NCBI GenBank assembly: GCA_964632865.1
Contig: CAZWDH010000001.1
Span: 10,106 to 74,105, forward strand
Direction of reading: 5' to 3'
DNA length: 64,000 bases
Origin: an uncultured Nitrospiraceae bacterium
GTDB lineage: Bacteria; Hydrogenedentota; Hydrogenedentia; Hydrogenedentales; SLHB01
Shown here: one piece after another, positions 1 to 64,000 of the stretch
How the letters are laid out: each line of letters starts with the position of its first letter
Position numbering within the stretch: the first letter of the stretch is position 1
The notes under the pieces: model-generated
The model's input: only the letters and a program-made list of their open reading frames with translations
What the model was told of the DNA's origin: nothing
The model's database searches: none
Program-made: the position numbers and the translations under genes

Positions 1-718
1 ACGAAGCCGATTTTTCGGGGTTGTAACCGCGACGATCGTAGAGCTTGGTTGTAGACGGGTCGCGGTGGCCGGCGGCGCGCTGGACGTCCTCAAGGCTGGC
101 CCCGTTGTCGAGGGCGGTGGTGATGAACGTCGCCCGCATGGAGTGGGCGGAGTAGCCGCGGTCAAGGCCGATGCGGCGGGCGTACTTGCGAACAACACGG
201 TCGATGGCGTCGGGGTCCATGTGGCGGCGGCTGTCGCGCTGAATGCCGTTGTTGTGCAGCGGGCGAAACATTGGGCCTTCGAGATCGTCGGCGTTCCCAG
301 CGGCCAGAAGATATTCGCGGATGCGTTGAGCCGCCTGCGGATGAATCGCGAGTGCGTCCTTGCGGTTACCTTTCCTCACGATGCGAAGCGCATCGTAGCC
401 CCGGTTTTGATGGAGGTCTCCAACAATGAGCGCCGCAATCTCGGCCCGGCGGAGTCCGACCTGTAGGCCGACCGAGAGAATCGCCCTGTCCCGTAGGCCT
501 CCGACCGTTTCCGGGTTTGGGGTGTCAAGAAGGGTTTGGGCCTGGGCCTTGGAAAGCGCCAGCGTGGAACCCTCGTCGCGGTTGATGCTCGGTCGTTCCA
601 CGTCGGCCACGGGGTTCCTTTCGACCTCGCCGTGCCGCACAAGGTGCTTGAACAGCGACGAAAGAGCGGCGAGTCGGCGACAAACCGTCGAGGCTTCGGC
701 ACCCTCAGTTTCGCGCAT
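1..718 (-). CDS. Tyrosine recombinase/phage-type integrase. C-terminal catalytic domain is complete to the catalytic Tyr, and the gene's 3' end runs off the left edge of the window. Start assigned to the ATG at 718 preceded by GGAAGG; upstream GTG/TTG starts up to ~955 cannot be excluded.
   Basis: Minus-strand translation gives ...GLRAEIAALIVGDL..GYDALRIVRKGNRKD...HSMRATFITTALDNGASLEDVQRAAGHRDPSTTKLYDRRGY, i.e. the R...HxxR...Y catalytic signature, plus an N-terminal core-binding segment STVCRRLAALSSLFKHLV. It is not in the ORF track because it has no stop inside the window. Confidence 0.85.
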   Translation of the reverse strand, partial: MRETEGAEASTVCRRLAALSSLFKHLVRHGEVERNPVADVERPSINRDEGSTLALSKAQAQTLLDTPNPETVGGLRDRAILSVGLQVGLRRAEIAALIVGDLHQNRGYDALRIVRKGNRKDALAIHPQAAQRIREYLLAAGNADDLEGPMFRPLHNNGIQRDSRRHMDPDAIDRVVRKYARRIGLDRGYSAHSMRATFITTALDNGASLEDVQRAAGHRDPSTTKLYDRRGYNPEKSAS

Positions 719-1028
719 GTAACCTTCCCATGCGATGTCGTCAGCTACGGGAAGGTAGATGAAAGGACCTTGCACGAACGACTTGAGGGCAAAAAGGGGA
801 TTCCGCCGTCGAACATGCCCTATACGCGTGCCAGTGCCGACGTGCGGCTTCCCTGAGCAGCTTGGTGTTGACGATCGGCGATGATCATCGTCGGTGCTGG
901 CGGGAGCGCAAACACGCCTTCGAACGAAAACTGAACTGCCGCCGGTCGCACGCACTTGAACTCTTCTGAAAGACCAACCGGCGGGCAACCCGGCGCAGGG
1001 CGCGCCGGGAATGCCCACCTGCGGAGAG

Positions 1029-2774
1029 TCAGACGGCTTCGGCGAATGCCGATTCCTCCGTCATGACGTCCCCATCGCCAAACTCGGCCACGCTCGGCTC
1101 CGCTTCGGGTTGCAAGTCGTCGTCGATTGGCTCGGCCGACATGGCCGGCGGATCAGGCTCTTCGGGTTCCGCCCAACTCTTCGGTTGCGGTATTGCTCTT
1201 CTGGCCTCCGTAAACAGCGCCAGATAATCCACGCCGAGAATCTGACACATTCTTCTTGCATCCTCGGCCTGGGCCGCGACGGTGTGACCGCCCTGAATGT
1301 TCAGTCGTTTGATCCAGACTTGAGCGACCGCGAGCAATGCGCTTGCGGCCTCTTGGTTCGGTTCCGACTCACGAAGTGAATCGTATTCCTTCCACGCATC
1401 ACCACCGTCCACGTAGTCGGCGCGCTTGGTGCTGCCGAACGCGGTCAACAACGCGACGGAATCGAACATGTCCGCTCCGGCCTCGCGGTTGATTCGCCGC
1501 TGAGTCCAGGGCGAGACGATCTCCAGCGTTTTTTCCAGGGTGAGGTTGCGAAGGAACTCGTGGACGCGCTTGACCACGAACGCATCGCGCCGCTTATGGA
1601 GGCGCGCACGACGCTCGTCTATCGTGAGCGGCACGACGTTGCCATCAACGCCTCGCGGCCGCTGTGAACGGCCATTGCCGTTGGCACTGACCGACTCACC
1701 CATGTCAATGAACACGAGCTTGCCCGCCTTCGGGCCGTCCACTTGCATCACCGGGACGGCGTTGGGCTTTCCAGCCTTGACCAGTTTCGGGGCGTACAGC
1801 CGTTCGATTCGGTCGCCGAATGCCTCTTGAATCCTTGGGCTCAAAGTGTCCACGCCGATCTCGACCAGGCGCAGGTTCGGATGCTGTGCTCGGTGCTTGC
1901 ACTCGCAACGCTGCACGAAGGCGACGTGCTTCCGATCGAAACACGCCGGATCGAGACAACGATCGTCCTTCGGCACCTTGCCGTTCTTGGTCGAGTCGTC
2001 CTCGGGGAAAAGCACCGGCTGCTGCGATGAACGTTTCTGGCAGTTGACGCACGAGCCGGCCTTGGGGTCGATGGTTTCATCCGTCGGGTCCCACGGCATC
2101 GCGGCCAGCGAGCGTAGGCATCCGTCGACGATCTGTCGAAGTTCCTTCACGGTTGGGAAGCCGCGACCGAATATCGGCCAGAAGTGATCGTCGGCCAGCG
2201 AGTCCTGGGTAGCTTCCGGTAGCCGGGCGACCAGTTCAAGGTGTCCGGCCGAGAGACGACTCGCATCCGATTCGGCCTTCAATACCTCAGCGCGCCAAGC
2301 TTTCGACAGCCTGGTCAACGATGCCCGCCGGGCCAAGTAGCCGACGCTCTTCCCGAGCCGCGAGGCGATTGCTTTGAGGTCATACTCGCGGTCAAACGCG
2401 AGTTGAATGGCCTCGGCCTCCTCAAGCGGATGCAGGTCTTTGCGGAGCAAGTTCTCAGCAATCGTCACCGTGAGGGCCTGCTCGTTGTCGAGCTTACGCA
2501 CGACGACAGGCATCTCTGTCAGCCCAGCGAGCTTCGCGGCACGCCAGCGACGCTCCCCGGCACGGATTTCAAAGCGATCCGCTTGAGTCGGGTGCTCTCG
2601 AACGACGATCGGCTGAAGCAGACCGTCGCTCTTGATCGACTGTGCCAGCGGTTTCAGCGACGCATCGCTGAACGGCTTGCGCCGATTATCCGGCGTGGGC
2701 ACGAGTCGGTCGATCGCGACCGTCTCCACTTGTGTTGGGGTAGCAAACTTTGGTTTTGCCTTTACCTTGGGCAT
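1029..2774 (-). CDS. ParB-like nuclease domain (ParB/Srx N-terminal) protein of ~581 aa, with a long C-terminal extension carrying a Cys-cluster (CVNCQK...CLDPACFDRKH...CECKH).
   Basis: LVPTPDNRRKPFSDASLKPLAQSIKSDGLLQPIVVR...FEIRAGERRWRAAKLAGLTEMPVVVRKLDNEQAL is the classic ParB N-terminal box. GGAG lies 10 nt upstream of the ATG at 2774. Confidence 0.8.
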   Translation of the reverse strand: MPKVKAKPKFATPTQVETVAIDRLVPTPDNRRKPFSDASLKPLAQSIKSDGLLQPIVVREHPTQADRFEIRAGERRWRAAKLAGLTEMPVVVRKLDNEQALTVTIAENLLRKDLHPLEEAEAIQLAFDREYDLKAIASRLGKSVGYLARRASLTRLSKAWRAEVLKAESDASRLSAGHLELVARLPEATQDSLADDHFWPIFGRGFPTVKELRQIVDGCLRSLAAMPWDPTDETIDPKAGSCVNCQKRSSQQPVLFPEDDSTKNGKVPKDDRCLDPACFDRKHVAFVQRCECKHRAQHPNLRLVEIGVDTLSPRIQEAFGDRIERLYAPKLVKAGKPNAVPVMQVDGPKAGKLVFIDMGESVSANGNGRSQRPRGVDGNVVPLTIDERRARLHKRRDAFVVKRVHEFLRNLTLEKTLEIVSPWTQRRINREAGADMFDSVALLTAFGSTKRADYVDGGDAWKEYDSLRESEPNQEAASALLAVAQVWIKRLNIQGGHTVAAQAEDARRMCQILGVDYLALFTEARRAIPQPKSWAEPEEPDPPAMSAEPIDDDLQPEAEPSVAEFGDGDVMTEESAFAEAV

Positions 2775-3169
2775 GTTCGTGATCTCCATTGAATAGACCA
2801 CGCCGAATTCGCCAGCGACCGCACGGTCGCATCTTGAGCGACTCGGCGGCTATTGAGCGTTGGATGACGCGCGTCTGAGACGTGGGCGTCCGAATCGGCG
2901 GTGCGTTCTAGAATCTGGGAGCGATTGGCGGCGGAATGCCGCGATGAAAAACCTTCTACGCGTACGACACGGCAGCGCGCGGAATCATGTTTCCACGCGG
3001 TGCCGAGGTTCTTGCGTCTACCCCAGGAAGGAAATTAGGACTTGGATCGGGCTACCTGTTGTTCCAAAGCAACAGAGCCAAATAGATGGCGGCTGCCCAC
3101 TGGGCGGCGTGGGGATCGGCGACGAGGTACGCCGTAACGATGAGAAACAGCGGAACCAGTGCCACCTCT

Positions 3170-3580
3170 TCACCCGCGATCAGCCGAGATGCGGGCTCGA
3201 CGCCGATTGGTGTGCTCGCGGCGATCCACGCGAAGCAATCGCAGTTGCTCGCTCGACCACAAGCGTTCCGTGAAAGCCAATTCGTTTGGTCCCCCCGCCT
3301 GGTGGCTGGAGCGAAACGCACGAACGATCTGCAATACGCCGGTCATGAACTCAGCGGACTGCTCATCCTCCGCATTGGCTGACTCAGACCGAACGGCTTC
3401 GACGAGGTCAAGCAAGAGGTCGAGATTGTCCTCGAAGGCCTCGACGAATTGTGCCCGCTCATCCGGATTCAACATTGCGTTTGGTTCAATCATGAGCCCA
3501 CGCTGCCACAGTTTCGCCCCGGAAGTCAAGTGCCGGATTTCTGATCCAAGGATAGGGAATTTAGCGTTCACACTATTCAA
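3170..3580 (-). CDS. Hypothetical acidic protein. Start (TTG at 3580) and the Arg-rich C-terminal tail are uncertain.
   Basis: The 136-aa ORF has a protein-like first ~100 aa (DERAQFVEAFEDNLDLLLDLVEAVRSE...). The tail is low-complexity and overlaps a small TM ORF (3052..3321). Confidence 0.35.
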   Translation of the reverse strand: MNSVNAKFPILGSEIRHLTSGAKLWQRGLMIEPNAMLNPDERAQFVEAFEDNLDLLLDLVEAVRSESANAEDEQSAEFMTGVLQIVRAFRSSHQAGGPNELAFTERLWSSEQLRLLRVDRREHTNRRRARISADRG

Positions 3581-3667
3581 CGAAAGGGTCGCGCTGGAAT
3601 CGCTAAAACCTATGAGGGGGAGAGGTCCGGTGGTGCATCGAACCTCACGGAAAAACTCCGCAACCTG

Positions 3668-4807
3668 TCAGCCCCCAGCGAGAGCAAGCTGCCGACTACG
3701 GTTTCCGATCCTGCTTTCGTCGCTCGCCAGAGCGAGAAGCCTCCCAGTTTTTTCGTCCGCTTCAGCGCGATCGCCGGCGTGGGCGATCTTGGCCGACAGC
3801 CGGGTGAGCGCATCGACCACGGCGAAGATGGTGAATCGTCCCCGTTGCCGAGCGATCTCCAAGGCCGCCTTGGCCAGGGTCTTGGTGATGCCCTGCTGCT
3901 GCAGCACGGTCATCGCCTCCTCCGCGGTGGGGCCGAGTGTTTCCACACAGGCCTTTTTGATGACCTTGGCGAACGCATCGCGGCGCTGGTCACGCTTCTC
4001 AACGAGATTCGCCACAATCGTTCGAATCTCGCGGAGCGCCTCGTGTACGTTGGCTGTGTGCTTCCGCGAAAAATCAACCACCTCGACCGCGTCCCACACG
4101 ATGTGATTCGCGCACACTGCCTGAAACCAGAACGTCTGGATGCCGACCGAGCGTCGCCCGACCTCCGAATTCCAAACGAAGAATCCGGGAGCGAAAGCCT
4201 CGCCGTTGATCTCCGTCCAGCCGGTCGGGTCGATCATGAAACAGAACATGTCCTGCTCACCGCAGTACAGGCCCGTGCCGTGGGTGGGCTCCGGTTCCGG
4301 GTCCGGTTCAAAGGGCATGTCATCGTCTGACACTGCCGATCGACTGAGACCGGCCCTTTGCGGCGGCTGAAAATCCGTCGCGAACTCGCGCAGCATGGTG
4401 AGCAAGTCCACGTCCCACAGCCTCGAATACGCTACACCGTGAATGGAGCGTATCACGTCCCCTGTGGTCAGAATCTGTACCGGCCGCTCGCTGGTCGGCA
4501 GCGTCTCGTCCAACACGCGGGCCGCCGTCTGCGGCGTGAGTCGGTTGAGCGTGTCCTTGGCCACGCCGGCGAGCCGGCACAGTTGGGCAAACGACCAATC
4601 GTTGAATTGAAATGGTCGATCGCCGCCGAACGCGAGCTTGAGTTCGCCGTCCTCGACGTTTGGCCGCACGCTTTGCGGCGGGTGCCAATGGTCCATGGAC
4701 CGCTCTTTGGTCTTGAAGCAATGGTCCCAAAGCGCGGTCAGCGACGGAAAGCTTTCATCCTTCCCTCGCCGAAACAATTCCTGATTCGCTCTTGTAAGCG
4801 TCTGCAT
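3668..4807 (-). CDS. DUF932-family protein (phage/plasmid-like, TIGR03299-type), typical of ICEs, plasmids and prophages.
   Basis: 379 aa with the conserved core YCGEQDMFCFMIDPTGW...GFFVWNSEVGRRSVGIQTFWFQAVCANHIVWDAVEV. A strong RBS AAGGAGG lies 9 nt upstream of the ATG at 4807. Confidence 0.7.
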   Translation of the reverse strand: MQTLTRANQELFRRGKDESFPSLTALWDHCFKTKERSMDHWHPPQSVRPNVEDGELKLAFGGDRPFQFNDWSFAQLCRLAGVAKDTLNRLTPQTAARVLDETLPTSERPVQILTTGDVIRSIHGVAYSRLWDVDLLTMLREFATDFQPPQRAGLSRSAVSDDDMPFEPDPEPEPTHGTGLYCGEQDMFCFMIDPTGWTEINGEAFAPGFFVWNSEVGRRSVGIQTFWFQAVCANHIVWDAVEVVDFSRKHTANVHEALREIRTIVANLVEKRDQRRDAFAKVIKKACVETLGPTAEEAMTVLQQQGITKTLAKAALEIARQRGRFTIFAVVDALTRLSAKIAHAGDRAEADEKTGRLLALASDESRIGNRSRQLALAGG

Positions 4808-5031
4808 GACAACAACCTCCTTTCGGCGCCGCCTCAAAAAGCGACGCCCTGATTTGCCTTATGCACCACCGGTCCTCTCGACGCCGTGCGGAAATCCGCG
4901 AGGCATCGAAAACCGGCGACGTGTTTCTCTACCCGGATGAGGTTGTCGAAAAAAGCCGCGCCGTTGGTTGTAACCTAAGCGGGCGCGTTGGAGAGGTGGC
5001 GTCATGCGTTAGTGTCCAACCTCTCGGCGGA

Positions 5032-5274
5032 TCAGGCCTTGTCCTGGAGACGTTCGTGAATCCAAGTATGGGCCATGTCCGCAACCTTGGCGACAAGGGG
5101 CAGATCGTCGCGACCAAAGGAGTCGGACTGCTTCCACTCCTCACCATCTTTGTAGATACGGCGGACCTGCACGTTGTGCCGAAAACCGCCGCCCTCAATC
5201 TCGTTGCCCCAAATCACGGCCTTGATTCGGCCCAGCCGGATCTCGTGGGCGGGTTTGTCTTTTCCGTTTGCCAT
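5032..5274 (-). CDS. Small conserved hypothetical protein (80 aa) of a family commonly seen next to ParB-like/DUF932 genes in integrative elements.
   Basis: MANGKDKPAHEIRLGRIKAVIWGNE...FRHNVQVRRIYKDGEEWKQSDSFGRDDLPLVAKVADMAHTWI. RBS GAGAGGAAA upstream. Family recognised from memory only. Confidence 0.55.
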   Translation of the reverse strand: MANGKDKPAHEIRLGRIKAVIWGNEIEGGGFRHNVQVRRIYKDGEEWKQSDSFGRDDLPLVAKVADMAHTWIHERLQDKA

Positions 5275-5774
5275 CTTCGTTTTCCTCTCTCGGCGTTGTC
5301 GCCGAACATGTTGCGCTGGCGGCTCGTCGGCAATCGGTCAAGATTGCTGCGGCGTGCTGCCATTTTCCCAACAATGCGGCCAGACCGGGGCCTCCACCCA
5401 TGCGGGCGGACGGCGCCCGGCCCGGCACGCGGTCCCTCTCGTGATTTCCTTTCGCGTTAAAACTCGAAACAACCGTGGGCTGCATGACGCCCCCTCGCAA
5501 ACAACTGCTCAAAGTTTGCGAGAACGCGTATTCCGCGGGCGGGAGCGACCTGAACGTGATGTCGGACAGATGAAAAAGAACAACGTGCACCTGGACCGTA
5601 GCGTACTTCGGCGCAATTCGTCAACGATGCCACGATCTGGCGTGCGGGTCAGCTGAGATGCCGAGTGTCCTCAATCGGGTGTGATGAAGTCGTTTCGTGA
5701 TTGCTTTGCCTCCGACGGCTTGACCGCGTTCCACGCGCATTGGCAGCGTACAGTTGCCGGGGCCAAAGTGCGCG

Positions 5775-6158
5775 CTAATCTTCGAGCCGGCAGCCTTGGT
5801 CGGTAAGCCATGAACGAAGTGCGGTCTCGACGATGGCCTGTTGAGAGAAGGGTTCGACGTAATCCAGCGAGCGTTTGATGGATTCGTGGCGAAGAGCATC
5901 GGCCACCGAAGCTCGAAGCCGAAGCGTGACCGATCGCAACGGCTCAGGTCGTCGAACCGAAGCGACGGTTCGGCTATTCTTAGTAGTCTTCCGCGGACCC
6001 GACGGGACGTTTGGTCGTGGCTGTTCCGAGTCGAGAGGAAGTTCCAAGGATTCGTCCATCGCCTCAGTCGGCATGTTTCCGGGCCCCTCGGCAACCGTCA
6101 AGAATGCTCGTTGCGCACGGGTCAGCGTCTCACTGAGCGAGCGTCGTGTCGTGTTCAT
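5775..6158 (-). CDS. Putative ribbon-helix-helix centromere-binding partner of ParA (ParG/ParB-analogue). It overlaps the parA stop by 29 nt.
   Basis: It lies immediately downstream of parA on the same strand. Its C-terminal segment VTLRLRASVADALRHESIKRSLDYVEPFSQQAIVETAL has a beta-strand/helix/helix pattern. Confidence 0.4.
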   Translation of the reverse strand: MNTTRRSLSETLTRAQRAFLTVAEGPGNMPTEAMDESLELPLDSEQPRPNVPSGPRKTTKNSRTVASVRRPEPLRSVTLRLRASVADALRHESIKRSLDYVEPFSQQAIVETALRSWLTDQGCRLED

Positions 6159-6804
6159 AGCCGCAAATCTCCTCCAGCAAAGTGCTCATCTCGCCCGCCG
6201 CGTCTCTCGCTCGTCGTCCCATTCGCCATACCACGCTTCGCTGTCCCGGCGAATCCGCAATCGCCTCGCGCAGGCGCAGCACGGACCGACACAAGGGAAC
6301 GCCCAGGGCGGTCGCCGCGTGTCGCGACTCGCGCGTGAGCACAAAGCGTTCGCTGCGAAGTCGGTTCAGCAACAATCGTCCGGCGGGTAACCGCCCGGAT
6401 CGAACCAATTGAGCGCTTCGCAGGATGCGAAAACTCTGTGCCGCGGCCTCCAGTTCGGGCAGCGTCGCGCCGCAAGGCACGATCGCCATGTCAGCCACGA
6501 GCAACAGCGCCCGTGTAGCCTCGGCCAGGTTCGCGGGGCCGTCCCCGATGATGACCTCGTGCGTGTCGCGGAGTCGAGCGTATTGTTCAACAATCGCGTC
6601 GGCGTTGGCTTCGGTCACGACCGTGATCGCCGGTTCCGCGCTCTGCACCCATCGCGTGGAAGCGGCTTGGCCGTCGGCGTCGATAAGCGCTACCCGCGAT
6701 CCGCGTTCGTGAAACCACACCGCCAAGTGAACGGCCAACGTGGTCTTGCCGACTCCTCCCTTCTGGTTGACGACGGTGATGAACATGGTTCGAGCATGTC
6801 GCAA
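6130..6804 (-). CDS. parA: ParA/MinD-family partition ATPase.
   Basis: Deviant Walker A VVNQKGGVGKTTLAVHLA plus ALIDADGQAAST. The likely start is the internal Met at 6786. Confidence 0.9.
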   Translation of the reverse strand: MRHARTMFITVVNQKGGVGKTTLAVHLAVWFHERGSRVALIDADGQAASTRWVQSAEPAITVVTEANADAIVEQYARLRDTHEVIIGDGPANLAEATRALLLVADMAIVPCGATLPELEAAAQSFRILRSAQLVRSGRLPAGRLLLNRLRSERFVLTRESRHAATALGVPLCRSVLRLREAIADSPGQRSVVWRMGRRARDAAGEMSTLLEEICGYEHDTTLAQ

Positions 6805-7260
6805 GGCGGACCATCGCGCAAGGGGGCATTCGTGCGTGTCCGTTGGGTCTCAGGCGTTGCCGCACCGATGCTTGCCTGCGTGCTTGCATGCAAGCTGGCA
6901 AAGCGAATTCCATGTGATGCCGGCATGGTGGGAATCGAATTACTCGAATCCTGTTGCGCCATTCGGTGAATCGGATATGTTGGCCGAGAAAGGGTTCGCC
7001 GCGTTCCGCTCCGACAGCGATTGGCATTCCTGAGGAGCGGAACGGGGAAATTGGGAAGCGAAACACGAAGCGGACGATGCAGCGCTACAGACCCAAGCCT
7101 CGGGAGGCAACAGGCCCATTGTGCGTCGGACGTCACGACTTCGGCGTCGTTGGGGAACATCCTAGCACGTTGACGTGCGCTGTCAACTATCAAGTGACAG
7201 ACAATGGCACCTACGCGCTTATGGATCGCGTTCGACTCCCGATGAACCGAGTGGCTGTTT

Positions 7261-8898
7261 GTGGCTCGTGCAATCTTCGGGAGGCTTATGAATGCAAATC
7301 CAAGTGTTCCGGCATCGGCGCCGCGCGTCGTTACCAAACCCACGGGCGGGTTTCGCCCGATCACGGTGTTGCAAGTCTGCATGGCCTGGTGGGCCTATCG
7401 CACCGGCCTTCTGCCGCGGTATCTGGACTTCCGAGTCTACCTCGCGCTTCACGAAGTGGCCGAACGCAGGCTCGCCGCCTCGCGCATTCGCAAACGCAAG
7501 GGGCGAGGCGGCTTGATTCTCGTCCCAACACGCGGGGAACTGTTGAAGGAGCTGCGTGGCATGGTCGGGGGGACAAGCGATCGGCTGGTGCGCGGTGCGT
7601 TATCTCGATTGGAGTCCGTCGGGCTGGTGACGCTGACAAGTTCGCCTCCCATCTTCGCGACCGGCCCCGAGTCGCTGGCGAACGCGCCTGTTGAACTGGT
7701 CCAATTCCTAAACGGGCTCTCCCGAAAACCGGGCATGCGCGAACGTCGCCTGCCGGTCCCACGCCCGATGCTTCGCCTATTGGCCGTTTCGGCGACACCG
7801 TCGCTAGCGGCCACGGTTCTCGGATACCTGATGCTAAGCGTTTGGTGGCGGGGGAGCGAGTTGCACGTTCGCGGTGGCTGCACAACTGCATTCATTTCCG
7901 AGCGATTCGGCGTGGATGCGCGAAGCGTCAAGCGGGCGAGATCAGAACTCCGGCGAATCGGCTGGCTGGTTCCAGCGGATCCCAGTCGTTCGGCTGTGGC
8001 GGGCGCGATTCCAAATCTGCTGTGGACGAATGTACCAGAAAAGTGCCGCTCGCGGCCCCGCACAGTTTTGTCACCCCCTGTCGTCAATCGAGGCATCGGG
8101 ATGTCACCCCATACCATATCTATTCAACTCCCTTCGGGATCCAAGAACCAGCAACCTGCTGCCCGCCGTCAGCTGGCTGGGATTCCGAGGGGAAAGGAAG
8201 GAGGATCCCGACCGAGATTGTCGAATGTTCGACCCGCGGACCTGTCAAGCGTTGAGCGGATGGACGTGCTGTTCGAGGACGCCGTGTCGTCCGGCGTTGT
8301 GCAACGAACTTCCGCCGATCGCCTGCGGTTCTTCGCGGCTGCGGCTCGCGCCTCGCGGCTCGGGTCGCGTAATCCGTGCGGGTTCTTCGCGGCCGTTGTC
8401 CGTCGCGGACTCTGGCACGTAATCAGCCAGGCCGACGAAGATCGAGCGATCGAGCGGCTCAGAGCGCACCGAGCGACACCTCTCAGTCCACACGTCGCAC
8501 CCAGCCAACGGTCCGCCTCCACCCCGAACCCGATGCCGCATGGCCACCACCCCCCGACCAGCGCTGCGGAAGTCGAAGCGCTCGTCGTGTCGCTGGCCGT
8601 CCACTGTTCGATGGAAAAAGGCCCTCAAGTCGGTCGGAAATGGCAACATGACCAGTCTCCCGCTTGTGCGCCTGCGGCCCGGGTCCCGATCGGCCCTCGC
8701 TCGAAAAGACCGAGCGCAGCGAGCGGGCGAGGGGCGAGCGGGTGGGACGCAGCGCGCGCCTGCGGACGGTCTCCCGGAGGTTGGAGCTTAGACGACGGCG
8801 TTAGGCTTATAAGCGATGATCTCGTTGAAGGAGACCTCCGCTTGGGGCGGCGGCGTGAAACGTTCGCCTTGAGCGAGCTGGTGCGCCTAGTAGTGTGA
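7261..8898 (+). CDS. Putative replication-initiator-like winged-helix DNA-binding protein. The C-terminal half is Pro/Arg/Ala-rich low complexity, so a frameshift or over-extension is possible.
   Basis: Two wHTH-like segments (LILVPTRGELLKELRGMVGGTSDRLVRGALSRLESVGLV and TAFISERFGVDARSVKRARSELRRIGWLV). It is divergent from parA across a palindrome-rich intergenic region. Confidence 0.4.
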   Translation: MARAIFGRLMNANPSVPASAPRVVTKPTGGFRPITVLQVCMAWWAYRTGLLPRYLDFRVYLALHEVAERRLAASRIRKRKGRGGLILVPTRGELLKELRGMVGGTSDRLVRGALSRLESVGLVTLTSSPPIFATGPESLANAPVELVQFLNGLSRKPGMRERRLPVPRPMLRLLAVSATPSLAATVLGYLMLSVWWRGSELHVRGGCTTAFISERFGVDARSVKRARSELRRIGWLVPADPSRSAVAGAIPNLLWTNVPEKCRSRPRTVLSPPVVNRGIGMSPHTISIQLPSGSKNQQPAARRQLAGIPRGKEGGSRPRLSNVRPADLSSVERMDVLFEDAVSSGVVQRTSADRLRFFAAAARASRLGSRNPCGFFAAVVRRGLWHVISQADEDRAIERLRAHRATPLSPHVAPSQRSASTPNPMPHGHHPPTSAAEVEALVVSLAVHCSMEKGPQVGRKWQHDQSPACAPAARVPIGPRSKRPSAASGRGASGWDAARACGRSPGGWSLDDGVRLISDDLVEGDLRLGRRRETFALSELVRLVV

Positions 8899-8911
8899 TT
8901 GGAAACGGGCG

Positions 8912-9241
8912 GTGACGGTGGATGGCATTGATCAGACCGGTACGGTTGAGGGCCGGGAGACAGGAGGCCAGCGAATGGACGGTTTACGTTGGATGAGCGT
9001 GGAACAGATTCACAAGCAGCAGCGCATGCGCCGGGAGCGGGTGATTGAGGCGATGCTTAGCGGTGAGCTTCCCTACGAACAACGGGGCCGGATTCGCTAC
9101 GCGCGTACATGTGATGTGGAGGCCTGGGGAAGATCGCCTGTCGGTGTCGTGGCGTGGCTGCAATCCGAAAGTTCCAAAGAGGCAGTTGGTAAGCTCTCGT
9201 CAAGCCAGCACGCCGGTAAACGAAAAGGTTTTCGCAGCTGA
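8912..9241 (+). CDS. Excisionase/AlpA-like HTH DNA-binding protein.
   Basis: MSVEQIHKQQRMRRERVIEAMLSGELPYEQRGRIRYARTCDVEAW matches the excisionase-family HTH (…PAYKLGRRWRIRREDLEAWL type). The true start is probably the Met at 8975 or 8993. Confidence 0.6.
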   Translation: MTVDGIDQTGTVEGRETGGQRMDGLRWMSVEQIHKQQRMRRERVIEAMLSGELPYEQRGRIRYARTCDVEAWGRSPVGVVAWLQSESSKEAVGKLSSSQHAGKRKGFRS

Positions 9242-9620
9242 AACACCGCGCGGCATTCCTCCGCTCTGAGAGTGACGGAGGAGCCGGGCGGGCTAAATGA
9301 GATGCCGTCTAAAAAGCATTGGCCAAGGTATGCTTGACCGGAGAACGAACATCGATGGAGGCGGGGGGAATCGAAATCGTTGGGCAAATCATGGAAAAAC
9401 CGCTTTTTTCAACCATTAGGAAATGCGAGTTTGCCGAGGAATACGCGAAAAGTCGACCTGACCACTCGCGACCAATTTGACTCTTCAGCCCCATCAAAAA
9501 TCGCTTTTTGCGTGTACCTATCGTGTACTCACGTCACGCCAAATACCCCGGGCACTTTCGCCCCATGCGGATTTACAGTGCACCGCCCAATGCCGGAAAC
9601 GGATCGGCATTTCTTCATCG

Positions 9621-12473
9621 TCATCGTGTCGCAGCTTGCTCGCCCATCGTGCGTCGAATCCACTTGTCTAGCTCGCGCAGCCACAGCACCGAGCTGGCGA
9701 CTGCCGTGCATAGCAGCCAATCGCCCGGATGCAAGCTCACGGTCGAGAAGGCGCTCTGCAAGAAGGGCGCGTAAATCACGGCTACATGCAGCGCAAGCGA
9801 AAGGCCGATCGCGGCCCACACCCAGTTATTCCGAAAGAGCCCCTGGAACGCACTGTGCTCATCCGAGCGAGCGTTTAAGACGTTGAAGAGCTGGAACATC
9901 ATTAGCGTGGTGAACGCCATGGTCTGCGCGAAACGCATGTCGCCCGAACCCGTGATGAAGCCTCCGGGCAGACAGGCGTCAAGCACCACCAGCGTGCCGG
10001 CCGCCATGATCGCCCCGACGAAGAAGATGCCAAACCACATGCGGCGCGTGAGAACGCCTTCGTCTCGCGAGCGCGGCACGCGGCTCATCACGTCTGCGTC
10101 TGCCGGGTCGACGCCCAAGGCCATCGCAGGCGCGCCGTCCGTCACGAGGTTGATCCAGAGGATCTGTGTCGCCAGTAGCGGCAGGAGCATGGGATTTTCC
10201 CCCGCAAGGGCGTCTTCCTCGCCACTTAAGCCGATCACCCTCGCCAACAGCACGCCCAGGAACATGGTCATGACCTCGCCGATGTTCGACGACAGCAGGT
10301 AGCGCAGGAACTTGCGGATGTTGGCGAAGATGGCCCGGCCTTCTTCGACAGCGGCCACGATAGTCGCAAAGTTATCGTCGGTCAGTACCACGTCCGCCGC
10401 CTGCTTGGACACGTCAGTCCCCATGATACCCATCGCTATGCCGATGTCGGCGGCCTTGAGCGATGGCGCATCGTTGACGCCGTCGCCGGTCATGGCCACC
10501 GTCGCACCTCCGCGCTGCAGTGCTTTGACGAGGCGTAGCTTATGTCGCGGATCGACGCGTGCGTACACAGAGGTGTTCTCGACCGTTTGAGCAAGCGCTT
10601 CGTTCGACATATTCTCCAACTCGGCGCCGGTGACGGTCCGTCCGTCCGTGGCGATTCCCAGTTCGGCGGCGATGACGGCGGCGGTTCTTGGATGATCGCC
10701 GGTAATCATGATCGGACGAATGCCGGCGTTTTTAGCCCGCGCCACCGCCTGCTTCGCTTCCTCGCGCGGCGGATCCATCATGCCGATCAGGCCCAAAAAA
10801 ACGAGTCCTTGCTCCAGGTGTTCACCCACCTCGACGTGTTGCAGCGCACCCGCCGGCACAGACCGCGACGCGACGCCCAGTGTGCGCAACGCCTCGCCGG
10901 CGAGTTGTTCATTCACCTGCAGGATCTCAGCGCGGCGCTCCTCGCTTAAAGTTCGCGCCCCATCACCCACCCGCTCCTGCGAACATCGCGCTACCAGCAC
11001 GTCCGGCGCCCCCTTTGTGAAAACCCGAAGGTGCTCGCGCTGATCGGAGTCCGTATGAACCGTCGACATCAGCTTGCGGTCGGATGAGAACGGAACTTCG
11101 CCCACCCGCATAAAGCGTCGGTCGAGGGTTTCTTCCTCCAGCCCCGCCTTGCGGGCAGCGACCACCAGCGCCCCCTCGGTCGGGTCGCCTTGCACCGTCC
11201 AGCCGCCATCTTGTTCATGCAGCACGGCATTGTTGGCCCGGTCCGCCACGGTTAGTGCCCTCCTTAACTCTGCGCGGAGCGTTCCTTCGATCGGCCCGCC
11301 GCCCTCCACATGCACCTCCCCTTCAGGCGCATAGCCCGTGCCGCTGAAATCCACGCGCCCGCTTGCCGTGACCACGGTGCGCACCGTCATTTCGTTTTTC
11401 GTCAGCGTGCCGGTTTTGTCGGCAGCGATGACATTCGCTGAGCCCAGCGTTTCGACCGCTGCGAGGTGTCGCACGATGGCGTTGCGCCTCGCCATGCGCT
11501 GCACGCCAAGTGCGAGCACCGCCGTCACTACTGTCGGCAGGCCTTCAGGCACCGCCGCCACCGCCAGCGCTACCCCCACGAGAAGTACGTCGAACAGAGC
11601 CGTGAAGCCGCGCACCTTTTCGACGAGCACAATCGTGGCGATCATCGCCACGGCGATGATGACGACGATCAGCCCCAGCCGTTTGCCGAGCCGGTCGAGT
11701 TCGCGTTGCAGCGGTGTGGTTTCGACGCCGGATTCTTCCAGCATTCCGGCGATGCGTCCCATCTCGGTTTGCATCCCGGTCGCCGTGACGACGGCTTTGC
11801 CGCGGCCGTACGTAACTGCGGTTCCGCTGAAGACCATGTTCTCCCGGTCGCCGAGCGATGCTCCTCCCGTCACCGGATCGGTGTCCTTCGACACCGGCAG
11901 GCTCTCGCCGGTCAGGGCCGCTTCCGCGGTTTGCAAAGCCGTGGAAAGAACCAGGCGCGCATCGGCGGGGATAGCGTCGCCTTCCTCGATGAGAATCAGG
12001 TCGCCGGGCACGACATCCGCCGCGGCAACTTCACATCGCTCGCCGTCGCGCACGACGTTCGCGCTGGCCGCCGACATCCTGCGGAGCGCTGCAACCGCCG
12101 ATTCGGCCCGCGACTCCTGGACATAACCCATGACCGCGTTGAGCAGCACGATGGCGAAGATGACCATCGCATCATATGGCAACGCCGCTTCCCGCTTGAC
12201 CACCCAGAGTCCCGCCGAGATAGCGGTGGCGACCAACAGCAAAACGACGAGTATGTTCCGGAATTGCGCGAGGAACCGCCGCCACGCCGACACGGACTCC
12301 TTGGCCGTTAGCTCGTTGCGGCCGTGACGGGCAAGCCTTTGGGCGGCTTCGGCGCCGCTCAGCCCTGAGCGGGCGTCCGTGCCGAGGGCTCGGATGACGT
12401 CTTGTGCCGACGCTGTGTGCGGTGTGAGATCTCGACTTTCCGAACTGATGGCTTTTTTCTGGTTGGTTTCCAT
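9621..12473 (-). CDS. P-type ATPase, type IIA (SERCA-like Ca2+/cation-transporting).
   Basis: [64 protein letters not shown]; 950 aa with 10 TM segments. Confidence 0.9.
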
Positions 12474-12509
12474 CGCAACGATAGGCTCGCCCGACGGACA
12501 ATCGCCGGT

Positions 12510-13286
12510 TCACGGTCTTCCAACATTCTCAAAACTGCTGAGCAACAAACCCACGCCGTAGGCGAGCGCGGCGGCGCTGCCGCCGACTACCAGGGTCTCA
12601 AGCCCAGCCCGGAGCCAGCGCTCATCGACAAACCGACTCTTGAGCGCACCAGTGGTAAAGAACGCCGCCCCGGTCATCGTCGCGCTCCACGCAAACGGAT
12701 TCGCAATGCTCTCCAGCCCCAACGCTTTTAAGCAGAAGGGCACAAGCGGTAGGACGCCTATTCCGACAAACGCGGCGAGAGTCGAAAACCCAGCCCGCCA
12801 CGGCGATGGGCCTTCCAGCGAAAGACCGTGCTCATCCTGAAGCATGGTATCCACCCAGCGAGTGGTCTCCGCGGTGATGATTGCAACGGCTCGCTCAAGG
12901 TCCTCCCCGGTGAAGCCTTTGTTGATAAGAATCTGCCGGATCTCTTCGCGCTCGCCTCTCGGATAACACCGAATCTCCTCCTCCTCGATTCGCCGGGTGC
13001 GTTGGCGAAGCTGCTCCTCGGTTCGCGTCGCCAAGAAGTTACCAACAGCCATGCTGAACCCGTCGGCGATCAGGTTTGCGAACCCTAGGATAATCACCAC
13101 GCTCATGGACAGTTGAGCCCCCGCGACGCCGGAGACCACAGCAAAAGTCGTCACGGTTCCGTCAATGGCGCCGTAGATGAAATCACGCAGATACCGGCGA
13201 CGCGGCCTGGTGCCGAATCGTCGCTGAATTGCCGCAGGAGTGTGTTCGGCTTCGTGCCCTATTCCATGGGAGGGCGAGATCATCAC
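12510..13286 (-). CDS. VIT1/CCC1-family (DUF125) Fe/Mn transporter.
   Basis: YGAIDGTVTTFAVVSG motif, a central hydrophilic EEEE loop and C-terminal TM helices. Confidence 0.8.
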   Translation of the reverse strand: MMISPSHGIGHEAEHTPAAIQRRFGTRPRRRYLRDFIYGAIDGTVTTFAVVSGVAGAQLSMSVVIILGFANLIADGFSMAVGNFLATRTEEQLRQRTRRIEEEEIRCYPRGEREEIRQILINKGFTGEDLERAVAIITAETTRWVDTMLQDEHGLSLEGPSPWRAGFSTLAAFVGIGVLPLVPFCLKALGLESIANPFAWSATMTGAAFFTTGALKSRFVDERWLRAGLETLVVGGSAAALAYGVGLLLSSFENVGRP

Positions 13287-13300
13287 GGGGGTCCAGTCGC

Positions 13301-14377
13301 TTATGACGATTCGAACGTGATCAACGGCTTAATCATTCCGCCTTCCTTGTTCTGCATCATGCGAAAGGCGGTCTCAATCTGCGAGAATTTGAACCGATGC
13401 GTTGTGAGCGGGAGCGGGTTCACGCGACCGGACTCGATCAGCCGCATGAGCCGATACATGCGTTCCGCGCCGCCAGGGCACAGACCGGTGCGGATGGTTT
13501 TGTCGCTCATGCCGACTCCCCAGGCCAGACGTGGAATGGGCACGGTGTCCCCGTCGCCATGATAGCCGGCGTTGGATATCGTCCCGCCAGGCCGGGTGAC
13601 CTTCACGCACGACTCGAAAGTGACACGCCCACCGTAGGCTTCAATGGCCGAATCCACCCCCTGCCCATCGGTTAGTTTCAAGATCGCTTCGACCGGATCC
13701 TGGTCATTGAAGTCGATCACCCTGTCGCATCCGAAGTGTTTGCCGGCCGCAAGCCGGTTCGGCATCCCGTCCACGCCTATAACTAGACCCGCGCCGCAAA
13801 GCCGCGCACCCTGGGCGGCCATAAGCCCGATCGGGCCGAGCGCAAAGACGGCCACGCTGCCACCCATCGGAATGTTCGCGTGCTCCGCGGCCATGAAGCC
13901 GGTGGAGAGCATGTCGGCGCAATAAACCGCCTGCTCATCGGTGAGGCCGTCCGGAATCTTTGCCAGATTCGCGACGGCGTTATTCACGTGGAAGTATTCG
14001 GCCATATTCCCATCTTTCGTGTTTGCAAACTTCCACCCACCGAGCATCTGCGTACATTGCGACGTCCAACCGCGCTGGCAGTTCTCACAATGAAAGCATG
14101 GCGTAATGGCGCCGACCAGCACGCGGTCGCCTTGCTTGAAGCCGCTTACCGCGCTGCCGAGTTGTGATACGACGCCTACCGCTTCGTGGCCCAGCGTCAA
14201 GTTCTTGCGGGGGCCAATAGCACCAGCGACCGTGTGGATGTCGGACGTGCAGATCAGGGCCGCGGTGGTCCGGACGACCGCGTCGTTCGGTCCGGGTTCA
14301 GGGATCGGCTTCCGCGTGACCTGTACGCGCCCAATCTCGTGCATGACGAAAGCGTCCATAGTTTCTGACATCCGCAA
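13301..14377 (-). CDS. Zn-dependent medium-chain alcohol dehydrogenase of the NADP-dependent secondary-ADH type. The probable start is ATG 14371 or 14359.
   Basis: PGPNDAVVRTTAALICTSDIHTV...LGHEAVGVV...GDRVLVGAITPCFHCENCQRG resembles the Thermoanaerobacter secondary ADH. Confidence 0.88.
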   Translation of the reverse strand: MRMSETMDAFVMHEIGRVQVTRKPIPEPGPNDAVVRTTAALICTSDIHTVAGAIGPRKNLTLGHEAVGVVSQLGSAVSGFKQGDRVLVGAITPCFHCENCQRGWTSQCTQMLGGWKFANTKDGNMAEYFHVNNAVANLAKIPDGLTDEQAVYCADMLSTGFMAAEHANIPMGGSVAVFALGPIGLMAAQGARLCGAGLVIGVDGMPNRLAAGKHFGCDRVIDFNDQDPVEAILKLTDGQGVDSAIEAYGGRVTFESCVKVTRPGGTISNAGYHGDGDTVPIPRLAWGVGMSDKTIRTGLCPGGAERMYRLMRLIESGRVNPLPLTTHRFKFSQIETAFRMMQNKEGGMIKPLITFESS

Positions 14378-14390
14378 TCTCCGTTAACAG

Positions 14391-14410
14391 GTGCAATACC
14401 GGTTCCGATC
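14391..14410 (-). promoter_or_regulatory. Candidate sigma54 (-24/-12) promoter upstream of the adh-VIT-ATPase operon.
   Basis: Minus-strand cGGAAC-cggta-TTGCA matches TGGCAC-N5-TTGCA with correct GG/GC spacing. Confidence 0.35.
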
Positions 14411-14750
14411 TAGTCCAGCCACTCAGAATGAACAATCCTGACACACGGAAACGTCCGTGGTCAAAAGCCATCATAACATCCCGCCACTGAAAGTATGCGC
14501 CACCGCCGACTGCTTATAAGCCAAACGTCGTTGCGTGCCCTCGATCTCAAAAACCGCAGCATAAAGTGAGGTGCAATAGCCACGAGGCCGATCGCAGCGA
14601 TGACCATTTCCCGCGAGTCGCATGAGGTGTTTTCAGTTGCGGATCGATGCATCGCGTCCTTCGCAAGAACTGCGTCGCCAACCTTGCCGGAGCTCATCGC
14701 GATGGATCATAGCCGATACTGGGGGCAGCGCAGTGCCCCGGACAACATAG

Positions 14751-15659
14751 TCAAGCAGCGGGAGAACGGACCACCTCAACAGAGCACGCGGCCCGCATGG
14801 CAACCGTCGTGGACACGCTGCCGAGCAGAATGCGATCAACCCAGCTCAAGCCGCGTGCTCCGACGAACACGCAGTCGGCGGCCACCTCTTCAGCCTGCTT
14901 GAGAAGCTCTTGTTTGGCGTCACCCTTCGTCACATGCTTGGTCACCGTCAGACCGACGCCGCGCAGCTCCTCCGCCGCCCGCTCGGCGATCACTTCCGCG
15001 AACTCATCTGCCGACGGGGCACCTTGCGTCGGTAGCGAGGAGTGCATCATGCTCATTCGGGAGTCCGCTACGCAAACCACGCGGATCCTGGTCCCGACCG
15101 GCCAGTTGCGCGAACCTACGGCGCGAACGGCGGTGGACGCGTCTGGCGAACCGTCGACTCCGATGAGCAATTGCAGGTCCTGGTCGAGGGAACCGGCGAA
15201 ACGCGCGATTCTGACTGAACATCGCGCATACGTCACGACTTTGTGCGAGACGCTTCCCAGCACCATCTTGCCTAGAGTTGATTTCCCTGTGGCCCCGACC
15301 ACCACCAGGTCCACGCGGGGGGCCCCGCTCCACCCTTCTGCGCAGCGGATGACTCCCCAGCCGGGTGAGTCGGCAATCGCTTCGGCCTGAGCCGCCCACC
15401 CCGGATAAACCTGCTTCAAATGGTCTGCCGCTCGCTGCGCCTGCGTCCTGCAACGCTCCACTTGTGCGAGCATCTCGCGGTGAAGATGATCATACCCGGT
15501 TCGAGCCGCGACATCCGACAGGGGAGGTTCCGGCGGTAGATAGCCGTCGGCCACGCTTAGCACAACAGCCTCGCAAACGGCCGGCAGCCCTGCCTGACTG
15601 AGTTCGTCGATCGCGGCATCCGCACCAGGTGAGCCGTCGTAGCCGATGAGTAGCCGCAT
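14751..15659 (-). CDS. Tandem universal stress protein (UspA family).
   Basis: Two Usp domains (MRLLIGYDGSP...VVGATGKS..GSV; LIGVDGSPDA...FVGARG...LLGSVS). AGGAG RBS before the ATG at 15659. The ORF-track extension to 15878 is Arg-rich junk. Confidence 0.85.
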   Translation of the reverse strand: MRLLIGYDGSPGADAAIDELSQAGLPAVCEAVVLSVADGYLPPEPPLSDVAARTGYDHLHREMLAQVERCRTQAQRAADHLKQVYPGWAAQAEAIADSPGWGVIRCAEGWSGAPRVDLVVVGATGKSTLGKMVLGSVSHKVVTYARCSVRIARFAGSLDQDLQLLIGVDGSPDASTAVRAVGSRNWPVGTRIRVVCVADSRMSMMHSSLPTQGAPSADEFAEVIAERAAEELRGVGLTVTKHVTKGDAKQELLKQAEEVAADCVFVGARGLSWVDRILLGSVSTTVAMRAACSVEVVRSPAA

Positions 15660-15840
15660 AACGAACTCCTGTAAAGCTGGCCTTTTCGGCGCCTTCCGAC
15701 TTCTCTTCGCCGCCCGGAAAGCTGGGCGGAACTCGGCGGCGGGTGGCCCTCGACAACGGACCCGCACGGTTATTGTGCCGCAAATCCGGCCGCCCCACCA
15801 GTCCAACCAAAGGCACGGTGGGGTCTGCCCGAAATAGCCC

Positions 15841-17223
15841 CTACGGGAAGATCCCGCGCTCCTTGTACACCGTCTCAAGCCGGGCGAGTGCGATCACGTA
15901 CGCCGCGGTTCGCCAATCGACGTTGAGCTCTGCGGCCTTGTCGCGGACGCGTTGGTAGGCATTGGTGATTCGCTTGTGCAGTTTAGAATCGACTTCGTCG
16001 AGCTCCCAGAACTCGCTGCGCTTGTTTTGCAGCCACTCGAAGTAGCTAACGATCACACCGCCGGAGTTGCATAAGATGTCCGGAATCAGATCGATTCCAC
16101 GCTCGCGCAGGATCATGTCGCCTTCCGGGTCCGTAGGACCGTTGGCTCCTTCCGCGACCAGTCGCACGCGGAGCCAACGCGCGGTCTCCGCAGTAATCTG
16201 GTTTTCCATTGCCGCAGGTACGAAGATGTCCGCCGGCGTTTTGAAGAACATGATGTGGTCGGCGAATTCTCCCTGTGGATATCGGAATACGCCGCCGTGA
16301 ACACGCACGTAGCGGAGCAGATCGTCGGGATCCAGACCTTCCAGGTTGCGAACGCCGCCGGTCACGTCCTCCACGGCTACGAGTTTCGCTCCCAATCGCG
16401 TGAGCAATCGCGCCGTCCATGACCCCACGTTGCCAAACCCTTGAATGGTGAACTTCATGTCGCGTAGATCAAGCTGACGGTCCGCGGCCCAGCACTGAAT
16501 CGTGTACACGACGCCCTGCCCGGTGGCCTTGTCCCGCCCGACGCTCCCGCCAGCCTCGATGGGCTTGCCCGTCACGACATGGATGTTCTTCTGGCGGTCG
16601 TGCGGAGGGACCGTGGAGGCGTACGTGTCGAGGATCCACGCCATGATCTGGGCATTGGTGTTGACATCCGGGGCAGGGATGTCGTACTCCGGACCGATGT
16701 TGTCGCCGAGCGCGTACACGAACCGGCGCGTGATCCGTTCTAACTCTGCTTCCGAGTAGTTCGAAGGGTCGAACTGAATGCCGCCCTTGGCACCACCAAA
16801 CGGAATCCCAGCCACGGCGCATTTCCAAGTCATCCATGCGGCCAGCGCCCTAACCTCGTCGAGGTCAACGTCGGGGTGGAAACGCAAACCCCCCTTGAAC
16901 GGCCCGAGGGCGTCGTTGTGCTGAACACGATAGCCCGTGAACATCTCCACGTGACCGTTGTTCATCTTTACGGGGAAATTCACGACGATCTCGTTCTTGG
17001 TCCTCGCCAGGATCTTCCGCACGTCCGGATCAAGGTGCATGACGTCGGCGGCCCGGTTAAACTGGGTGACGACGTTTTGGTACAGGCTCTTTTTGACCCG
17101 CTTCGGCGCCTCCGATGCGGGAATCTCCAGCCCAACGGGCGATTCGGCGCCAACCTTCAGGGCGGAGATCGCCCCGTTGTCGCCTGTCTCGTTGCGCGGT
17201 TGTTCTTGTATCAACGTGGTCAT
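15841..17223 (-). CDS. gdhA: NAD(P)-dependent glutamate dehydrogenase.
   Basis: KGGLRFHP, GIPFGGAKGGIQFDP, GFGNVGSW motifs. GAGGAGG RBS before the ATG at 17223. Confidence 0.92.
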   Translation of the reverse strand: MTTLIQEQPRNETGDNGAISALKVGAESPVGLEIPASEAPKRVKKSLYQNVVTQFNRAADVMHLDPDVRKILARTKNEIVVNFPVKMNNGHVEMFTGYRVQHNDALGPFKGGLRFHPDVDLDEVRALAAWMTWKCAVAGIPFGGAKGGIQFDPSNYSEAELERITRRFVYALGDNIGPEYDIPAPDVNTNAQIMAWILDTYASTVPPHDRQKNIHVVTGKPIEAGGSVGRDKATGQGVVYTIQCWAADRQLDLRDMKFTIQGFGNVGSWTARLLTRLGAKLVAVEDVTGGVRNLEGLDPDDLLRYVRVHGGVFRYPQGEFADHIMFFKTPADIFVPAAMENQITAETARWLRVRLVAEGANGPTDPEGDMILRERGIDLIPDILCNSGGVIVSYFEWLQNKRSEFWELDEVDSKLHKRITNAYQRVRDKAAELNVDWRTAAYVIALARLETVYKERGIFP

Positions 17224-17271
17224 GATGTCTACGCCTCCTCTCGCGCTGTCGCGGTCCAACACGGACCTCGG

Positions 17272-17664
17272 CTACTCGAATTCGTCGCAGTTGAAGACCC
17301 CGCCTTCCGGCTTGGGAAACATGCACGTCTCGCGTTTCTCGCAGGTCATGCACAACCCCGGGAACCACTCGCGGTTGGCGACGGCGAACCGGTCATCGAA
17401 GCGCGGGCCTTCCACGGCATGCGGCGGCTTTACCTCCACCGCCCCTTCGAACTCGTCGCAGGTCAGAACGGGATGATCGGCGGACCTCGGAAATGTGCAG
17501 ACAGGTTCGTTGACGCAGGTCGTGCAGAGCCCGGGATACCACTCCCGATTGGCCGCGAGGGTGCGTTCTGACATCGGTTTGGTGGCTTGCGGTGGTTTCG
17601 GGATGCCACGCCCCTCATTTTCTGTTCTCTCCCTCGTTCCTTCTGACAAGGTCTTGGTTGTCAT
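17272..17664 (-). CDS. Uncharacterised protein with two tandem ~40-aa 4-Cys domains (REW[YF]PGLCxTCxxxxxCxFP...xCDEFE), immediately upstream of and co-oriented with gdhA.
   Basis: Internal repeat ANREWYPGLCTTCVNEPVCTFPRS..VLTCDEFE / ANREWFPGLCMTCEKRETCMFPKP..VFNCDEFE. AGGAGG RBS before the ATG at 17664. Confidence 0.6.
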   Translation of the reverse strand: MTTKTLSEGTRERTENEGRGIPKPPQATKPMSERTLAANREWYPGLCTTCVNEPVCTFPRSADHPVLTCDEFEGAVEVKPPHAVEGPRFDDRFAVANREWFPGLCMTCEKRETCMFPKPEGGVFNCDEFE

Positions 17665-17736
17665 GGTACACCTCCTCATGTTGGAGCCCTATTCTCGGCC
17701 GCGACCACTCGATTCGTCGCGACTCCGAAGGACGTA

Positions 17737-17756
17737 AGTGCATTTGGTGGACCAGG
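17737..17756 (-). promoter_or_regulatory. Candidate sigma54 promoter ~75 nt upstream of the 4-Cys/gdhA operon.
   Basis: Minus-strand TGGtcC-accaa-aTGCA keeps the GG-N10-GC core. Confidence 0.3.
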
Positions 17757-17931
17757 CTGATGCCCGAATTCTGCGACCCGGGAAGGAGATTCGACTGGCG
17801 CGTAAGATCACCAAAGACAAGCACTTAGGCGGCAACGCCTTCGCAAGTGGAGAAGCGCCGCAGAATCGTCGGAGTGGCAAGGCAGCGGGGAGGAATGAAC
17901 CAGCGGGGAGAAACGCCCCAAGAGCGGCGAA

Positions 17932-19302
17932 TCATTCTGGGTCTTCCGATGTGCTCGCTTCGCTGGAGAATCCGAAACGCTTCAGGCTTTCGCGCAGCGT
18001 CTTTCGGTCGATACCCAAAATCTGCGCCGCCTGCGTTTTGTTCCCCTTCACGCTGGCGAGTACGGCGCGAATGTGGCTCGCGTCCACCTCGGCCAGCGAC
18101 TTATTGACCGCTCCGCCGAGCGGAACGGCGAAGCGCATGAGCGAGGGCAAATCGGCGGCGTCAATCTCCTCAACGTCGGTCATCACGACCAATCGCTGAA
18201 GGACGTTCTCCAGTTCGCGGATATTGCCCGGCCAGTGGTATTCACGGATGCACTGCCAAGCGCGATCCGAGAGTCGCGGCACCGGCTTGTCCGCGTCACG
18301 GGCGAACCTGGCGATGAAGTAGCCCACCAGCGGGATAATGTCGTTCCCACGGTCGCGCAGCGGTGGGAGCTCGATCGTGATGACGTTCAGCCGAAAGTAC
18401 AGGTCGTCCCGGAAGGCCTTCCGCCGGACTAGGGCGGCGAGGTCCTTGTTGGTGGCAGCGAGGACACGCACATCAACGGCGCGCGGCTTGGTAGCGCCGA
18501 CCAATTGCACTTGGTTGTCTTCCAGGACTCGGAGCAATTTGGACTGCATGGCCGGCGTGAGTTCCCCGACCTCATCGAGAAAAATTGACCCTTGATCGGC
18601 GGCGATGAAGAAGCCGGCACGTGTGGTGATGGCGCCGGTGAAAGAGCCTTTCACATGCCCGAACAACTCGCTTTCGACAAGCCCCTCGGGGATTCCGCCG
18701 CAGTTGACGGGCACAAAAGGAGCGGAAGCGCGGGGGCTACTGTAGTGTATCGCTCGGGCGACCAGCTCCTTGCCGGTGCCGCTTTCGCCCGTGATCAACA
18801 CGGTGGCAGACGTGGCGGCCGCTTTGGTGATGGCCCGGTATACCCGTTGCATCGCCGCTGACTCGCCGATCAGCCCGAACGGCGTTCCGGCTGCCCTGGC
18901 CTCCGTAGGCTCCGCTGCGCGTCGCTGGTGCGCCTTCTCGAGGGTCCTCTGGACTGCGGAAAGCAGCTCTTGGTCGGTGAACGGCTTCGTCAGGTACTCC
19001 TCCGCGCCCTCCTTCATCGCCGCCACAGCGCTCTCGATGCTTCCATACCCCGTGATCATGATGGTGGCCGTTTCCGGGAAGTTGGCCCGAACGTGGCGAA
19101 TCAGCTCGAGCCCTCCCACCTTGGGCATCTTGAGGTCCGTGATGACCAGATCAATCGACGTTCGTTCCAGAATCGGGACGGCCTCTTCCACGCCTCGCGC
19201 GGTAAGGACGGAATAGCCGGCCTGCGTCAGGTTCCGTTCGAGCACCTGCAACGTGTTCTCGGAATCATCGACTGCCAGAATGTATGCGATCGGTTCAGCC
19301 AT
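17932..19302 (-). CDS. Sigma54-dependent response regulator (NtrC family): REC, AAA+ sigma54-activator and Fis-type HTH domains.
   Basis: ILAVDDSENTLQVL...DLVITDLKMP (REC); GESGTGKELVARAIH, GAFTGA-like ESELFGH (AAA+); AQILGIDRKTLRESLKRFG (HTH). Confidence 0.9.
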   Translation of the reverse strand: MAEPIAYILAVDDSENTLQVLERNLTQAGYSVLTARGVEEAVPILERTSIDLVITDLKMPKVGGLELIRHVRANFPETATIMITGYGSIESAVAAMKEGAEEYLTKPFTDQELLSAVQRTLEKAHQRRAAEPTEARAAGTPFGLIGESAAMQRVYRAITKAAATSATVLITGESGTGKELVARAIHYSSPRASAPFVPVNCGGIPEGLVESELFGHVKGSFTGAITTRAGFFIAADQGSIFLDEVGELTPAMQSKLLRVLEDNQVQLVGATKPRAVDVRVLAATNKDLAALVRRKAFRDDLYFRLNVITIELPPLRDRGNDIIPLVGYFIARFARDADKPVPRLSDRAWQCIREYHWPGNIRELENVLQRLVVMTDVEEIDAADLPSLMRFAVPLGGAVNKSLAEVDASHIRAVLASVKGNKTQAAQILGIDRKTLRESLKRFGFSSEASTSEDPE

Positions 19303-21067
19303 CAGTCGCTTCCCCCTTCTTTCCATTCTCTGGCGGAGTACTCGGCAGCCGCACCTCAAACCGTGTGCCGTTACCAGGTCGCGTATCAAAGTCGATCGTC
19401 CCCCCGTGCGAGGTCACAATCCCGTGAACAACCGAGAGTCCCAACCCCGTTCCCTGCTCTGGCGTCTTCGTGGTGAAAAACGGTTCAAATATATGCGGTT
19501 GAATCTCCGGCGGTATTCCGGTTCCCGTGTCTTCCACAGCGAGGGATACTGAATCAACTGAACCGCGCGTGCGAATGGTCAGGGTTCCACCCTGCGGCAT
19601 CGCTTGAATCGCGTTGACGCAGAAGTTCACGAGGACTTGATGAAGCTGCACGGCGTCCGCGATGAGTTGCGGGCTCGCCGGATCCAGATCGCAAACGACT
19701 CTGACCCCATGCTCGGTGAACCGCGCCGCGAGCAAGGCCAGGCTGTCCGCAACGGTATCGTTGAGCCGCACCCAGGTTTTGGTTGACGGCGATTGCCGCG
19801 CGAACAGCATCAGCTTGCGCACGATCTCGCGGGCGTGCAGCGTCTCCTGAACGATTTTGCCCAAATCCTCGACGACTCGCCCAGGGATGCCCGGGAGCTT
19901 CTGGGCGAGTTGAGCGAAACCAAGGATGCCGCCGAGCGGTTCGTTGATCTCGTGTGCCACCGTGGCGGCCAGGTGACCGATGGTGGCGAGCCGATCGGCC
20001 TGGCGCACCGTCTCGGCCAGCCGCACCTTCTCCATGCGAGCCTCGCATCTCTGAACGAACAGAGCAATCTCGCGGGCGATCGCGGCGATCAAGTGTTCTT
20101 CCTCCCTGAGAAACGCCCCTTCGACAAACTCGGGGCGGTCCTCAATATAGCCGACCTCCACGAAACCCCGCGCCGCCTCGTCAACGACCACAGGTGCTTG
20201 CTGTCGGTATAAGGCCCGGCCCATGTCCCCGGTCGTGAATTCCACTTCGTCGACGCGAATGCGCGCCACGATGGCATCCGGAAACTGCCACGCAGGCGGC
20301 AACAACCGCACGATCTCGCCGAGAACCTCCGAAGCCGGTCCCTCAGCGGACTCAAGAACTTGAGCAATGGCGTACAAGCAAGTGAGCTCCTTCACCCGCT
20401 CCCGAAGCGCGTGCTGCGCGCGCCGATCATCCATCGCCAGACCGAGAGTCTGTGCCAAAGCCTCGTAGAATTCCACGTTCTGCGCGGAGAAGGCATGCTT
20501 CCGTCCGCTAAGCAGAGCAAGTACGCCGGGAATAGACGAGGTCACATCGAAGGGGATGATCGCGAGCGACCGAACCTCAAGATGCACGGGTCCCCGCAGC
20601 AAGGCATCCCCTATTGCAAGGGCCAGTTCGGTCACGACATCGCCGGTCCAAAAGCTCCCGTGCGCGGTGACGCAGCGGGACTTCGGCCCAACGCCGCGGC
20701 TCAACACGTTTCCGATCAATTTATCAAGCCAAGCCGTCGGCTGCGTCCCACGCGCCCCGAGCGCCGCGGTGCCGATGACGGTCGATGACGGTTCGATGCG
20801 CGGCCCATCGTATCGGGGCTCGAAGTGGAACGATTCGTGAGGAACGCGGGCTGCCGACCATTGATATCGTGAGGCACCGTCTTCCAAACCGGCGACCATC
20901 CGCAGCGCGTCGCACCCAGAAAAACCGAGCAGCAACCGCGACACGTCTCGCAGAAACTCGATCCTTCCGGGGCCCCGACTGGCTACATGCAGCACGCGCC
21001 GCGACGCGGCGATGAAGTCAAGCGGCTCAATCCCTTGCGTTGCGAAGGCGTCGCTCGTCGTTTCCAT
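19295..21067 (-). CDS. Sensor histidine kinase with N-terminal GAF-type sensory domains, cognate to the NtrC-type regulator.
   Basis: H-box HEINEPLGGILGF, N/G boxes FEPFFTTK...GTGLGLSVV. RBS AAGGAGGTG before ATG 21067 (METTSDAF...). The stop overlaps the regulator start by 8 nt. Confidence 0.9.
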   Translation of the reverse strand: METTSDAFATQGIEPLDFIAASRRVLHVASRGPGRIEFLRDVSRLLLGFSGCDALRMVAGLEDGASRYQWSAARVPHESFHFEPRYDGPRIEPSSTVIGTAALGARGTQPTAWLDKLIGNVLSRGVGPKSRCVTAHGSFWTGDVVTELALAIGDALLRGPVHLEVRSLAIIPFDVTSSIPGVLALLSGRKHAFSAQNVEFYEALAQTLGLAMDDRRAQHALRERVKELTCLYAIAQVLESAEGPASEVLGEIVRLLPPAWQFPDAIVARIRVDEVEFTTGDMGRALYRQQAPVVVDEAARGFVEVGYIEDRPEFVEGAFLREEEHLIAAIAREIALFVQRCEARMEKVRLAETVRQADRLATIGHLAATVAHEINEPLGGILGFAQLAQKLPGIPGRVVEDLGKIVQETLHAREIVRKLMLFARQSPSTKTWVRLNDTVADSLALLAARFTEHGVRVVCDLDPASPQLIADAVQLHQVLVNFCVNAIQAMPQGGTLTIRTRGSVDSVSLAVEDTGTGIPPEIQPHIFEPFFTTKTPEQGTGLGLSVVHGIVTSHGGTIDFDTRPGNGTRFEVRLPSTPPENGKKGEATDG

Positions 21068-21145
21068 TGCACCTCCTTTAGGGGCGATAGGTATTCTATC
21101 GAGGAAGCTCGAAAGCCGAACCCGGCACCGACCCGCTCGCATCGA
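20978..21145. repeat. Copy A of a ~165-bp repeat: the promoter, RBS and first ~30 codons of the histidine kinase gene.
   Basis: ~93% identical to 24508..24677 by direct comparison of the two stretches. Confidence 0.85.
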
Positions 21146-21267
21146 CGGAGTTCTCAGTCGCACCACGGCTTCTTTGCTCAAATCTGCCATCCGCGTCCGA
21201 TCGCCCGCGTGCACGAAGGGCAGCGGATAGTCGGCCTTGGTCAGGCACTCACCAACAAAGTACGCCG

Positions 21268-21645
21268 TCAGCCGCCGGGTTCACCTGCAAGTGCAAGTTG
21301 CCGGGTCGGCGTTCCCCAGCGAATCTCGTCGCCGAGCCGATACCAGAGCAGCGCCGATCCGAGCGCGCTCACAATTGAGACGCGGGCATCATCGTTCGCC
21401 TGTTCCGCGTAGATGAGCGTCACGATGCGTTGTTTGCCGGACTGCAAGTCGGTCATGCGCAACTTCGAATTCATCGCGATCACGTCTGGCTGGACCTCCT
21501 CCGGCCGTACCGCCTGCGCGCGGTCGAACTCCGGGACCAAGGCGCGCATCGGCTCGAGATCGGGGGCATCAATGATGGCAGCCAACACGAGGCACCCGAC
21601 GCGGTCCATGTCGATGACGGTGACGTCGATTTGTCGTTCATTCAT
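21268..21645 (-). CDS. rnk: Rnk (regulator of nucleoside diphosphate kinase; GreA/GreB C-terminal FKBP-like fold), paralog 1.
   Basis: EFDRAQAVRPEEVQPDVIAMNSKLRMTDLQSG...VSIVSALGSALLWYRLGDEIRW resembles E. coli Rnk. Confidence 0.75.
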   Translation of the reverse strand: MNERQIDVTVIDMDRVGCLVLAAIIDAPDLEPMRALVPEFDRAQAVRPEEVQPDVIAMNSKLRMTDLQSGKQRIVTLIYAEQANDDARVSIVSALGSALLWYRLGDEIRWGTPTRQLALAGEPGG

Positions 21646-21680
21646 TTTGAACTCCTTGTGGCGCGGGCGCCGAGCGCACG

Positions 21681-22628
21681 CTAAGGGTGTTGGTTTCGGC
21701 CTGGATTCCCTCGCGTGCGGGCGCGATGGGCCCCACGCAGCACGGCAGGGGCATTCTCAACCAGCGCTACCGCGACGGGGTGCTTGACGCGACGTTCCAC
21801 ACTGATCGCGTACAGACGCCCGCGCGTCTTGCCCATGCCGCCGATCGCTTGGACGCTTTGGCCGGTGGTGATCTCGTCTGCGACCGCGTCCGGGACCGCA
21901 AAGAATCCCGCCCCGCGGTGGCCGCAGGCATTCAGCAGCGCCAAGTCCTCGAACTCCGCGATGATTCGCGGGCGCACGGCGACCGACTCGAACCACTCGT
22001 TGAGGGCCCGGCGCAGGGACGTGTTCGCGGTCGGCAAGAGGGCGGGGGCGCCATCGAGCGAAGCGGGGAAACCCTTGCGGAGGCGTCGCGCCAGAGCGGG
22101 CACTGCGCAGGCGGTGATGCCGGACTCGCCGAGCAGGTGACTAAACGTGCGTACCTTGATTGACGGATCGGCCGGCGCGTCCGAGAGCACCAGGTCTAGA
22201 TCGTGCATCGCGAGCTGCGGCAGTAGCTGAGACTGTGTCCCCTCCACACAGATCAGGCGAATGGCCTGCGGCAAGCGAAACGCGGCATCCAGCACCTGGG
22301 CGATAACCAGTTTGGGCAGGACGTCGTCCACGCCGAGCCGAAAGCGTACCGAAGTCTCCAACGTGCGACCCTTGGCGACGTCCAGGAATTCCTGGCCCAG
22401 ACCGAAGATCTCGTCCGCGTAGCGGGCGGCGAGCCGGCCGAACTCGGTGGGGACAAGATTGCGGCCGACGCGCTTAAAGAGCTTCTCGCCGAGCGCATCC
22501 TCCAGCTCGCGCAACTGGGCCGAGATCGTCGCGGGCGACAGCAGCAGCTTGCGGCAAGCCGCGGCGATGCTGCCTTCGCGCACCACGGTCCAGAAGTAAA
22601 ACAGATGATGGTAGTTCAGCCAGTCCAC
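21681..22628 (-). CDS. LysR-family transcriptional regulator.
   Basis: N-terminal HTH LNYHHLFYFWTVVREGSIAAACRKLLLSPATISAQLRELEDALG followed by a LysR substrate-binding domain. Confidence 0.9.
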   Translation of the reverse strand: MDWLNYHHLFYFWTVVREGSIAAACRKLLLSPATISAQLRELEDALGEKLFKRVGRNLVPTEFGRLAARYADEIFGLGQEFLDVAKGRTLETSVRFRLGVDDVLPKLVIAQVLDAAFRLPQAIRLICVEGTQSQLLPQLAMHDLDLVLSDAPADPSIKVRTFSHLLGESGITACAVPALARRLRKGFPASLDGAPALLPTANTSLRRALNEWFESVAVRPRIIAEFEDLALLNACGHRGAGFFAVPDAVADEITTGQSVQAIGGMGKTRGRLYAISVERRVKHPVAVALVENAPAVLRGAHRARTRGNPGRNQHP

Positions 22629-23202
22629 ACCGGCAGCTTAGTTCGATCCTGCCTAATGATCAACCTCATTCATCGTATTCAGCGAATTCACTGCTCCCGC
22701 CCCTTGTGTGGTGCACTCCAGCCCCCGTTTCGCCGTTCCTACAGTGGGCGTCCGAATAGGAGCCTGCACGCACGGTCCGCTGGCCGGCAGGACATCTGAC
22801 GTGGTCCTGCGGCTGGAGCCTGATGTCGCCGCGCGATCCCGCGCGACCAACTTAGCACCGGCCCGCCTAACACGGAACCTCGCCGGGCCCGCCACGGACA
22901 AAGCAGGACCATCGCCTTGAATGTGGAACCTTCGCGAAAACCGAACGATTAATGCGATATTATCTGTCTTGCTAATGATGGCGCACCTGCCTATAGATGG
23001 GTAGCGACTGGAACCCGAGCGGTGATCAACCGCTCGGACGGTCGATTCGTTGTCGCTGGCCCGCCAGCGGGCATGCGAGGGCGCCACGGCTAACCCGGGC
23101 GCCGCCTCCCAGCGAAGCCGCGCGGGGGGCGTCGCGGGTGCGCTTGAGAACCGCAACGACAGATGATCGAGACATGGCGAGACTTGCAGAAAGGAGATGA
23201 CA

Positions 23203-23553
23203 ATGCACATCCAGATCACGATGCAGAACATGTTGCTAACCAACGCTCTGCGAGAGTTGGTGCACACGCGTCTGCGATTTGCGCTGGGCCGCTTCGCGCA
23301 TCGCATCGAAGTCGCGGCTGTCAGCTTCGAGGATATGAACGGCCCGCGCGGCGGACGCGACGTGCAGTGCCGCATCAGGCTGCTGCTCCGGCCGCGCGGC
23401 GAGATCAACGTGTCCGCCGTGGCGGTATTCCCGGGCGCAGCCCTCAGTGAAGCCGTGCAGCGCGCGTGCCGCCACGTGCGCTCACGCACGCGTCGCCGCT
23501 GGATGTTGCGTCGGCGCACTCGTGACACGCTCGATGTCGGTTCAGCCGCTTGA
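23203..23553 (+). CDS. hpf: Ribosome hibernation promoting factor / RaiA (sigma54-modulation protein, S30EA family), short form.
   Basis: MHIQITMQNMLLTNALRELV...INVSAVA aligns with E. coli HPF MQLNITGNNVEITEALREFV. AAGGAG RBS lies 6 nt upstream of the ATG at 23203. Confidence 0.72.
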   Translation: MHIQITMQNMLLTNALRELVHTRLRFALGRFAHRIEVAAVSFEDMNGPRGGRDVQCRIRLLLRPRGEINVSAVAVFPGAALSEAVQRACRHVRSRTRRRWMLRRRTRDTLDVGSAA

Positions 23554-23997
23554 TGCTAACGCTCAAACGGAGGTGAGACATGATGGTCCCGGGCGCGGAG
23601 AATCGCTGCGTCCAGAGACCCGGCATCGCCGGGCCGGATGAAGCGCGGCGCGGTGCTGGCCTATTTCACGACAGGAGGCGCCAGCCTGTTTTCTCACCCG
23701 TTGGAGCGATCCACAAGCGGAACTGCTTAATCGTTGTTACGTGCCAATTGCACGTTGAGCCCCAACATCGCGCTCGCGTCACTGGCTGGCTAGTGTGGTG
23801 TCCCTCGCGGTCCTTTACGACGGTCGCTCTTGGCGACAGAGATCGCCATCGGCTCCGTTCAGAAGCGCGGGATGCGGTAGCAGTCAAGTTGTTTCTGGGA
23901 CACAACAGTGCGACCAGGGCTCGGGCACGCCGGCCGGCGCCCGCACCGTCCGCGACTGTCAACGCGGCCAAGTAGGCCCGTAGATTGGAATATCGAC

Positions 23998-24414
23998 ATG
24001 GCAAGACGAACCATCTACATCACGCAGCAGGACGCGAGCCGCCTTCGGGAATGGCTCCGCACGTCGGGGCGTCGGCACGAGAAGGACCGCGCGCATTTGA
24101 ACGTGCTACGGCGCGAGCTGGAACGCGCGCATGTGATTGAGCCGGACGAAGTTCCCCCGGACGTGGTCACCATGCACTCGCGCGTGCGCATCGAGGACCC
24201 GCAGACGAAGCAGAAGCTGCTCTGCACGCTGGTGTTTCCCGAGGACGCCCTCGCGGCCGACGAGCGGATCTCGGTGCTTGCCCCGCTTGGAGCCGCGATC
24301 CTGGGCTGCCGCGCCGGCGACGTGATTCGGTTCGAAGTTCCCGTTGGTCAGCGGACGGTGCGCATCTTAGAGGTGCTTTACCAACCCGAAGCGGCCGGAC
24401 ACTTCCACCTGTAG
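23998..24414 (+). CDS. rnk: Rnk, paralog 2, in inverted orientation relative to paralog 1.
   Basis: DVVTMHSRVRIEDPQ...ISVLAPLGAAILGCRAGDVIRFEVPVGQ...LEVLYQPEAAGHFHL is a near-perfect match to the E. coli Rnk pattern (DVVTMNSRV...LEYQPEAAGDYLL). Confidence 0.85.
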   Translation: MARRTIYITQQDASRLREWLRTSGRRHEKDRAHLNVLRRELERAHVIEPDEVPPDVVTMHSRVRIEDPQTKQKLLCTLVFPEDALAADERISVLAPLGAAILGCRAGDVIRFEVPVGQRTVRILEVLYQPEAAGHFHL

Positions 24415-24470
24415 GTGTCCACCGACGCGAAGCGAGCGGCCACTCGAATTTTGGCGGCACGTAACAATGT

Positions 24471-24599
24471 TCATCGTCGCCACCCACGAGCCGCATCTCC
24501 GAAGCCTCTACTGGCTAGATGCAGCACGCACCGTGACGCGGCGATGAAGTCAAGCGGCTCAATCCCTTGCGTTGCGAAAGCGTCGCTCGTCGTTTCCAT
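24471..24599 (-). pseudogene. Orphan 5' fragment of the histidine kinase gene (RBS plus 42 codons, METTSDAFATQGIEPLDFIAASRCVLHLASRG...), part of repeat copy B.
   Basis: Same RBS and start as the HK gene; it diverges after ~30 codons and stops at 24471. Confidence 0.6.
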
Positions 24600-24677
24600 C
24601 GCACCTCCTTTAGGGGCTATAGGCATTCTATCAAGGAAGTTCGAAAGCCGAACCCAGCACCGACCCGCACGCATCGT
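24508..24677. repeat. Copy B of the histidine kinase 5' repeat.
   Basis: Directly aligned with 20978..21145. Confidence 0.85.
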
Positions 24678-24702
24678 CCAAGTCCTCCGTCGCACGGCGG
24701 GC

Positions 24703-24806
24703 GTCCTCGGCGCCGCTCGACGGTCGAAGGGCTCGGCTATTTCCAATATCATCCGACCATGCACGACCTTTCGCTGGTTGCGACGATCGCGGCGGCATTC
24801 AGCGGG
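24703..24806. repeat. Copy of the kefB-like gene's 5' region (upstream ~50 bp plus first 16 codons), fused to the protease gene.
   Basis: tcgaagggctcggctatttccaatatcatccgaccATGcacgacctttcgctggttgcgacgatcgcggcggcattcagcggg aligns with 30462..30562, which reads ...ggttcggctatttcggatatcatccaaccATGcacgacctatcgttgattgcgacgatcgcggcggcattcagcgggg. Confidence 0.85.
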
Positions 24807-25943
24807 CTAAAAGCCGCGAGTCGATGCTTGAAAATCGACATGGTCCGTCACTCCAGCTTGATCGTAAAGGTCATGATTTGCTTCCTGACCGTAGCGGCAG
24901 TATTTGGATCAGCGTACCTCGGCGGTAGGGTAGCAACAAGATACGCGATGAAGCGCGACGACGCTCTCCGTCGCCAGCAAAGCGAAACAATGTCGGCCGA
25001 GTTATCGGCGATCCGCGATCAACTTCGTCGGCAAGTCGAAGACTTCCGACGTGACCAAGCCGGATACACTTCGCGCGCCGAGTTGGACACGCTTCGGACT
25101 GATCTCGCGCGGCGTGCGGAAGTCGTAGATACATTGGTAGCCCGCAACAGCTCCCTGCGTCTCGTACTCGACGAGTACAGCCGCGGCGTGTGCCTTGTTT
25201 ACGGCGCGTATACTTTTCGACTCCCGACGGATGGTGAACAAGCGCCCGTCCTGGGACCGGACGGCAGCCCGCTTGAACTCGAATATTTCGGCTCTGGTTT
25301 TCTCGCTTCTTCCGAAGGTGCAGTACTTACCAACCGTCACGTGGCCGAACCGTGGTGGAACAACGCCGCTGTCGCCGGCCACGTGGAACAGGGTCTGATC
25401 CCATTGTTCGTCCATCTCACGGTCTATTTCCCTGGGCATCCAGCGATCTCAAGCGACTCATCGAAAATGCACGTAAGCACCGACGGCGTTGACCTCGCCG
25501 TGCTGCGTGTCCCGCCCGATGCCGTAAAAGGCATCCCGGTGTTGCCGCTTTTTTCCGGCGACGCTCGCGAGCTGCGCGGCAGCCGTATAATTCTTCTTGG
25601 CTATCCCACCGGCATTAACGCTGTGCTCGCCCGCACGGAGCCTGACGTGATGAGCGAAATCCTCAGCGGCGTTCGTGATACGGCCAGTCTACTTGCCGCT
25701 CTGGCAGATCGGTCACTGATCGTCCCGGTGGTAACGCAAGGAGCGCTGAATGAAGTCCGTGACCGTCGACTGGTCTACGACGCAGAGACAACCTCGGGTG
25801 GTTCCGGCGGACCGGTTTTTGGCCCCGACGGGAAAGTCATTGGGGTCAATTTTGCCATTACTCGCGATTTCGATGGCTCAAATTTTGGCGTCCCGATAGG
25901 ATTCGCTTCGCGCTTGTTCGATGGACGAGAAGATGCGCCGTAG
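24759..25943 (+). CDS. Trypsin-like (S1/DegP-like) serine peptidase with an N-terminal TM/coiled-coil region. Its first 16 codons and upstream region are a copy of the kefB-like gene's 5' end.
   Basis: His: VLTNRHVAEPW; Asp: DLAVLRV; Ser: TTSGGSGGPVFGPDGKVIGVNFA. N-terminal MHDLSLVATIAAAFSG versus KefB MHDLSLIATIAAAFSG. Confidence 0.78.
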   Translation: MHDLSLVATIAAAFSGLKAASRCLKIDMVRHSSLIVKVMICFLTVAAVFGSAYLGGRVATRYAMKRDDALRRQQSETMSAELSAIRDQLRRQVEDFRRDQAGYTSRAELDTLRTDLARRAEVVDTLVARNSSLRLVLDEYSRGVCLVYGAYTFRLPTDGEQAPVLGPDGSPLELEYFGSGFLASSEGAVLTNRHVAEPWWNNAAVAGHVEQGLIPLFVHLTVYFPGHPAISSDSSKMHVSTDGVDLAVLRVPPDAVKGIPVLPLFSGDARELRGSRIILLGYPTGINAVLARTEPDVMSEILSGVRDTASLLAALADRSLIVPVVTQGALNEVRDRRLVYDAETTSGGSGGPVFGPDGKVIGVNFAITRDFDGSNFGVPIGFASRLFDGREDAP

Positions 25944-25968
25944 ATACAAAGAGGAGAGTGAGATCGTA

Positions 25969-27234
25969 ATGAGCCGGCTTGAAGTGTCCCCAGCTAGTTT
26001 CGGAAGGCGACGCCGTGTCTTGATGATCTTCACCGGTGTGGCCACTCTGGTTTTGACGACTCATTGCTCACGACGCGAAGCGCCACCGCCGCCTCCGCCC
26101 GCGGCGGTCACTGTAGCACGGCCAGTGCAGTGGGAAGTCGTCGAGTGGGACGAGTACACCGGGTATCTCGACGCCGTCGAGTTCGTGGAAGTGCGGGCGC
26201 GAGTCAGCGGCCTTGTCATGTCGACGCCTTTTCAGGCAGGAAAGATCGTCAAGCAAGGCGACCTTCTTGTAGAGATCGATGTGCGGCCGTTTCAGGCCGA
26301 CCTTAACAGTCGGATCGCCGAGGAGGCGCGGGCCGCCGCGCAGGTCAGGCTGGCGGAAATTGAGCTCAGACGGATCCAGGAGATGCCTCCGGAGGCGTCT
26401 GTGCCCATCGAGGTACAAAGAAGCGAGGCGGCCCTCAGCGAGGCGAAGGCTGTACTCGCCGGCGCGCAAGCCGCAGTCGAGGCCGCCCGCTTGCTCGTCG
26501 AGTGGTGCCGCGTCACGGCTCCCATTGCCGGCCGCATTAGCCGTCGATATGTTGACCCGGGAAACCTCATCACCGGCGGCAGCGGGACCGGGACGTTGCT
26601 CACCACAATCGCTTCCACCGATCCTATCCATTGCTACATCGACGCTGACGAGCGCGCCGTGCTCAAGTACCAGCGATTAGCGCGCGAAAAGAAACGAGTC
26701 AGCGCCCGCGATGCCGAGATTCCGTTCCTCATGCAACTCGCCGACGAAAAAACCTTTTCTCGCCAGGGGGTGGTGGATTTCGTTGATAACCGCCTTGACC
26801 CGATGACCGGTACAATGCGAGGGCGCGGCGTACTCGCTAATCCGGGCGGCTATTTGATGGCCGGTTTTTTTGCGCGAGTGCGCATAGCAGGAAGCGGCGC
26901 CTACGTCGCCACGCTCGTACCCGATGCGGCCATCACGATCGATCAGGACCAGAAGGTCCTGTACTTGGTCGGAGAAAACAACGTCGTCCAGGTGCGGCCC
27001 GTCAAACTGGGTGCGCTCTTCGGCGAGTTTCGATCAATCGAAGCAGGGATCGGGTTGAGCGATCGCGTGATTATCAACGGTTTGATGCAAGCGCGTCCCG
27101 GCGCCACGGTTGCGCCTGAGGAAGCGTCCATCCCGCGTGAGGCGCTGCCGCTTCTACCGAATGAACTGCTTCCGCCCGACGCGCAGACGCAGCCGGCGGA
27201 CCCGCCTGAACCGAACAGCGAGGACCAGCCATGA
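25969..27234 (+). CDS. RND efflux membrane-fusion (periplasmic adaptor) protein.
   Basis: Lipoyl/hairpin/beta-barrel pattern (GDLLVEID...FQADLNSRIAE...RLAEIELRRIQE...WCRVTAPIAGRIS). GAGGAG RBS before ATG 25969. The stop overlaps the next start (ATGA). Confidence 0.85.
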   Translation: MSRLEVSPASFGRRRRVLMIFTGVATLVLTTHCSRREAPPPPPPAAVTVARPVQWEVVEWDEYTGYLDAVEFVEVRARVSGLVMSTPFQAGKIVKQGDLLVEIDVRPFQADLNSRIAEEARAAAQVRLAEIELRRIQEMPPEASVPIEVQRSEAALSEAKAVLAGAQAAVEAARLLVEWCRVTAPIAGRISRRYVDPGNLITGGSGTGTLLTTIASTDPIHCYIDADERAVLKYQRLAREKKRVSARDAEIPFLMQLADEKTFSRQGVVDFVDNRLDPMTGTMRGRGVLANPGGYLMAGFFARVRIAGSGAYVATLVPDAAITIDQDQKVLYLVGENNVVQVRPVKLGALFGEFRSIEAGIGLSDRVIINGLMQARPGATVAPEEASIPREALPLLPNELLPPDAQTQPADPPEPNSEDQP

Positions 27235-30200
27235 ACTTCGCTCGATTCTTCATCGACCGCCCCGTTTTCGCGTCGGTACTGTCGATCGTCTTTGTCATCG
27301 TCGGCACGCTGGCGATCCTCACGCTGCCCATCGCGCAGTATCCGGAGATCGCTCCACCCACGGTCGTTGTGGCCGCGAACTACCCCGGCGCCAACGCCAA
27401 AGTCGTCGCCGACACCGTGGCCACACCCATCGAGCAGCAGGTCAACGGCGTGGAGAATATGCTTTACATGTCCAGCCAGTCCACAAACGCCGGCAGGATG
27501 ACGCTGACGGTGACATTTAGACTCGGAACGAATCTGGACATCGCGCAGGTTCAGGTTCAGAACCGCGTCGCCATCGCCGAGCCGCAACTCCCCGAAGACG
27601 TCCGCCGCCTGGGTGTTACGGTCAGAAAGTCTTCGCCCGATCTTACGCTGGCCGTGGCTCTGTACTCTCCCGATAGGAGTCGCGACACGCTCTACGTGAG
27701 CAACTACGCCACACTCCAGATTCGCGACGAACTGGCGCGACTTCCGGGCGTAGGCGACATCACCATCTTCGGGGCCCGCGATTATTCCATGCGCCTATGG
27801 CTCGATCCGGAGAAGCTCGCGTCACGGCGGCTGACGGCCGGAGATGTGATCAACGCCGTTCGAGAGCAAAACCTTCAAGTCGCCGCCGGCGTGGTCGGCG
27901 GCCCTCCACTTCCGCCAAAGGCCACGAAATTTCAGTACACCGTTAGCGCTCTCGGTCGCCTGACGGATCCGCAGCAGTTCGCCAACATCGTGGTGAAGAC
28001 GGGCGAAGATGGTCGAATCACTCGCGTGCGGGACGTGGCCCGCGTGGAGCTGGGTGCTGCCGATTATGACACCGATTTCGCATTCGACGGTCAGCCCGCG
28101 GTAGGGATAGGGATTTTCCAGCTTCCAGGAACAAACTCCATCGAGACCGCGAACGCAGTCTATGCCAAAATGACGGAACTCAAGGGCAGTTTCCCAGCGG
28201 GCCTGGACTACGCCATTCCGTATGACACGACGATATTCGTGCGCAGCAGCATCCGCGACGTGATATGGACGTTGTTTGAGGCCATCGGCTTGGTGGTCAT
28301 TGTCATCCTCGTTTTCCTTCAGAGTTGGCGGGCATCGCTGATCGTGCTTCTTGCTATTCCCGTGTCACTGGTCGGCACCTTCGGGGTCATGGCGGCCTTC
28401 GGATTCTCTATCAACAATCTCTCGCTTTTCGGTATTGTGCTGGCCGTCGGCATCGTCGTTGACGACGCCATCGTAGTAGTCGAGAACATCGAGCGCTGGA
28501 TCGAAGAGGGCTATGCGCCGCGCGAGGCCGCTTACAAGGCAATGGAAGAGGTCACGCCGGCCGTCATCGCCATCGCGTTCGGGCTGTCAGCCGTGTTCAT
28601 TCCCGTAGCGTTCATCGGCGGAATCACCGGCCAGTTCTACCGTCAGTTCGCCCTGACGATCTCGTTCTCTACGCTGATTTCCGCGTTTAACTCGCTGACC
28701 CTCAGCCCGGCGCTTGCGGCGCTGTTGCTGCGCCCCCGACATGGCCCCCAGGATTGGTTTAGTAGGACACTGAACGCAATTCTGGGCTGGTTCTTCCGCC
28801 TCTTCAACCGTGGACTGTCGGCGGCAACCTTTGGATATGCGGCGTCGGTGCAACGGGTCGTTCGCGTCAGCGGCCTGGCGCTCTTGGTATACGGGGGACT
28901 ACTCGGCCTGACGTACCTTGGCTTTAGGGCCGTGCCAACCGGGTTCATCCCGGCGCAGGACGCAGGTTACTTGCTAGTCAGTTTACAGATGCCCGATGCC
29001 GCCACCATCGATCGCACAGCGTCGGTGATGGCGCGGCTGGCGGACTTCGCCCGCAAGGTTCCCGGCGTAGAGCATTCATTCGCCGTCTCCGGCTTCTCCA
29101 TGCTCAACCGCGTCAACCAGACCAATGCAGGAACAATGTTCCTGAACCTTAAGGATTTCGACAGCCGCGCACGCGATCCGGGTCAAACCAGCGACGCCAT
29201 CCAAGCGCGACTGATGGGTGAATACCGCCGCGTGCAGGAGGGGTCCGCTCTCGTGTTGGAACCACCCCCGGTAAGGGGAGTAGGAAACGCCGGCGGCTTC
29301 AAGATGCAAGTGCAGGACCGTACCGGTCGCTCGTCCTCCCAGCAACTACAGGCTGCCGCCGATCGGCTCACTGCGGAGGCAGCTGCGAATCCACAGCTGA
29401 ACTCACTGCTGTCCACGTTTCGCGCCAACGTCCCGCAGCTCTTCGCCAACGTCGATCGAACCAAGGTGAAAATGCAGGACGTGCCGGTTACGGGTGTGTT
29501 CGAGGCTCTTCAGGTTTACCTCGGGAGTCTCTATATCAATGACTTTAATTTTCTCGGCCGGACATACCGTGTGACGGCACAGGCCGACGCGCCGTTCCGT
29601 GCCACCGCCGCCGAAGTCACGCGGCTCAAAACGCGAAACCGGGCTGGCGAGATGGTTCCGCTGGGTGCCGTGCTCGACATTGAAGATATCGCCGGACCGG
29701 ATCGAATCAACCGTTACAACCTGTACCAATCCGCCGACATCATTGGGAACACAGCGCCCGGCGTGAGTAGCGGACAGGGCATCGCCATCATGGAAGACCT
29801 CGCGCGGGAGACTCTGCCGCTGGGTTACGGGTTCGAATGGACCGAGCTCTCTTATCAGGAAAAGCTGGCTGGAAGCACGGCGTTCCTGATTTTCCCTTTG
29901 TGCGTGCTGTTCGTGTGGCTGGTCCACTCCGCGGAATACGAGAGCTTCGCTCTGTCCACGGCGATTATCCTAATCGTCCCGATGTGCCTTCTGAGCGGAA
30001 TCGCTGGCGTGTGGCTGCGCGGGATGGACAACAACATCTTCACCCAGATCGGCTTCGTGGTGCTGGCGGGTCTGAGCGCCAAGAACGCCGTGCTGATCGT
30101 GGAGTTCGCCAAGCAACAGGAGGAGAAGGGCCTGAGCACCTTCGACGCGGTGGTCGAGGCCGCTCGGCTGCGTTTCCGGCCGATCCTGATGACCAGCTTC

Positions 30201-30395
30201 GCGTTCATTCTCGGCGTCGTACCGCTGGTTCTGGCTCGGGGCGCGGGGGCTGAGATGCGACAAGCACTGGGAACCGTCGTCTTTTTCGGAATGTTGGGCG
30301 TGACGTTATTTGGCCTGTTCCTCACGCCGGTGTTCTACTACGTCATTCGCCGGTTCACGGCGCATAGGTATCCGGTGGGTTCAGAACGGAGTTGA
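27231..30395 (+). CDS. RND multidrug efflux permease (AcrB/HAE1 family).
   Basis: [70 protein letters not shown]; 1054 aa with 12 TM topology. Confidence 0.95.
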   Translation: [1054 protein letters not shown]

Positions 30396-30461
30396 TCGAA
30401 CGATGCATGGCAGGGAAACCCAGACGCTTGTTTCGAGCGAGTTTGATGCTTGTTCTTGATA

Positions 30462-30562
30462 AATGAGACCGCTCGACACTCGAAGGGTTCGGCTATTTCG
30501 GATATCATCCAACCATGCACGACCTATCGTTGATTGCGACGATCGCGGCGGCATTCAGCGGG
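30462..30562. repeat. Original copy of the kefB 5' region that is repeated at 24703..24806.
   Basis: See the paired feature at 24703..24806. Confidence 0.85.
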
Positions 30563-33148
30563 GCCTGGCTCCTCGGGTTGGTCACCCAGCGGCTTGGGCT
30601 CTCGCCGATTGTGGGCTATCTGCTGGCCGGCGTGGTCATCGGACCCTACACGCCGGGGTTTGTGGGCGACCTTCACATTGCCCAGCAGTTGGCCGAGGTC
30701 GGCGCCATCCTGCTGATGTTCGGCGTCGGTCTGCATTTTCACCTGAAGGACCTGCTGGCTGTCAAGGGCGTGGCCGTACCGGGAGCCATCGGCCAGAGCC
30801 TGTTTACAACCCTACTCGCCGTGGCCGTTTTCGCCGCGTTCGACGTTCCTTTGAAAACTGGCGCCGTGATCGGCATGGCGATGTCCGTCGCCAGCACCGT
30901 CGTGCTTATCCGCGTGTTGATGGATGCCGACGTGCTGGCATCACCCCAAGGCCACATCGCCGTTGGGTGGCTGATCGTGGAGGACATCTTCACGGTTATC
31001 CTTTTGGTGCTGATTCCCGTGCTTGGTGAAGTACCTAACGATGAGGAACTTGCCAAGGCAGCGCACGTTTTGGCCTTCTTGCCCACGCTAGGTTTGGCTT
31101 TCTTGAAGTTGGGTGCCTTGGTTGCCATCGTCTTGCTGGCCGGTCCACGCGTCATTCCCTGGGTCCTGGTCCGAGTGGCACGACTTCGTTCGCGAGAATT
31201 GTTCACGCTGACTGTTCTGGTGTTCTCGATCGCGATCGCGGCAGGTTCGTACTTTTTCTTCGGCGCCTCGATGGCCCTTGGCGCGTTCCTCGCAGGCACG
31301 GTGGTGGCTCAGTCGCCGGTCAGCCACCAAGCCGCCGCCGATGCACTTCCACTGCGGGACGCATTCGCCGTCCTCTTCTTCGTCGCGGTGGGGATGCTCT
31401 TTGACCCGGGGTTCCTGGTGCAGCAACCGCTCATGGTGGCCGCTGCTCTCGGAATCATCCTGCTGGCCAAGCCCCTTACCGCGCTCGCCATTGTTGCCCT
31501 GCTCGGGCATTCGTCGAGAACCGCATTCACTGTCGCCATCGGACTGGCGCAGATCGGCGAGTTCTCGTTCATCCTCTCTGACCTTGCACGTCGGCACGGG
31601 TTGATGCCGGACGCTGGTCACAATGTACTTGTGGCCTCCGCAATCATCTCGATTACCCTGAACCCGTTGCTGTTTCGGATGCTTCCGAAGATGGAGTCGT
31701 GGCTCCAGGGTCGACCCTTTCTGTGGGAGCTTCTGAACGGTCGGGGCGAGCGGCGCATCAGAGCCACGAACTTAGTAGTCGCCCAAACTCTGGCGCGTCC
31801 TGAGAGCAATAATAGTCGCCTAGCCATCATCGTCGGCTATGGGCCCGTAGGTCGTTCCGTAGATCGGCTTCTGCAAGATGCGAATGTGGCCACAGTCGTG
31901 GTCGACCTGAACATGGACACGGTCTCCTCCTTGAATTCGGAAGGAAGGACGGCGATTTTCGGAGACGCTTCGCGAGAGGGCATACTCGAACAGGCGGGGG
32001 CCAAGCGGGCTTCACACCTGATTCTCACGCTCCCCCATTCGTCGCAACGAGCAGCCATACTCACTGCGGCGCGGAGTTTGAATCCCAGCGTGCGCGTCTT
32101 GGTGCGGGCACGGTACCTTCGGGAGCGGGAAGACCTCGAACAGGCCGGGGCCACCGCCGCGATCTTTGAGGAAGCTGAAGCAGCGGTGGCGCTTGCACGA
32201 TTGGTTCTCACCGATACCGGGGTGCACCGTGAGGCGGCGGACAAGAAAATCAACGAGTTGCGTCTCCACCTCATCATGGAGAACATTTCCAACATTCGCA
32301 CTCAGCGCGTGCGAAGCGTGATGGTGCCGTGGTCCCGTGTCCGTTGGCTGCCCACAACGGCAGACCGGGACGCGGTGTTCGCGCAGGCTTCCCAGGAGCG
32401 TTTCTCACGTTGGCCGGTTGTCGAACCGCAGACAGGACGAGTAGTTGGCTATCTACTCACGAAGGATCTGATCGCGTATACGGCGGATTCAGATTGGTCG
32501 GGCCTCGTACGCCCGCTCAAGGCGATTCAACAGGACGACACGATCGAGTCCGCCTTGACGAGTATGCAGAGCGAGGAGGCCTCGGTGTATTTGGTCGAGG
32601 ACGGCCAACGACCTGTTGGGCTCATCACTTTGGAGGACATCCTCGAACAGGTGGTCGGTCAAATCGAGGACGAATACCCGCACGAAGCGCCTGTCTCACT
32701 GCCCGACGCCTTGGCCAGAGGTCGAATTGTGCTTCAACTTGCTGCGACCTCCCGCGACGGGATCCTTCGTGAGCTCGCCGCAACGATTCCAGTAAGGACC
32801 CTCCCAGCGAACGTGAGTGTCAAGCAAATCGCCAGCCTTGCCATCGCACGGGAAGAGGAACTCTCTACGAACCTCGGCAACGGGGTCGCGGTCCCTCACG
32901 TTCGTTGCCCAAACCTCGCCGCGCCGATTGTCGTGTTCGGACGAAGCCCTTCGGGGGTTGCTTTCTCGCCTGGGTCGGAATTGGTTCGTCTGGTTTTCCT
33001 GATCGTCACGCCAGAAGAACAGCCCGAAACGCAACTCGCTCTGCTTGGCCAAGTGGCGCGGGTCGGCGGCGAGCAATCGACTCGCGAATCATTGATGCTG
33101 GCTACGTCGGACCAAGAGATTCAGAGCGTATTCCGTGGGCCTCCCTAA
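30515..33148 (+). CDS. CPA2-family cation:proton antiporter (KefB-like) fused to RCK/TrkA-N, a CBS pair and a PTS-EIIA type-2 (PtsN-like) regulatory domain.
   Basis: TM domain 1-400. GYGPVGRSVDRLL Rossmann (TrkA-N) ~aa 440-560. CBS pair ~aa 600-720. C-terminal EIIA-2-like domain (VAVPHVRCPNLAAPIVVFGRS). Confidence 0.82.
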   Translation: MHDLSLIATIAAAFSGAWLLGLVTQRLGLSPIVGYLLAGVVIGPYTPGFVGDLHIAQQLAEVGAILLMFGVGLHFHLKDLLAVKGVAVPGAIGQSLFTTLLAVAVFAAFDVPLKTGAVIGMAMSVASTVVLIRVLMDADVLASPQGHIAVGWLIVEDIFTVILLVLIPVLGEVPNDEELAKAAHVLAFLPTLGLAFLKLGALVAIVLLAGPRVIPWVLVRVARLRSRELFTLTVLVFSIAIAAGSYFFFGASMALGAFLAGTVVAQSPVSHQAAADALPLRDAFAVLFFVAVGMLFDPGFLVQQPLMVAAALGIILLAKPLTALAIVALLGHSSRTAFTVAIGLAQIGEFSFILSDLARRHGLMPDAGHNVLVASAIISITLNPLLFRMLPKMESWLQGRPFLWELLNGRGERRIRATNLVVAQTLARPESNNSRLAIIVGYGPVGRSVDRLLQDANVATVVVDLNMDTVSSLNSEGRTAIFGDASREGILEQAGAKRASHLILTLPHSSQRAAILTAARSLNPSVRVLVRARYLREREDLEQAGATAAIFEEAEAAVALARLVLTDTGVHREAADKKINELRLHLIMENISNIRTQRVRSVMVPWSRVRWLPTTADRDAVFAQASQERFSRWPVVEPQTGRVVGYLLTKDLIAYTADSDWSGLVRPLKAIQQDDTIESALTSMQSEEASVYLVEDGQRPVGLITLEDILEQVVGQIEDEYPHEAPVSLPDALARGRIVLQLAATSRDGILRELAATIPVRTLPANVSVKQIASLAIAREEELSTNLGNGVAVPHVRCPNLAAPIVVFGRSPSGVAFSPGSELVRLVFLIVTPEEQPETQLALLGQVARVGGEQSTRESLMLATSDQEIQSVFRGPP

Positions 33149-33182
33149 GGCCGAGGCTTTGATGCCGGTGAATTGCCCGCCA

Positions 33183-33893
33183 TCATTCAAGAGGTAGACC
33201 TCGCCCGGTTTGCGCGTCCTCGTCCGACACATGAAAGACTGGAAGCCGGAGCCGCCACCAGATAGCGGCCATGCGCAGCCCTGCCACCACCGCCATGCCT
33301 GCGAGCGCCGACGGTGTACGCTCCATCCCGGCGGCCTGCAACAACAGATAGGCCGTGGCCCCGACGATCGCCGCGGTCGCGTACAGGTCCGTCTGGTGCA
33401 ACAGCAGCGGAACCTCGCCGCTGAGCACGTCGCGGAGCAACCCTCCTGCCGACCCGGTCATCGTGCCCATGACCACTACCATGAGGGCGGGCAGGTTCCG
33501 TACCTCCGCGACCTGGGCGCCGCTGATCGTGAACAGAGCCAATCCCATGGCGTCGGCTAAAAGCAACGAGGTCCGCGGCGGCTTGTGGAAGCGCACGTAA
33601 AGGAGCGTCAGCGCGGCAGCGGCAAGGATGACGAGCAGATAAGTCTGGTCTTTGATCCAGAAGACCGGATGCCGATTGAGCAGGACGTCACGGGTCGTGC
33701 CGCCGCCAATAGCCGTAACGGTGGCGATGACGGCGACCCCCAATAAGTCGAAGCGCTTGCGCCCGGCCGCTATGGCGCCGCTCACCGCAAACACGGCGAC
33801 CCCAAGCAGGTCGAGCAGGTAAAGAACGCTGTTGTCTTGGTCCAGGCCGATCAGAGGCTGAAACATGATCATCGTACCGCGAAATGATCGCAT
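33183..33893 (-). CDS. UPF0126 (YadS/YicG-type, TRIC-like) duplicated-domain membrane protein.
   Basis: Two repeats with [11 protein letters not shown] / [10 protein letters not shown] glycine-rich motifs. Confidence 0.8.
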
Positions 33894-33903
33894 GAGGGCG
33901 TCA

Positions 33904-34470
33904 TCAGGCGCGCTTCTCCCGCAGCGCCCGAAGCGCGCCGCCCCAGGCGACGAGTTGGTCGAGCATCTGGTTGACCGACTTCTCGTGGTACGGGGCCGGC
34001 TTGAAGGTGGTGAAGTTCTCGAAGTCAGTGATGAGCGAGAGCGCGACCTGGTTGCGCACGGTGGCGACCTGCACCTCAGCCATCACCAGCCGCAAGTGTT
34101 CCACTGCGCGTGCTCCACCTGCGCTTCCATAGCCGACGAAACCGGCTGCCTTGTTGTTCCACTCGGCGAACAGGAAATCAATCGCGTTCTTGAGCGCGCC
34201 GGAGGTACTGTGATTGTATTCCGGGGTCACGAAGACGTACCCATCGAAGGAAGCGACCTTCGCCGCCCATTTCTTCGCGTGCTCCTTGGAGTACTTGCCC
34301 TGAGACGGAGGGATCGGCTCGTCGAGCAGCGGCAGGTTGAACTCCATGATGTCCACCAGTTCGAACTCGGCATCGATGCGCTTCTGCGCGATCCCGTAAA
34401 CCCACTTGCCGACCGAGTCGCCGACGCGCCCCGGACGGGTGCTCCCGATGATAATCGCTACCTTAATCAT
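33904..34470 (-). CDS. NAD(P)H-dependent FMN reductase (flavodoxin-like fold, ArsH/ChrR/YieF family).
   Basis: [17 protein letters not shown]...[23 protein letters not shown]. Confidence 0.85.
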
Positions 34471-34522
34471 GGTCGTATCCTTCGGAAAAAGAGGCTCAGA
34501 CGGCGGTGTAGCCCAGTGCCGA

Positions 34523-36955
34523 TCACGTCAGCCGCATGCTCCTCAAGCGTAACGCGTTCACAACGACTGATACAGAGCTGAAACTCATCGCAGCGGCGGC
34601 AAACATCGGATTCAGCAACAGATGCTCTGAAATGGGGTACAGAACGCCCGCGGCAATCGGTACGCCAAGGGCGTTGTAGATCAGGGCGAAGAACAGGTTC
34701 TGACGAATGTTCCGCATCGTGTGGCGACTGAGCCTCAGCGCCTTCACAATGCCCCGCAGATCGCCTTTGACCAGCGTGACGCCGGACGATTCAATCGCCA
34801 CGTCGGTCCCGGTCCCCATCGCGATACCGACATCGGCCTCGGCTAAGGCAGGAGCGTCGTTGATACCGTCGCCTGCCATTGCCACCTTGTGTCCTTCGGC
34901 TCGCAGGCCCTTGACCCGTTCGTGCTTTTCTTCCGGTCTGACTCCACCGTGGAACTCGTCTATCCCCAGCTTTCCGGCGACGACTCTGGCCGTCTTCTCG
35001 TTGTCCCCGGTAAGCATGATGATTCGCAGCCCCAACTCATGCAGCGCCCGCACCGCCTCCTGCGTGGAGGACTTGATTGGGTCGGAAACGGCCACGAGTC
35101 CGGCGAAATGCCCGCCTACGGCGACGAACATCACGGTGTGACCTTGCCGCTGCAGCTCTTCGGCCCGGTCGTCCAGGGCGGCGAGGTCCTGTACGCCTCT
35201 GTCCGCGAGCAGCAACCGCTTGCCAACCAGAACCGCTTTGCCTTCGACCGTCCCCTGAACGCCGCCTCCGGTCACGGAGTCAAACCCTTCCACGGTCGGG
35301 AGGGTGAGGCCGCGATCGTTGGTCCCCGCGACGATGGCATGCGCCAGGGGATGCTCGCTATTTCGCTCGACGGCGGCGGCCAGACGAAGCAGTTCTTCCT
35401 CCAACCAGGGCGAGACGGGACGGCATTCGGACAGCTTCGTTCGGCCTTCCGTCAGCGTGCCGGTCTTATCCACGACGAGCGTATCGACCTTCTCCAGCAC
35501 TTCCAGCACCTCGGCGTTCTTGATGAGGACGCCTTCCTTCGCCCCGCGGCCAATGCCGACCATGATCGACATCGGTGTGGCGAGGCCGAGGGCGCAGGGG
35601 CAGGCGATGATCAGGACGGCCACCGCGTTGACGAGGGCCCACGCCAGGGCGGGCTGTTCCGGCGCGGCGATGGCCCACACCAGGAAGGTAATGGCGGCGA
35701 TTACCACGACGGCGGGCACGAAATACCCCGCCACGACGTCGGCGACTTTTTGGATCGGCGCTCGGCTCCGCTGCGCGTCGGCCACCAGGTTCACGATCTG
35801 CGACAGAACCGTGTCCTGGCCGACCTTCTCAGCCACCATCAGGAAGGAGCCAGTTTGGTTGACCGTCCCACCGATCACGGGGTCGTCCTTGCTCTTCTCC
35901 ACCGGCATTGGTTCGCCGGTTAGCATGGATTCATCAACGGTGCTCTTGCCTTCCGTGAGCTTGCCGTCCACCGCGATCTTCTCGCCGGGCCGTACGCGCA
36001 GGATGTCGCCCCGGTGGACCTCTTCCAGCGGTACTTCCCGTTCCTTACCTTCGCGCACGACGCGGGCTGTGGGCGGGACCAGCGAAAGCAGTTCCCGAAT
36101 AGCGGCCCCGGTGCGGCGCCTGGCGCGCAACTCCAGCACTTGTCCCAGCAGGACCAGCGTGATGATGACTGCTGCCGCCTCGAAGTTGACCTCCACCGTT
36201 CCGTGGTGCCGAAAGTTTTCCGGGATGAGCCACGGAAACAGGACGGCGACGAAACTGTAGAGGTAGGCCGCCCCCGTGCCGAGGGCGATGAGCGTGAACA
36301 TGTTGAGGTTCCAGGTGGCGACGGACCTCCAGCCGCGCTCGAAAAAGGGCCAGCCACACCAGAGAACCACGGGCGTACTTAGAATCAGTTGCAGCCACGA
36401 ATTCAGCCGCGCTCCGAGCCATCGGCCCACGGGGACGCCGAGCATCGGCAGCATGGCGAGCAGCAGGACGGGCAAGGTCAAAGCGACAGCGACCCAAAAC
36501 CGGAGGGTCATGCTCCGCAGTTCCGAGTCGTCCTCTTCACTTTCCGGTTGGGCGGTCTTCGGCTCCAAATCCATGCCGCACTTCGGGCACGCTCCCGGTC
36601 CCTCCTGCTCGATTTCCGGGTGCATCGGACAGGTGTAGATGACCTTCTGCCATGCCGCTGCGGGCCGTGCGGGTTCCAAGACCATGCCGCACTTCGGGCA
36701 GTTCCCCGGCTTGTCGCTCTCGACTCCCGCGCACATCGGGCAGACGAATATGCGCGCCCCCTGTTGCTTTTTCCGGGGCACCGGTTCGTGATGAGTGTGG
36801 TCATGTTCAAAGTGCTTTGCGGAGCCTGGCGCGCCATCGGCGAGAAACTTCTGGCGACAATGCTCGCTGCAAAAGTAAACGGTCTGACCGTCCCGCTCGG
36901 CGCGGCGCGTGGTCGCTTCATCGACGGTCATGCCGCAAATGGGGTCGATTGCCAT
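34523..36955 (-). CDS. copA: Heavy-metal (Cu+) P1B-type ATPase with an N-terminal YHS/TRASH domain and three CPxCG-type Cys pairs.
   Basis: CPC ([13 protein letters not shown]), [17 protein letters not shown] (HP), [12 protein letters not shown]-terminal [51 protein letters not shown]. Confidence 0.92.
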
Positions 36956-37349
36956 GTCGGTCTTACCTCATTGGCGATGATCGCCAAGCCCGCCAACATC
37001 AGCCACTGGCCGGCATCGTCCACGGCGGTGTTCTCGGCTCGTCCAGCCGCAGCTGTCCGGTCGTGCACTCGGACACATCCTGCCGTGGCGGGGATTCCAC
37101 CATAGTTCGAGCGGTCTTGCCAGCTTCCACCGTTGCTGGGAAGGTTTGCTATGTTCTCTCACGCATCAACTCCTCCAAGTTCAGGGGGTCGCTGGTCATC
37201 GCGATGTTCCCGCGCGCGTCGCGGGGCCATTCGTGCTCCGGGCGGTCGCGCTAGAGCTCGACGCCGTTGCCGTCCGGATCGCGCAGAAGTCTGCAGTGTG
37301 CCTAACGCTGCGGCGTTCAAGAAGGCCGGGCAGTGAGGAGGAAGTCATC

Positions 37350-38075
37350 TTGGCTCCCCAACAAGACGAACGTACCCACTTGCTTGAAAACGTCCCCCTT
37401 TTCCGCGGGCTGGATGCTCAAGGGCTGATCGAGGTCATGGCGGCCGCACGGCGCATCGAGCGCAAGCGTGATACGACGTTCTTCAGGCAAAGCCAAGAGG
37501 CGACACGCCACTTCGTAGTGTTGGACGGGCGGGTCAAGATCAGCCAAATCACTGCGGACGGACACCAGATCGTCGTTCGGTACGCCGGACCGGGGGCGTT
37601 GTTCGGGTGCGTTCCGCTTTTCGGAGGCGATGTCTATCCGGGGACCGCGACCGCCGTGGCCGATTGCACCGCGCTATCCTGGGATCGGCTGACCAGCACG
37701 AGGCTGATGGAGCGGTATCCGCGCGTGGCGATCAATGCTCTGAAACACCTGGGCGAGGAATTGGCTGATTTACGCAGGCGGTATCAAGAGTTGACAAGCC
37801 AGCGTGTCGAGCAGCGCGTAGTCCGGGCTCTTTTGCGTCTTGTCGGGCAGGCAGGTAAACGGGTCGAAGACGGCGTACTCATCGGCTTCCCGCTCTCCCG
37901 TCAGGACCTGGCCGAGCTGACGGGTACGACGCTGCATACGGTCAGTCGAATCCTGAGTGCGTGGGAGCAGAACGGCCTGATTTCATCGGGCCGACGACGT
38001 GTCGTCATCCGGAAACCGCACGATCTGGTCGCGATTGCCGAGGACCTGGGCGTCGGCGGGGGCATGAAAGGATGA
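37350..38075 (+). CDS. Crp/Fnr-family transcriptional regulator (cNMP-binding plus HTH). TTG start at 37350 preceded by GAGGAGG.
   Basis: LENVPLFRGLDAQGL...FFRQSQEATRHFVVLDGRVKIS (cNMP-binding fold); C-terminal HTH SRQDLAELTGTTLHTVSRILSAWEQNGLI. Confidence 0.8.
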   Translation: MAPQQDERTHLLENVPLFRGLDAQGLIEVMAAARRIERKRDTTFFRQSQEATRHFVVLDGRVKISQITADGHQIVVRYAGPGALFGCVPLFGGDVYPGTATAVADCTALSWDRLTSTRLMERYPRVAINALKHLGEELADLRRRYQELTSQRVEQRVVRALLRLVGQAGKRVEDGVLIGFPLSRQDLAELTGTTLHTVSRILSAWEQNGLISSGRRRVVIRKPHDLVAIAEDLGVGGGMKG

Positions 38076-38743
38076 AGTGGAGCTGCCTTCAGCACGTCGC
38101 ATTCGAGACGCCCGGCTATCTCGCTTCATGGGCCAAGGACAGAGGGTACGACTTGACACGGGTAGAAATCTGGAACGGCGCCGCCTTGCCACGGGCAAAG
38201 GAAACCGACGGCTTGTTCATCCTCGGCGGCCCGATGAACGTTTACGAGGAAGATCGGTATCCCTGGCTGATTCCAGAAAAGAGGTTCATTGAAGAGACGA
38301 TCGCCGCCGGCAAACCGATTCTCGGAATCTGCCTGGGAGCGCAGCTCCTCTCCGTGGTCCTGGGCGGAACCGTTACTCCGAATCCGTGGAAGGAGATCGG
38401 CTGGTTCCCGGTTCAAATGACGCTTGCCGGCCGGGAGGCCGGCCCGTTCCGCGATATCCCGGAGCAGTTCATGGCCTTCCACTGGCACGGTGACCGTTTC
38501 ACCGTTCCTCCGAGGGCAATTCACGTTGCACGATCGCACGGCTACGAGAACCAGGCCTTCGTGTACGAGGACCGCGTCGTCGGGTTGCAGTTTCATCTCG
38601 AATGCACGGAGATGGGCATCGAGGCCCTCGTCGATCACTGCTGCCAAGATGCTACGTGCGGGTCGTACATCCAGCACGTCCCTGCCATCCGCGACCAGTT
38701 CGGCCACCTGCCTAAGAGCCACCTTTTCTGGATAACTTGTTAG
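38072..38743 (+). CDS. Class-I glutamine amidotransferase-like protein (GATase1 domain). Its start overlaps the Crp/Fnr stop (ATGA).
   Basis: LFILGGPMNVYEEDRYPWL...KPILGICLGAQLL...AFHWHGD. Confidence 0.78.
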   Translation: MKWSCLQHVAFETPGYLASWAKDRGYDLTRVEIWNGAALPRAKETDGLFILGGPMNVYEEDRYPWLIPEKRFIEETIAAGKPILGICLGAQLLSVVLGGTVTPNPWKEIGWFPVQMTLAGREAGPFRDIPEQFMAFHWHGDRFTVPPRAIHVARSHGYENQAFVYEDRVVGLQFHLECTEMGIEALVDHCCQDATCGSYIQHVPAIRDQFGHLPKSHLFWITC

Positions 38744-39054
38744 ACCGCCTCGTACGCTGCGCCCGGTAAGTTCGGCCCCGCTGGCTGGGGATCTGAACGG
38801 GCGAATCGGAGGGGCGACGGCGAATGCAGAGCGCGCTGGCGATTGGTCAAGGGACGAACGCCGTTTGGCGGCCCTCATGGCTGCATGCCTATCTGTCGCG
38901 ACTCACTTGCAGATGGACATTACATTATTGTTTACAATCGTCAGTGCTGCTCGCGAAAAAATAGCGCGCGTCCCTGACCGAATACCTGGATGACAGCGAT
39001 TTCGCAGCTCGTTAGGCACGCGAATTGCATGTCGATCGGTGAGAGGTTAAACCC

Positions 39055-39780
39055 ATGTCCAAGCAACTTGTGTGGGACGCTCCGACACGGATGTTTCACT
39101 GGCTATTTGCGGGAGGATTTGCCGTAGCGGCAGTCATCGCGCTTCTGTTCGACGACAGCAGCCCCGTTTTCCCCTACCACGCGATCATCGGATTAGCGAT
39201 CACGCTGATGGTATGTTTGCGGGTAGTATGGGGACTTGTCGGCTCCCGTTACGCCCGGTTCTCGACATTCGCGTTCGGGCCGGCCGCGGTTGCCCGGTAC
39301 ATCAAGGGCGCGTTGTTTGGCATCGCCCGGACGTACATCGGCCACAACCCCGGCTCGGCGTACGCGGTCTTCGCCATGCTAGTGCTGATGATCAGCCTGG
39401 CGGTAACAGGGATCATGATGGGTCGGGGGAACGAGAACGTGAAGGAGCTTCATGAGGTTCTCGCGTACGGGATGATCGGTGTAGTTATCGCGCATATTCT
39501 TGGCGTGGTCTTCCACACGATCCGGCATCGTGAAAACATCATCGCAAGCATGATCCACGGGAAAAAGGATTGCGAGCCGGCCGAGGGCATCCGGTCGTCG
39601 CACCAGGTGCTCGGAGCCGTATTCCTGGCCGTGGTCGGGGCCTGGACCATCGGCTTGGTCAGGAACTTTGACCCGATGACTGGGACTGCTAGGCTGCCCG
39701 TTCTTGGGACTTCGCTTCAGGTCGGCGAGGCGGAGAATGACGCCGACGCCTTGGACCACGAACATGATGACGGCGATTGA
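39055..39780 (+). CDS. Cytochrome b561 family (Ni/Fe-hydrogenase b-type cytochrome-like) membrane protein.
   Basis: RMFHWLFAGGF..., HNPGSAYAVFAMLVL, four TM helices with conserved His. Confidence 0.8.
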   Translation: MSKQLVWDAPTRMFHWLFAGGFAVAAVIALLFDDSSPVFPYHAIIGLAITLMVCLRVVWGLVGSRYARFSTFAFGPAAVARYIKGALFGIARTYIGHNPGSAYAVFAMLVLMISLAVTGIMMGRGNENVKELHEVLAYGMIGVVIAHILGVVFHTIRHRENIIASMIHGKKDCEPAEGIRSSHQVLGAVFLAVVGAWTIGLVRNFDPMTGTARLPVLGTSLQVGEAENDADALDHEHDDGD

Positions 39781-40074
39781 TTAACTGTTTAGCGACGAGA
39801 ATCCTAGGTTCTGCGGTAAATCGTTCCGGAAATCGTGCAAGGGAAGAACTCTCTTCCTGCCGGTTCCGACCGCGAGTTGGCTGCGCGAACCTGGCCGAGC
39901 CACGCCCTTCTGGAAAACCTGTCAGACTACCTCGTAGTTGTAGCCCTGCAGGCCATACTCGCCCTGAAAAAAATCTTCGTTGTTTGATCCAGCGCAAAGA
40001 ACGCCATCGGCGGAAGTCGTATAGTTGATGGTGATATGAGAGGTCGAAGGATCAACAAGTCCGCACCGGCTCCC

Positions 40075-40329
40075 ATGTGGACGATCGCGGAGGTCCTCGT
40101 TCAGTGTCCCCAGGCTGCGTTGGTGTTTACGCGGTTTCGGATGGCCTGCGTGGGTTGCCCGATGGCGGCGTTCGAGACGCTGGCCGAGGCGGCGCAAGCC
40201 TATGGCCTGGCTCCGGAGGCGGTGCTTCAGGAAATCCGCGGCGCGGTCACGGAGCGAATGTCGCAGCTTCAAGCTTCAAGTCGCGGCCCCGAGAGGCGCG
40301 CGGATCGGAGGCGCACTCATGACACGTAA
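40075..40329 (+). CDS. DUF1858 (hybrid-cluster-protein-associated redox disulfide) domain protein, overlapping the norB start by 11 nt.
   Basis: MWTIAEVLVQCPQAALVFTRFRMACVGCPMAAFETLAEAAQAYGL. Confidence 0.7.
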   Translation: MWTIAEVLVQCPQAALVFTRFRMACVGCPMAAFETLAEAAQAYGLAPEAVLQEIRGAVTERMSQLQASSRGPERRADRRRTHDT

Positions 40330-42619
40330 TTCCTACTCCAGACACTGGTTCGCGTTCGGCGCGGTGGTTGTCGCATCCTTCGCCGTACTGGGCTACTACG
40401 GCTGGGAACTTTACCGTGAGGCACCGCCGGTTCCCGCACGAGTTGTCACCGCCGACGGCAAGGTGATCTTCACGGGCCAGCAGATCAAGGACGGGCAGAA
40501 CGTCTGGCAGTCCATGGGCGGTCAGGAAGTCGGCACCGTCTGGGGGCACGGGGCCTACGTCGCGCCGGACTGGTCGGCGGATTGGCTGCATCGAGAAGCC
40601 ACCGCCCTGCTGGAGCGATGGGCCAGTCGCAAACACGGTCACGCCCTCACCGAGTTATCGCCGGAACATCGGGCGGTTCTGGAGGCGCGACTGAAGCAGG
40701 AACTTCGGACAAACACCTTCGACGGGTCGACGAACGTACTGACAGTATCTGCCGATCGAGCTGCCGTGATCGACGAGGTGGGGGCTCATTACGCCGCCCT
40801 GTTCGGTGACGATCCGGCGCTGGCTGGCCTGCGCGATGCCTATGCCATTCCCGCGAACGCGATCAATGACCCTAAGCGGCAGGAAGCGCTCAATGCCTTC
40901 TTCTTCTGGGCCTCGTGGGCGTGCGTCACGGAGCGCCCGGGTTCGAACATCAGCTACACGAACAACTGGCCGCCTGATGAGCTGGTCGGCAACCGCCCGA
41001 CAGGCTCGATCGTTGTCTGGTCGGTCATCAGCTTCGTGCTGCTTCTCGCCGGCATCGGGGCGTTGGCATGGTACTTCGCGGTTCAGCGGAAGAGCGAGGA
41101 TGAACCCAATGGCGTGCCCACCGATGACCCGCTGCTGGCTCTGAAACCCACGCCGTCCATGCGGGCCACGCTCAAGTACTTCTGGGTCGTAGCAGCGCTG
41201 ATCGTCGCCCAAGTCGGACTCGGCGCCGTGACGGCGCATTACGGCGTTGAAGGGTCCGGCTTCTACGGATTCCCGCTGGTTGAATATCTGCCCTACGCCG
41301 TGACGCGAACGTGGCACACGCAGCTCGGCATTTTCTGGATCGCCACCGCCTGGCTGGCGACGGGACTGTTCATGGCCCCGGCCGTCTCCGACTATGAACC
41401 CAAGTTCCAGCGGCTGGGTGTCAACGCGCTGTTTGTCTGCCTTCTGGTCATCGTCGTCGGTTCGATGGCGGGACAGTGGTTCGGCGTCATGCAACGCCTG
41501 GGGTTGGAGGCCAACTTCTGGTTCGGCCACCAGGGTTACGAGTATGTCGACCTGGGGCGGTTCTGGCAGATCTTTCTGTTTGTCGGATTGTTTTTGTGGC
41601 TCTTCCTGATGGGTCGGGCGATGTGGCCCGCCATCCGCAAGCCGACCGAACACCGCCATCTGCTGAGTTTGTTCATGATCGCCTCGGCGGCCATCGCGCT
41701 ATTTTACGGCGCGGGCCTGATGTGGGGCCGGCAGACCAACCTCGCGATCGCCGAGTACTGGCGATGGTGGGTCGTCCACCTGTGGGTCGAGGGGTTCTTC
41801 GAAGTCTTCGCCACCGTCGTTATCGCGTTCCTGTTCACGCGGATGGGACTGTTGCGCGTGGGCACTGCCACTGCCGCCGTGCTGTTCTCCACGACGATCT
41901 TCCTGAGCGGCGGCATCATCGGGACGTTCCACCACCTATATTTCACGGGTACGCCGACAGCCATATTGGCTCTGGGAGCCGTGTTCAGCGCGCTCGAGGT
42001 CGTGCCTTTGGTACTCATCGGGTTCGAGGCCTACGAGAACCTCACGCTGAGTCGCGCGAAGCCGTGGGTCACGGCGTACAAGTGGCCGATTTACTTCTTC
42101 GTCGCGGTGGCATTCTGGAACCTGGTCGGCGCGGGGCTTTTCGGCTTCCTCATCAATCCGCCGATCGCCCTGTACTACATGCAGGGATTGAACACCACGC
42201 CGGTCCACGGTCACGCCGCACTGTTCGGCGTATACGGCATGCTGGGCATCGGGCTGATGCTGTTCTGCCTGAAGGGCTTGGCGACTCGCCTGGAGTGGCG
42301 CACCGGCGCCTTGGCTTATGCGTTCTGGGCGATCAACATCGGATTGGCCTTGATGGTGCTCCTGAGTCTGCTCCCCGTGGGATTGCTCCAGACGTGGGCC
42401 AGCGTGGAACACGGCATGTGGTACGCCCGATCGGCCGAGTTCATGCAGACGCCGATCATGGACACCCTGCGCTGGCTGCGCGTGGTCGGCGACACCATTT
42501 TCGCAACCGGCGTGCTGGCGTTGGGATGGTTTGTCCTCGGCCTGAAGACGGGCTGGTCGGTCCGAGCGGAAGCCAGGGCGACGCGTGGTTCGCCCCGCAC
42601 CGCCGGCGAGCCGGCGTAG
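40319..42619 (+). CDS. norB: Quinol-dependent nitric oxide reductase (qNOR, single-subunit NorB/NorZ).
   Basis: ~766 aa with an N-terminal periplasmic extension plus a haem-copper oxidase subunit-I core (WVVHLWVEGFFE, HHLYFTG, HGHAALFG). GGAGG RBS before ATG 40319. Confidence 0.92.
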   Translation: MTRNSYSRHWFAFGAVVVASFAVLGYYGWELYREAPPVPARVVTADGKVIFTGQQIKDGQNVWQSMGGQEVGTVWGHGAYVAPDWSADWLHREATALLERWASRKHGHALTELSPEHRAVLEARLKQELRTNTFDGSTNVLTVSADRAAVIDEVGAHYAALFGDDPALAGLRDAYAIPANAINDPKRQEALNAFFFWASWACVTERPGSNISYTNNWPPDELVGNRPTGSIVVWSVISFVLLLAGIGALAWYFAVQRKSEDEPNGVPTDDPLLALKPTPSMRATLKYFWVVAALIVAQVGLGAVTAHYGVEGSGFYGFPLVEYLPYAVTRTWHTQLGIFWIATAWLATGLFMAPAVSDYEPKFQRLGVNALFVCLLVIVVGSMAGQWFGVMQRLGLEANFWFGHQGYEYVDLGRFWQIFLFVGLFLWLFLMGRAMWPAIRKPTEHRHLLSLFMIASAAIALFYGAGLMWGRQTNLAIAEYWRWWVVHLWVEGFFEVFATVVIAFLFTRMGLLRVGTATAAVLFSTTIFLSGGIIGTFHHLYFTGTPTAILALGAVFSALEVVPLVLIGFEAYENLTLSRAKPWVTAYKWPIYFFVAVAFWNLVGAGLFGFLINPPIALYYMQGLNTTPVHGHAALFGVYGMLGIGLMLFCLKGLATRLEWRTGALAYAFWAINIGLALMVLLSLLPVGLLQTWASVEHGMWYARSAEFMQTPIMDTLRWLRVVGDTIFATGVLALGWFVLGLKTGWSVRAEARATRGSPRTAGEPA

Positions 42620-42665
42620 GTGAATCTCGATGCGATCGTCAGAAGGCGAATCCGGAGGAAGCACT

Positions 42666-44285
42666 ATGAAAACCACGGCACTGAACGTGGAGACGCAGTC
42701 GGCCCCGCGTGAACCTGCGATCGGAAAGATGCCCGGTCACTGGCTGCTGGCCAAGATGGGCAAGCGTGTATTGCGACCCGGGGGTCTGGAGTTGACGCGT
42801 CAGCTCCTGCACGAACTGGCCATTGGTGATCGTGACGACGTTGTCGAATTCGCTCCGGGTTTGGGTGTGACGGCCCGGATGACGCTCGCCCAAAGGCCGC
42901 GGTTATACACGGCCATCGAGCGCGATCGCGATGCGGCTGACGTGGTCAACCGATATCTTTCGGGGCCGAATCAACGATGCATCATAGGCAGCGCTGAGCA
43001 GACTCACCTGCCGGACGCCTGCGCGACGGTCGTCTATGGCGAAGCCATGCTGTCGATGCAGCCGCCGGGGCACAAGAGCCGCATCGTCGCGGAAGCGGCG
43101 CGACTCCTCAGGCCGGGCAGCCGCTATGGCATTCATGAACTCTGCCTCTTGCCCGATGATCTGGAACTTTCCACGCGCGAAGCGATCCAGCGCGAACTGA
43201 CGGACGGGATTCATGTGGGCGTGCGGCCTTTGACCCGAACCGAATGGCGCGAACTGCTCGAATCCGCCGGACTGATGATCGTCGCGGAAACGACCGCACC
43301 GATGCACCTTCTAGAACCGAGGCGGCTGGTAAGAGACGAGGGACTGTTCGGCGCGATGCGGTTCCTTTGGAATGTCGCTCGAAACAAGCCGGCGCGGCGC
43401 CGCGTGTTGGCCATGCGACGGATTTTTCGCAAATACCGCAGCCACCTGGCCGCCATCGCCCTTGTGGCCATCAAGAGAAACGAAAACCCAACTTCGCCTT
43501 CGGCCGTTTCGAGCGGTATTCGAGAGCGAGAACGATCACGCCCAACGAAGGAGAATTCCATGAGTGCGTTTCAAATTCACGACACGGTCGGAGCCATCGT
43601 GGCCCGCCGCCCGGCGCTGTCGCGCGTCTTCGAACAGGAAGGAATCGACTACTGTTGCGGGGGCAAGAAGGCCCTAGACGAGGTGTGCCGGGAGAAAGGA
43701 CTCGACCCAGCGGGGCTGCTTGCCAAGTTGGAGGCACATGCCTCAACGTGCGCGGACGAGCCGGTTGTGGACGCCGCCGCGATGTCCCTCGCGGAGCTGG
43801 CCGACCACATCGAACAGACGCATCATGCCTTCCTGCGCCGCGAGCTGCCGCGCCTGGACGCCATGACCGAAAAAGTTGCCTCCGTCCACGGCGACAAGGA
43901 TGCTCGCCTGACCGAGATCAGGGGGACATTCCTCGCCCTGTCCGACGAGATGACCAGCCACATGATGAAGGAAGAGCAGATTCTGTTCCCCATGATCCGG
44001 CGGCTTGACGCCAGCAAAACAGCGCCGGCGTTTCATTGCGGTTCGCTGGCCAATCCCATTGCCCAGATGGAGCACGAGCACGATCAAGCCGGATCGGCCC
44101 TCGATCGCCTTCGTACGCTGTCGGACGGTTACACACCGCCCGAGTGGGCCTGCAATACCTATCGGGCCATGTTGGACGGCCTCGCGCATCTCGAACGGGA
44201 CATGCATCAGCACGTTCACAAGGAGAACAACATTCTGTTTCCCAAGGCAATCAAACAGGAAACGGAGCGCACTGGAAAGCAGTAG
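42666..44285 (+). CDS. Single uninterrupted ORF joining a class-I SAM-dependent methyltransferase (aa 1-~290) to a complete RIC/ScdA/YtfE-type di-iron repair protein (from the internal AGGAG-ATG at 43561).
   Basis: MTase motif I VVEFAPGLGVTARM. RIC part: ScdA_N (IDYCCGGKKALDEVC) and hemerythrin-like HxxxE repeats (HIEQTHHAF, MMKEEQILFP, MEHEHDQAG, HQHVHKENNILFP). There is no stop codon between the two parts. Confidence 0.7.
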   Translation: MKTTALNVETQSAPREPAIGKMPGHWLLAKMGKRVLRPGGLELTRQLLHELAIGDRDDVVEFAPGLGVTARMTLAQRPRLYTAIERDRDAADVVNRYLSGPNQRCIIGSAEQTHLPDACATVVYGEAMLSMQPPGHKSRIVAEAARLLRPGSRYGIHELCLLPDDLELSTREAIQRELTDGIHVGVRPLTRTEWRELLESAGLMIVAETTAPMHLLEPRRLVRDEGLFGAMRFLWNVARNKPARRRVLAMRRIFRKYRSHLAAIALVAIKRNENPTSPSAVSSGIRERERSRPTKENSMSAFQIHDTVGAIVARRPALSRVFEQEGIDYCCGGKKALDEVCREKGLDPAGLLAKLEAHASTCADEPVVDAAAMSLAELADHIEQTHHAFLRRELPRLDAMTEKVASVHGDKDARLTEIRGTFLALSDEMTSHMMKEEQILFPMIRRLDASKTAPAFHCGSLANPIAQMEHEHDQAGSALDRLRTLSDGYTPPEWACNTYRAMLDGLAHLERDMHQHVHKENNILFPKAIKQETERTGKQ

Positions 44286-44324
44286 CGTCCTGAGTACGCC
44301 CCGCAACGAAAGGAGTACGATGAA

Positions 44325-44777
44325 ATGTCCCGGATTGATGGCGTCTGCAAGGATGTGCTCGAAAAAACGGGGTGGGGCGCCATTGCCACTGCCGGACCGG
44401 ACGGTCCGCACGTCGTAGCCACTTGGGGCGATTACGTGCGGCAGTTGGGAATCGGCGATATGTTGCGGGTGCCGGTCAGGCGCATGCACAGAACTGAGGC
44501 CAATCTGACGCGCGACCCGCGAGTCGAGTTGCTCTGCGGTACTCGCCAAGTCCAGGGCGTGCACAGTCCCGGCAAAGGATGCGCGATCATCAGGCGGGCG
44601 GAGATGCAGAAGGCCGGGCCGAACTTCGCCGCCGTCAAAACGGAACTGAGCTTGATGATCAAGCCCGGCGACAGTGCCATCCCGCTTTATGATACGACCC
44701 GCATCTACGCCGAAGCCATTCTCGAATTCGCGCTCCAGCCGGCGCCCGGTTCGATCGCGGCAGGAGTCGAGCGATGA
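44325..44777 (+). CDS. Pyridoxamine-5'-phosphate-oxidase-like (split-barrel FMN-binding) protein.
   Basis: GWGAIATAGPDGPHVVATW... pattern. Its stop overlaps the next start. Confidence 0.55.
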   Translation: MSRIDGVCKDVLEKTGWGAIATAGPDGPHVVATWGDYVRQLGIGDMLRVPVRRMHRTEANLTRDPRVELLCGTRQVQGVHSPGKGCAIIRRAEMQKAGPNFAAVKTELSLMIKPGDSAIPLYDTTRIYAEAILEFALQPAPGSIAAGVER

Positions 44778-45373
44778 TCCGCGTCAAGCGCGTCTACAAT
44801 GAACCTGAAAGGCAGGACGGCATGCGCATCCTCGTCGACCGCCTGTGGCCGCGGTGGCTGAAGAAGGAGGCGGCGCGACTCGACGACTGGATGAAAGACG
44901 TTGCCCCAAGCGACGCACTCCGTCGCTGGTTCGGCCACGATCCAAAGCGTTGGGACGAGTTCCAGCGACGTTACCTCGCAGAGTTGGACGAGAAACCTGA
45001 AAGGTGGCGCACCCTGCTGGAGCGATCGCGCGTGGAGCCCATCACGCTCCTCTATGCGGCCAGTGACCCTGACTATAACAACGCCGTGGCGTTGAAACGC
45101 TATCTGGAGCGACGCGCCAAGAGGCGGCGGCCGACGACGCGCTCCGGCGAAAAGGCAGTCGCAAACCCGTCTATGCGAGCTGAATCGTCACATCGGCGGT
45201 CCCGGCATCGAGCGCCCTTTCGGACGCGTATTCACAGACGCATTCGTCCGAAAACGCCACGAGGCGTCCGTCCTTCCGCCGTTTCAGGGCCACCCAATCC
45301 TCACACGTTGCCTGCCAAGTCTCCCCGCCGATCAACTGAGCTATCGTCCACGCTCGGTGTTCATCCATCTTAG
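44774..45373 (+). CDS. DUF488 (YeaO-like) protein with an anomalous ~80-aa low-complexity C-terminal extension.
   Basis: MIRVKRVYNEPERQDGMRILVDRLWPRWLKKEAARLDDWMKDVAPSDALRRWFGHDPKRWDEFQRRY. Confidence 0.65.
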   Translation: MIRVKRVYNEPERQDGMRILVDRLWPRWLKKEAARLDDWMKDVAPSDALRRWFGHDPKRWDEFQRRYLAELDEKPERWRTLLERSRVEPITLLYAASDPDYNNAVALKRYLERRAKRRRPTTRSGEKAVANPSMRAESSHRRSRHRAPFRTRIHRRIRPKTPRGVRPSAVSGPPNPHTLPAKSPRRSTELSSTLGVHPS

Positions 45374-45434
45374 TTAGTCGCCCCCTACACGCCTCGCGCC
45401 GCCGCTAGCGTCGGTCTGGCTACCTCCCTGCATT

Positions 45435-45860
45435 TCACGGCCCAGTCAGCCGCGCGCCCAGTTCTTGAATCTCACGTCCACCGATCACACCGTCATTCTC
45501 CCAATCCGCCCGGCCACAGGCCGGTTCCAATTCCCCGCCGGACAAGCCGAAGCAGTTCTGAAACGCAGCCACGTCGGTAAGGTCCTTGTCCCCGTCGTCG
45601 TCGAAGTCGGCGAAGAGGTCGGGAAACGCGTAGATACGCCGGTCGAAGTCTCCGGCGACAATTCCATCAGCCTCGACGAAATCCTCTGACTGAATGAACG
45701 CCGCCGGATCGAGAGGAGAGAAACCATCGCGGAAGTGGACTTCCAGCCGCCCGCCGAGCGTGGTCTGTCCGGTCACATGCAGCACGTCGAACTCGCCGGG
45801 GTTCTGTCCGGCATATTCCATGATCAAGGCGCCGCCGGGGAGTATCTCCAAATCTCCGTC
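45435..45860. repeat. Conserved 3' block of the paralog family (copy 1 of 3; the others are ~48335-48760 and ~51204-51630).
   Basis: Long stretches are near-identical at nucleotide level, e.g. ccggttccaattc(c/t)ccgccggaca(a/g)gccgaagcagttctgaaacgc.gccacgtcgg, between 45515 and 51290. Confidence 0.8.
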
Positions 45861-48287
45861 CATGGTCAGCGTCCCGGGGGACAATCCCGGAGAGATGATC
45901 CCGCCCGCGCTAATATGCGGAACGGCAACGGTCCCCGTGCCCATCAGCGCGCCGTTGGGATTGACGACAATGTTTCCCCTTCCGTCGATCCTCGCTTCGA
46001 CGAGGGCGACGGACCCGCCGCCCGGTCCGCCGGCGGGATTGCCGATGGTCATCGTGCCGTTGATGGTCAAGATCGCGTTCGGATCCGCCAGCAGAATCTC
46101 GCCTCGCCCGGCGGCGACGCCCACCTGCGCGTTCCCATCGACCGTCAACGAGGTGAAGAAGGTCAAGGCGATAATTCCAGTTGCGGCAGGGGTGTCGCGG
46201 CCGACCACCAACGTGTCACAACGAACGCCCGACCCGGTAAGAACGTTGAGCAAGCCGATCCCCGTGGCGCCGACCGAAAGCGCTCCATTCACGCGAAGAA
46301 ACGCAGTGTCGCGCACGGTGACCGTTCCGCTGGGGTTGCCCCCGCCCAGCCCGATCAACATTTCACCGTGGTTCTCCATGACCGCCCCGGTGTCAAGCTG
46401 CACGATGCCCGGCGCCGCGATGCCGACTTGTGTTCGCCCGTTCACCGTCAGCCTCGAACCCGGCTGGGGTTGAGCCGGCGGGTCGGAAACCACGACAATC
46501 CCCTGCGCATCCGACCCGACGAATAGACCGTTGTTTAAGACGGCGTTCGCCCCGGATCGGATGTTGAGCTGTCCCGACGCCTCGATGCCTACGGTCGTCC
46601 CTACGCCCTGCCCGCCCACGGATCCGACGGTCAGCGTGGGACCACTTCCGCTTGCACCGCGCAGCGTAACATCCGCCGAGCCGGGTCGAATCTGACGGTG
46701 TCCAATGAACAGGCTGTCGGTGCTGACTCGACCGCCATTCTGAACCACAACCTCTTGAAGCTCCGTGGCGTTGACGAAAGTGCCCCCGGAAACACCCAGG
46801 ACGCCGTCTCCACCTTGCCCATCGACGATCACTTCGCCGCTGGGGTTGGCGCCGTATCCGCCCACGACGAGATCCTCGCCGACTGTGACCCACCCGCCGC
46901 GCTCCACACTGAGACGACCACTCGCCCCGTTCCCCACGATCAGGGACATGTCCACATCGAAGTCACCGTACGAGTCGGGCGTTGAGTCATCGCCGCGGAT
47001 CGTCACGGTGCCCGCGGCGGACTTCCCGATCATCGGCGTTACGAACGAGGCCGTCGTGGCTTTGAAGAAGCCCCTGTCGATTTCCAACGTCCCGGCGGTC
47101 GCATCCCCCACGACCATCACACCGGTCATGTCGAAGAAGGAACCGTCATCCCTCACCTGCACCACACCCGGACCGTTCCCCGAACCGATCGTAAGCGCTC
47201 CCGTGGAAGCCGTACCGCCCTCGAGCACCTCCACGCTCCCCTTCCCGATTCGGGCAGATTCCGAATTCGTCCACGAGCTCCCGCCCTTGACCTCCAGTTT
47301 GGAGTTCGCGGCTCCGGTTGCACCGACGCTTGCGTGAACCGAATTCAACGATGCACCGCTCGCCAAGCGGAGTTGGCCGCCCTGGAGGATCCTGAGCGAC
47401 TCGCGGGAAGGCGGGGGGCCGCCTCCACTCGTGACCGATGCCGGGCCGACGGAAGCGGTGGAGAACACCTGAGCGCTTCCGCTGAACTCGATCGGGCTGT
47501 TGATCACAAGCCATTCAGCGGCCGTGGCGCCCGAACCGCTGACCGGGATGAACGCTCCGTTCGGAAGGGCGAAATAGGCGATGTCGCTCCTCTGTCCGTT
47601 ATGGACGGGAGCGCAATAGGCGCCTTCGCCTGAGTCCCAGTTGTTCGAATCTTGATAGGTTCCCCCGCCTGGGTTGTTCCAGTAACGTTCGTCACTGGTG
47701 ACCGTCGGCACGCATGTGACGGTCAATGTGCAGTCCACCGAGCCGGAGGAATCCATGCCATACGCGGCGCAGTTCAAGGCATAACTGGGATCGCCGTTAG
47801 GTTCTCCCGTGTCACTATCATAGTTGGGAGTGATGGGCGTGACGGTCACGACTCCCTCCTGGGTCGTCTTGTGGGCCCCGGTGGGCGTACAGAACACGTC
47901 GCCGCCCACAACGCTGGGGTCGACATACACGGAAACCTCGGCGACATGATGCCAGAAGTTCAGCTCCGCGGGATGCACACTCGCATGCGCTGTGATCGTG
48001 TAACCGGTAGGAGTCGTGGTGACGCTGAAGCTAGCTTCGGGCCCTGCACAATGGACCCACGGCCGCTTGGGGTCTTCAACATGGCATAGGCCGAAACACT
48101 CTGCCTCTCCCGTCAAATCTCCGATGTTTCCTACCGATTCGCTGCAAATCCATTGAGTCTGCGCGAACGCCAGCGGGTTGATCCTGAAGTCCTCCAGATG
48201 TCCATCGAGGCAATCCGCCCGGACCTTGCCGGCGATGAGCAACAACGACAGAACCATGAGGCATCCGTCTCGGATCAAGCTCGACAT
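45435..48287 (-). CDS. Large secreted protein, paralog 1: signal peptide, autotransporter-associated beta-strand (PATR)-like repeats and a C-terminal dockerin-like EF-hand pair.
   Basis: N-terminal MSSLIRDGCLMVLSLLLIAG; repeated GG..L...G/TIG.G.G.V blocks. C-terminal FADFDDDGDKDLTDVAAFQNCFG...ADWENDGVIGGREIQELGARLTGP. Confidence 0.78.
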   Translation of the reverse strand: MSSLIRDGCLMVLSLLLIAGKVRADCLDGHLEDFRINPLAFAQTQWICSESVGNIGDLTGEAECFGLCHVEDPKRPWVHCAGPEASFSVTTTPTGYTITAHASVHPAELNFWHHVAEVSVYVDPSVVGGDVFCTPTGAHKTTQEGVVTVTPITPNYDSDTGEPNGDPSYALNCAAYGMDSSGSVDCTLTVTCVPTVTSDERYWNNPGGGTYQDSNNWDSGEGAYCAPVHNGQRSDIAYFALPNGAFIPVSGSGATAAEWLVINSPIEFSGSAQVFSTASVGPASVTSGGGPPPSRESLRILQGGQLRLASGASLNSVHASVGATGAANSKLEVKGGSSWTNSESARIGKGSVEVLEGGTASTGALTIGSGNGPGVVQVRDDGSFFDMTGVMVVGDATAGTLEIDRGFFKATTASFVTPMIGKSAAGTVTIRGDDSTPDSYGDFDVDMSLIVGNGASGRLSVERGGWVTVGEDLVVGGYGANPSGEVIVDGQGGDGVLGVSGGTFVNATELQEVVVQNGGRVSTDSLFIGHRQIRPGSADVTLRGASGSGPTLTVGSVGGQGVGTTVGIEASGQLNIRSGANAVLNNGLFVGSDAQGIVVVSDPPAQPQPGSRLTVNGRTQVGIAAPGIVQLDTGAVMENHGEMLIGLGGGNPSGTVTVRDTAFLRVNGALSVGATGIGLLNVLTGSGVRCDTLVVGRDTPAATGIIALTFFTSLTVDGNAQVGVAAGRGEILLADPNAILTINGTMTIGNPAGGPGGGSVALVEARIDGRGNIVVNPNGALMGTGTVAVPHISAGGIISPGLSPGTLTMDGDLEILPGGALIMEYAGQNPGEFDVLHVTGQTTLGGRLEVHFRDGFSPLDPAAFIQSEDFVEADGIVAGDFDRRIYAFPDLFADFDDDGDKDLTDVAAFQNCFGLSGGELEPACGRADWENDGVIGGREIQELGARLTGP

Positions 48288-48334
48288 AAACCTCTCCCCT
48301 CTCTCGGGCGTGTCGCCTTTATGAACACGGCGGC

Positions 48335-51157
48335 TTACCGCGGTCCGCTGAGTCGGGCCGTCAGTTCGCGTACCTCTATTTCGTTGAGAACGCCGTTATC
48401 CTCCCAATCGGCTCGGGCACAAGCGAGTTCCAATGCCGCACCCGACAACCCGAAGCAATTTTGGAACGCGGCCACGTCAAAAAAGTCCTTGTCGCCGTCG
48501 TCGTCGAAGTCCGCGAAGATGTCGGGGAAGGCGTAGATGCGCTGGTCGTAGTCGCCCATGATGACCCCATCGGCCTCGACGAAATCTTGTGACTGAACGA
48601 ATGCCACCGGATCATCTGGCGAAAAGCCGTCGCGGAAGTGAATCTCCAACCGTCCGCCAAGCGTGGTTTGTCCCGTCACGTGCAAGACGTCGAATTCGCC
48701 GGGATTCAGTCCGGCATATTCGATCACGACCACTCCGCCGGGAAGGATGTCCAAATCACCGTCGATGGTGAGCGTGCCGGGTGAAAGACCCGGGGAGATG
48801 TACCCACCGGCCGAAACGTGCGGGACGGCCACCGTCCCCGTCCCGGTCAGGCTGCCGTTCTTATTGACCACGATGTTCCCGGTCCCGTCGATCAAAGCGT
48901 CCACGAGCGCGACGGCGCCACCGCCGGGACCGCCGCCGGGACTGCCGATGGTCATCGTGCCGTTGATCTCAAGTCTTCCGCTCGGATCGGCGAGCAGAAT
49001 CTCGCCCCGACCGGCGCCCATACCGACCTGCGCGTTCCCATACACCGTCAAATGCGAAAAGCCAGGATTCACCGAAACATTGGGAACGAACGATGCCACG
49101 ATGATTCCCGTCGCTCCGAACGTGTTGCCGCCCACGAGCAGGGTGTCGCAAGTAACGTGCGAGGGAAACATTCCCGGCTCATCGACAATGTTGAGCAGCC
49201 CGATCCCCGACGCCCCCACGGCGAGTGTCCCGTGGATCCATAGGTGCGATCCGGAGTTCAGGTTGACCGATCCGCTGGGATTGTCGCCGCCCAGCCCGAT
49301 CTTCAGATCCCCGTGGGTTTCCAGGAACGCGTCGTGGTCAAGCTGCACGATGCCCGGAGCGCCAATGCCGACCTGCGTTTCGCCGTTCACCGTCAGCCCT
49401 GTGGCCGGACCCGGAGGGTTGTTCAGCCCCGAAACCATCACAATCCCCTGCGCTCCCTCCCCCACGTGCAGTCCATTGTACAGTTCCGCTCGCGCCGCGG
49501 ACTGAAGGTTGAGCTGTCCCGGCACGACCTCGCCCACAAAAGTTCCTGCCCCCCCTCCGCCGGCAATTAATCCCACGGTCAGCGTGGGATAGTTCCCGAC
49601 GGGGCCCCGAAGCGTGACATCCGCCGTCCCAGGCCGAATCTGACTATTCCCGATGAAAAGCTCCTTGGTGCTGAACTCACCGCCGTTCTGAACGAGAACT
49701 TCCTGCAACTCCGTGGCGTTGACGAAGGTTCCCCTATGAACATCGAGGGCGGCGCCCCCGCCCTGACCGTCCACCACTACCTCCCCGCCGCCGGCGCCGG
49801 CGCCATAGCCGCCCACCACAAGGTCCGGGTTGATGTTGGCTTGTCCCCCGCGCATGATGTTAAGTCGCCCGCTCGCCCCGTCGCCGACAATCAGGGAGTA
49901 ATCTGCCACCTGAAAATATCCGGACGAGTCGACGTGGGAGTCATCGCCGCGGACCGTCACCGTGCCGGGGGCCGACTTGCCGATCCGCGGGGTCACGGTC
50001 ACCGGGGTCACGATCAGGGAGCCCTTGTCGAGTTCCACGGTTCCGGCGGTCGTGTCCCCCACGTAGAGCACGTCATTCACGTCGAACCTGGAACCAACGC
50101 CGGTCACGCGAACCGATGCCGCACCATTCCCCGAGCCGATAGTCAGGGATTTGGTAGAGCCCGTGCCGCCGTCCAGCACATCCAAAATTCCCCGCCCGAT
50201 CTTGGCGGACTCCGTGTTGGTCCAACGCCCTCCTTTGACTTCCAGCATGGAGTTCGTCGCCCCGCTTGCCCCGACGCTTGCGTGAACCGAATCCAGGGAG
50301 GCCCCGCTGGCCAGGCGGAGCTGCCCGCCAGTCCGAATAACTAGCGATGGGTTGGTCGCTGACGTCGAGAACACTTGCCCACTTCCGCTGAACGCGATCA
50401 GGCTGTTCTGCACGATCCACTGCCCAGCCGTTGCAAGGGGGCCCGCCGTCACCGGAATGTGGTTTGCTGTTGCCAATTGGAACATCGCTGAATCGCTCCG
50501 TTGGGTGTCATGGACCGGAGCGCAGTAACCTGAAAACGACGACGCCCAGTTGGTCGCATCTTCGTATGCGCCGCCGCTTGGGCTTGACCAGAACCGGTAT
50601 CCGCTGGACACGGTGGGAGTACAGGTAACTGTTTGCGTGCACGCAACCGCACCAGGAACAGTACGACCGCCAGCCCAGCAAAAGAAGGGAGTTCCGGGCC
50701 CCGTCGTAACCGTCTCGACGCCTTCGATTACAGTTTTACTAACAGTGTCGTACGTGCAGGCCACTTCACCGCCGACCCGTTGAAAGCTAATGTAGGCATT
50801 GCTCAAACCTGCACTCTGAAGGACACCCAGCGAGGGATTCACCGCGGCGCTCACCGTAATCGTGTATCCGGTCGGTGAAGTACTCACGCTGTAAGTCGTT
50901 TCCGGACCCGGGCAAGGCACGTATTCGTCATCCCCCAGGCACAGGTTGGGACACTCGGCCCCACCGGAATTGCTCAGCATGACCGGCCTTTCGTCGCAGT
51001 ACGGTAAAGGTGCAACACCAAAATCCCGGTGCGCCCAGATGAAAACCTCGAAACCGAAGTTCTCTACGTGTCCGTCGAGGCAATCCGCGCGGCCCCTGCC
51101 GGCGACAACAAGCAGCGTTAAGGCGACGAGACGCGCGTTTCGATTCCAAATCCTCAT
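48335..51157 (-). CDS. Large secreted protein, paralog 2, with the same architecture. The true start is probably Met 51157 (MRIWNRNARLVALTLLVVAG).
   Basis: Shares the N-terminal ADCLDGHxExF region, the PATR-like repeats and a nearly identical C-terminal ~140 aa with paralogs 1 and 3. Confidence 0.78.
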   Translation of the reverse strand: MRIWNRNARLVALTLLVVAGRGRADCLDGHVENFGFEVFIWAHRDFGVAPLPYCDERPVMLSNSGGAECPNLCLGDDEYVPCPGPETTYSVSTSPTGYTITVSAAVNPSLGVLQSAGLSNAYISFQRVGGEVACTYDTVSKTVIEGVETVTTGPGTPFFCWAGGRTVPGAVACTQTVTCTPTVSSGYRFWSSPSGGAYEDATNWASSFSGYCAPVHDTQRSDSAMFQLATANHIPVTAGPLATAGQWIVQNSLIAFSGSGQVFSTSATNPSLVIRTGGQLRLASGASLDSVHASVGASGATNSMLEVKGGRWTNTESAKIGRGILDVLDGGTGSTKSLTIGSGNGAASVRVTGVGSRFDVNDVLYVGDTTAGTVELDKGSLIVTPVTVTPRIGKSAPGTVTVRGDDSHVDSSGYFQVADYSLIVGDGASGRLNIMRGGQANINPDLVVGGYGAGAGGGEVVVDGQGGGAALDVHRGTFVNATELQEVLVQNGGEFSTKELFIGNSQIRPGTADVTLRGPVGNYPTLTVGLIAGGGGAGTFVGEVVPGQLNLQSAARAELYNGLHVGEGAQGIVMVSGLNNPPGPATGLTVNGETQVGIGAPGIVQLDHDAFLETHGDLKIGLGGDNPSGSVNLNSGSHLWIHGTLAVGASGIGLLNIVDEPGMFPSHVTCDTLLVGGNTFGATGIIVASFVPNVSVNPGFSHLTVYGNAQVGMGAGRGEILLADPSGRLEINGTMTIGSPGGGPGGGAVALVDALIDGTGNIVVNKNGSLTGTGTVAVPHVSAGGYISPGLSPGTLTIDGDLDILPGGVVVIEYAGLNPGEFDVLHVTGQTTLGGRLEIHFRDGFSPDDPVAFVQSQDFVEADGVIMGDYDQRIYAFPDIFADFDDDGDKDFFDVAAFQNCFGLSGAALELACARADWEDNGVLNEIEVRELTARLSGPR

Positions 51158-51203
51158 ACATTTCTCCTCGCTCCCGGACATGCCGCGCTATCCATTCGAC
51201 GGC

Positions 51204-54158
51204 TTATCGCGGTCCGCTGAGCCGGGCCGTCAGTTCGCGTACCTCTACCTCGTTGAGAACGCCGTTATCCTCCCAATCTGCGCGGCTACAAGCCGGTTCC
51301 AATTCTCCGCCGGACAGGCCGAAGCAGTTCTGAAACGCGGCCACGTCGGCGAGGTCTTTGTCCCCGTCGTCGTCGAAGTCGGCGAAGATATCCGGAAAGG
51401 CGTAGATGCGCTGGTCGTAGTCACCGGTGACAATCCCCTCCGACTCGACGAAATCCTGCGACTGAATGAACGCCGTCGGGTCATCCGGCGAAAAGCCGCC
51501 GCGGAAGTGAACTTCCAGCCGTCCGCCGAGGCTCGTTTGACCGGTGATGTGCAACACGTCGAACTCGCCGGGATTCGGGCCGTGATGCTCAAGGATCAGC
51601 ACCCCGCCGGGCAACAGTTCCAGGTCGCCGTCGATGTTAAGCGTTCTCAGCCCGCCCGGAGCGGCGACCGTAGATTGGGTTGCCCCCTGCAATCGCGACG
51701 GAGTCGATACGGAAATATTCGGACTGAGAGTGCCTTGGTTCACCAAGCCAAAAAACCCCACAGCAAGAGTGCCCGTGCCGGCGATCACGCCGTTGGGGGT
51801 GATGTACGTCCCGTCGGTCGCAACCAGGGCGTCGTTTTGCATATCCAACTGGCCGCTGCCGCCCCCGACTTGGCCCACCTGCAAGATTTCCAGGGCGCGC
51901 ACAAATCCACCGTCCACGGTGAGCGAACCGGTTCCGTTCGTGCCGGCCTGCCCCCCAATCTCGATGTTGCGGCAGCGTAGCAGGCCGCCTTCGTCAAGGG
52001 ACACGCCGCCATCAAACTCGCGACCAATGGCGCACAGACCGGCCTGCGGATCCACCACCTCCAAGAAAGTCGGATTCGAAGTAACCGCAGTGCCCCACAA
52101 GATCGCCGCGCCGACGCCCTCCTTGCCGATGATCAAATCGCCGTCGATGTCGCCCTTGGCCGCGTTCCAAAAGGCCAAGAGGTTGGCGCTGCCCGCGCCG
52201 CCGACGAACACGCTGCCCAGCACGTCCAGGTCTGAGGGGTCTCCGTTTGAATGGCGACCGTCGATGCGGAGTTCGCCATTCTTGATTTGAACGTTTTGGC
52301 TGACATACAGGTCGCCGCCATTCAGCACCTCTATGTAGCCAAAGCCGGTCTGCCCAATGGTCAAATTGCCCAAGAGCGCCCACAGGGATGCCTGACTAGT
52401 GCCCGCGCCGACGCCTTCAATCGTCACGTTCGAGTCTCCGCTGATGATGCCGAAGCTAACGAACGCATCGTTCGAGTTCACGCGCCCGCCGCTCTCGATG
52501 GTCAGGGTGCCGAGGGCGCCATAGCCCACGGCAATGTTGCCGGTGTCCCATAGCGAACCATCTCCGCCCACTACCGCTGTGCCGGGTGCCGTTGGCAGCA
52601 AGCCGCCCAGACGCGCCTCGGCGCTGGTCAGATGACCGCCATTGGCCACAAACAGGTCGCCCGCCCCTTCGTCGCCGATAGACAGCCGCCCCGTGCCGTT
52701 CAGACTGGTGCCGCTGTTGAACACCTGCAAATGGGCGATGGATGGATTTGTGGGTGGATCCCCGCCGATGATGGCGTGGATCATATTCCCCGCACCCGAA
52801 GTGATCTTGACCGTCCCCCCATCGTTGACGGTCAGCGCCGGTTCCGTCACCGAATCGTCCAGTAGATTCAAAGACAAATTGACGAAATCGACCGTGTTGG
52901 TGCCGGATATGATTGCTCGACGCACCGGAAAGGTGGCCGCCGGCGTGGCTGCGGTGAATGCGGCGCTGGCATCTACCGTGTATTGCCCACTCAGGGCAAA
53001 GACGACGGTATCGCCATCGCCGGGGTCGCCCTGCGGGTCCCAGTTCGTAGTCACGTGCCACGAGCCGCCGCTCGCGTTAATCCAGCGATACGCCTGTGGC
53101 TTGAGCAGGAAGGCACGACCCTGGCCGTTGAAATTCCCCTCACCGACGATCTGGCCCTTGCTATTGATGGCGTGCGCTTTAGTCAATTCCCAACCTGAAC
53201 CCGGCGGGATCAAGTTGTTGAGGTCCTGCATCTGGCCGTTCTCCCACAGGAAGGCGCGAAGCCGACCGGCGGGAGTGAGGATGTACGAGTGGCCGACTAC
53301 CTGGCCCTGGTCGTTGATGTCCAATGCAACGTTGAATATCTGCCCTCCCAGGGTGCCCAGGTCTTGCATGCCGCCGTTCTGCCACAAGAAGGGGCGTTGT
53401 GTGTCACCATTTATAAACGATTCTCCCACCACCTGGACGGCATTGTTAATCGCATACGCCTGACTGTTCGGACCTCCCAGGGTGCCCAGGTCTTGCATCG
53501 ATCCACCCTGCCACAGGAAGGCATAGAATGGCTCACGATGAACGCGCTCGGAATGGCCGACTACTTGGCCAGCGTCGTTGATGTCGGTAGCTAGGCTACT
53601 GTTCCCTCCCAGGGTGCCCAGGTCCTGCATCGAGCCGTTCTGCCACAAGAAGGCGCGCATCTGCTGTGTGCTGTTGAGTGACCAACCCGCTACTTGCCCG
53701 GAACTATTTACCCCATATGCCTCGCCGCTATTACCGCCGAACGTGCCCAGGTCTTGCATGTCGCCGTTCTGCCACAAGAAGGGGCGTCCCCCTCCGCTGC
53801 TGGTAAGTGCCATCCCAACAATTTGGCCGGCATCGTTGATATCGTTTGCCCGACTCATTTGCCCACCCAGCGTTCCCAGGTCGGTCATCACCCCGTCTTC
53901 CCACAGAAAAGCATGGGTATTTCCGCCGGAAGTGGCTGACCAGCCGACCACCTGACCCTCGTCGTTAATACCGTAGGCTCCGCTGGACGACCCTCCCAGC
54001 GTGCCCAGGTCGGTGATGGCGTAGCGCGGACCGGCAGGCGGGTTAGCCTGGAGTGCCGTTTGCCCGTTTGTCGCCAAGGGAGATGCTCCCAGTTGCGCTA
54101 CGCCAAACAGGGATAGCAACAGTGCAATCAACGCGACCGAAAAAAGTGATTGTTTCAT
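51204..54158 (-). CDS. Large secreted protein, paralog 3: eight or more N-terminal HAF-family extracellular repeats, then PATR-like repeats and the dockerin-like C-terminus.
   Basis: Repeats D(L/M)GTLGG..S.A..IN..GQVVG.S.....HAFLW..G.MQDLGTLGG; signal peptide MKQSLFSVALIALLLSLFGVAQLGA. Confidence 0.8.
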   Translation of the reverse strand: MKQSLFSVALIALLLSLFGVAQLGASPLATNGQTALQANPPAGPRYAITDLGTLGGSSSGAYGINDEGQVVGWSATSGGNTHAFLWEDGVMTDLGTLGGQMSRANDINDAGQIVGMALTSSGGGRPFLWQNGDMQDLGTFGGNSGEAYGVNSSGQVAGWSLNSTQQMRAFLWQNGSMQDLGTLGGNSSLATDINDAGQVVGHSERVHREPFYAFLWQGGSMQDLGTLGGPNSQAYAINNAVQVVGESFINGDTQRPFLWQNGGMQDLGTLGGQIFNVALDINDQGQVVGHSYILTPAGRLRAFLWENGQMQDLNNLIPPGSGWELTKAHAINSKGQIVGEGNFNGQGRAFLLKPQAYRWINASGGSWHVTTNWDPQGDPGDGDTVVFALSGQYTVDASAAFTAATPAATFPVRRAIISGTNTVDFVNLSLNLLDDSVTEPALTVNDGGTVKITSGAGNMIHAIIGGDPPTNPSIAHLQVFNSGTSLNGTGRLSIGDEGAGDLFVANGGHLTSAEARLGGLLPTAPGTAVVGGDGSLWDTGNIAVGYGALGTLTIESGGRVNSNDAFVSFGIISGDSNVTIEGVGAGTSQASLWALLGNLTIGQTGFGYIEVLNGGDLYVSQNVQIKNGELRIDGRHSNGDPSDLDVLGSVFVGGAGSANLLAFWNAAKGDIDGDLIIGKEGVGAAILWGTAVTSNPTFLEVVDPQAGLCAIGREFDGGVSLDEGGLLRCRNIEIGGQAGTNGTGSLTVDGGFVRALEILQVGQVGGGSGQLDMQNDALVATDGTYITPNGVIAGTGTLAVGFFGLVNQGTLSPNISVSTPSRLQGATQSTVAAPGGLRTLNIDGDLELLPGGVLILEHHGPNPGEFDVLHITGQTSLGGRLEVHFRGGFSPDDPTAFIQSQDFVESEGIVTGDYDQRIYAFPDIFADFDDDGDKDLADVAAFQNCFGLSGGELEPACSRADWEDNGVLNEVEVRELTARLSGPR

Positions 54159-54363
54159 TTGCCTCCTCCCTTACCCCTCCTCGAAAAAAAAGCGCCGCTC
54201 GGGACTGATTCGCCGCGGCATCTTTGTGCTTTTGTCGTATCCGAGCCATGCATCCACAACGCACACCCAGTGAGATCGGCCAGCACCCGATCGACGTGGC
54301 ACTTTCTCTATTCGCTAGTCGCCATTCTGAATTCCCCTGCGTTGGGGCGGGGCAATGTTTGAC

Positions 54364-54801
54364 TTACGCCAGGCAATGGACCGTCTCGCAGAGCGCCCTG
54401 CCGCACGCGCTGCCCTTCAAGACCTCGGCCACGGTCGTTTGAGCAAGGACTCGCTCGGCCTGGGCCAAGACGTCATCCAGCCGCTGGTGCAGCGGACATA
54501 AGTGATCGCCGTGGGTTTCCCTGCCCAGCGGGCAGCGTTCGATCCGCTGGACTCGGCCAACGGCGTTGATCACATCCAGAACCGAGATCCGGTGCGGTTC
54601 TCGGGCCAGCACAAAGCCCCCCGTCCGACCCGGCGTCGACGCGACGAGCCCGGCCCGGCTCAACGCCTGGAGAACCTTGGAAAGGTAGCCAGGCGGAACC
54701 GCCGTCCGGCGGGCGATCTCCGGCGTGCTGAGCGCCCCCTCCGGATGGCTGGCCAACCACACGACCGCTCGAAGAGCGTACTCCGCGCTTTGTGAGATCA
54801 T
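54364..54801 (-). CDS. Rrf2-family transcriptional regulator (NsrR/IscR-like, Cys-containing).
   Basis: MISQSAEYALRAVVWLASHPEG...PPGYLSKVLQALSRAGLVASTPGRTGGFVLAR, plus a C-terminal Cys cluster. Confidence 0.85.
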   Translation of the reverse strand: MISQSAEYALRAVVWLASHPEGALSTPEIARRTAVPPGYLSKVLQALSRAGLVASTPGRTGGFVLAREPHRISVLDVINAVGRVQRIERCPLGRETHGDHLCPLHQRLDDVLAQAERVLAQTTVAEVLKGSACGRALCETVHCLA

Positions 54802-54894
54802 GCTGATATATCCTCTTCAGCCCGGTGTTTTGCCAGTTCTTTTCCGGCCAACCTGGACCTTGACATCCATATTTTAGCCGGTAGCCTGAGAAAA

Positions 54895-54918
54895 GTAAAC
54901 CTGGATGTCCAGGTTTAC
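54895..54918. promoter_or_regulatory. 24-bp palindrome GTAAACCTGGA-tg-TCCAGGTTTAC (perfect 11-nt arms) in the divergent Rrf2/ccp intergenic region; candidate Rrf2 operator.
   Basis: The reverse complement is identical apart from the 2-nt centre. A degenerate half-site, aacctggaccttgacatcca, sits ~40 bp upstream. Confidence 0.5.
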
Positions 54919-55023
54919 TTGTGGCTTCGGTCGGCGGCAAAGAGCGGGGCCGCACCTCGGGGGACGAGTCATGGTCTCGTTCCGTACGAGTTCGCTTGTA
55001 GTTTGGCGTTTACGAATGGAGAA

Positions 55024-56379
55024 ATGGCCATGAGAACACGGTGGTTTCCGCCTTCCGTCGGTTGCGTGCTGGCGTTGTTTGTGACCGGGTGCCCGGAAAT
55101 CCTACCCGGAACGGAGGACTCCGTTGTCGATGAGTCACTGCGAGCGGTTCTGGACGACGCCGCCGTAACACCCGTAACCAAACCGACGGTGGACGCTCCA
55201 AAGGTCAAGCTCGGGCAGATGTTGATGTTCGACAAGATCCTGAGCGGGAATCGCAACATATCCTGCGCTACCTGTCACCATCCGGCGGTCGGCACCGGCG
55301 ATGGCTTGTCGCTTTCCAAAGGACAAGGAGGCGTCGGACTCGCGCAGTCGCGATCGACGCCGCTGGGTGCAGATGGACAACCGATATTGATTCCGCGGAA
55401 TGCGCCGGACGTTTTCAACCGCGGCGATTTTGACACAATGTTCTGGGACGGCCGCGTTCATCGCAACGACGACGGATCGTTTACGACGCCGGCCGGTGAG
55501 CAGCTCCCCCCCGGATTAGACAGCGCTCTCGCGGCCCAGGCCATGTTTCCGGTTACGTCGCGCGAGGAAATGCGCGGCCACGTTGGTGAAAACGAACTGG
55601 CCGACCTGCCCGACGACGACCTGCCCGGCATTTGGGTCGGTCTGATGGCTCGTCTGCTGGCGATTGAAGAGTACCGCGACTTATTTGACGCGGCCTATCC
55701 CGGAACGGTCGAGTCCGTCTTGACCTTTGCGCACGCAGCCAACGCCATCGCTGCCTTTGAGGTGGATCACTGGACTCTGGATGACAGCCCCTTCGATCAT
55801 TACCTGCGCGGCGACGACTCCGCCATGTCTAGTTCGTCCAAGCGCGGGGCGCTGTTGTTCTACGGTGAGGCCGGCTGCGCGACTTGTCACTCCGGTCCGC
55901 TGCTGACGGATCAGGAGTTCCACGCCGTCAGCGTTCCGCAGCTTGGCCCCGGAAAAGGCCACGGCGACGACGGGCTTTCCGACTTTGGGCGTGAGGCGGT
56001 CTCCGGCGATGCGAGCGATCGTTACAAATTCCGGACTCCGTCGCTGCGCAACGTCGCGGCCACGGGACCCTGGATGCACGACGGCGCTTTTACAGACTTG
56101 GAAGCAACCGTGCGCCACATGCTCGATCCCATCACTGCGGCATCCGCGTATGATCAAACACAGCTCGCGCCGGAATTTCGCGCCTTGTACCACGCGGAGC
56201 AGACCCCGGCGATCGTGGCCGCGATTGACTCCGATGAACTGTCTGCGGTGACTTTGACGGACGAAGAGGTCGCGGACTTGATGGCGTTCCTGCACGCGTT
56301 GACTTCACCATCCGCGGCCTCGTTGCCGATGGTGGACATTCCCGACCGCGTGCCCAGCGGCCTGCCGCTGGCGGATTGA
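55024..56379 (+). CDS. Di-haem cytochrome c peroxidase (CCP/MauG family), probably a lipoprotein.
   Basis: Two CxxCH motifs (CATCHHP, CATCHSG), the conserved PSLRNV and WMHDGAF, and a signal peptide with VTGC. Confidence 0.88.
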   Translation: MAMRTRWFPPSVGCVLALFVTGCPEILPGTEDSVVDESLRAVLDDAAVTPVTKPTVDAPKVKLGQMLMFDKILSGNRNISCATCHHPAVGTGDGLSLSKGQGGVGLAQSRSTPLGADGQPILIPRNAPDVFNRGDFDTMFWDGRVHRNDDGSFTTPAGEQLPPGLDSALAAQAMFPVTSREEMRGHVGENELADLPDDDLPGIWVGLMARLLAIEEYRDLFDAAYPGTVESVLTFAHAANAIAAFEVDHWTLDDSPFDHYLRGDDSAMSSSSKRGALLFYGEAGCATCHSGPLLTDQEFHAVSVPQLGPGKGHGDDGLSDFGREAVSGDASDRYKFRTPSLRNVAATGPWMHDGAFTDLEATVRHMLDPITAASAYDQTQLAPEFRALYHAEQTPAIVAAIDSDELSAVTLTDEEVADLMAFLHALTSPSAASLPMVDIPDRVPSGLPLAD

Positions 56380-56437
56380 GAACAGTCACTGGATGTACGG
56401 TCAAACAAGGCGACACGGCTATCAGGAGGTCTGAACA

Positions 56438-58435
56438 ATGTCCACGGCGACTCCGTTCTTCCGACGGCATGCAGCTGCACTGGTGGCGACCGTGCTGGTT
56501 GCGAGCTGTTACGCATTCACCCGCCTTCCCGCACCGTCTGCTGCGGAGCGAGCCGCGCTGGCAGTTCGATTCCGGTTCACGCGGTCGGCGCTCCCTGAGT
56601 TGATCACGTCGTCGCAGAAATCCGTTCGGACGGTTCATCCAAGTTTGACCCGGATATCCTCATGGATATCCGCAACCGGCGCCGCTGCCGCTCTTGAAGA
56701 CCTCGATGGGGATGGACTTCCCAACGACCTATCCTGGGTCGATCCACGAGTCGACGAGGTAATCATTACGCCGGTTCCGGAAACCGGTCAGCGCTTCCAG
56801 CCATTCGTTTTGAACCCGGCTCCTCTTCCCTATGACCCGGGCACGATGGCGCCGATGGGCAGCATGACCGCGGATCTAAACGAAGATGGCCTCATGGACA
56901 TTCTTGCATATTACTGGGGGCGCACTCCGGTTGCGTTCTTGAGAAAGGGAGTTTCTCCCGAGATCGCAGGAGCGGCGACCTCAGGGGGTCTGTCGGCAAC
57001 GGCGTTCGTTCCATGTGAAGTCGCCTCTAGCATTCAGCGTTGGTACACCAGCAGTGCCACCCTCGCCGACCTCGATGGCGATGGACATGTCGATATCGTG
57101 ATCGGCAACTACTTCCAGGACGGCGCTCGCATTCTCGATGCAAAAGCCTCCGGGGTCGAAATGATGCACGATACCAAGTCGAAGTCCTTTAATGGCGGCT
57201 GGAACAGGTTACTGCTTTGGAAGGCAGCAACGGCGGGCGGAGCACCCAGCGTGCAGTTTACCGACGTGGAGGACGTATTGGACGAGGATGTCGCTCGTGC
57301 ATGGACGCTCGCCGTCGGCGCGGCCGATATCGATGGCGACCTGCTCCCGGAAATCTACTTTGCTAATGATTTCGGTCCCGATCGTCTCCTCCACAATCGT
57401 TCGACCCCCGGCAGCCTTCGTTTTGGCGTACTGGAGGGAAAAGGCACGCTCGGCACTCCAGCTTCATTCGTCTTAGGTCATGACTCGTTCAAGGGTATGG
57501 GAGTGGATTTTGGAGATGTAAACGGGGATGGGTTCCTCGATATTTATGTAAGCAACATCGCCAGGGAGTTCGGATTGCAGGAAAGTCACTTCTTGTGGCT
57601 GTGTACGGGCGAGTTTGACAAGATGAAAGATGGCGCCGCGCCCTACGTGCAGGCAAGCGAATCCCTGGGGTTGTCCCGGAGTGGATGGGGATGGGAATCG
57701 CGACTAGCGGACTTCGATAATGATGGGACCTTGGAAGCGATTCAGGCCGTGGGCTTCATCAAGGGCCAGAACAATCGCTGGGCTGCATTGCAGTCGCTGG
57801 TTACGGCCAATGATCAAATGATGCACAATCCCAAGCTTTGGCCCCGGTTTCAACCGGGCGACGATCTCAGCGGTTACGATCCCAACGCCTTCTTTGTTCG
57901 GGCCAGCGACGGGCGCTACGTCGATGTCGCAAGTGAAATCGATCTTGACCAACCGATGGTAAGTCGCGGCATCGCCGTCGCCGACGTGGACGCAGATGGT
58001 GACCTGGACTTCGCACTCGCCAACCAATGGGAACAATCCTATTTCTATCGCAATGATAGCCCCCAGCAGAACGCGTTTCTTGCAATGCGGCTTTTGCTGC
58101 CGCTCGGAAGCCAAAAGCTCCCTGCTGTGACCGTTTACCGGGGGCGTCGCGGACCTGACTTGGAGGGACGCGCGGCTATCGGCGCCGTAGCGACGGTGCA
58201 CCTTCCCGACGGCCGACGCCTTGTCGGTCATGTTGACGGCGGAAACGGACATTCAGGCAAGCGAAGCCAAGATTTGCATTTTGGGCTCGGTCAACTGGCA
58301 GATGAGGCAGAGCTTCAAGTGGATCTGCGCTGGCGTGACGCTGACGGTCGCGATCACCGTGAAACGGTGCACGTGAAGCCCGGATGGCAGACCATTCAAC
58401 TCGGATGTCAGCACAGCGGAGGAGAAACATCATGA
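56438..58435 (+). CDS. FG-GAP/VCBS-repeat protein with a C-terminal ASPIC/UnbV domain (CRTAC1-like).
   Basis: Repeated DLDGDGxxD Ca-binding loops (ADLDGDGHVDIV, ADIDGDLLPE, DVNGDGFLDIY, DVDADGDLDF). C-terminal GNGHSGKRSQDLHFGLG. Confidence 0.8.
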   Translation: MSTATPFFRRHAAALVATVLVASCYAFTRLPAPSAAERAALAVRFRFTRSALPELITSSQKSVRTVHPSLTRISSWISATGAAAALEDLDGDGLPNDLSWVDPRVDEVIITPVPETGQRFQPFVLNPAPLPYDPGTMAPMGSMTADLNEDGLMDILAYYWGRTPVAFLRKGVSPEIAGAATSGGLSATAFVPCEVASSIQRWYTSSATLADLDGDGHVDIVIGNYFQDGARILDAKASGVEMMHDTKSKSFNGGWNRLLLWKAATAGGAPSVQFTDVEDVLDEDVARAWTLAVGAADIDGDLLPEIYFANDFGPDRLLHNRSTPGSLRFGVLEGKGTLGTPASFVLGHDSFKGMGVDFGDVNGDGFLDIYVSNIAREFGLQESHFLWLCTGEFDKMKDGAAPYVQASESLGLSRSGWGWESRLADFDNDGTLEAIQAVGFIKGQNNRWAALQSLVTANDQMMHNPKLWPRFQPGDDLSGYDPNAFFVRASDGRYVDVASEIDLDQPMVSRGIAVADVDADGDLDFALANQWEQSYFYRNDSPQQNAFLAMRLLLPLGSQKLPAVTVYRGRRGPDLEGRAAIGAVATVHLPDGRRLVGHVDGGNGHSGKRSQDLHFGLGQLADEAELQVDLRWRDADGRDHRETVHVKPGWQTIQLGCQHSGGETS

Positions 58436-59379
58436 AATCAGCGGAAACCGTCACGGCGTTTTATTTTTACCCTAAACAAAGCGAACGTCTTCGTCTGTTC
58501 GCGCTCTGGTATTTTGCTTCCCTGCTGACGCTGGGGACGATCGTCGGGCACACGGTTTTGGGTTTCGAACAATCCTGGGCAGTTCCACTCGTGGGTGTGG
58601 GAACCGCCTGTGCCATGCAACTCCTACTCGAATGGCTGGACGCTCGCGCCAAGAATCGCCCGCTGCGCTACAACGGAGGCCTTTTCGCCTTTATCAACTT
58701 CCTTTTGCCGGCATATATTCCGGGACAGGCGATTGCCATATTGCTGTACCCCAATGAACGCCTTATGCCAATCGTGTTCGCGGCGGTGCTCATGATTGGC
58801 TCCAAAGTGATGTTTCGCGCACCGATGGGCGAGGGCCGGACGCAGCATTTCCTCAATCCATCGAACTTTGGCATCGCGGTCACTCTTTTGCTGTTTCCAT
58901 GGGTAGGTCTGGCTCCGCCTTACCACTTCACGGAAAACATCGCCGGCGCGTGGGATTGGATTGTGCCGGGTATCGTCCTCCTTTCCGGGCTCATCATTCA
59001 CGCTTTTTTCACGGGTCGACTTCCTGTGCTGGCGGCATGGCTCATTGGCTTTGCGGCGCAGGCGCTCTTGAGGAGCTGGCTCTTCGGGAGTCCGGCGCTG
59101 ACGATGCTGGTGCCGATGACCAGCGTGGCCTTCATCCTGTTTACCATGTACATGATCCCCGACCCCGCCACGATTCCTTTAGATCCAATCCGGCAGGCGG
59201 CATTCGGTTTTGCGGTGGCGGCTGTCTATGGATTGCTTCAGGAGCTGCACATTGTGTTTGGTCTATTTCTGGCCCTTGTCATCGTTTGTGCACTCCGTGG
59301 TGCTGGGTTGTACTGGGCCGCCTTTTTGAGGCAGCGTAGCGTATCGTTTGGGCTTCATCCGGCGGCCCGCGCTGCCTGA
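58432..59379 (+). CDS. Polytopic membrane protein of unknown function; its start overlaps the upstream stop (ATGA).
   Basis: ~8 predicted TM helices; no motif recognised. Confidence 0.55.
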   Translation: MKSAETVTAFYFYPKQSERLRLFALWYFASLLTLGTIVGHTVLGFEQSWAVPLVGVGTACAMQLLLEWLDARAKNRPLRYNGGLFAFINFLLPAYIPGQAIAILLYPNERLMPIVFAAVLMIGSKVMFRAPMGEGRTQHFLNPSNFGIAVTLLLFPWVGLAPPYHFTENIAGAWDWIVPGIVLLSGLIIHAFFTGRLPVLAAWLIGFAAQALLRSWLFGSPALTMLVPMTSVAFILFTMYMIPDPATIPLDPIRQAAFGFAVAAVYGLLQELHIVFGLFLALVIVCALRGAGLYWAAFLRQRSVSFGLHPAARAA

Positions 59380-59473
59380 TATTTGTTCGCAGGTAGCAGC
59401 ACAGTTAGCGGCCCAGCAACGCTCGACGATTACATTCGAGGGATGTTGCCGTGAGTGGCATTGAGAGGAGTGA

Positions 59474-59965
59474 ATGACAGGCAGCCAACTGATCGGCGAC
59501 GCGGAGAATTTGAATTCGATGCCGAGCCCAGATGCCGCCGCATTGGAACAGTGCGTCACATTCCCGACCGGACAACTGACACAGAGTCAGCTCCGGGCGG
59601 TGTTTGGATCGCTCCCGCTCGAACTTACGTTCGTGGATCACGAAGATCGCGTTCGGTACTTCACCAAGAGCGACGAACCGATTTTTGCACGGTCCGCAGC
59701 CGTGCTAGGGAGAAAAGTGCAGGATTGTCATCCGCCCAAGAGCGTGAGCATCGTCAATCGCATTCTCTCGGACTTCCGGTCCGGACGCGAAAACGCTGCC
59801 TGCTTTTGGCTCGAATTGAGGGGTCGATTCGTACATGTCGAGTACCTGGCCGTTCGCAATACGGAAGGCCAGTACATCGGCACGCTCGAGGTCGTGCAGG
59901 ATATAACGCCGCTGCGTGCCTTGCAAGGCGAACGCCGGCTCTTGGAGTATGAGACCGCATCGTGA
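59474..59965 (+). CDS. PAS-domain protein.
   Basis: LTFVDHEDRVRYFT...FWLELRGRFVHVEYLAVRNTEGQYIGTLEVVQDIT is PAS-fold-like. Confidence 0.55.
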   Translation: MTGSQLIGDAENLNSMPSPDAAALEQCVTFPTGQLTQSQLRAVFGSLPLELTFVDHEDRVRYFTKSDEPIFARSAAVLGRKVQDCHPPKSVSIVNRILSDFRSGRENAACFWLELRGRFVHVEYLAVRNTEGQYIGTLEVVQDITPLRALQGERRLLEYETAS

Positions 59966-60116
59966 GTGGCCCGACAATCTGCCGAACAATGGCAAAGGAA
60001 AGGAGCAGCATGTACAGCAGGCGATTCAGGATACTTCCCCTAGGCTTGGCGACGTGTCGGTTTTTAGGGCGGTGCCCTCGTGCGCGGCGGAGGTTCCGTG
60101 AAAAGGAGAAAGGGTT

Positions 60117-62366
60117 ATGAAGGCTAAATGGTTGTTGAGTATTTCGATGGTTGTCGCGCTGACAGGCGGACTCGCGGTCCACGCGGCGGATATCGGCACG
60201 GGCTTTAGCTATCAGGGGTTCCTCGAAAAACCTGCCGGAACTCCGGTGGACGGCGTTTCGTGCGACTTCCGCTTCGGGCTCTGGGACGCGGCCGCGGGGG
60301 GGAATCAACAAGGGGTTTCGCCGCAAACGAAAATCGGCGTTGCGGTGACCGGTGGAGTGTTCACCGTGCCCGACTTGGATTTCGGCGCAGGGGCCATCGA
60401 CGGCGCCGCGCGGTGGCTGGAGATCGAGGTCCAGTGCCCGCCGGACGCGGGGTTCACGTTGCTTTCGCCGCGCGTGGAGCTGACTCCCGCGCCGCACGCC
60501 ATTCGGGCGTGGGAAGGCGTCGGGCCGCCCAACGCGTTGGAAGTGGACACGGCGACGGGCTTCGTGGGCATCGGGACGGACTCGCCGGTCTACCCGTTGC
60601 ACTCCTCCACGGCCGGCCCGTCTGACCGCGCGGTTTACGGCGAGGCCACCGCCGCTACCGGTACCACCTACGGCGTGTTCGGCCGGAGCGTCAGCCCGGA
60701 CGGGGCCGGCGTTCGCGGCGACTCCGTCGCCATCAGTGGGACCGCCTATGGCGGTCGCTTCCAGACCGGGAGCCCGGACGGCCGCGCCGTCTACGGCGAG
60801 GCCATCGCCGCCGGCGGCACCGCCTACGGTGTATTCGGCCGGAGCAACAGCACGTCCGGTCGTGGCGTGTACGGCGAGGCCACTGCCGGTACCGGCAGCA
60901 CTTATGGCGGTTGGTTCCAAAGCCTTAGCGCGGACGGGGCCGGCGTCTTTGGCAGCTCCGGCGCCATCAGTGGGACCGCCTACGGCGGTCGCTTCCAGAC
61001 CGGGAGCCCGGACGGGCGCGCCGTCTACGGCGAGGCCATCGCCGGTACGGGCACCGCCTACGGCGTGTACGGCCGGAGCGACAGCACGGACGGGCGTGGC
61101 GTCTACGGCGAGGCCACCGCCGCTACTGGCGGCACCTATGGCGGTTCCTTCCGGAGCGACAGCACCGAGGGGCGCGCCGTCCAGGGTTGGGCTACTGCCG
61201 CCAGCGGCAACACCATCGGCGGTCGTTTCACGAGTGACAGCACAGCCGGATACGGCGTCTGGGCCGATGCCGATGCCAGTACCGGCACCACCTACGGCGT
61301 GGTTGGCCGGAGCGCCAGCACGGACGGGTACGGCGTGTTCGGGTATGCGAGCGCGGCGAACGGGACGACCCGCGGCGGCTACTTTAAGAGCCAGAGCACG
61401 GACGGATTCGGCGTCTACGGTTTGGCCACCGCCATTACGGGCACCAACTACGGCGTGTACGGCCGGAGCGACAGCACCGAGGGGCGCGCCGTCCAGGGTT
61501 GGGCTACTGCCGCCAGCGGCAACACCATCGGCGGTCGTTTCACGAGTGACAGCACATCCGGGTACGGCGTCTGGGCCGATGCCGATGCCAGTACCGGCAC
61601 CACCTACGGCGTGGTCGGCCGGTGCAATAGCCCGGACGGGTTCGCTGGCTACTTCACCGGTCCAGCCGGGAGCAGAAACTACTTCGCACAAAGCGTGGGC
61701 ATAGGAACCAATGCGCCCGACGTCACTCTCCACGTCGAGGACGGTGCCGACGCCTCGTTGAGCAGTGGGTCCGGCTACCTCGTCCTGGGACCGGTCTCCG
61801 GTTCGAATCTCGTCCTCGACAACAACGAGATCCTCGCCCGCAACAACGGCGCCGGGGCGAGCCTCTTCATCAACTACGAAGGCGGAAACGTGGGGATCCT
61901 ACGGAACTCCGCGTCGCACCCGCTGCATGTGGGCAACGACAGCAGCACCGGTAACGGCGCCCATCTCACCGCCGGCGGAATCTGGACCAACGGCAGCGAT
62001 CGGAACTCCAAGGAAAACTTCAAACCGTTCGACGCGGGGGCCATCCTGGAAAAAGTAGCGGAACTGCCGCTAACTGTTTGGAATTACATCGGAGAGACCG
62101 ACGGCGTGCATCACATCGGCCCCATGGCCCAGGACTTCCACGCGGCGTTCGGCTTGGGCCACGACGAGCGCTACATCACCACCATCGACGCCGACGGTGT
62201 GGCTCTCGCCGCAATCCAAGGCCTCTACCAGATCGTGCAGGAAAAGGACTGCGAGATCGAAGAGTTGAAGGCGAAGGCGGAATCCGTCGAACGGCTCGAG
62301 GAGAAGGTTGCGGCGCTGGAGGCGTTGGTGCACAAGCTCGCCGCCCAGAACGGAGGTGGGCGATGA
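60117..62366 (+). CDS. Secreted tail-fibre-like protein: signal peptide, ~14 Gly-rich ~40-aa beta-solenoid-like repeats, and a C-terminal peptidase-S74 intramolecular-chaperone auto-processing domain.
   Basis: MKAKWLLSISMVVALTGGLAVHA. Repeats GRAVYGEATA.TGT.YGV.GRS.S.DG.GV.G. C-terminal SDRNSKENFKPFDAGAILEKVAELPLTVWNYIGETDGVHHIGPMAQDFHAAFGLG...IDADGVALAAIQGL, then a coiled coil. Confidence 0.8.
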   Translation: MKAKWLLSISMVVALTGGLAVHAADIGTGFSYQGFLEKPAGTPVDGVSCDFRFGLWDAAAGGNQQGVSPQTKIGVAVTGGVFTVPDLDFGAGAIDGAARWLEIEVQCPPDAGFTLLSPRVELTPAPHAIRAWEGVGPPNALEVDTATGFVGIGTDSPVYPLHSSTAGPSDRAVYGEATAATGTTYGVFGRSVSPDGAGVRGDSVAISGTAYGGRFQTGSPDGRAVYGEAIAAGGTAYGVFGRSNSTSGRGVYGEATAGTGSTYGGWFQSLSADGAGVFGSSGAISGTAYGGRFQTGSPDGRAVYGEAIAGTGTAYGVYGRSDSTDGRGVYGEATAATGGTYGGSFRSDSTEGRAVQGWATAASGNTIGGRFTSDSTAGYGVWADADASTGTTYGVVGRSASTDGYGVFGYASAANGTTRGGYFKSQSTDGFGVYGLATAITGTNYGVYGRSDSTEGRAVQGWATAASGNTIGGRFTSDSTSGYGVWADADASTGTTYGVVGRCNSPDGFAGYFTGPAGSRNYFAQSVGIGTNAPDVTLHVEDGADASLSSGSGYLVLGPVSGSNLVLDNNEILARNNGAGASLFINYEGGNVGILRNSASHPLHVGNDSSTGNGAHLTAGGIWTNGSDRNSKENFKPFDAGAILEKVAELPLTVWNYIGETDGVHHIGPMAQDFHAAFGLGHDERYITTIDADGVALAAIQGLYQIVQEKDCEIEELKAKAESVERLEEKVAALEALVHKLAAQNGGGR
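61171..61650. repeat. Internal tandem duplication (~318-bp unit, 61171-61330 and 61489-61650) inside the Gly-rich repeat gene.
   Basis: gcgccgtccagggttgggctactgccgccagcggcaacaccatcggcggtcgtttcacgagtgacagcaca... occurs twice, nearly identical. Confidence 0.8.
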
Positions 62367-62728
62367 ACCGGCACGCCGAACATCGAGAGCAGAATGCTTC
62401 AGAATGGGAACCTCCAGCAAACGCGGGCGGTCGGGTCTGGTTCAAGTGCGAGCAGGCTTCTGAATTGGCAATTGGAAATCGACGCTTCGCAGTTCCCTTT
62501 GCTCTTCGTTGTTCAACGTTCGTCATTCTATGGGCGGTCGCCACGGCGAACGCTCAGAGTGGTGGCGCGTATGTCATCAGGAAGAGTACGATGGATTCCG
62601 GTGGTGACCGAGTCGTCGGCGGCGAATTCGTGCTGACCGGCACCGTGGGACAACCCGACGCCGCCGAGCTGACCGGCAGTGGGTACACGCTCGCAGGCGG
62701 GTTCTGGTCGCCGGCCGACGCCGCCTAG
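62363..62728 (+). pseudogene. Small secreted protein whose IPTL-CTERM sorting anchor is separated from it by an in-frame amber codon (TAG 62726-62728).
   Basis: Signal-like FAVPFALRCSTFVILWAVATANAQ, then ...GYTLAGGFWSPADAA-TAG-LIPAVSEWGIAVLMLLVTIAATLVLSTRAV... (IPTL-CTERM consensus IPTLSEWG plus TM plus basic residues). The start overlaps the upstream stop (ATGA). Confidence 0.55.
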
Positions 62729-62866
62729 CTGATCCCGGCGGTTTCCGAGTGGGGAATCGCGGTACTGATGCTGTTGGTCACCATCGCTGCGACATTGGTC
62801 TTGTCGACGCGCGCGGTCGGATCGGTTTTTGCGGCTGGGGATCACGGAAACGCGAAAAAGCAGTGA
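62729..62866 (+). other. Detached IPTL-CTERM-like sorting domain coding segment (46 codons), in frame immediately after the amber stop.
   Basis: LIPAVSEWGIAVLMLLVTIAATLVLSTRAVGSVFAAGDHGNAKKQ-stop. Confidence 0.55.
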
Positions 62867-63264
62867 ACAGGAATTGCAGCCCGTCGGTGTCCTTCGGGCT
62901 GAGCACCGGGTCATTCTTCGCGTGGTCATGGCTCTGGAAAGGCTGATGGACCGCTTCGAGCAGACGGGAGAATTCGGCGAGTCAGGCGTTCCACCACTAG
63001 TCAATCTTCGCGGAAAAGCACTTGCGATGCGTCGGATCTCGTCCTCGAAGCCGACTTGCACCCGTAGAACAATGGGCGAGAACACAGGTACAAAGAAGGA
63101 AGAAGTTCTTGGGCACACTCTCCATGAACCAACCGTTGCTCCTTTGATGTCGGCGAGCGATGACGATGCGGTGCGACTGCAGTCAAGGCGACCGATCTCG
63201 CTACGGACGATCCACTGGCCACGAGGTTACGCGCGAGGCATCAGCACCGCATGAATCGCTAGGA

Positions 63265-64000
63265 GTTTGCTGAAATGAAATCACCCCTCACCTTAAGAGC
63301 CAGTGGACTGCCGCTTCCCGTGGCTCCATCCCAACCGACACACCCATTGCGTTCGCGCGCCCGTGTCTTGCTTACCAGCGTGTTCGGACCCTATGCCCAG
63401 GACGACGAGTACGGCAGCCGGAAAATCACGTCCATGGAGCTGTGGCACAACCAGGTCACGCGCGTACAGGGGCCGTTTTCATTGCGCATGTCGCACCGTT
63501 CCTGGGGGCTCATGCTGATCCAGGCCAACATCCTCGCTCCATGTACGCTTCTGGATTTCCCAGACATGCAGCGCTTCATAGACCAGATCACAACGAATGA
63601 ATACGACATCATCGGGATCAGTTCGATCATCCCCAACGTCCGGAAAGTGCGCAAGATGTGCGAACTCATTCGCGAACACGCACCGGCAACGACGATTGTC
63701 ATCGGCGGACACATCGCCAACCTGGCGGAACTGGACGAACTGATCGACGCCGACCACATCGTCAAGGGCGAGGGAGTCCGCTGGATGCGCCGCTTCCTTG
63801 GCGAGGACGAGAGCCGCGCGATCAGACACCCGCGAATCCTGTCGGGGATAGGCTCGCGCATCCTGGGGATCACTCAGTCGGTCAAACCCGGCGAGGTCGC
63901 CGCCACACTGATTCCTTCGGTGGGCTGTCCCGTGGGATGCAACTTCTGTTCGACGTCAGCCATGTTCGGCGGCAAGGGCAGCTGCGTGAATTTCTACGAA
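63265..64000 (+). CDS. B12-binding-domain radical SAM protein (N-terminal cobalamin-binding domain, then CxxxCxxC); 3' end outside the window.
   Basis: IIGISSIIPNVRKVRKMCELIREHAPATTIVIGGHIANL (B12-binding fold), then SVGCPVGCNFCST. AGGAG RBS at 63251. Confidence 0.78.

Follow-up and report, generated by a model that had tools for sequence, protein, structure and literature searches.

A probable recent nonsense mutation separates an IPTL-CTERM-type sorting signal from a small secreted protein encoded beside a Peptidase_S74 fibre gene

How did a tail resembling a C-terminal sorting signal come to lie in frame, but untranslated, just beyond the stop codon of a small secreted protein? The question arises near the end of the window, the 64-kb stretch of DNA that we analysed. 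The original prediction described a 121-aa protein ending ...GGFWSPADAA, followed by TAG and a continuation in the same frame, and it offered three explanations: a recent nonsense mutation, a single-base sequencing error, or regulated stop-codon read-through. Both the coordinates and the sequence proved correct. The sense codons of the open reading frame at 62363-62728 close with ...GGFWSPADAA and TAG comes next; the frame then continues for 45 sense codons, LIPAVSEWGIAVLMLLVTIAATLVLSTRAVGSVFAAGDHGNAKKQ, and is closed by TGA at 62864-62866. A product identical to these 121 residues (P0001) was found in NCBI and in Logan. The features of the locus are as follows.

60117-62366, + strand: upstream fibre-like gene, 749 aa, secreted; Gly-rich repeats, then a Peptidase_S74 domain (intramolecular chaperone) at the C-terminus
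62352-62356, + strand: Shine-Dalgarno sequence GGAGG, 6 nt 5' of the small-gene ATG and within the end of the fibre gene (read from the sequence)
62363-62728, + strand: small gene in its present form (121 codons, then TAG)
62480-62554, + strand: signal peptide region RRFAVPFALRCSTFVILWAVATANA, up to the cleavage-type site shared across the family, A-x-A before Q (family alignment)
62555-62707, + strand: core domain QSGGAY...GTVGQPDAA...YTLAGGFW, about 51 aa, with all family-invariant residues intact
62726-62728, + strand: in-frame amber codon TAG, a Glu position in orthologues (codon alignments)
62729-62866, + strand: stranded tail of 45 sense codons closed by TGA; homologue of the IPTL-CTERM tails in the orthologues P0002 and P0121
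62732-62755, + strand: signature motif IPAVSEWG (family consensus IPT[LV]SEWG)
62753-62812, + strand: predicted transmembrane helix GIAVLMLLVTIAATLVLST (read from the sequence; aligns to the transmembrane segment of P0002)

The upstream neighbour had been called an S74 fibre gene, and its product indeed scores 43.4 bits against PF13884, with a cutoff of 22. The motif SDRNSKEN starts at residue 627 and fits the SDxxxKxN pattern expected at the start of the domain, where autoproteolysis is predicted, and the N-terminus of the fibre protein (MKAKWLLSISMVVALTGGLAVHA) is signal-peptide-like. The overlap of the two genes is likewise real: the start codon of the small gene (62363) and the stop codon of the 749-aa gene share bases in the sequence ATGA, and the surrounding GCGATGA junction is identical in three loci, namely the window and the syntenic loci L002 and L090. 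Orthologous S74 genes lie upstream in both of these, the order of S74 fibre gene and then small gene is the same in L002/L003 and L090 as in the window, and a B12/radical-SAM gene follows downstream in L090 and in the window. A hemerythrin-like pseudogene considered for the 408-bp gap (141-aa ORF at 62829-63254) was dismissed, having no Pfam support, and a TBLASTN search of the same gap with the 120-aa gene of L090 found nothing.

The small protein belongs to a family that has no Pfam or NCBIfam model and yet numbers 5,249 or more clusters at 50% identity, counted as cluster representatives matching P0002 at E<=1e-3. Its members, found in Planctomycetota, Chloroflexota, Verrucomicrobiota, Armatimonadota and other phyla, are small and secreted and share a conserved Gly-rich core of about 50 aa, to which interchangeable C-terminal localisation modules are joined (IPTL-CTERM, dockerin-like, T9SS tail and Ig-like types). 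The window protein carries the family signature, a signal peptide ending in A-x-A before Q followed by the invariant G-T-x-G-Q-x-D ... G-G-F-W, with G93, T94, G96, Q97, D99, G112, G113, F114 and W115 all kept. Alignment A1 of the family shows A64 and Q65 to be almost invariant and preceded by a hydrophobic h-region; the signal peptide is probably cleaved after A64. An AlphaFold2 monomer model, built on a 120-sequence alignment, gives a confident helix at residues 43-62, but with a pLDDT of 64 (about 58 in the core) it is too poor for a fold search. Translational coupling to secreted Peptidase_S74 fibre proteins is frequent in the family; the pairing occurs at 12 of 77 genome loci, plus the three syntenic loci. 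The gene pair could be an uncharacterised cell-surface fibre system.

Is the stranded tail a sorting signal? It had been assigned to the IPTL-CTERM type, and the motif, the transmembrane helix and the homology to P0002 and P0121 bear this out, whereas its scores fall below both family cutoffs and its basic cluster is weak. Taken alone, the tail scores 18.7 bits (E 1.6e-3) against TIGR04174, just under the curated cutoff of 20.5, and 18.8 bits against PF18203, just under that of 20.8. P0002 passes both models (PF18203, 32 bits; TIGR04174, 21.6 bits, or 26.8 for its tail by itself), so the window tail is best regarded as a near-threshold homologue of bona fide IPTL-CTERM members. Of the tripartite layout, the motif (within LIPAVSEWG) and a hydrophobic stretch of 19 residues are present, but only a single Arg comes after the helix; about 17 residues follow the helix, and positions 21-27 of the TIGR04174 HMM, which represent the basic cluster, are unmatched. 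The IPAVSEWG variant also occurs in two intact family members, P0157 and P0190. Judged from its sequence, then, the tail appears to be a genuine IPTL-CTERM-type sorting signal and not a chance match. It differs from those of P0002 and P0121 in that theirs form the C-terminus of the translated protein, while in the window TAG lies between.

The original prediction took it that IPTL-CTERM signals are recognised by exosortase/archaeosortase-type systems, which is an assumption. The machinery that might read such a signal was sought nearby. No exosortase or archaeosortase domain was present among about 45 ORFs scanned in the 64-kb window, and no further SEWG-type tail was found in any of its six frames. 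Our literature search turned up no paper linking IPTL-CTERM to an exosortase or naming a cognate sorting enzyme. Against NF033207 (midcut-by-XrtH) the tail scores 23.7 bits with a cutoff of 45, and only model positions 37-71 of 175 are aligned. Similarity to the 'CPR-type pilus protein PamT' (12-18.6 bits, cutoff 240) was checked against the preprint and judged not meaningful.

The orthologues in L002 (P0002) and L090 (P0121) speak most directly to the origin of the stop. Both have uninterrupted tails consisting of IPTVSEWG, a transmembrane segment and R, with which the window tail can be aligned codon by codon, the distance from GGFW being 8 codons in each case (phmmer of P0002 against P0001 gives E = 2e-23). 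Comparison of orthologues for a sense codon at the stop, a check named in the original prediction, finds Glu in both, GAG in L090 and GAA in L002. Across the site the window reads GCC TAG CTG ATC CCG, L090 reads ACA GAG CTG ATT CCG, and L002 reads TCG GAA CCG ATT CCA. Set against the GAG CTG of L090, the TAG CTG of the window is explained by one G->T change at 62726. No other family member shows a stop followed by a tail in some 85 loci, among which the 6-aa stretch after GGFW in the window is the shortest seen. Two proteins that end soon after the core, P0123 and P0137, were considered as further examples and set aside; they are truncated by ISAzo13-type IS insertions.

The tail beyond the stop still looks like coding sequence. 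Its GC3 is 0.73 in its own frame and 0.58 and 0.49 in the other two. Over the motif and transmembrane stretch, the window and P0002 share 15 of 27 residues (56%), with 10 synonymous differences; this identity about equals that of the whole protein (54-60%), so decay has not been accelerated. In the same stretch pN is 0.30 and pS 0.64, against 0.25 and 0.77 in the core, while in the linker and the post-helix stretch pN and pS are both about 0.77. These substitution patterns indicate that the tail was under purifying selection in the past, and the constraint on its motif and transmembrane part, like that on the core, suggests that the mutation is recent. With just two IPTL-tailed orthologues in the collections, 54-60% identical, the mutation can be dated only against a deep split; a scan of JGI metagenomes for more gave just the L002 contig, already known, and L089, whose tail is dockerin-like.

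We next consider the stop codon itself and its surroundings, for which the sequence of the window genome comprised the 64 kb and a further 7 kb in L001. TAG closes 11 of the 39 confident ORFs in the window (28%), including genes of 805, 551 and 473 aa; as a normal terminator, the codon is not reassigned. The window contains no tRNA genes. The RNA at and beyond the stop folds no more stably than shuffled sequences (z = 0.25), and terminator-like sites near the tail number four against 2.8 in shuffles, which is no excess.

A recent nonsense mutation, the first of the three explanations originally offered, is strongly favoured by the Glu codons of both orthologues, and we hold it to be probable that such a mutation turned an anchored protein into a released 57-aa form. 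This would be an ordinary truncation involving no new recoding mechanism. The open tail does not by itself decide the matter: a tail without frameshift or second stop, and coding-like, is predicted by a recent mutation and also by continued read-through. Functional read-through would have UAG partly suppressed, through a leaky UAG-C context or a suppressor tRNA, so that one message yields a major released form of about 57 aa and a minor membrane-anchored form open to processing by a sorting enzyme. The downstream frame is open for exactly one complete sorting signal and keeps its coding-like GC3, and the stop is followed by C, which after UAG is reportedly the weakest termination context in E. 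coli. Yet the stop is not conserved in the two orthologues, a stop followed by a tail is not seen again in some 85 family loci, the same codon terminates more than a quarter of the confident genes of the window, no tRNA gene lies in the window, and no unusually stable RNA structure surrounds the stop. Special cases apart, bacteria are not known to use programmed read-through of this sort. The regulated read-through originally proposed finds no support here, and we give the leaky-codon alternative only the slightest chance. Were it true, read-through would set the surface-retained share of an S74-fibre-associated protein, and the locus would show, in a bacterium, a C-terminal sorting signal governed by stop-codon read-through.

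Could the TAG be an artefact or a minority allele, the majority gene having GAG at 62726-62728 and encoding an intact 167-aa IPTL-CTERM protein? The DNA evidently comes from a metagenome-assembled genome, in which consensus bases can mirror strain mixtures; the tail is without any sign of decay; and G->T changes are a known class of oxidative-damage artefact in library preparation. A second assembly (Logan SRR14787579), made with a different assembler, nevertheless reproduces the TAG, with flanks 100% identical over 2,415 bp, although both assemblies probably go back to one sample. At normal Illumina coverage a consensus seldom carries a single-base substitution error, and among 5.8 billion proteins there was no intact near-identical variant, the only match above 60% identity being the truncated P0001. 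The single-base sequencing error of the original prediction is therefore unlikely as the cause of the TAG, and the broader possibility of an artefact or minority allele seems to us improbable, if less so than read-through. A different proposal accepts the nonsense mutation and is a sub-case of it, differing only in selective interpretation: the loss of the anchor was selected since releasing the protein, perhaps with its fibre, from the cell surface was advantageous. Family members differ in their C-terminal modules or lack them, and most have no membrane anchor; close relatives show independent C-terminal disruptions by IS elements; the core is intact with all invariant residues kept; and a parallel is offered by surface proteins of other bacteria that have premature-stop variants. 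Against this, the event occurs once, and drift of a neutral or slightly deleterious allele, in a population that was small or had passed through a bottleneck, would account for it just as well. We regard adaptive loss as doubtful, though better placed than either the artefact or the read-through explanation.

Under the nonsense-mutation explanation, the ancestral precursor would have been a protein of about 167 aa with a Sec signal peptide, a 'GGFW' core of about 51 aa, a short linker and an IPTL-CTERM-type tripartite signal. That signal, composed of the IPAVSEWG motif, the transmembrane helix and a basic residue, would have kept the precursor in the membrane, and it probably marked it for processing or attachment at the cell surface. 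In the lineage of the window, assigned to the Phycisphaerales (Phycisphaerae, Planctomycetota), a single G->T at 62726 would then have turned the GAG (Glu) of the linker into TAG. Translation would now end six residues past the core, so that the exported product, its signal peptide cleaved, would be released as a soluble peptide of about 57 aa lacking an anchor, and the 45 downstream codons would be a very young untranslated remnant. Given the intact core, and since a membrane anchor is missing from most of the family, the truncated protein may still be functional in its released form. The small gene presumably remains translationally coupled, through the ATGA overlap and the Shine-Dalgarno sequence, to the S74-matured fibre protein. 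The 121-aa annotation is accordingly correct as translated, and the gene would be a truncated derivative of one for an IPTL-CTERM protein. Truncation of an anchor signal is in itself a routine evolutionary event; the locus gives a natural 'anchor-less' allele for study of the small protein.

Several known systems invite comparison. The signal logic of short motif, transmembrane helix and basic residues is that of the PEP-CTERM/exosortase system (PMC1569441) and of 'midcut-by-XrtH' proteins (NF033207); unlike PEP-CTERM proteins, the window tail has no PEP motif, and its 64-kb surroundings have no exosortase gene. The IPTL-CTERM proteins (TIGR04174/PF18203), exemplified by the S-layer protein mela_00855 of Methylomirabilis lanthanidiphila (PMC8671808), resemble the ancestral form in having an IPT[LV]SEWG-type motif, a hydrophobic helix, basic residues and an N-terminal signal peptide. 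They differ in that the signal of the window lies outside the translated protein and that its helix is followed by about 17 residues and not by a short Arg cluster.

With phage endosialidase and tail-fibre Peptidase_S74 proteins the locus shares a bona fide S74 domain and a coupled small downstream gene. In contrast to those phage systems, both window proteins have signal peptides and the context is cellular and non-phage; the small partner, moreover, comes from an unannotated family with surface-anchoring modules and is no known fibre-assembly chaperone. Truncated forms of Listeria monocytogenes InlA lose their LPXTG anchor and are secreted. The window differs from that example in its signal (IPTL-type as against LPXTG and sortase A), its phylum and its protein family, and in being a single occurrence, but in outline the two are alike: a nonsense mutation 5' of the sorting signal would convert an anchored protein to a released one and leave the N-terminal functional domain intact.

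The small gene begins at an ATG (62363) that shares the nucleotides ATGA with the TGA of the upstream 749-aa S74 fibre gene, 6 nt downstream of a GGAGG Shine-Dalgarno sequence. Its ORF has 121 codons, ending ...GGFWSPADAA before a TAG; the frame past the TAG stays open for 45 codons, reading LIPAVSEWGIAVLMLLVTIAATLVLSTRAVGSVFAAGDHGNAKKQ, until a TGA. This ORF layout confirms the original observation of an in-frame amber codon that cuts the sorting signal off a 121-aa protein. Across all six frames, the window has no second SEWG-type tail.

Features of the cassette
60117-62366, + strand: S74 fibre gene (Peptidase_S74 domain)
62363-62728, + strand: small gene
62555-62707, + strand: Gly-rich core of the small gene
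62726-62728, + strand: TAG stop
62729-62866, + strand: stranded tail, closed by TGA at 62864-62866
62867-63274: 408-bp gap
from 63275: B12-binding radical-SAM gene

Word-indexed searching with the read-through sequence as query yielded P0001, the identical 121-aa product (in NCBI and Logan), and P0002, a 137-aa orthologue (60% identical) that is uninterrupted through ...GGFWNERQPSEPIPTVSEWGLAVLALTLAAAATIIFAQRHCDGQECGAESG and lies above both curated thresholds (32 bits to PF18203, 21.6 bits to TIGR04174). An exhaustive HMMER search with P0002 as query found a further orthologue, P0121 (129 aa, 68% identical to P0002), which reads ...GGFWNEPRLTELIPTVSEWG... Both P0002 and P0121 are encoded at loci syntenic with the window. 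At the P0002 locus (L002/L003) the S74 fibre gene has ~74% DNA identity to that of the window over its C-terminal part and shares 4 nt with the small gene. At the P0121 locus (L090) the order is S74 fibre gene (553 aa), small gene (4-nt overlap), a 120-aa gene and a B12/radical-SAM gene. The window follows this order, with a 408-bp gap separating the stranded tail from the B12/radical-SAM gene where L090 has its 120-aa gene; the 141-aa ORF in this gap (62829-63254) has no family match and no similarity to the 120-aa gene, and the gap may reflect a deletion or replacement in the window lineage. The junction GCGATGA is identical at all three loci (window, L002 and L090); the originally noted overlap with the fibre gene stop is real.

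Judged by its sequence, the tail is an IPTL-CTERM-type signal, as originally proposed, though it falls slightly below the curated thresholds. TIGR04174 scores the tail alone at 18.7 bits (E 1.6e-3; cutoff 20.5) and PF18203 at 18.8 bits (cutoff 20.8), and the sorting-signal segment of NF033207 ('midcut-by-XrtH') matches it partially at 23.7 bits (cutoff 45). Of its three parts, the IPAVSEWG motif and a hydrophobic helix of 19 residues stand out clearly; the third, the basic cluster, is weak and consists of a single Arg. P0157 and P0190, intact members of the same family, have precisely this IPAVSEWG variant. The ~45 window ORFs scanned gave no exosortase, archaeosortase or rhombosortase domain, and other secreted proteins of the window carry a dockerin/EF-hand-like C-terminal module in place of the IPTL type. 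IPTL-CTERM is mentioned in a paper on a Methylomirabilis S-layer protein (PMC8671808); we found no paper tying IPTL to exosortase, so any identity given to the sorting enzyme is an assumption only.

The position of the TAG is occupied by Glu in both relatives, and at all three loci GGFW and the IP motif lie 8 codons apart. To account for the stop, one G->T substitution at 62726 (GAG->TAG) suffices.

Codon alignment across the stop position
Window: GCC TAG CTG ATC CCG GCG GTT (A * L I P A V)
L090: ACA GAG CTG ATT CCG ACA GTG (T E L I P T V)
L002: TCG GAA CCG ATT CCA ACA GTG (S E P I P T V)

Nei-Gojobori counts, window vs L002
Core: pN 0.25, pS 0.77
Tail motif and TM: pN 0.30, pS 0.64
Linker and post-TM stretch: pN ~0.77, pS ~0.77

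Between the window and L002, the motif and TM stretch share 15 of 27 residues, 10 of these 15 through different synonymous codons. Tail identity (56%) is close to that of the whole protein (54-60%), so extra decay is not detectable, and GC3 of the tail is 0.73 in frame vs 0.58 and 0.49 in the other two frames. Together, pN/pS, identity and GC3 point to protein-level selection on the sorting signal during nearly all the time since the lineages diverged, and to a young stop.

We therefore strongly favor a recent nonsense mutation, the first of the explanations originally offered, given the Glu codon in the orthologues and a tail under selection until recently; within this reading we cannot separate neutral from selected loss of the anchor. 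That the TAG arose by sequencing or consensus error is unlikely: the TAG is also present in a Logan assembly of SRR14787579 (L001) with 100% identity to window 61586-64000. This second assembly counts against an assembler artefact, although its reads probably come from the same sample as the window. Functional read-through, which had been suggested to give anchored and released forms, we consider very improbable. Its appeal lies in the tail remaining open and in frame, yet no other member among ~85 family loci (genomes and metagenomes) combines a stop with an in-frame sorting tail; the RNA fold of 62700-62940 shows no excess stability over shuffles (z = 0.25), and the window contains no tRNA genes. 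All other members among these loci have an intact C-terminal module, and the 6-residue post-GGFW stretch of the window is the shortest. Reassignment of TAG is ruled out, since 11 of 39 confident window ORFs end in TAG, including genes of 805, 551 and 473 aa. Under the favored nonsense mutation the truncated protein would likely still be exported, because its signal peptide and core are intact, and would then be set free instead of being tethered to the membrane or processed.

Several other features of the window deserve mention. Its glutamate dehydrogenase has its best named relatives (85-86% identical) in Phycisphaerales MAGs. The dockerin/EF-hand-like module (IYAFPDxFADFDDDGDKDL...FQNCFGLSG...ADWE) is common to three tandem ~950-aa paralogues that are almost without Pfam matches (DUF3466 in one, a T5SS/PEP-CTERM-associated repeat in another); in L090 it forms the stand-alone 120-aa gene right after the small IPTL gene. 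The ParB cluster suggests that the contig contains, or lies next to, a plasmid or an integrated element of conjugative or mobile type. The radical-SAM neighbor of the fibre cassette is kept in L090, and an overlapping 331-aa polytopic membrane protein in the cassette flank has no family match.

Other features
1029-6804: ParB (590 aa), DUF932 and ParA/MinD-type ATPase cluster
40202-45373: nitrosative-stress-like cluster, with long NorB with cytochrome c-like domain (805 aa), methyltransferase-ScdA-hemerythrin fusion (551 aa), PNPOx-like and DUF488
45435-54158, - strand: ~950-aa paralogues
54919-59379 and 63275-64000: cassette flanks, with di-haem cytochrome c peroxidase/MauG-like, FG-GAP + UnbV_ASPIC (one protein), PAS_10 and B12-binding radical-SAM proteins
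L090 3208-3570: stand-alone dockerin/EF-hand-like gene

The secreted family of the small protein, here termed GGFW, has no Pfam or NCBIfam model. HMMER with P0002 found at least 5249 50%-identity cluster representatives (E <= 1e-3), and in GTDB species genomes 476 of the first 600 pattern matches were confirmed. The proteins combine a signal peptide that ends in A-x-A|Q, a ~51-aa core (QSGGxY...GTxGQPDAG...YxLxGGFW; invariant G93, T94, G96, Q97, D99 and G112-W115) and a variable C-terminal module. They span at least six phyla, with taxa including Phycisphaerae, Pirellulales, Chloroflexota, Verrucomicrobiota, Armatimonadota, Binatia and Methylomirabilota. Modelled by AF2 as a monomer, the core is predicted with low confidence; it may need oligomerisation or a partner to fold.

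C-terminal modules by Pfam, 150 cluster representatives nearest P0002
IPTL-CTERM: 15/150
Dockerin: 5/150
FlgD-Ig: 2/150
T9SS tail: 1/150

Other members end in a domain of ~65 aa that closes with FYRLRKP, in IFADGFE, in a short YLPLVLR tail or in a ~250-aa domain. Three close relatives also stop soon after the core: P0129, whose end is overlapped by a convergent gene, and P0123 and P0137, cut by ISAzo13-type transposase insertions. The IS-disrupted relatives, truncated within or just past the core, are independent losses of the C-terminal module by another mechanism.

IS-disrupted relatives, ISAzo13-type (DDE_Tnp_ISAZ013)
L091/L092: gene 217-561, transposase 920-1810
L093: gene 142-531

At 12 of 77 genome loci a secreted S74-type fibre gene immediately precedes the GGFW gene on the same strand, and at 4 more an S74-type gene lies within the flank; the pairing is seen at the three syntenic loci as well. 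Sites are window 60117-62728, L002, L090, L010, L019, L026, L031, L033, L035, L041, L050, L054, L068, L073 and L083. S74 proteins are rare in genomes, so the association is strong, and the pair may be an uncharacterised surface-fibre cassette. The window fibre gene has internal ~312-nt repeats (60650-61610), BLAST self-matches (60656-60704, 61041-61094, 61274-61332) and near-identical antisense ORFs (61136-61291, 61448-61603); a 659-aa antisense ORF (59754-61733) is probably an artefact of GC-rich repeat composition.

The unannotated GGFW family and its S74 pairing are a more interesting by-product than the truncation. Loss of a sorting signal by premature stop is a well-known type of event, and the window case is a further instance of it.
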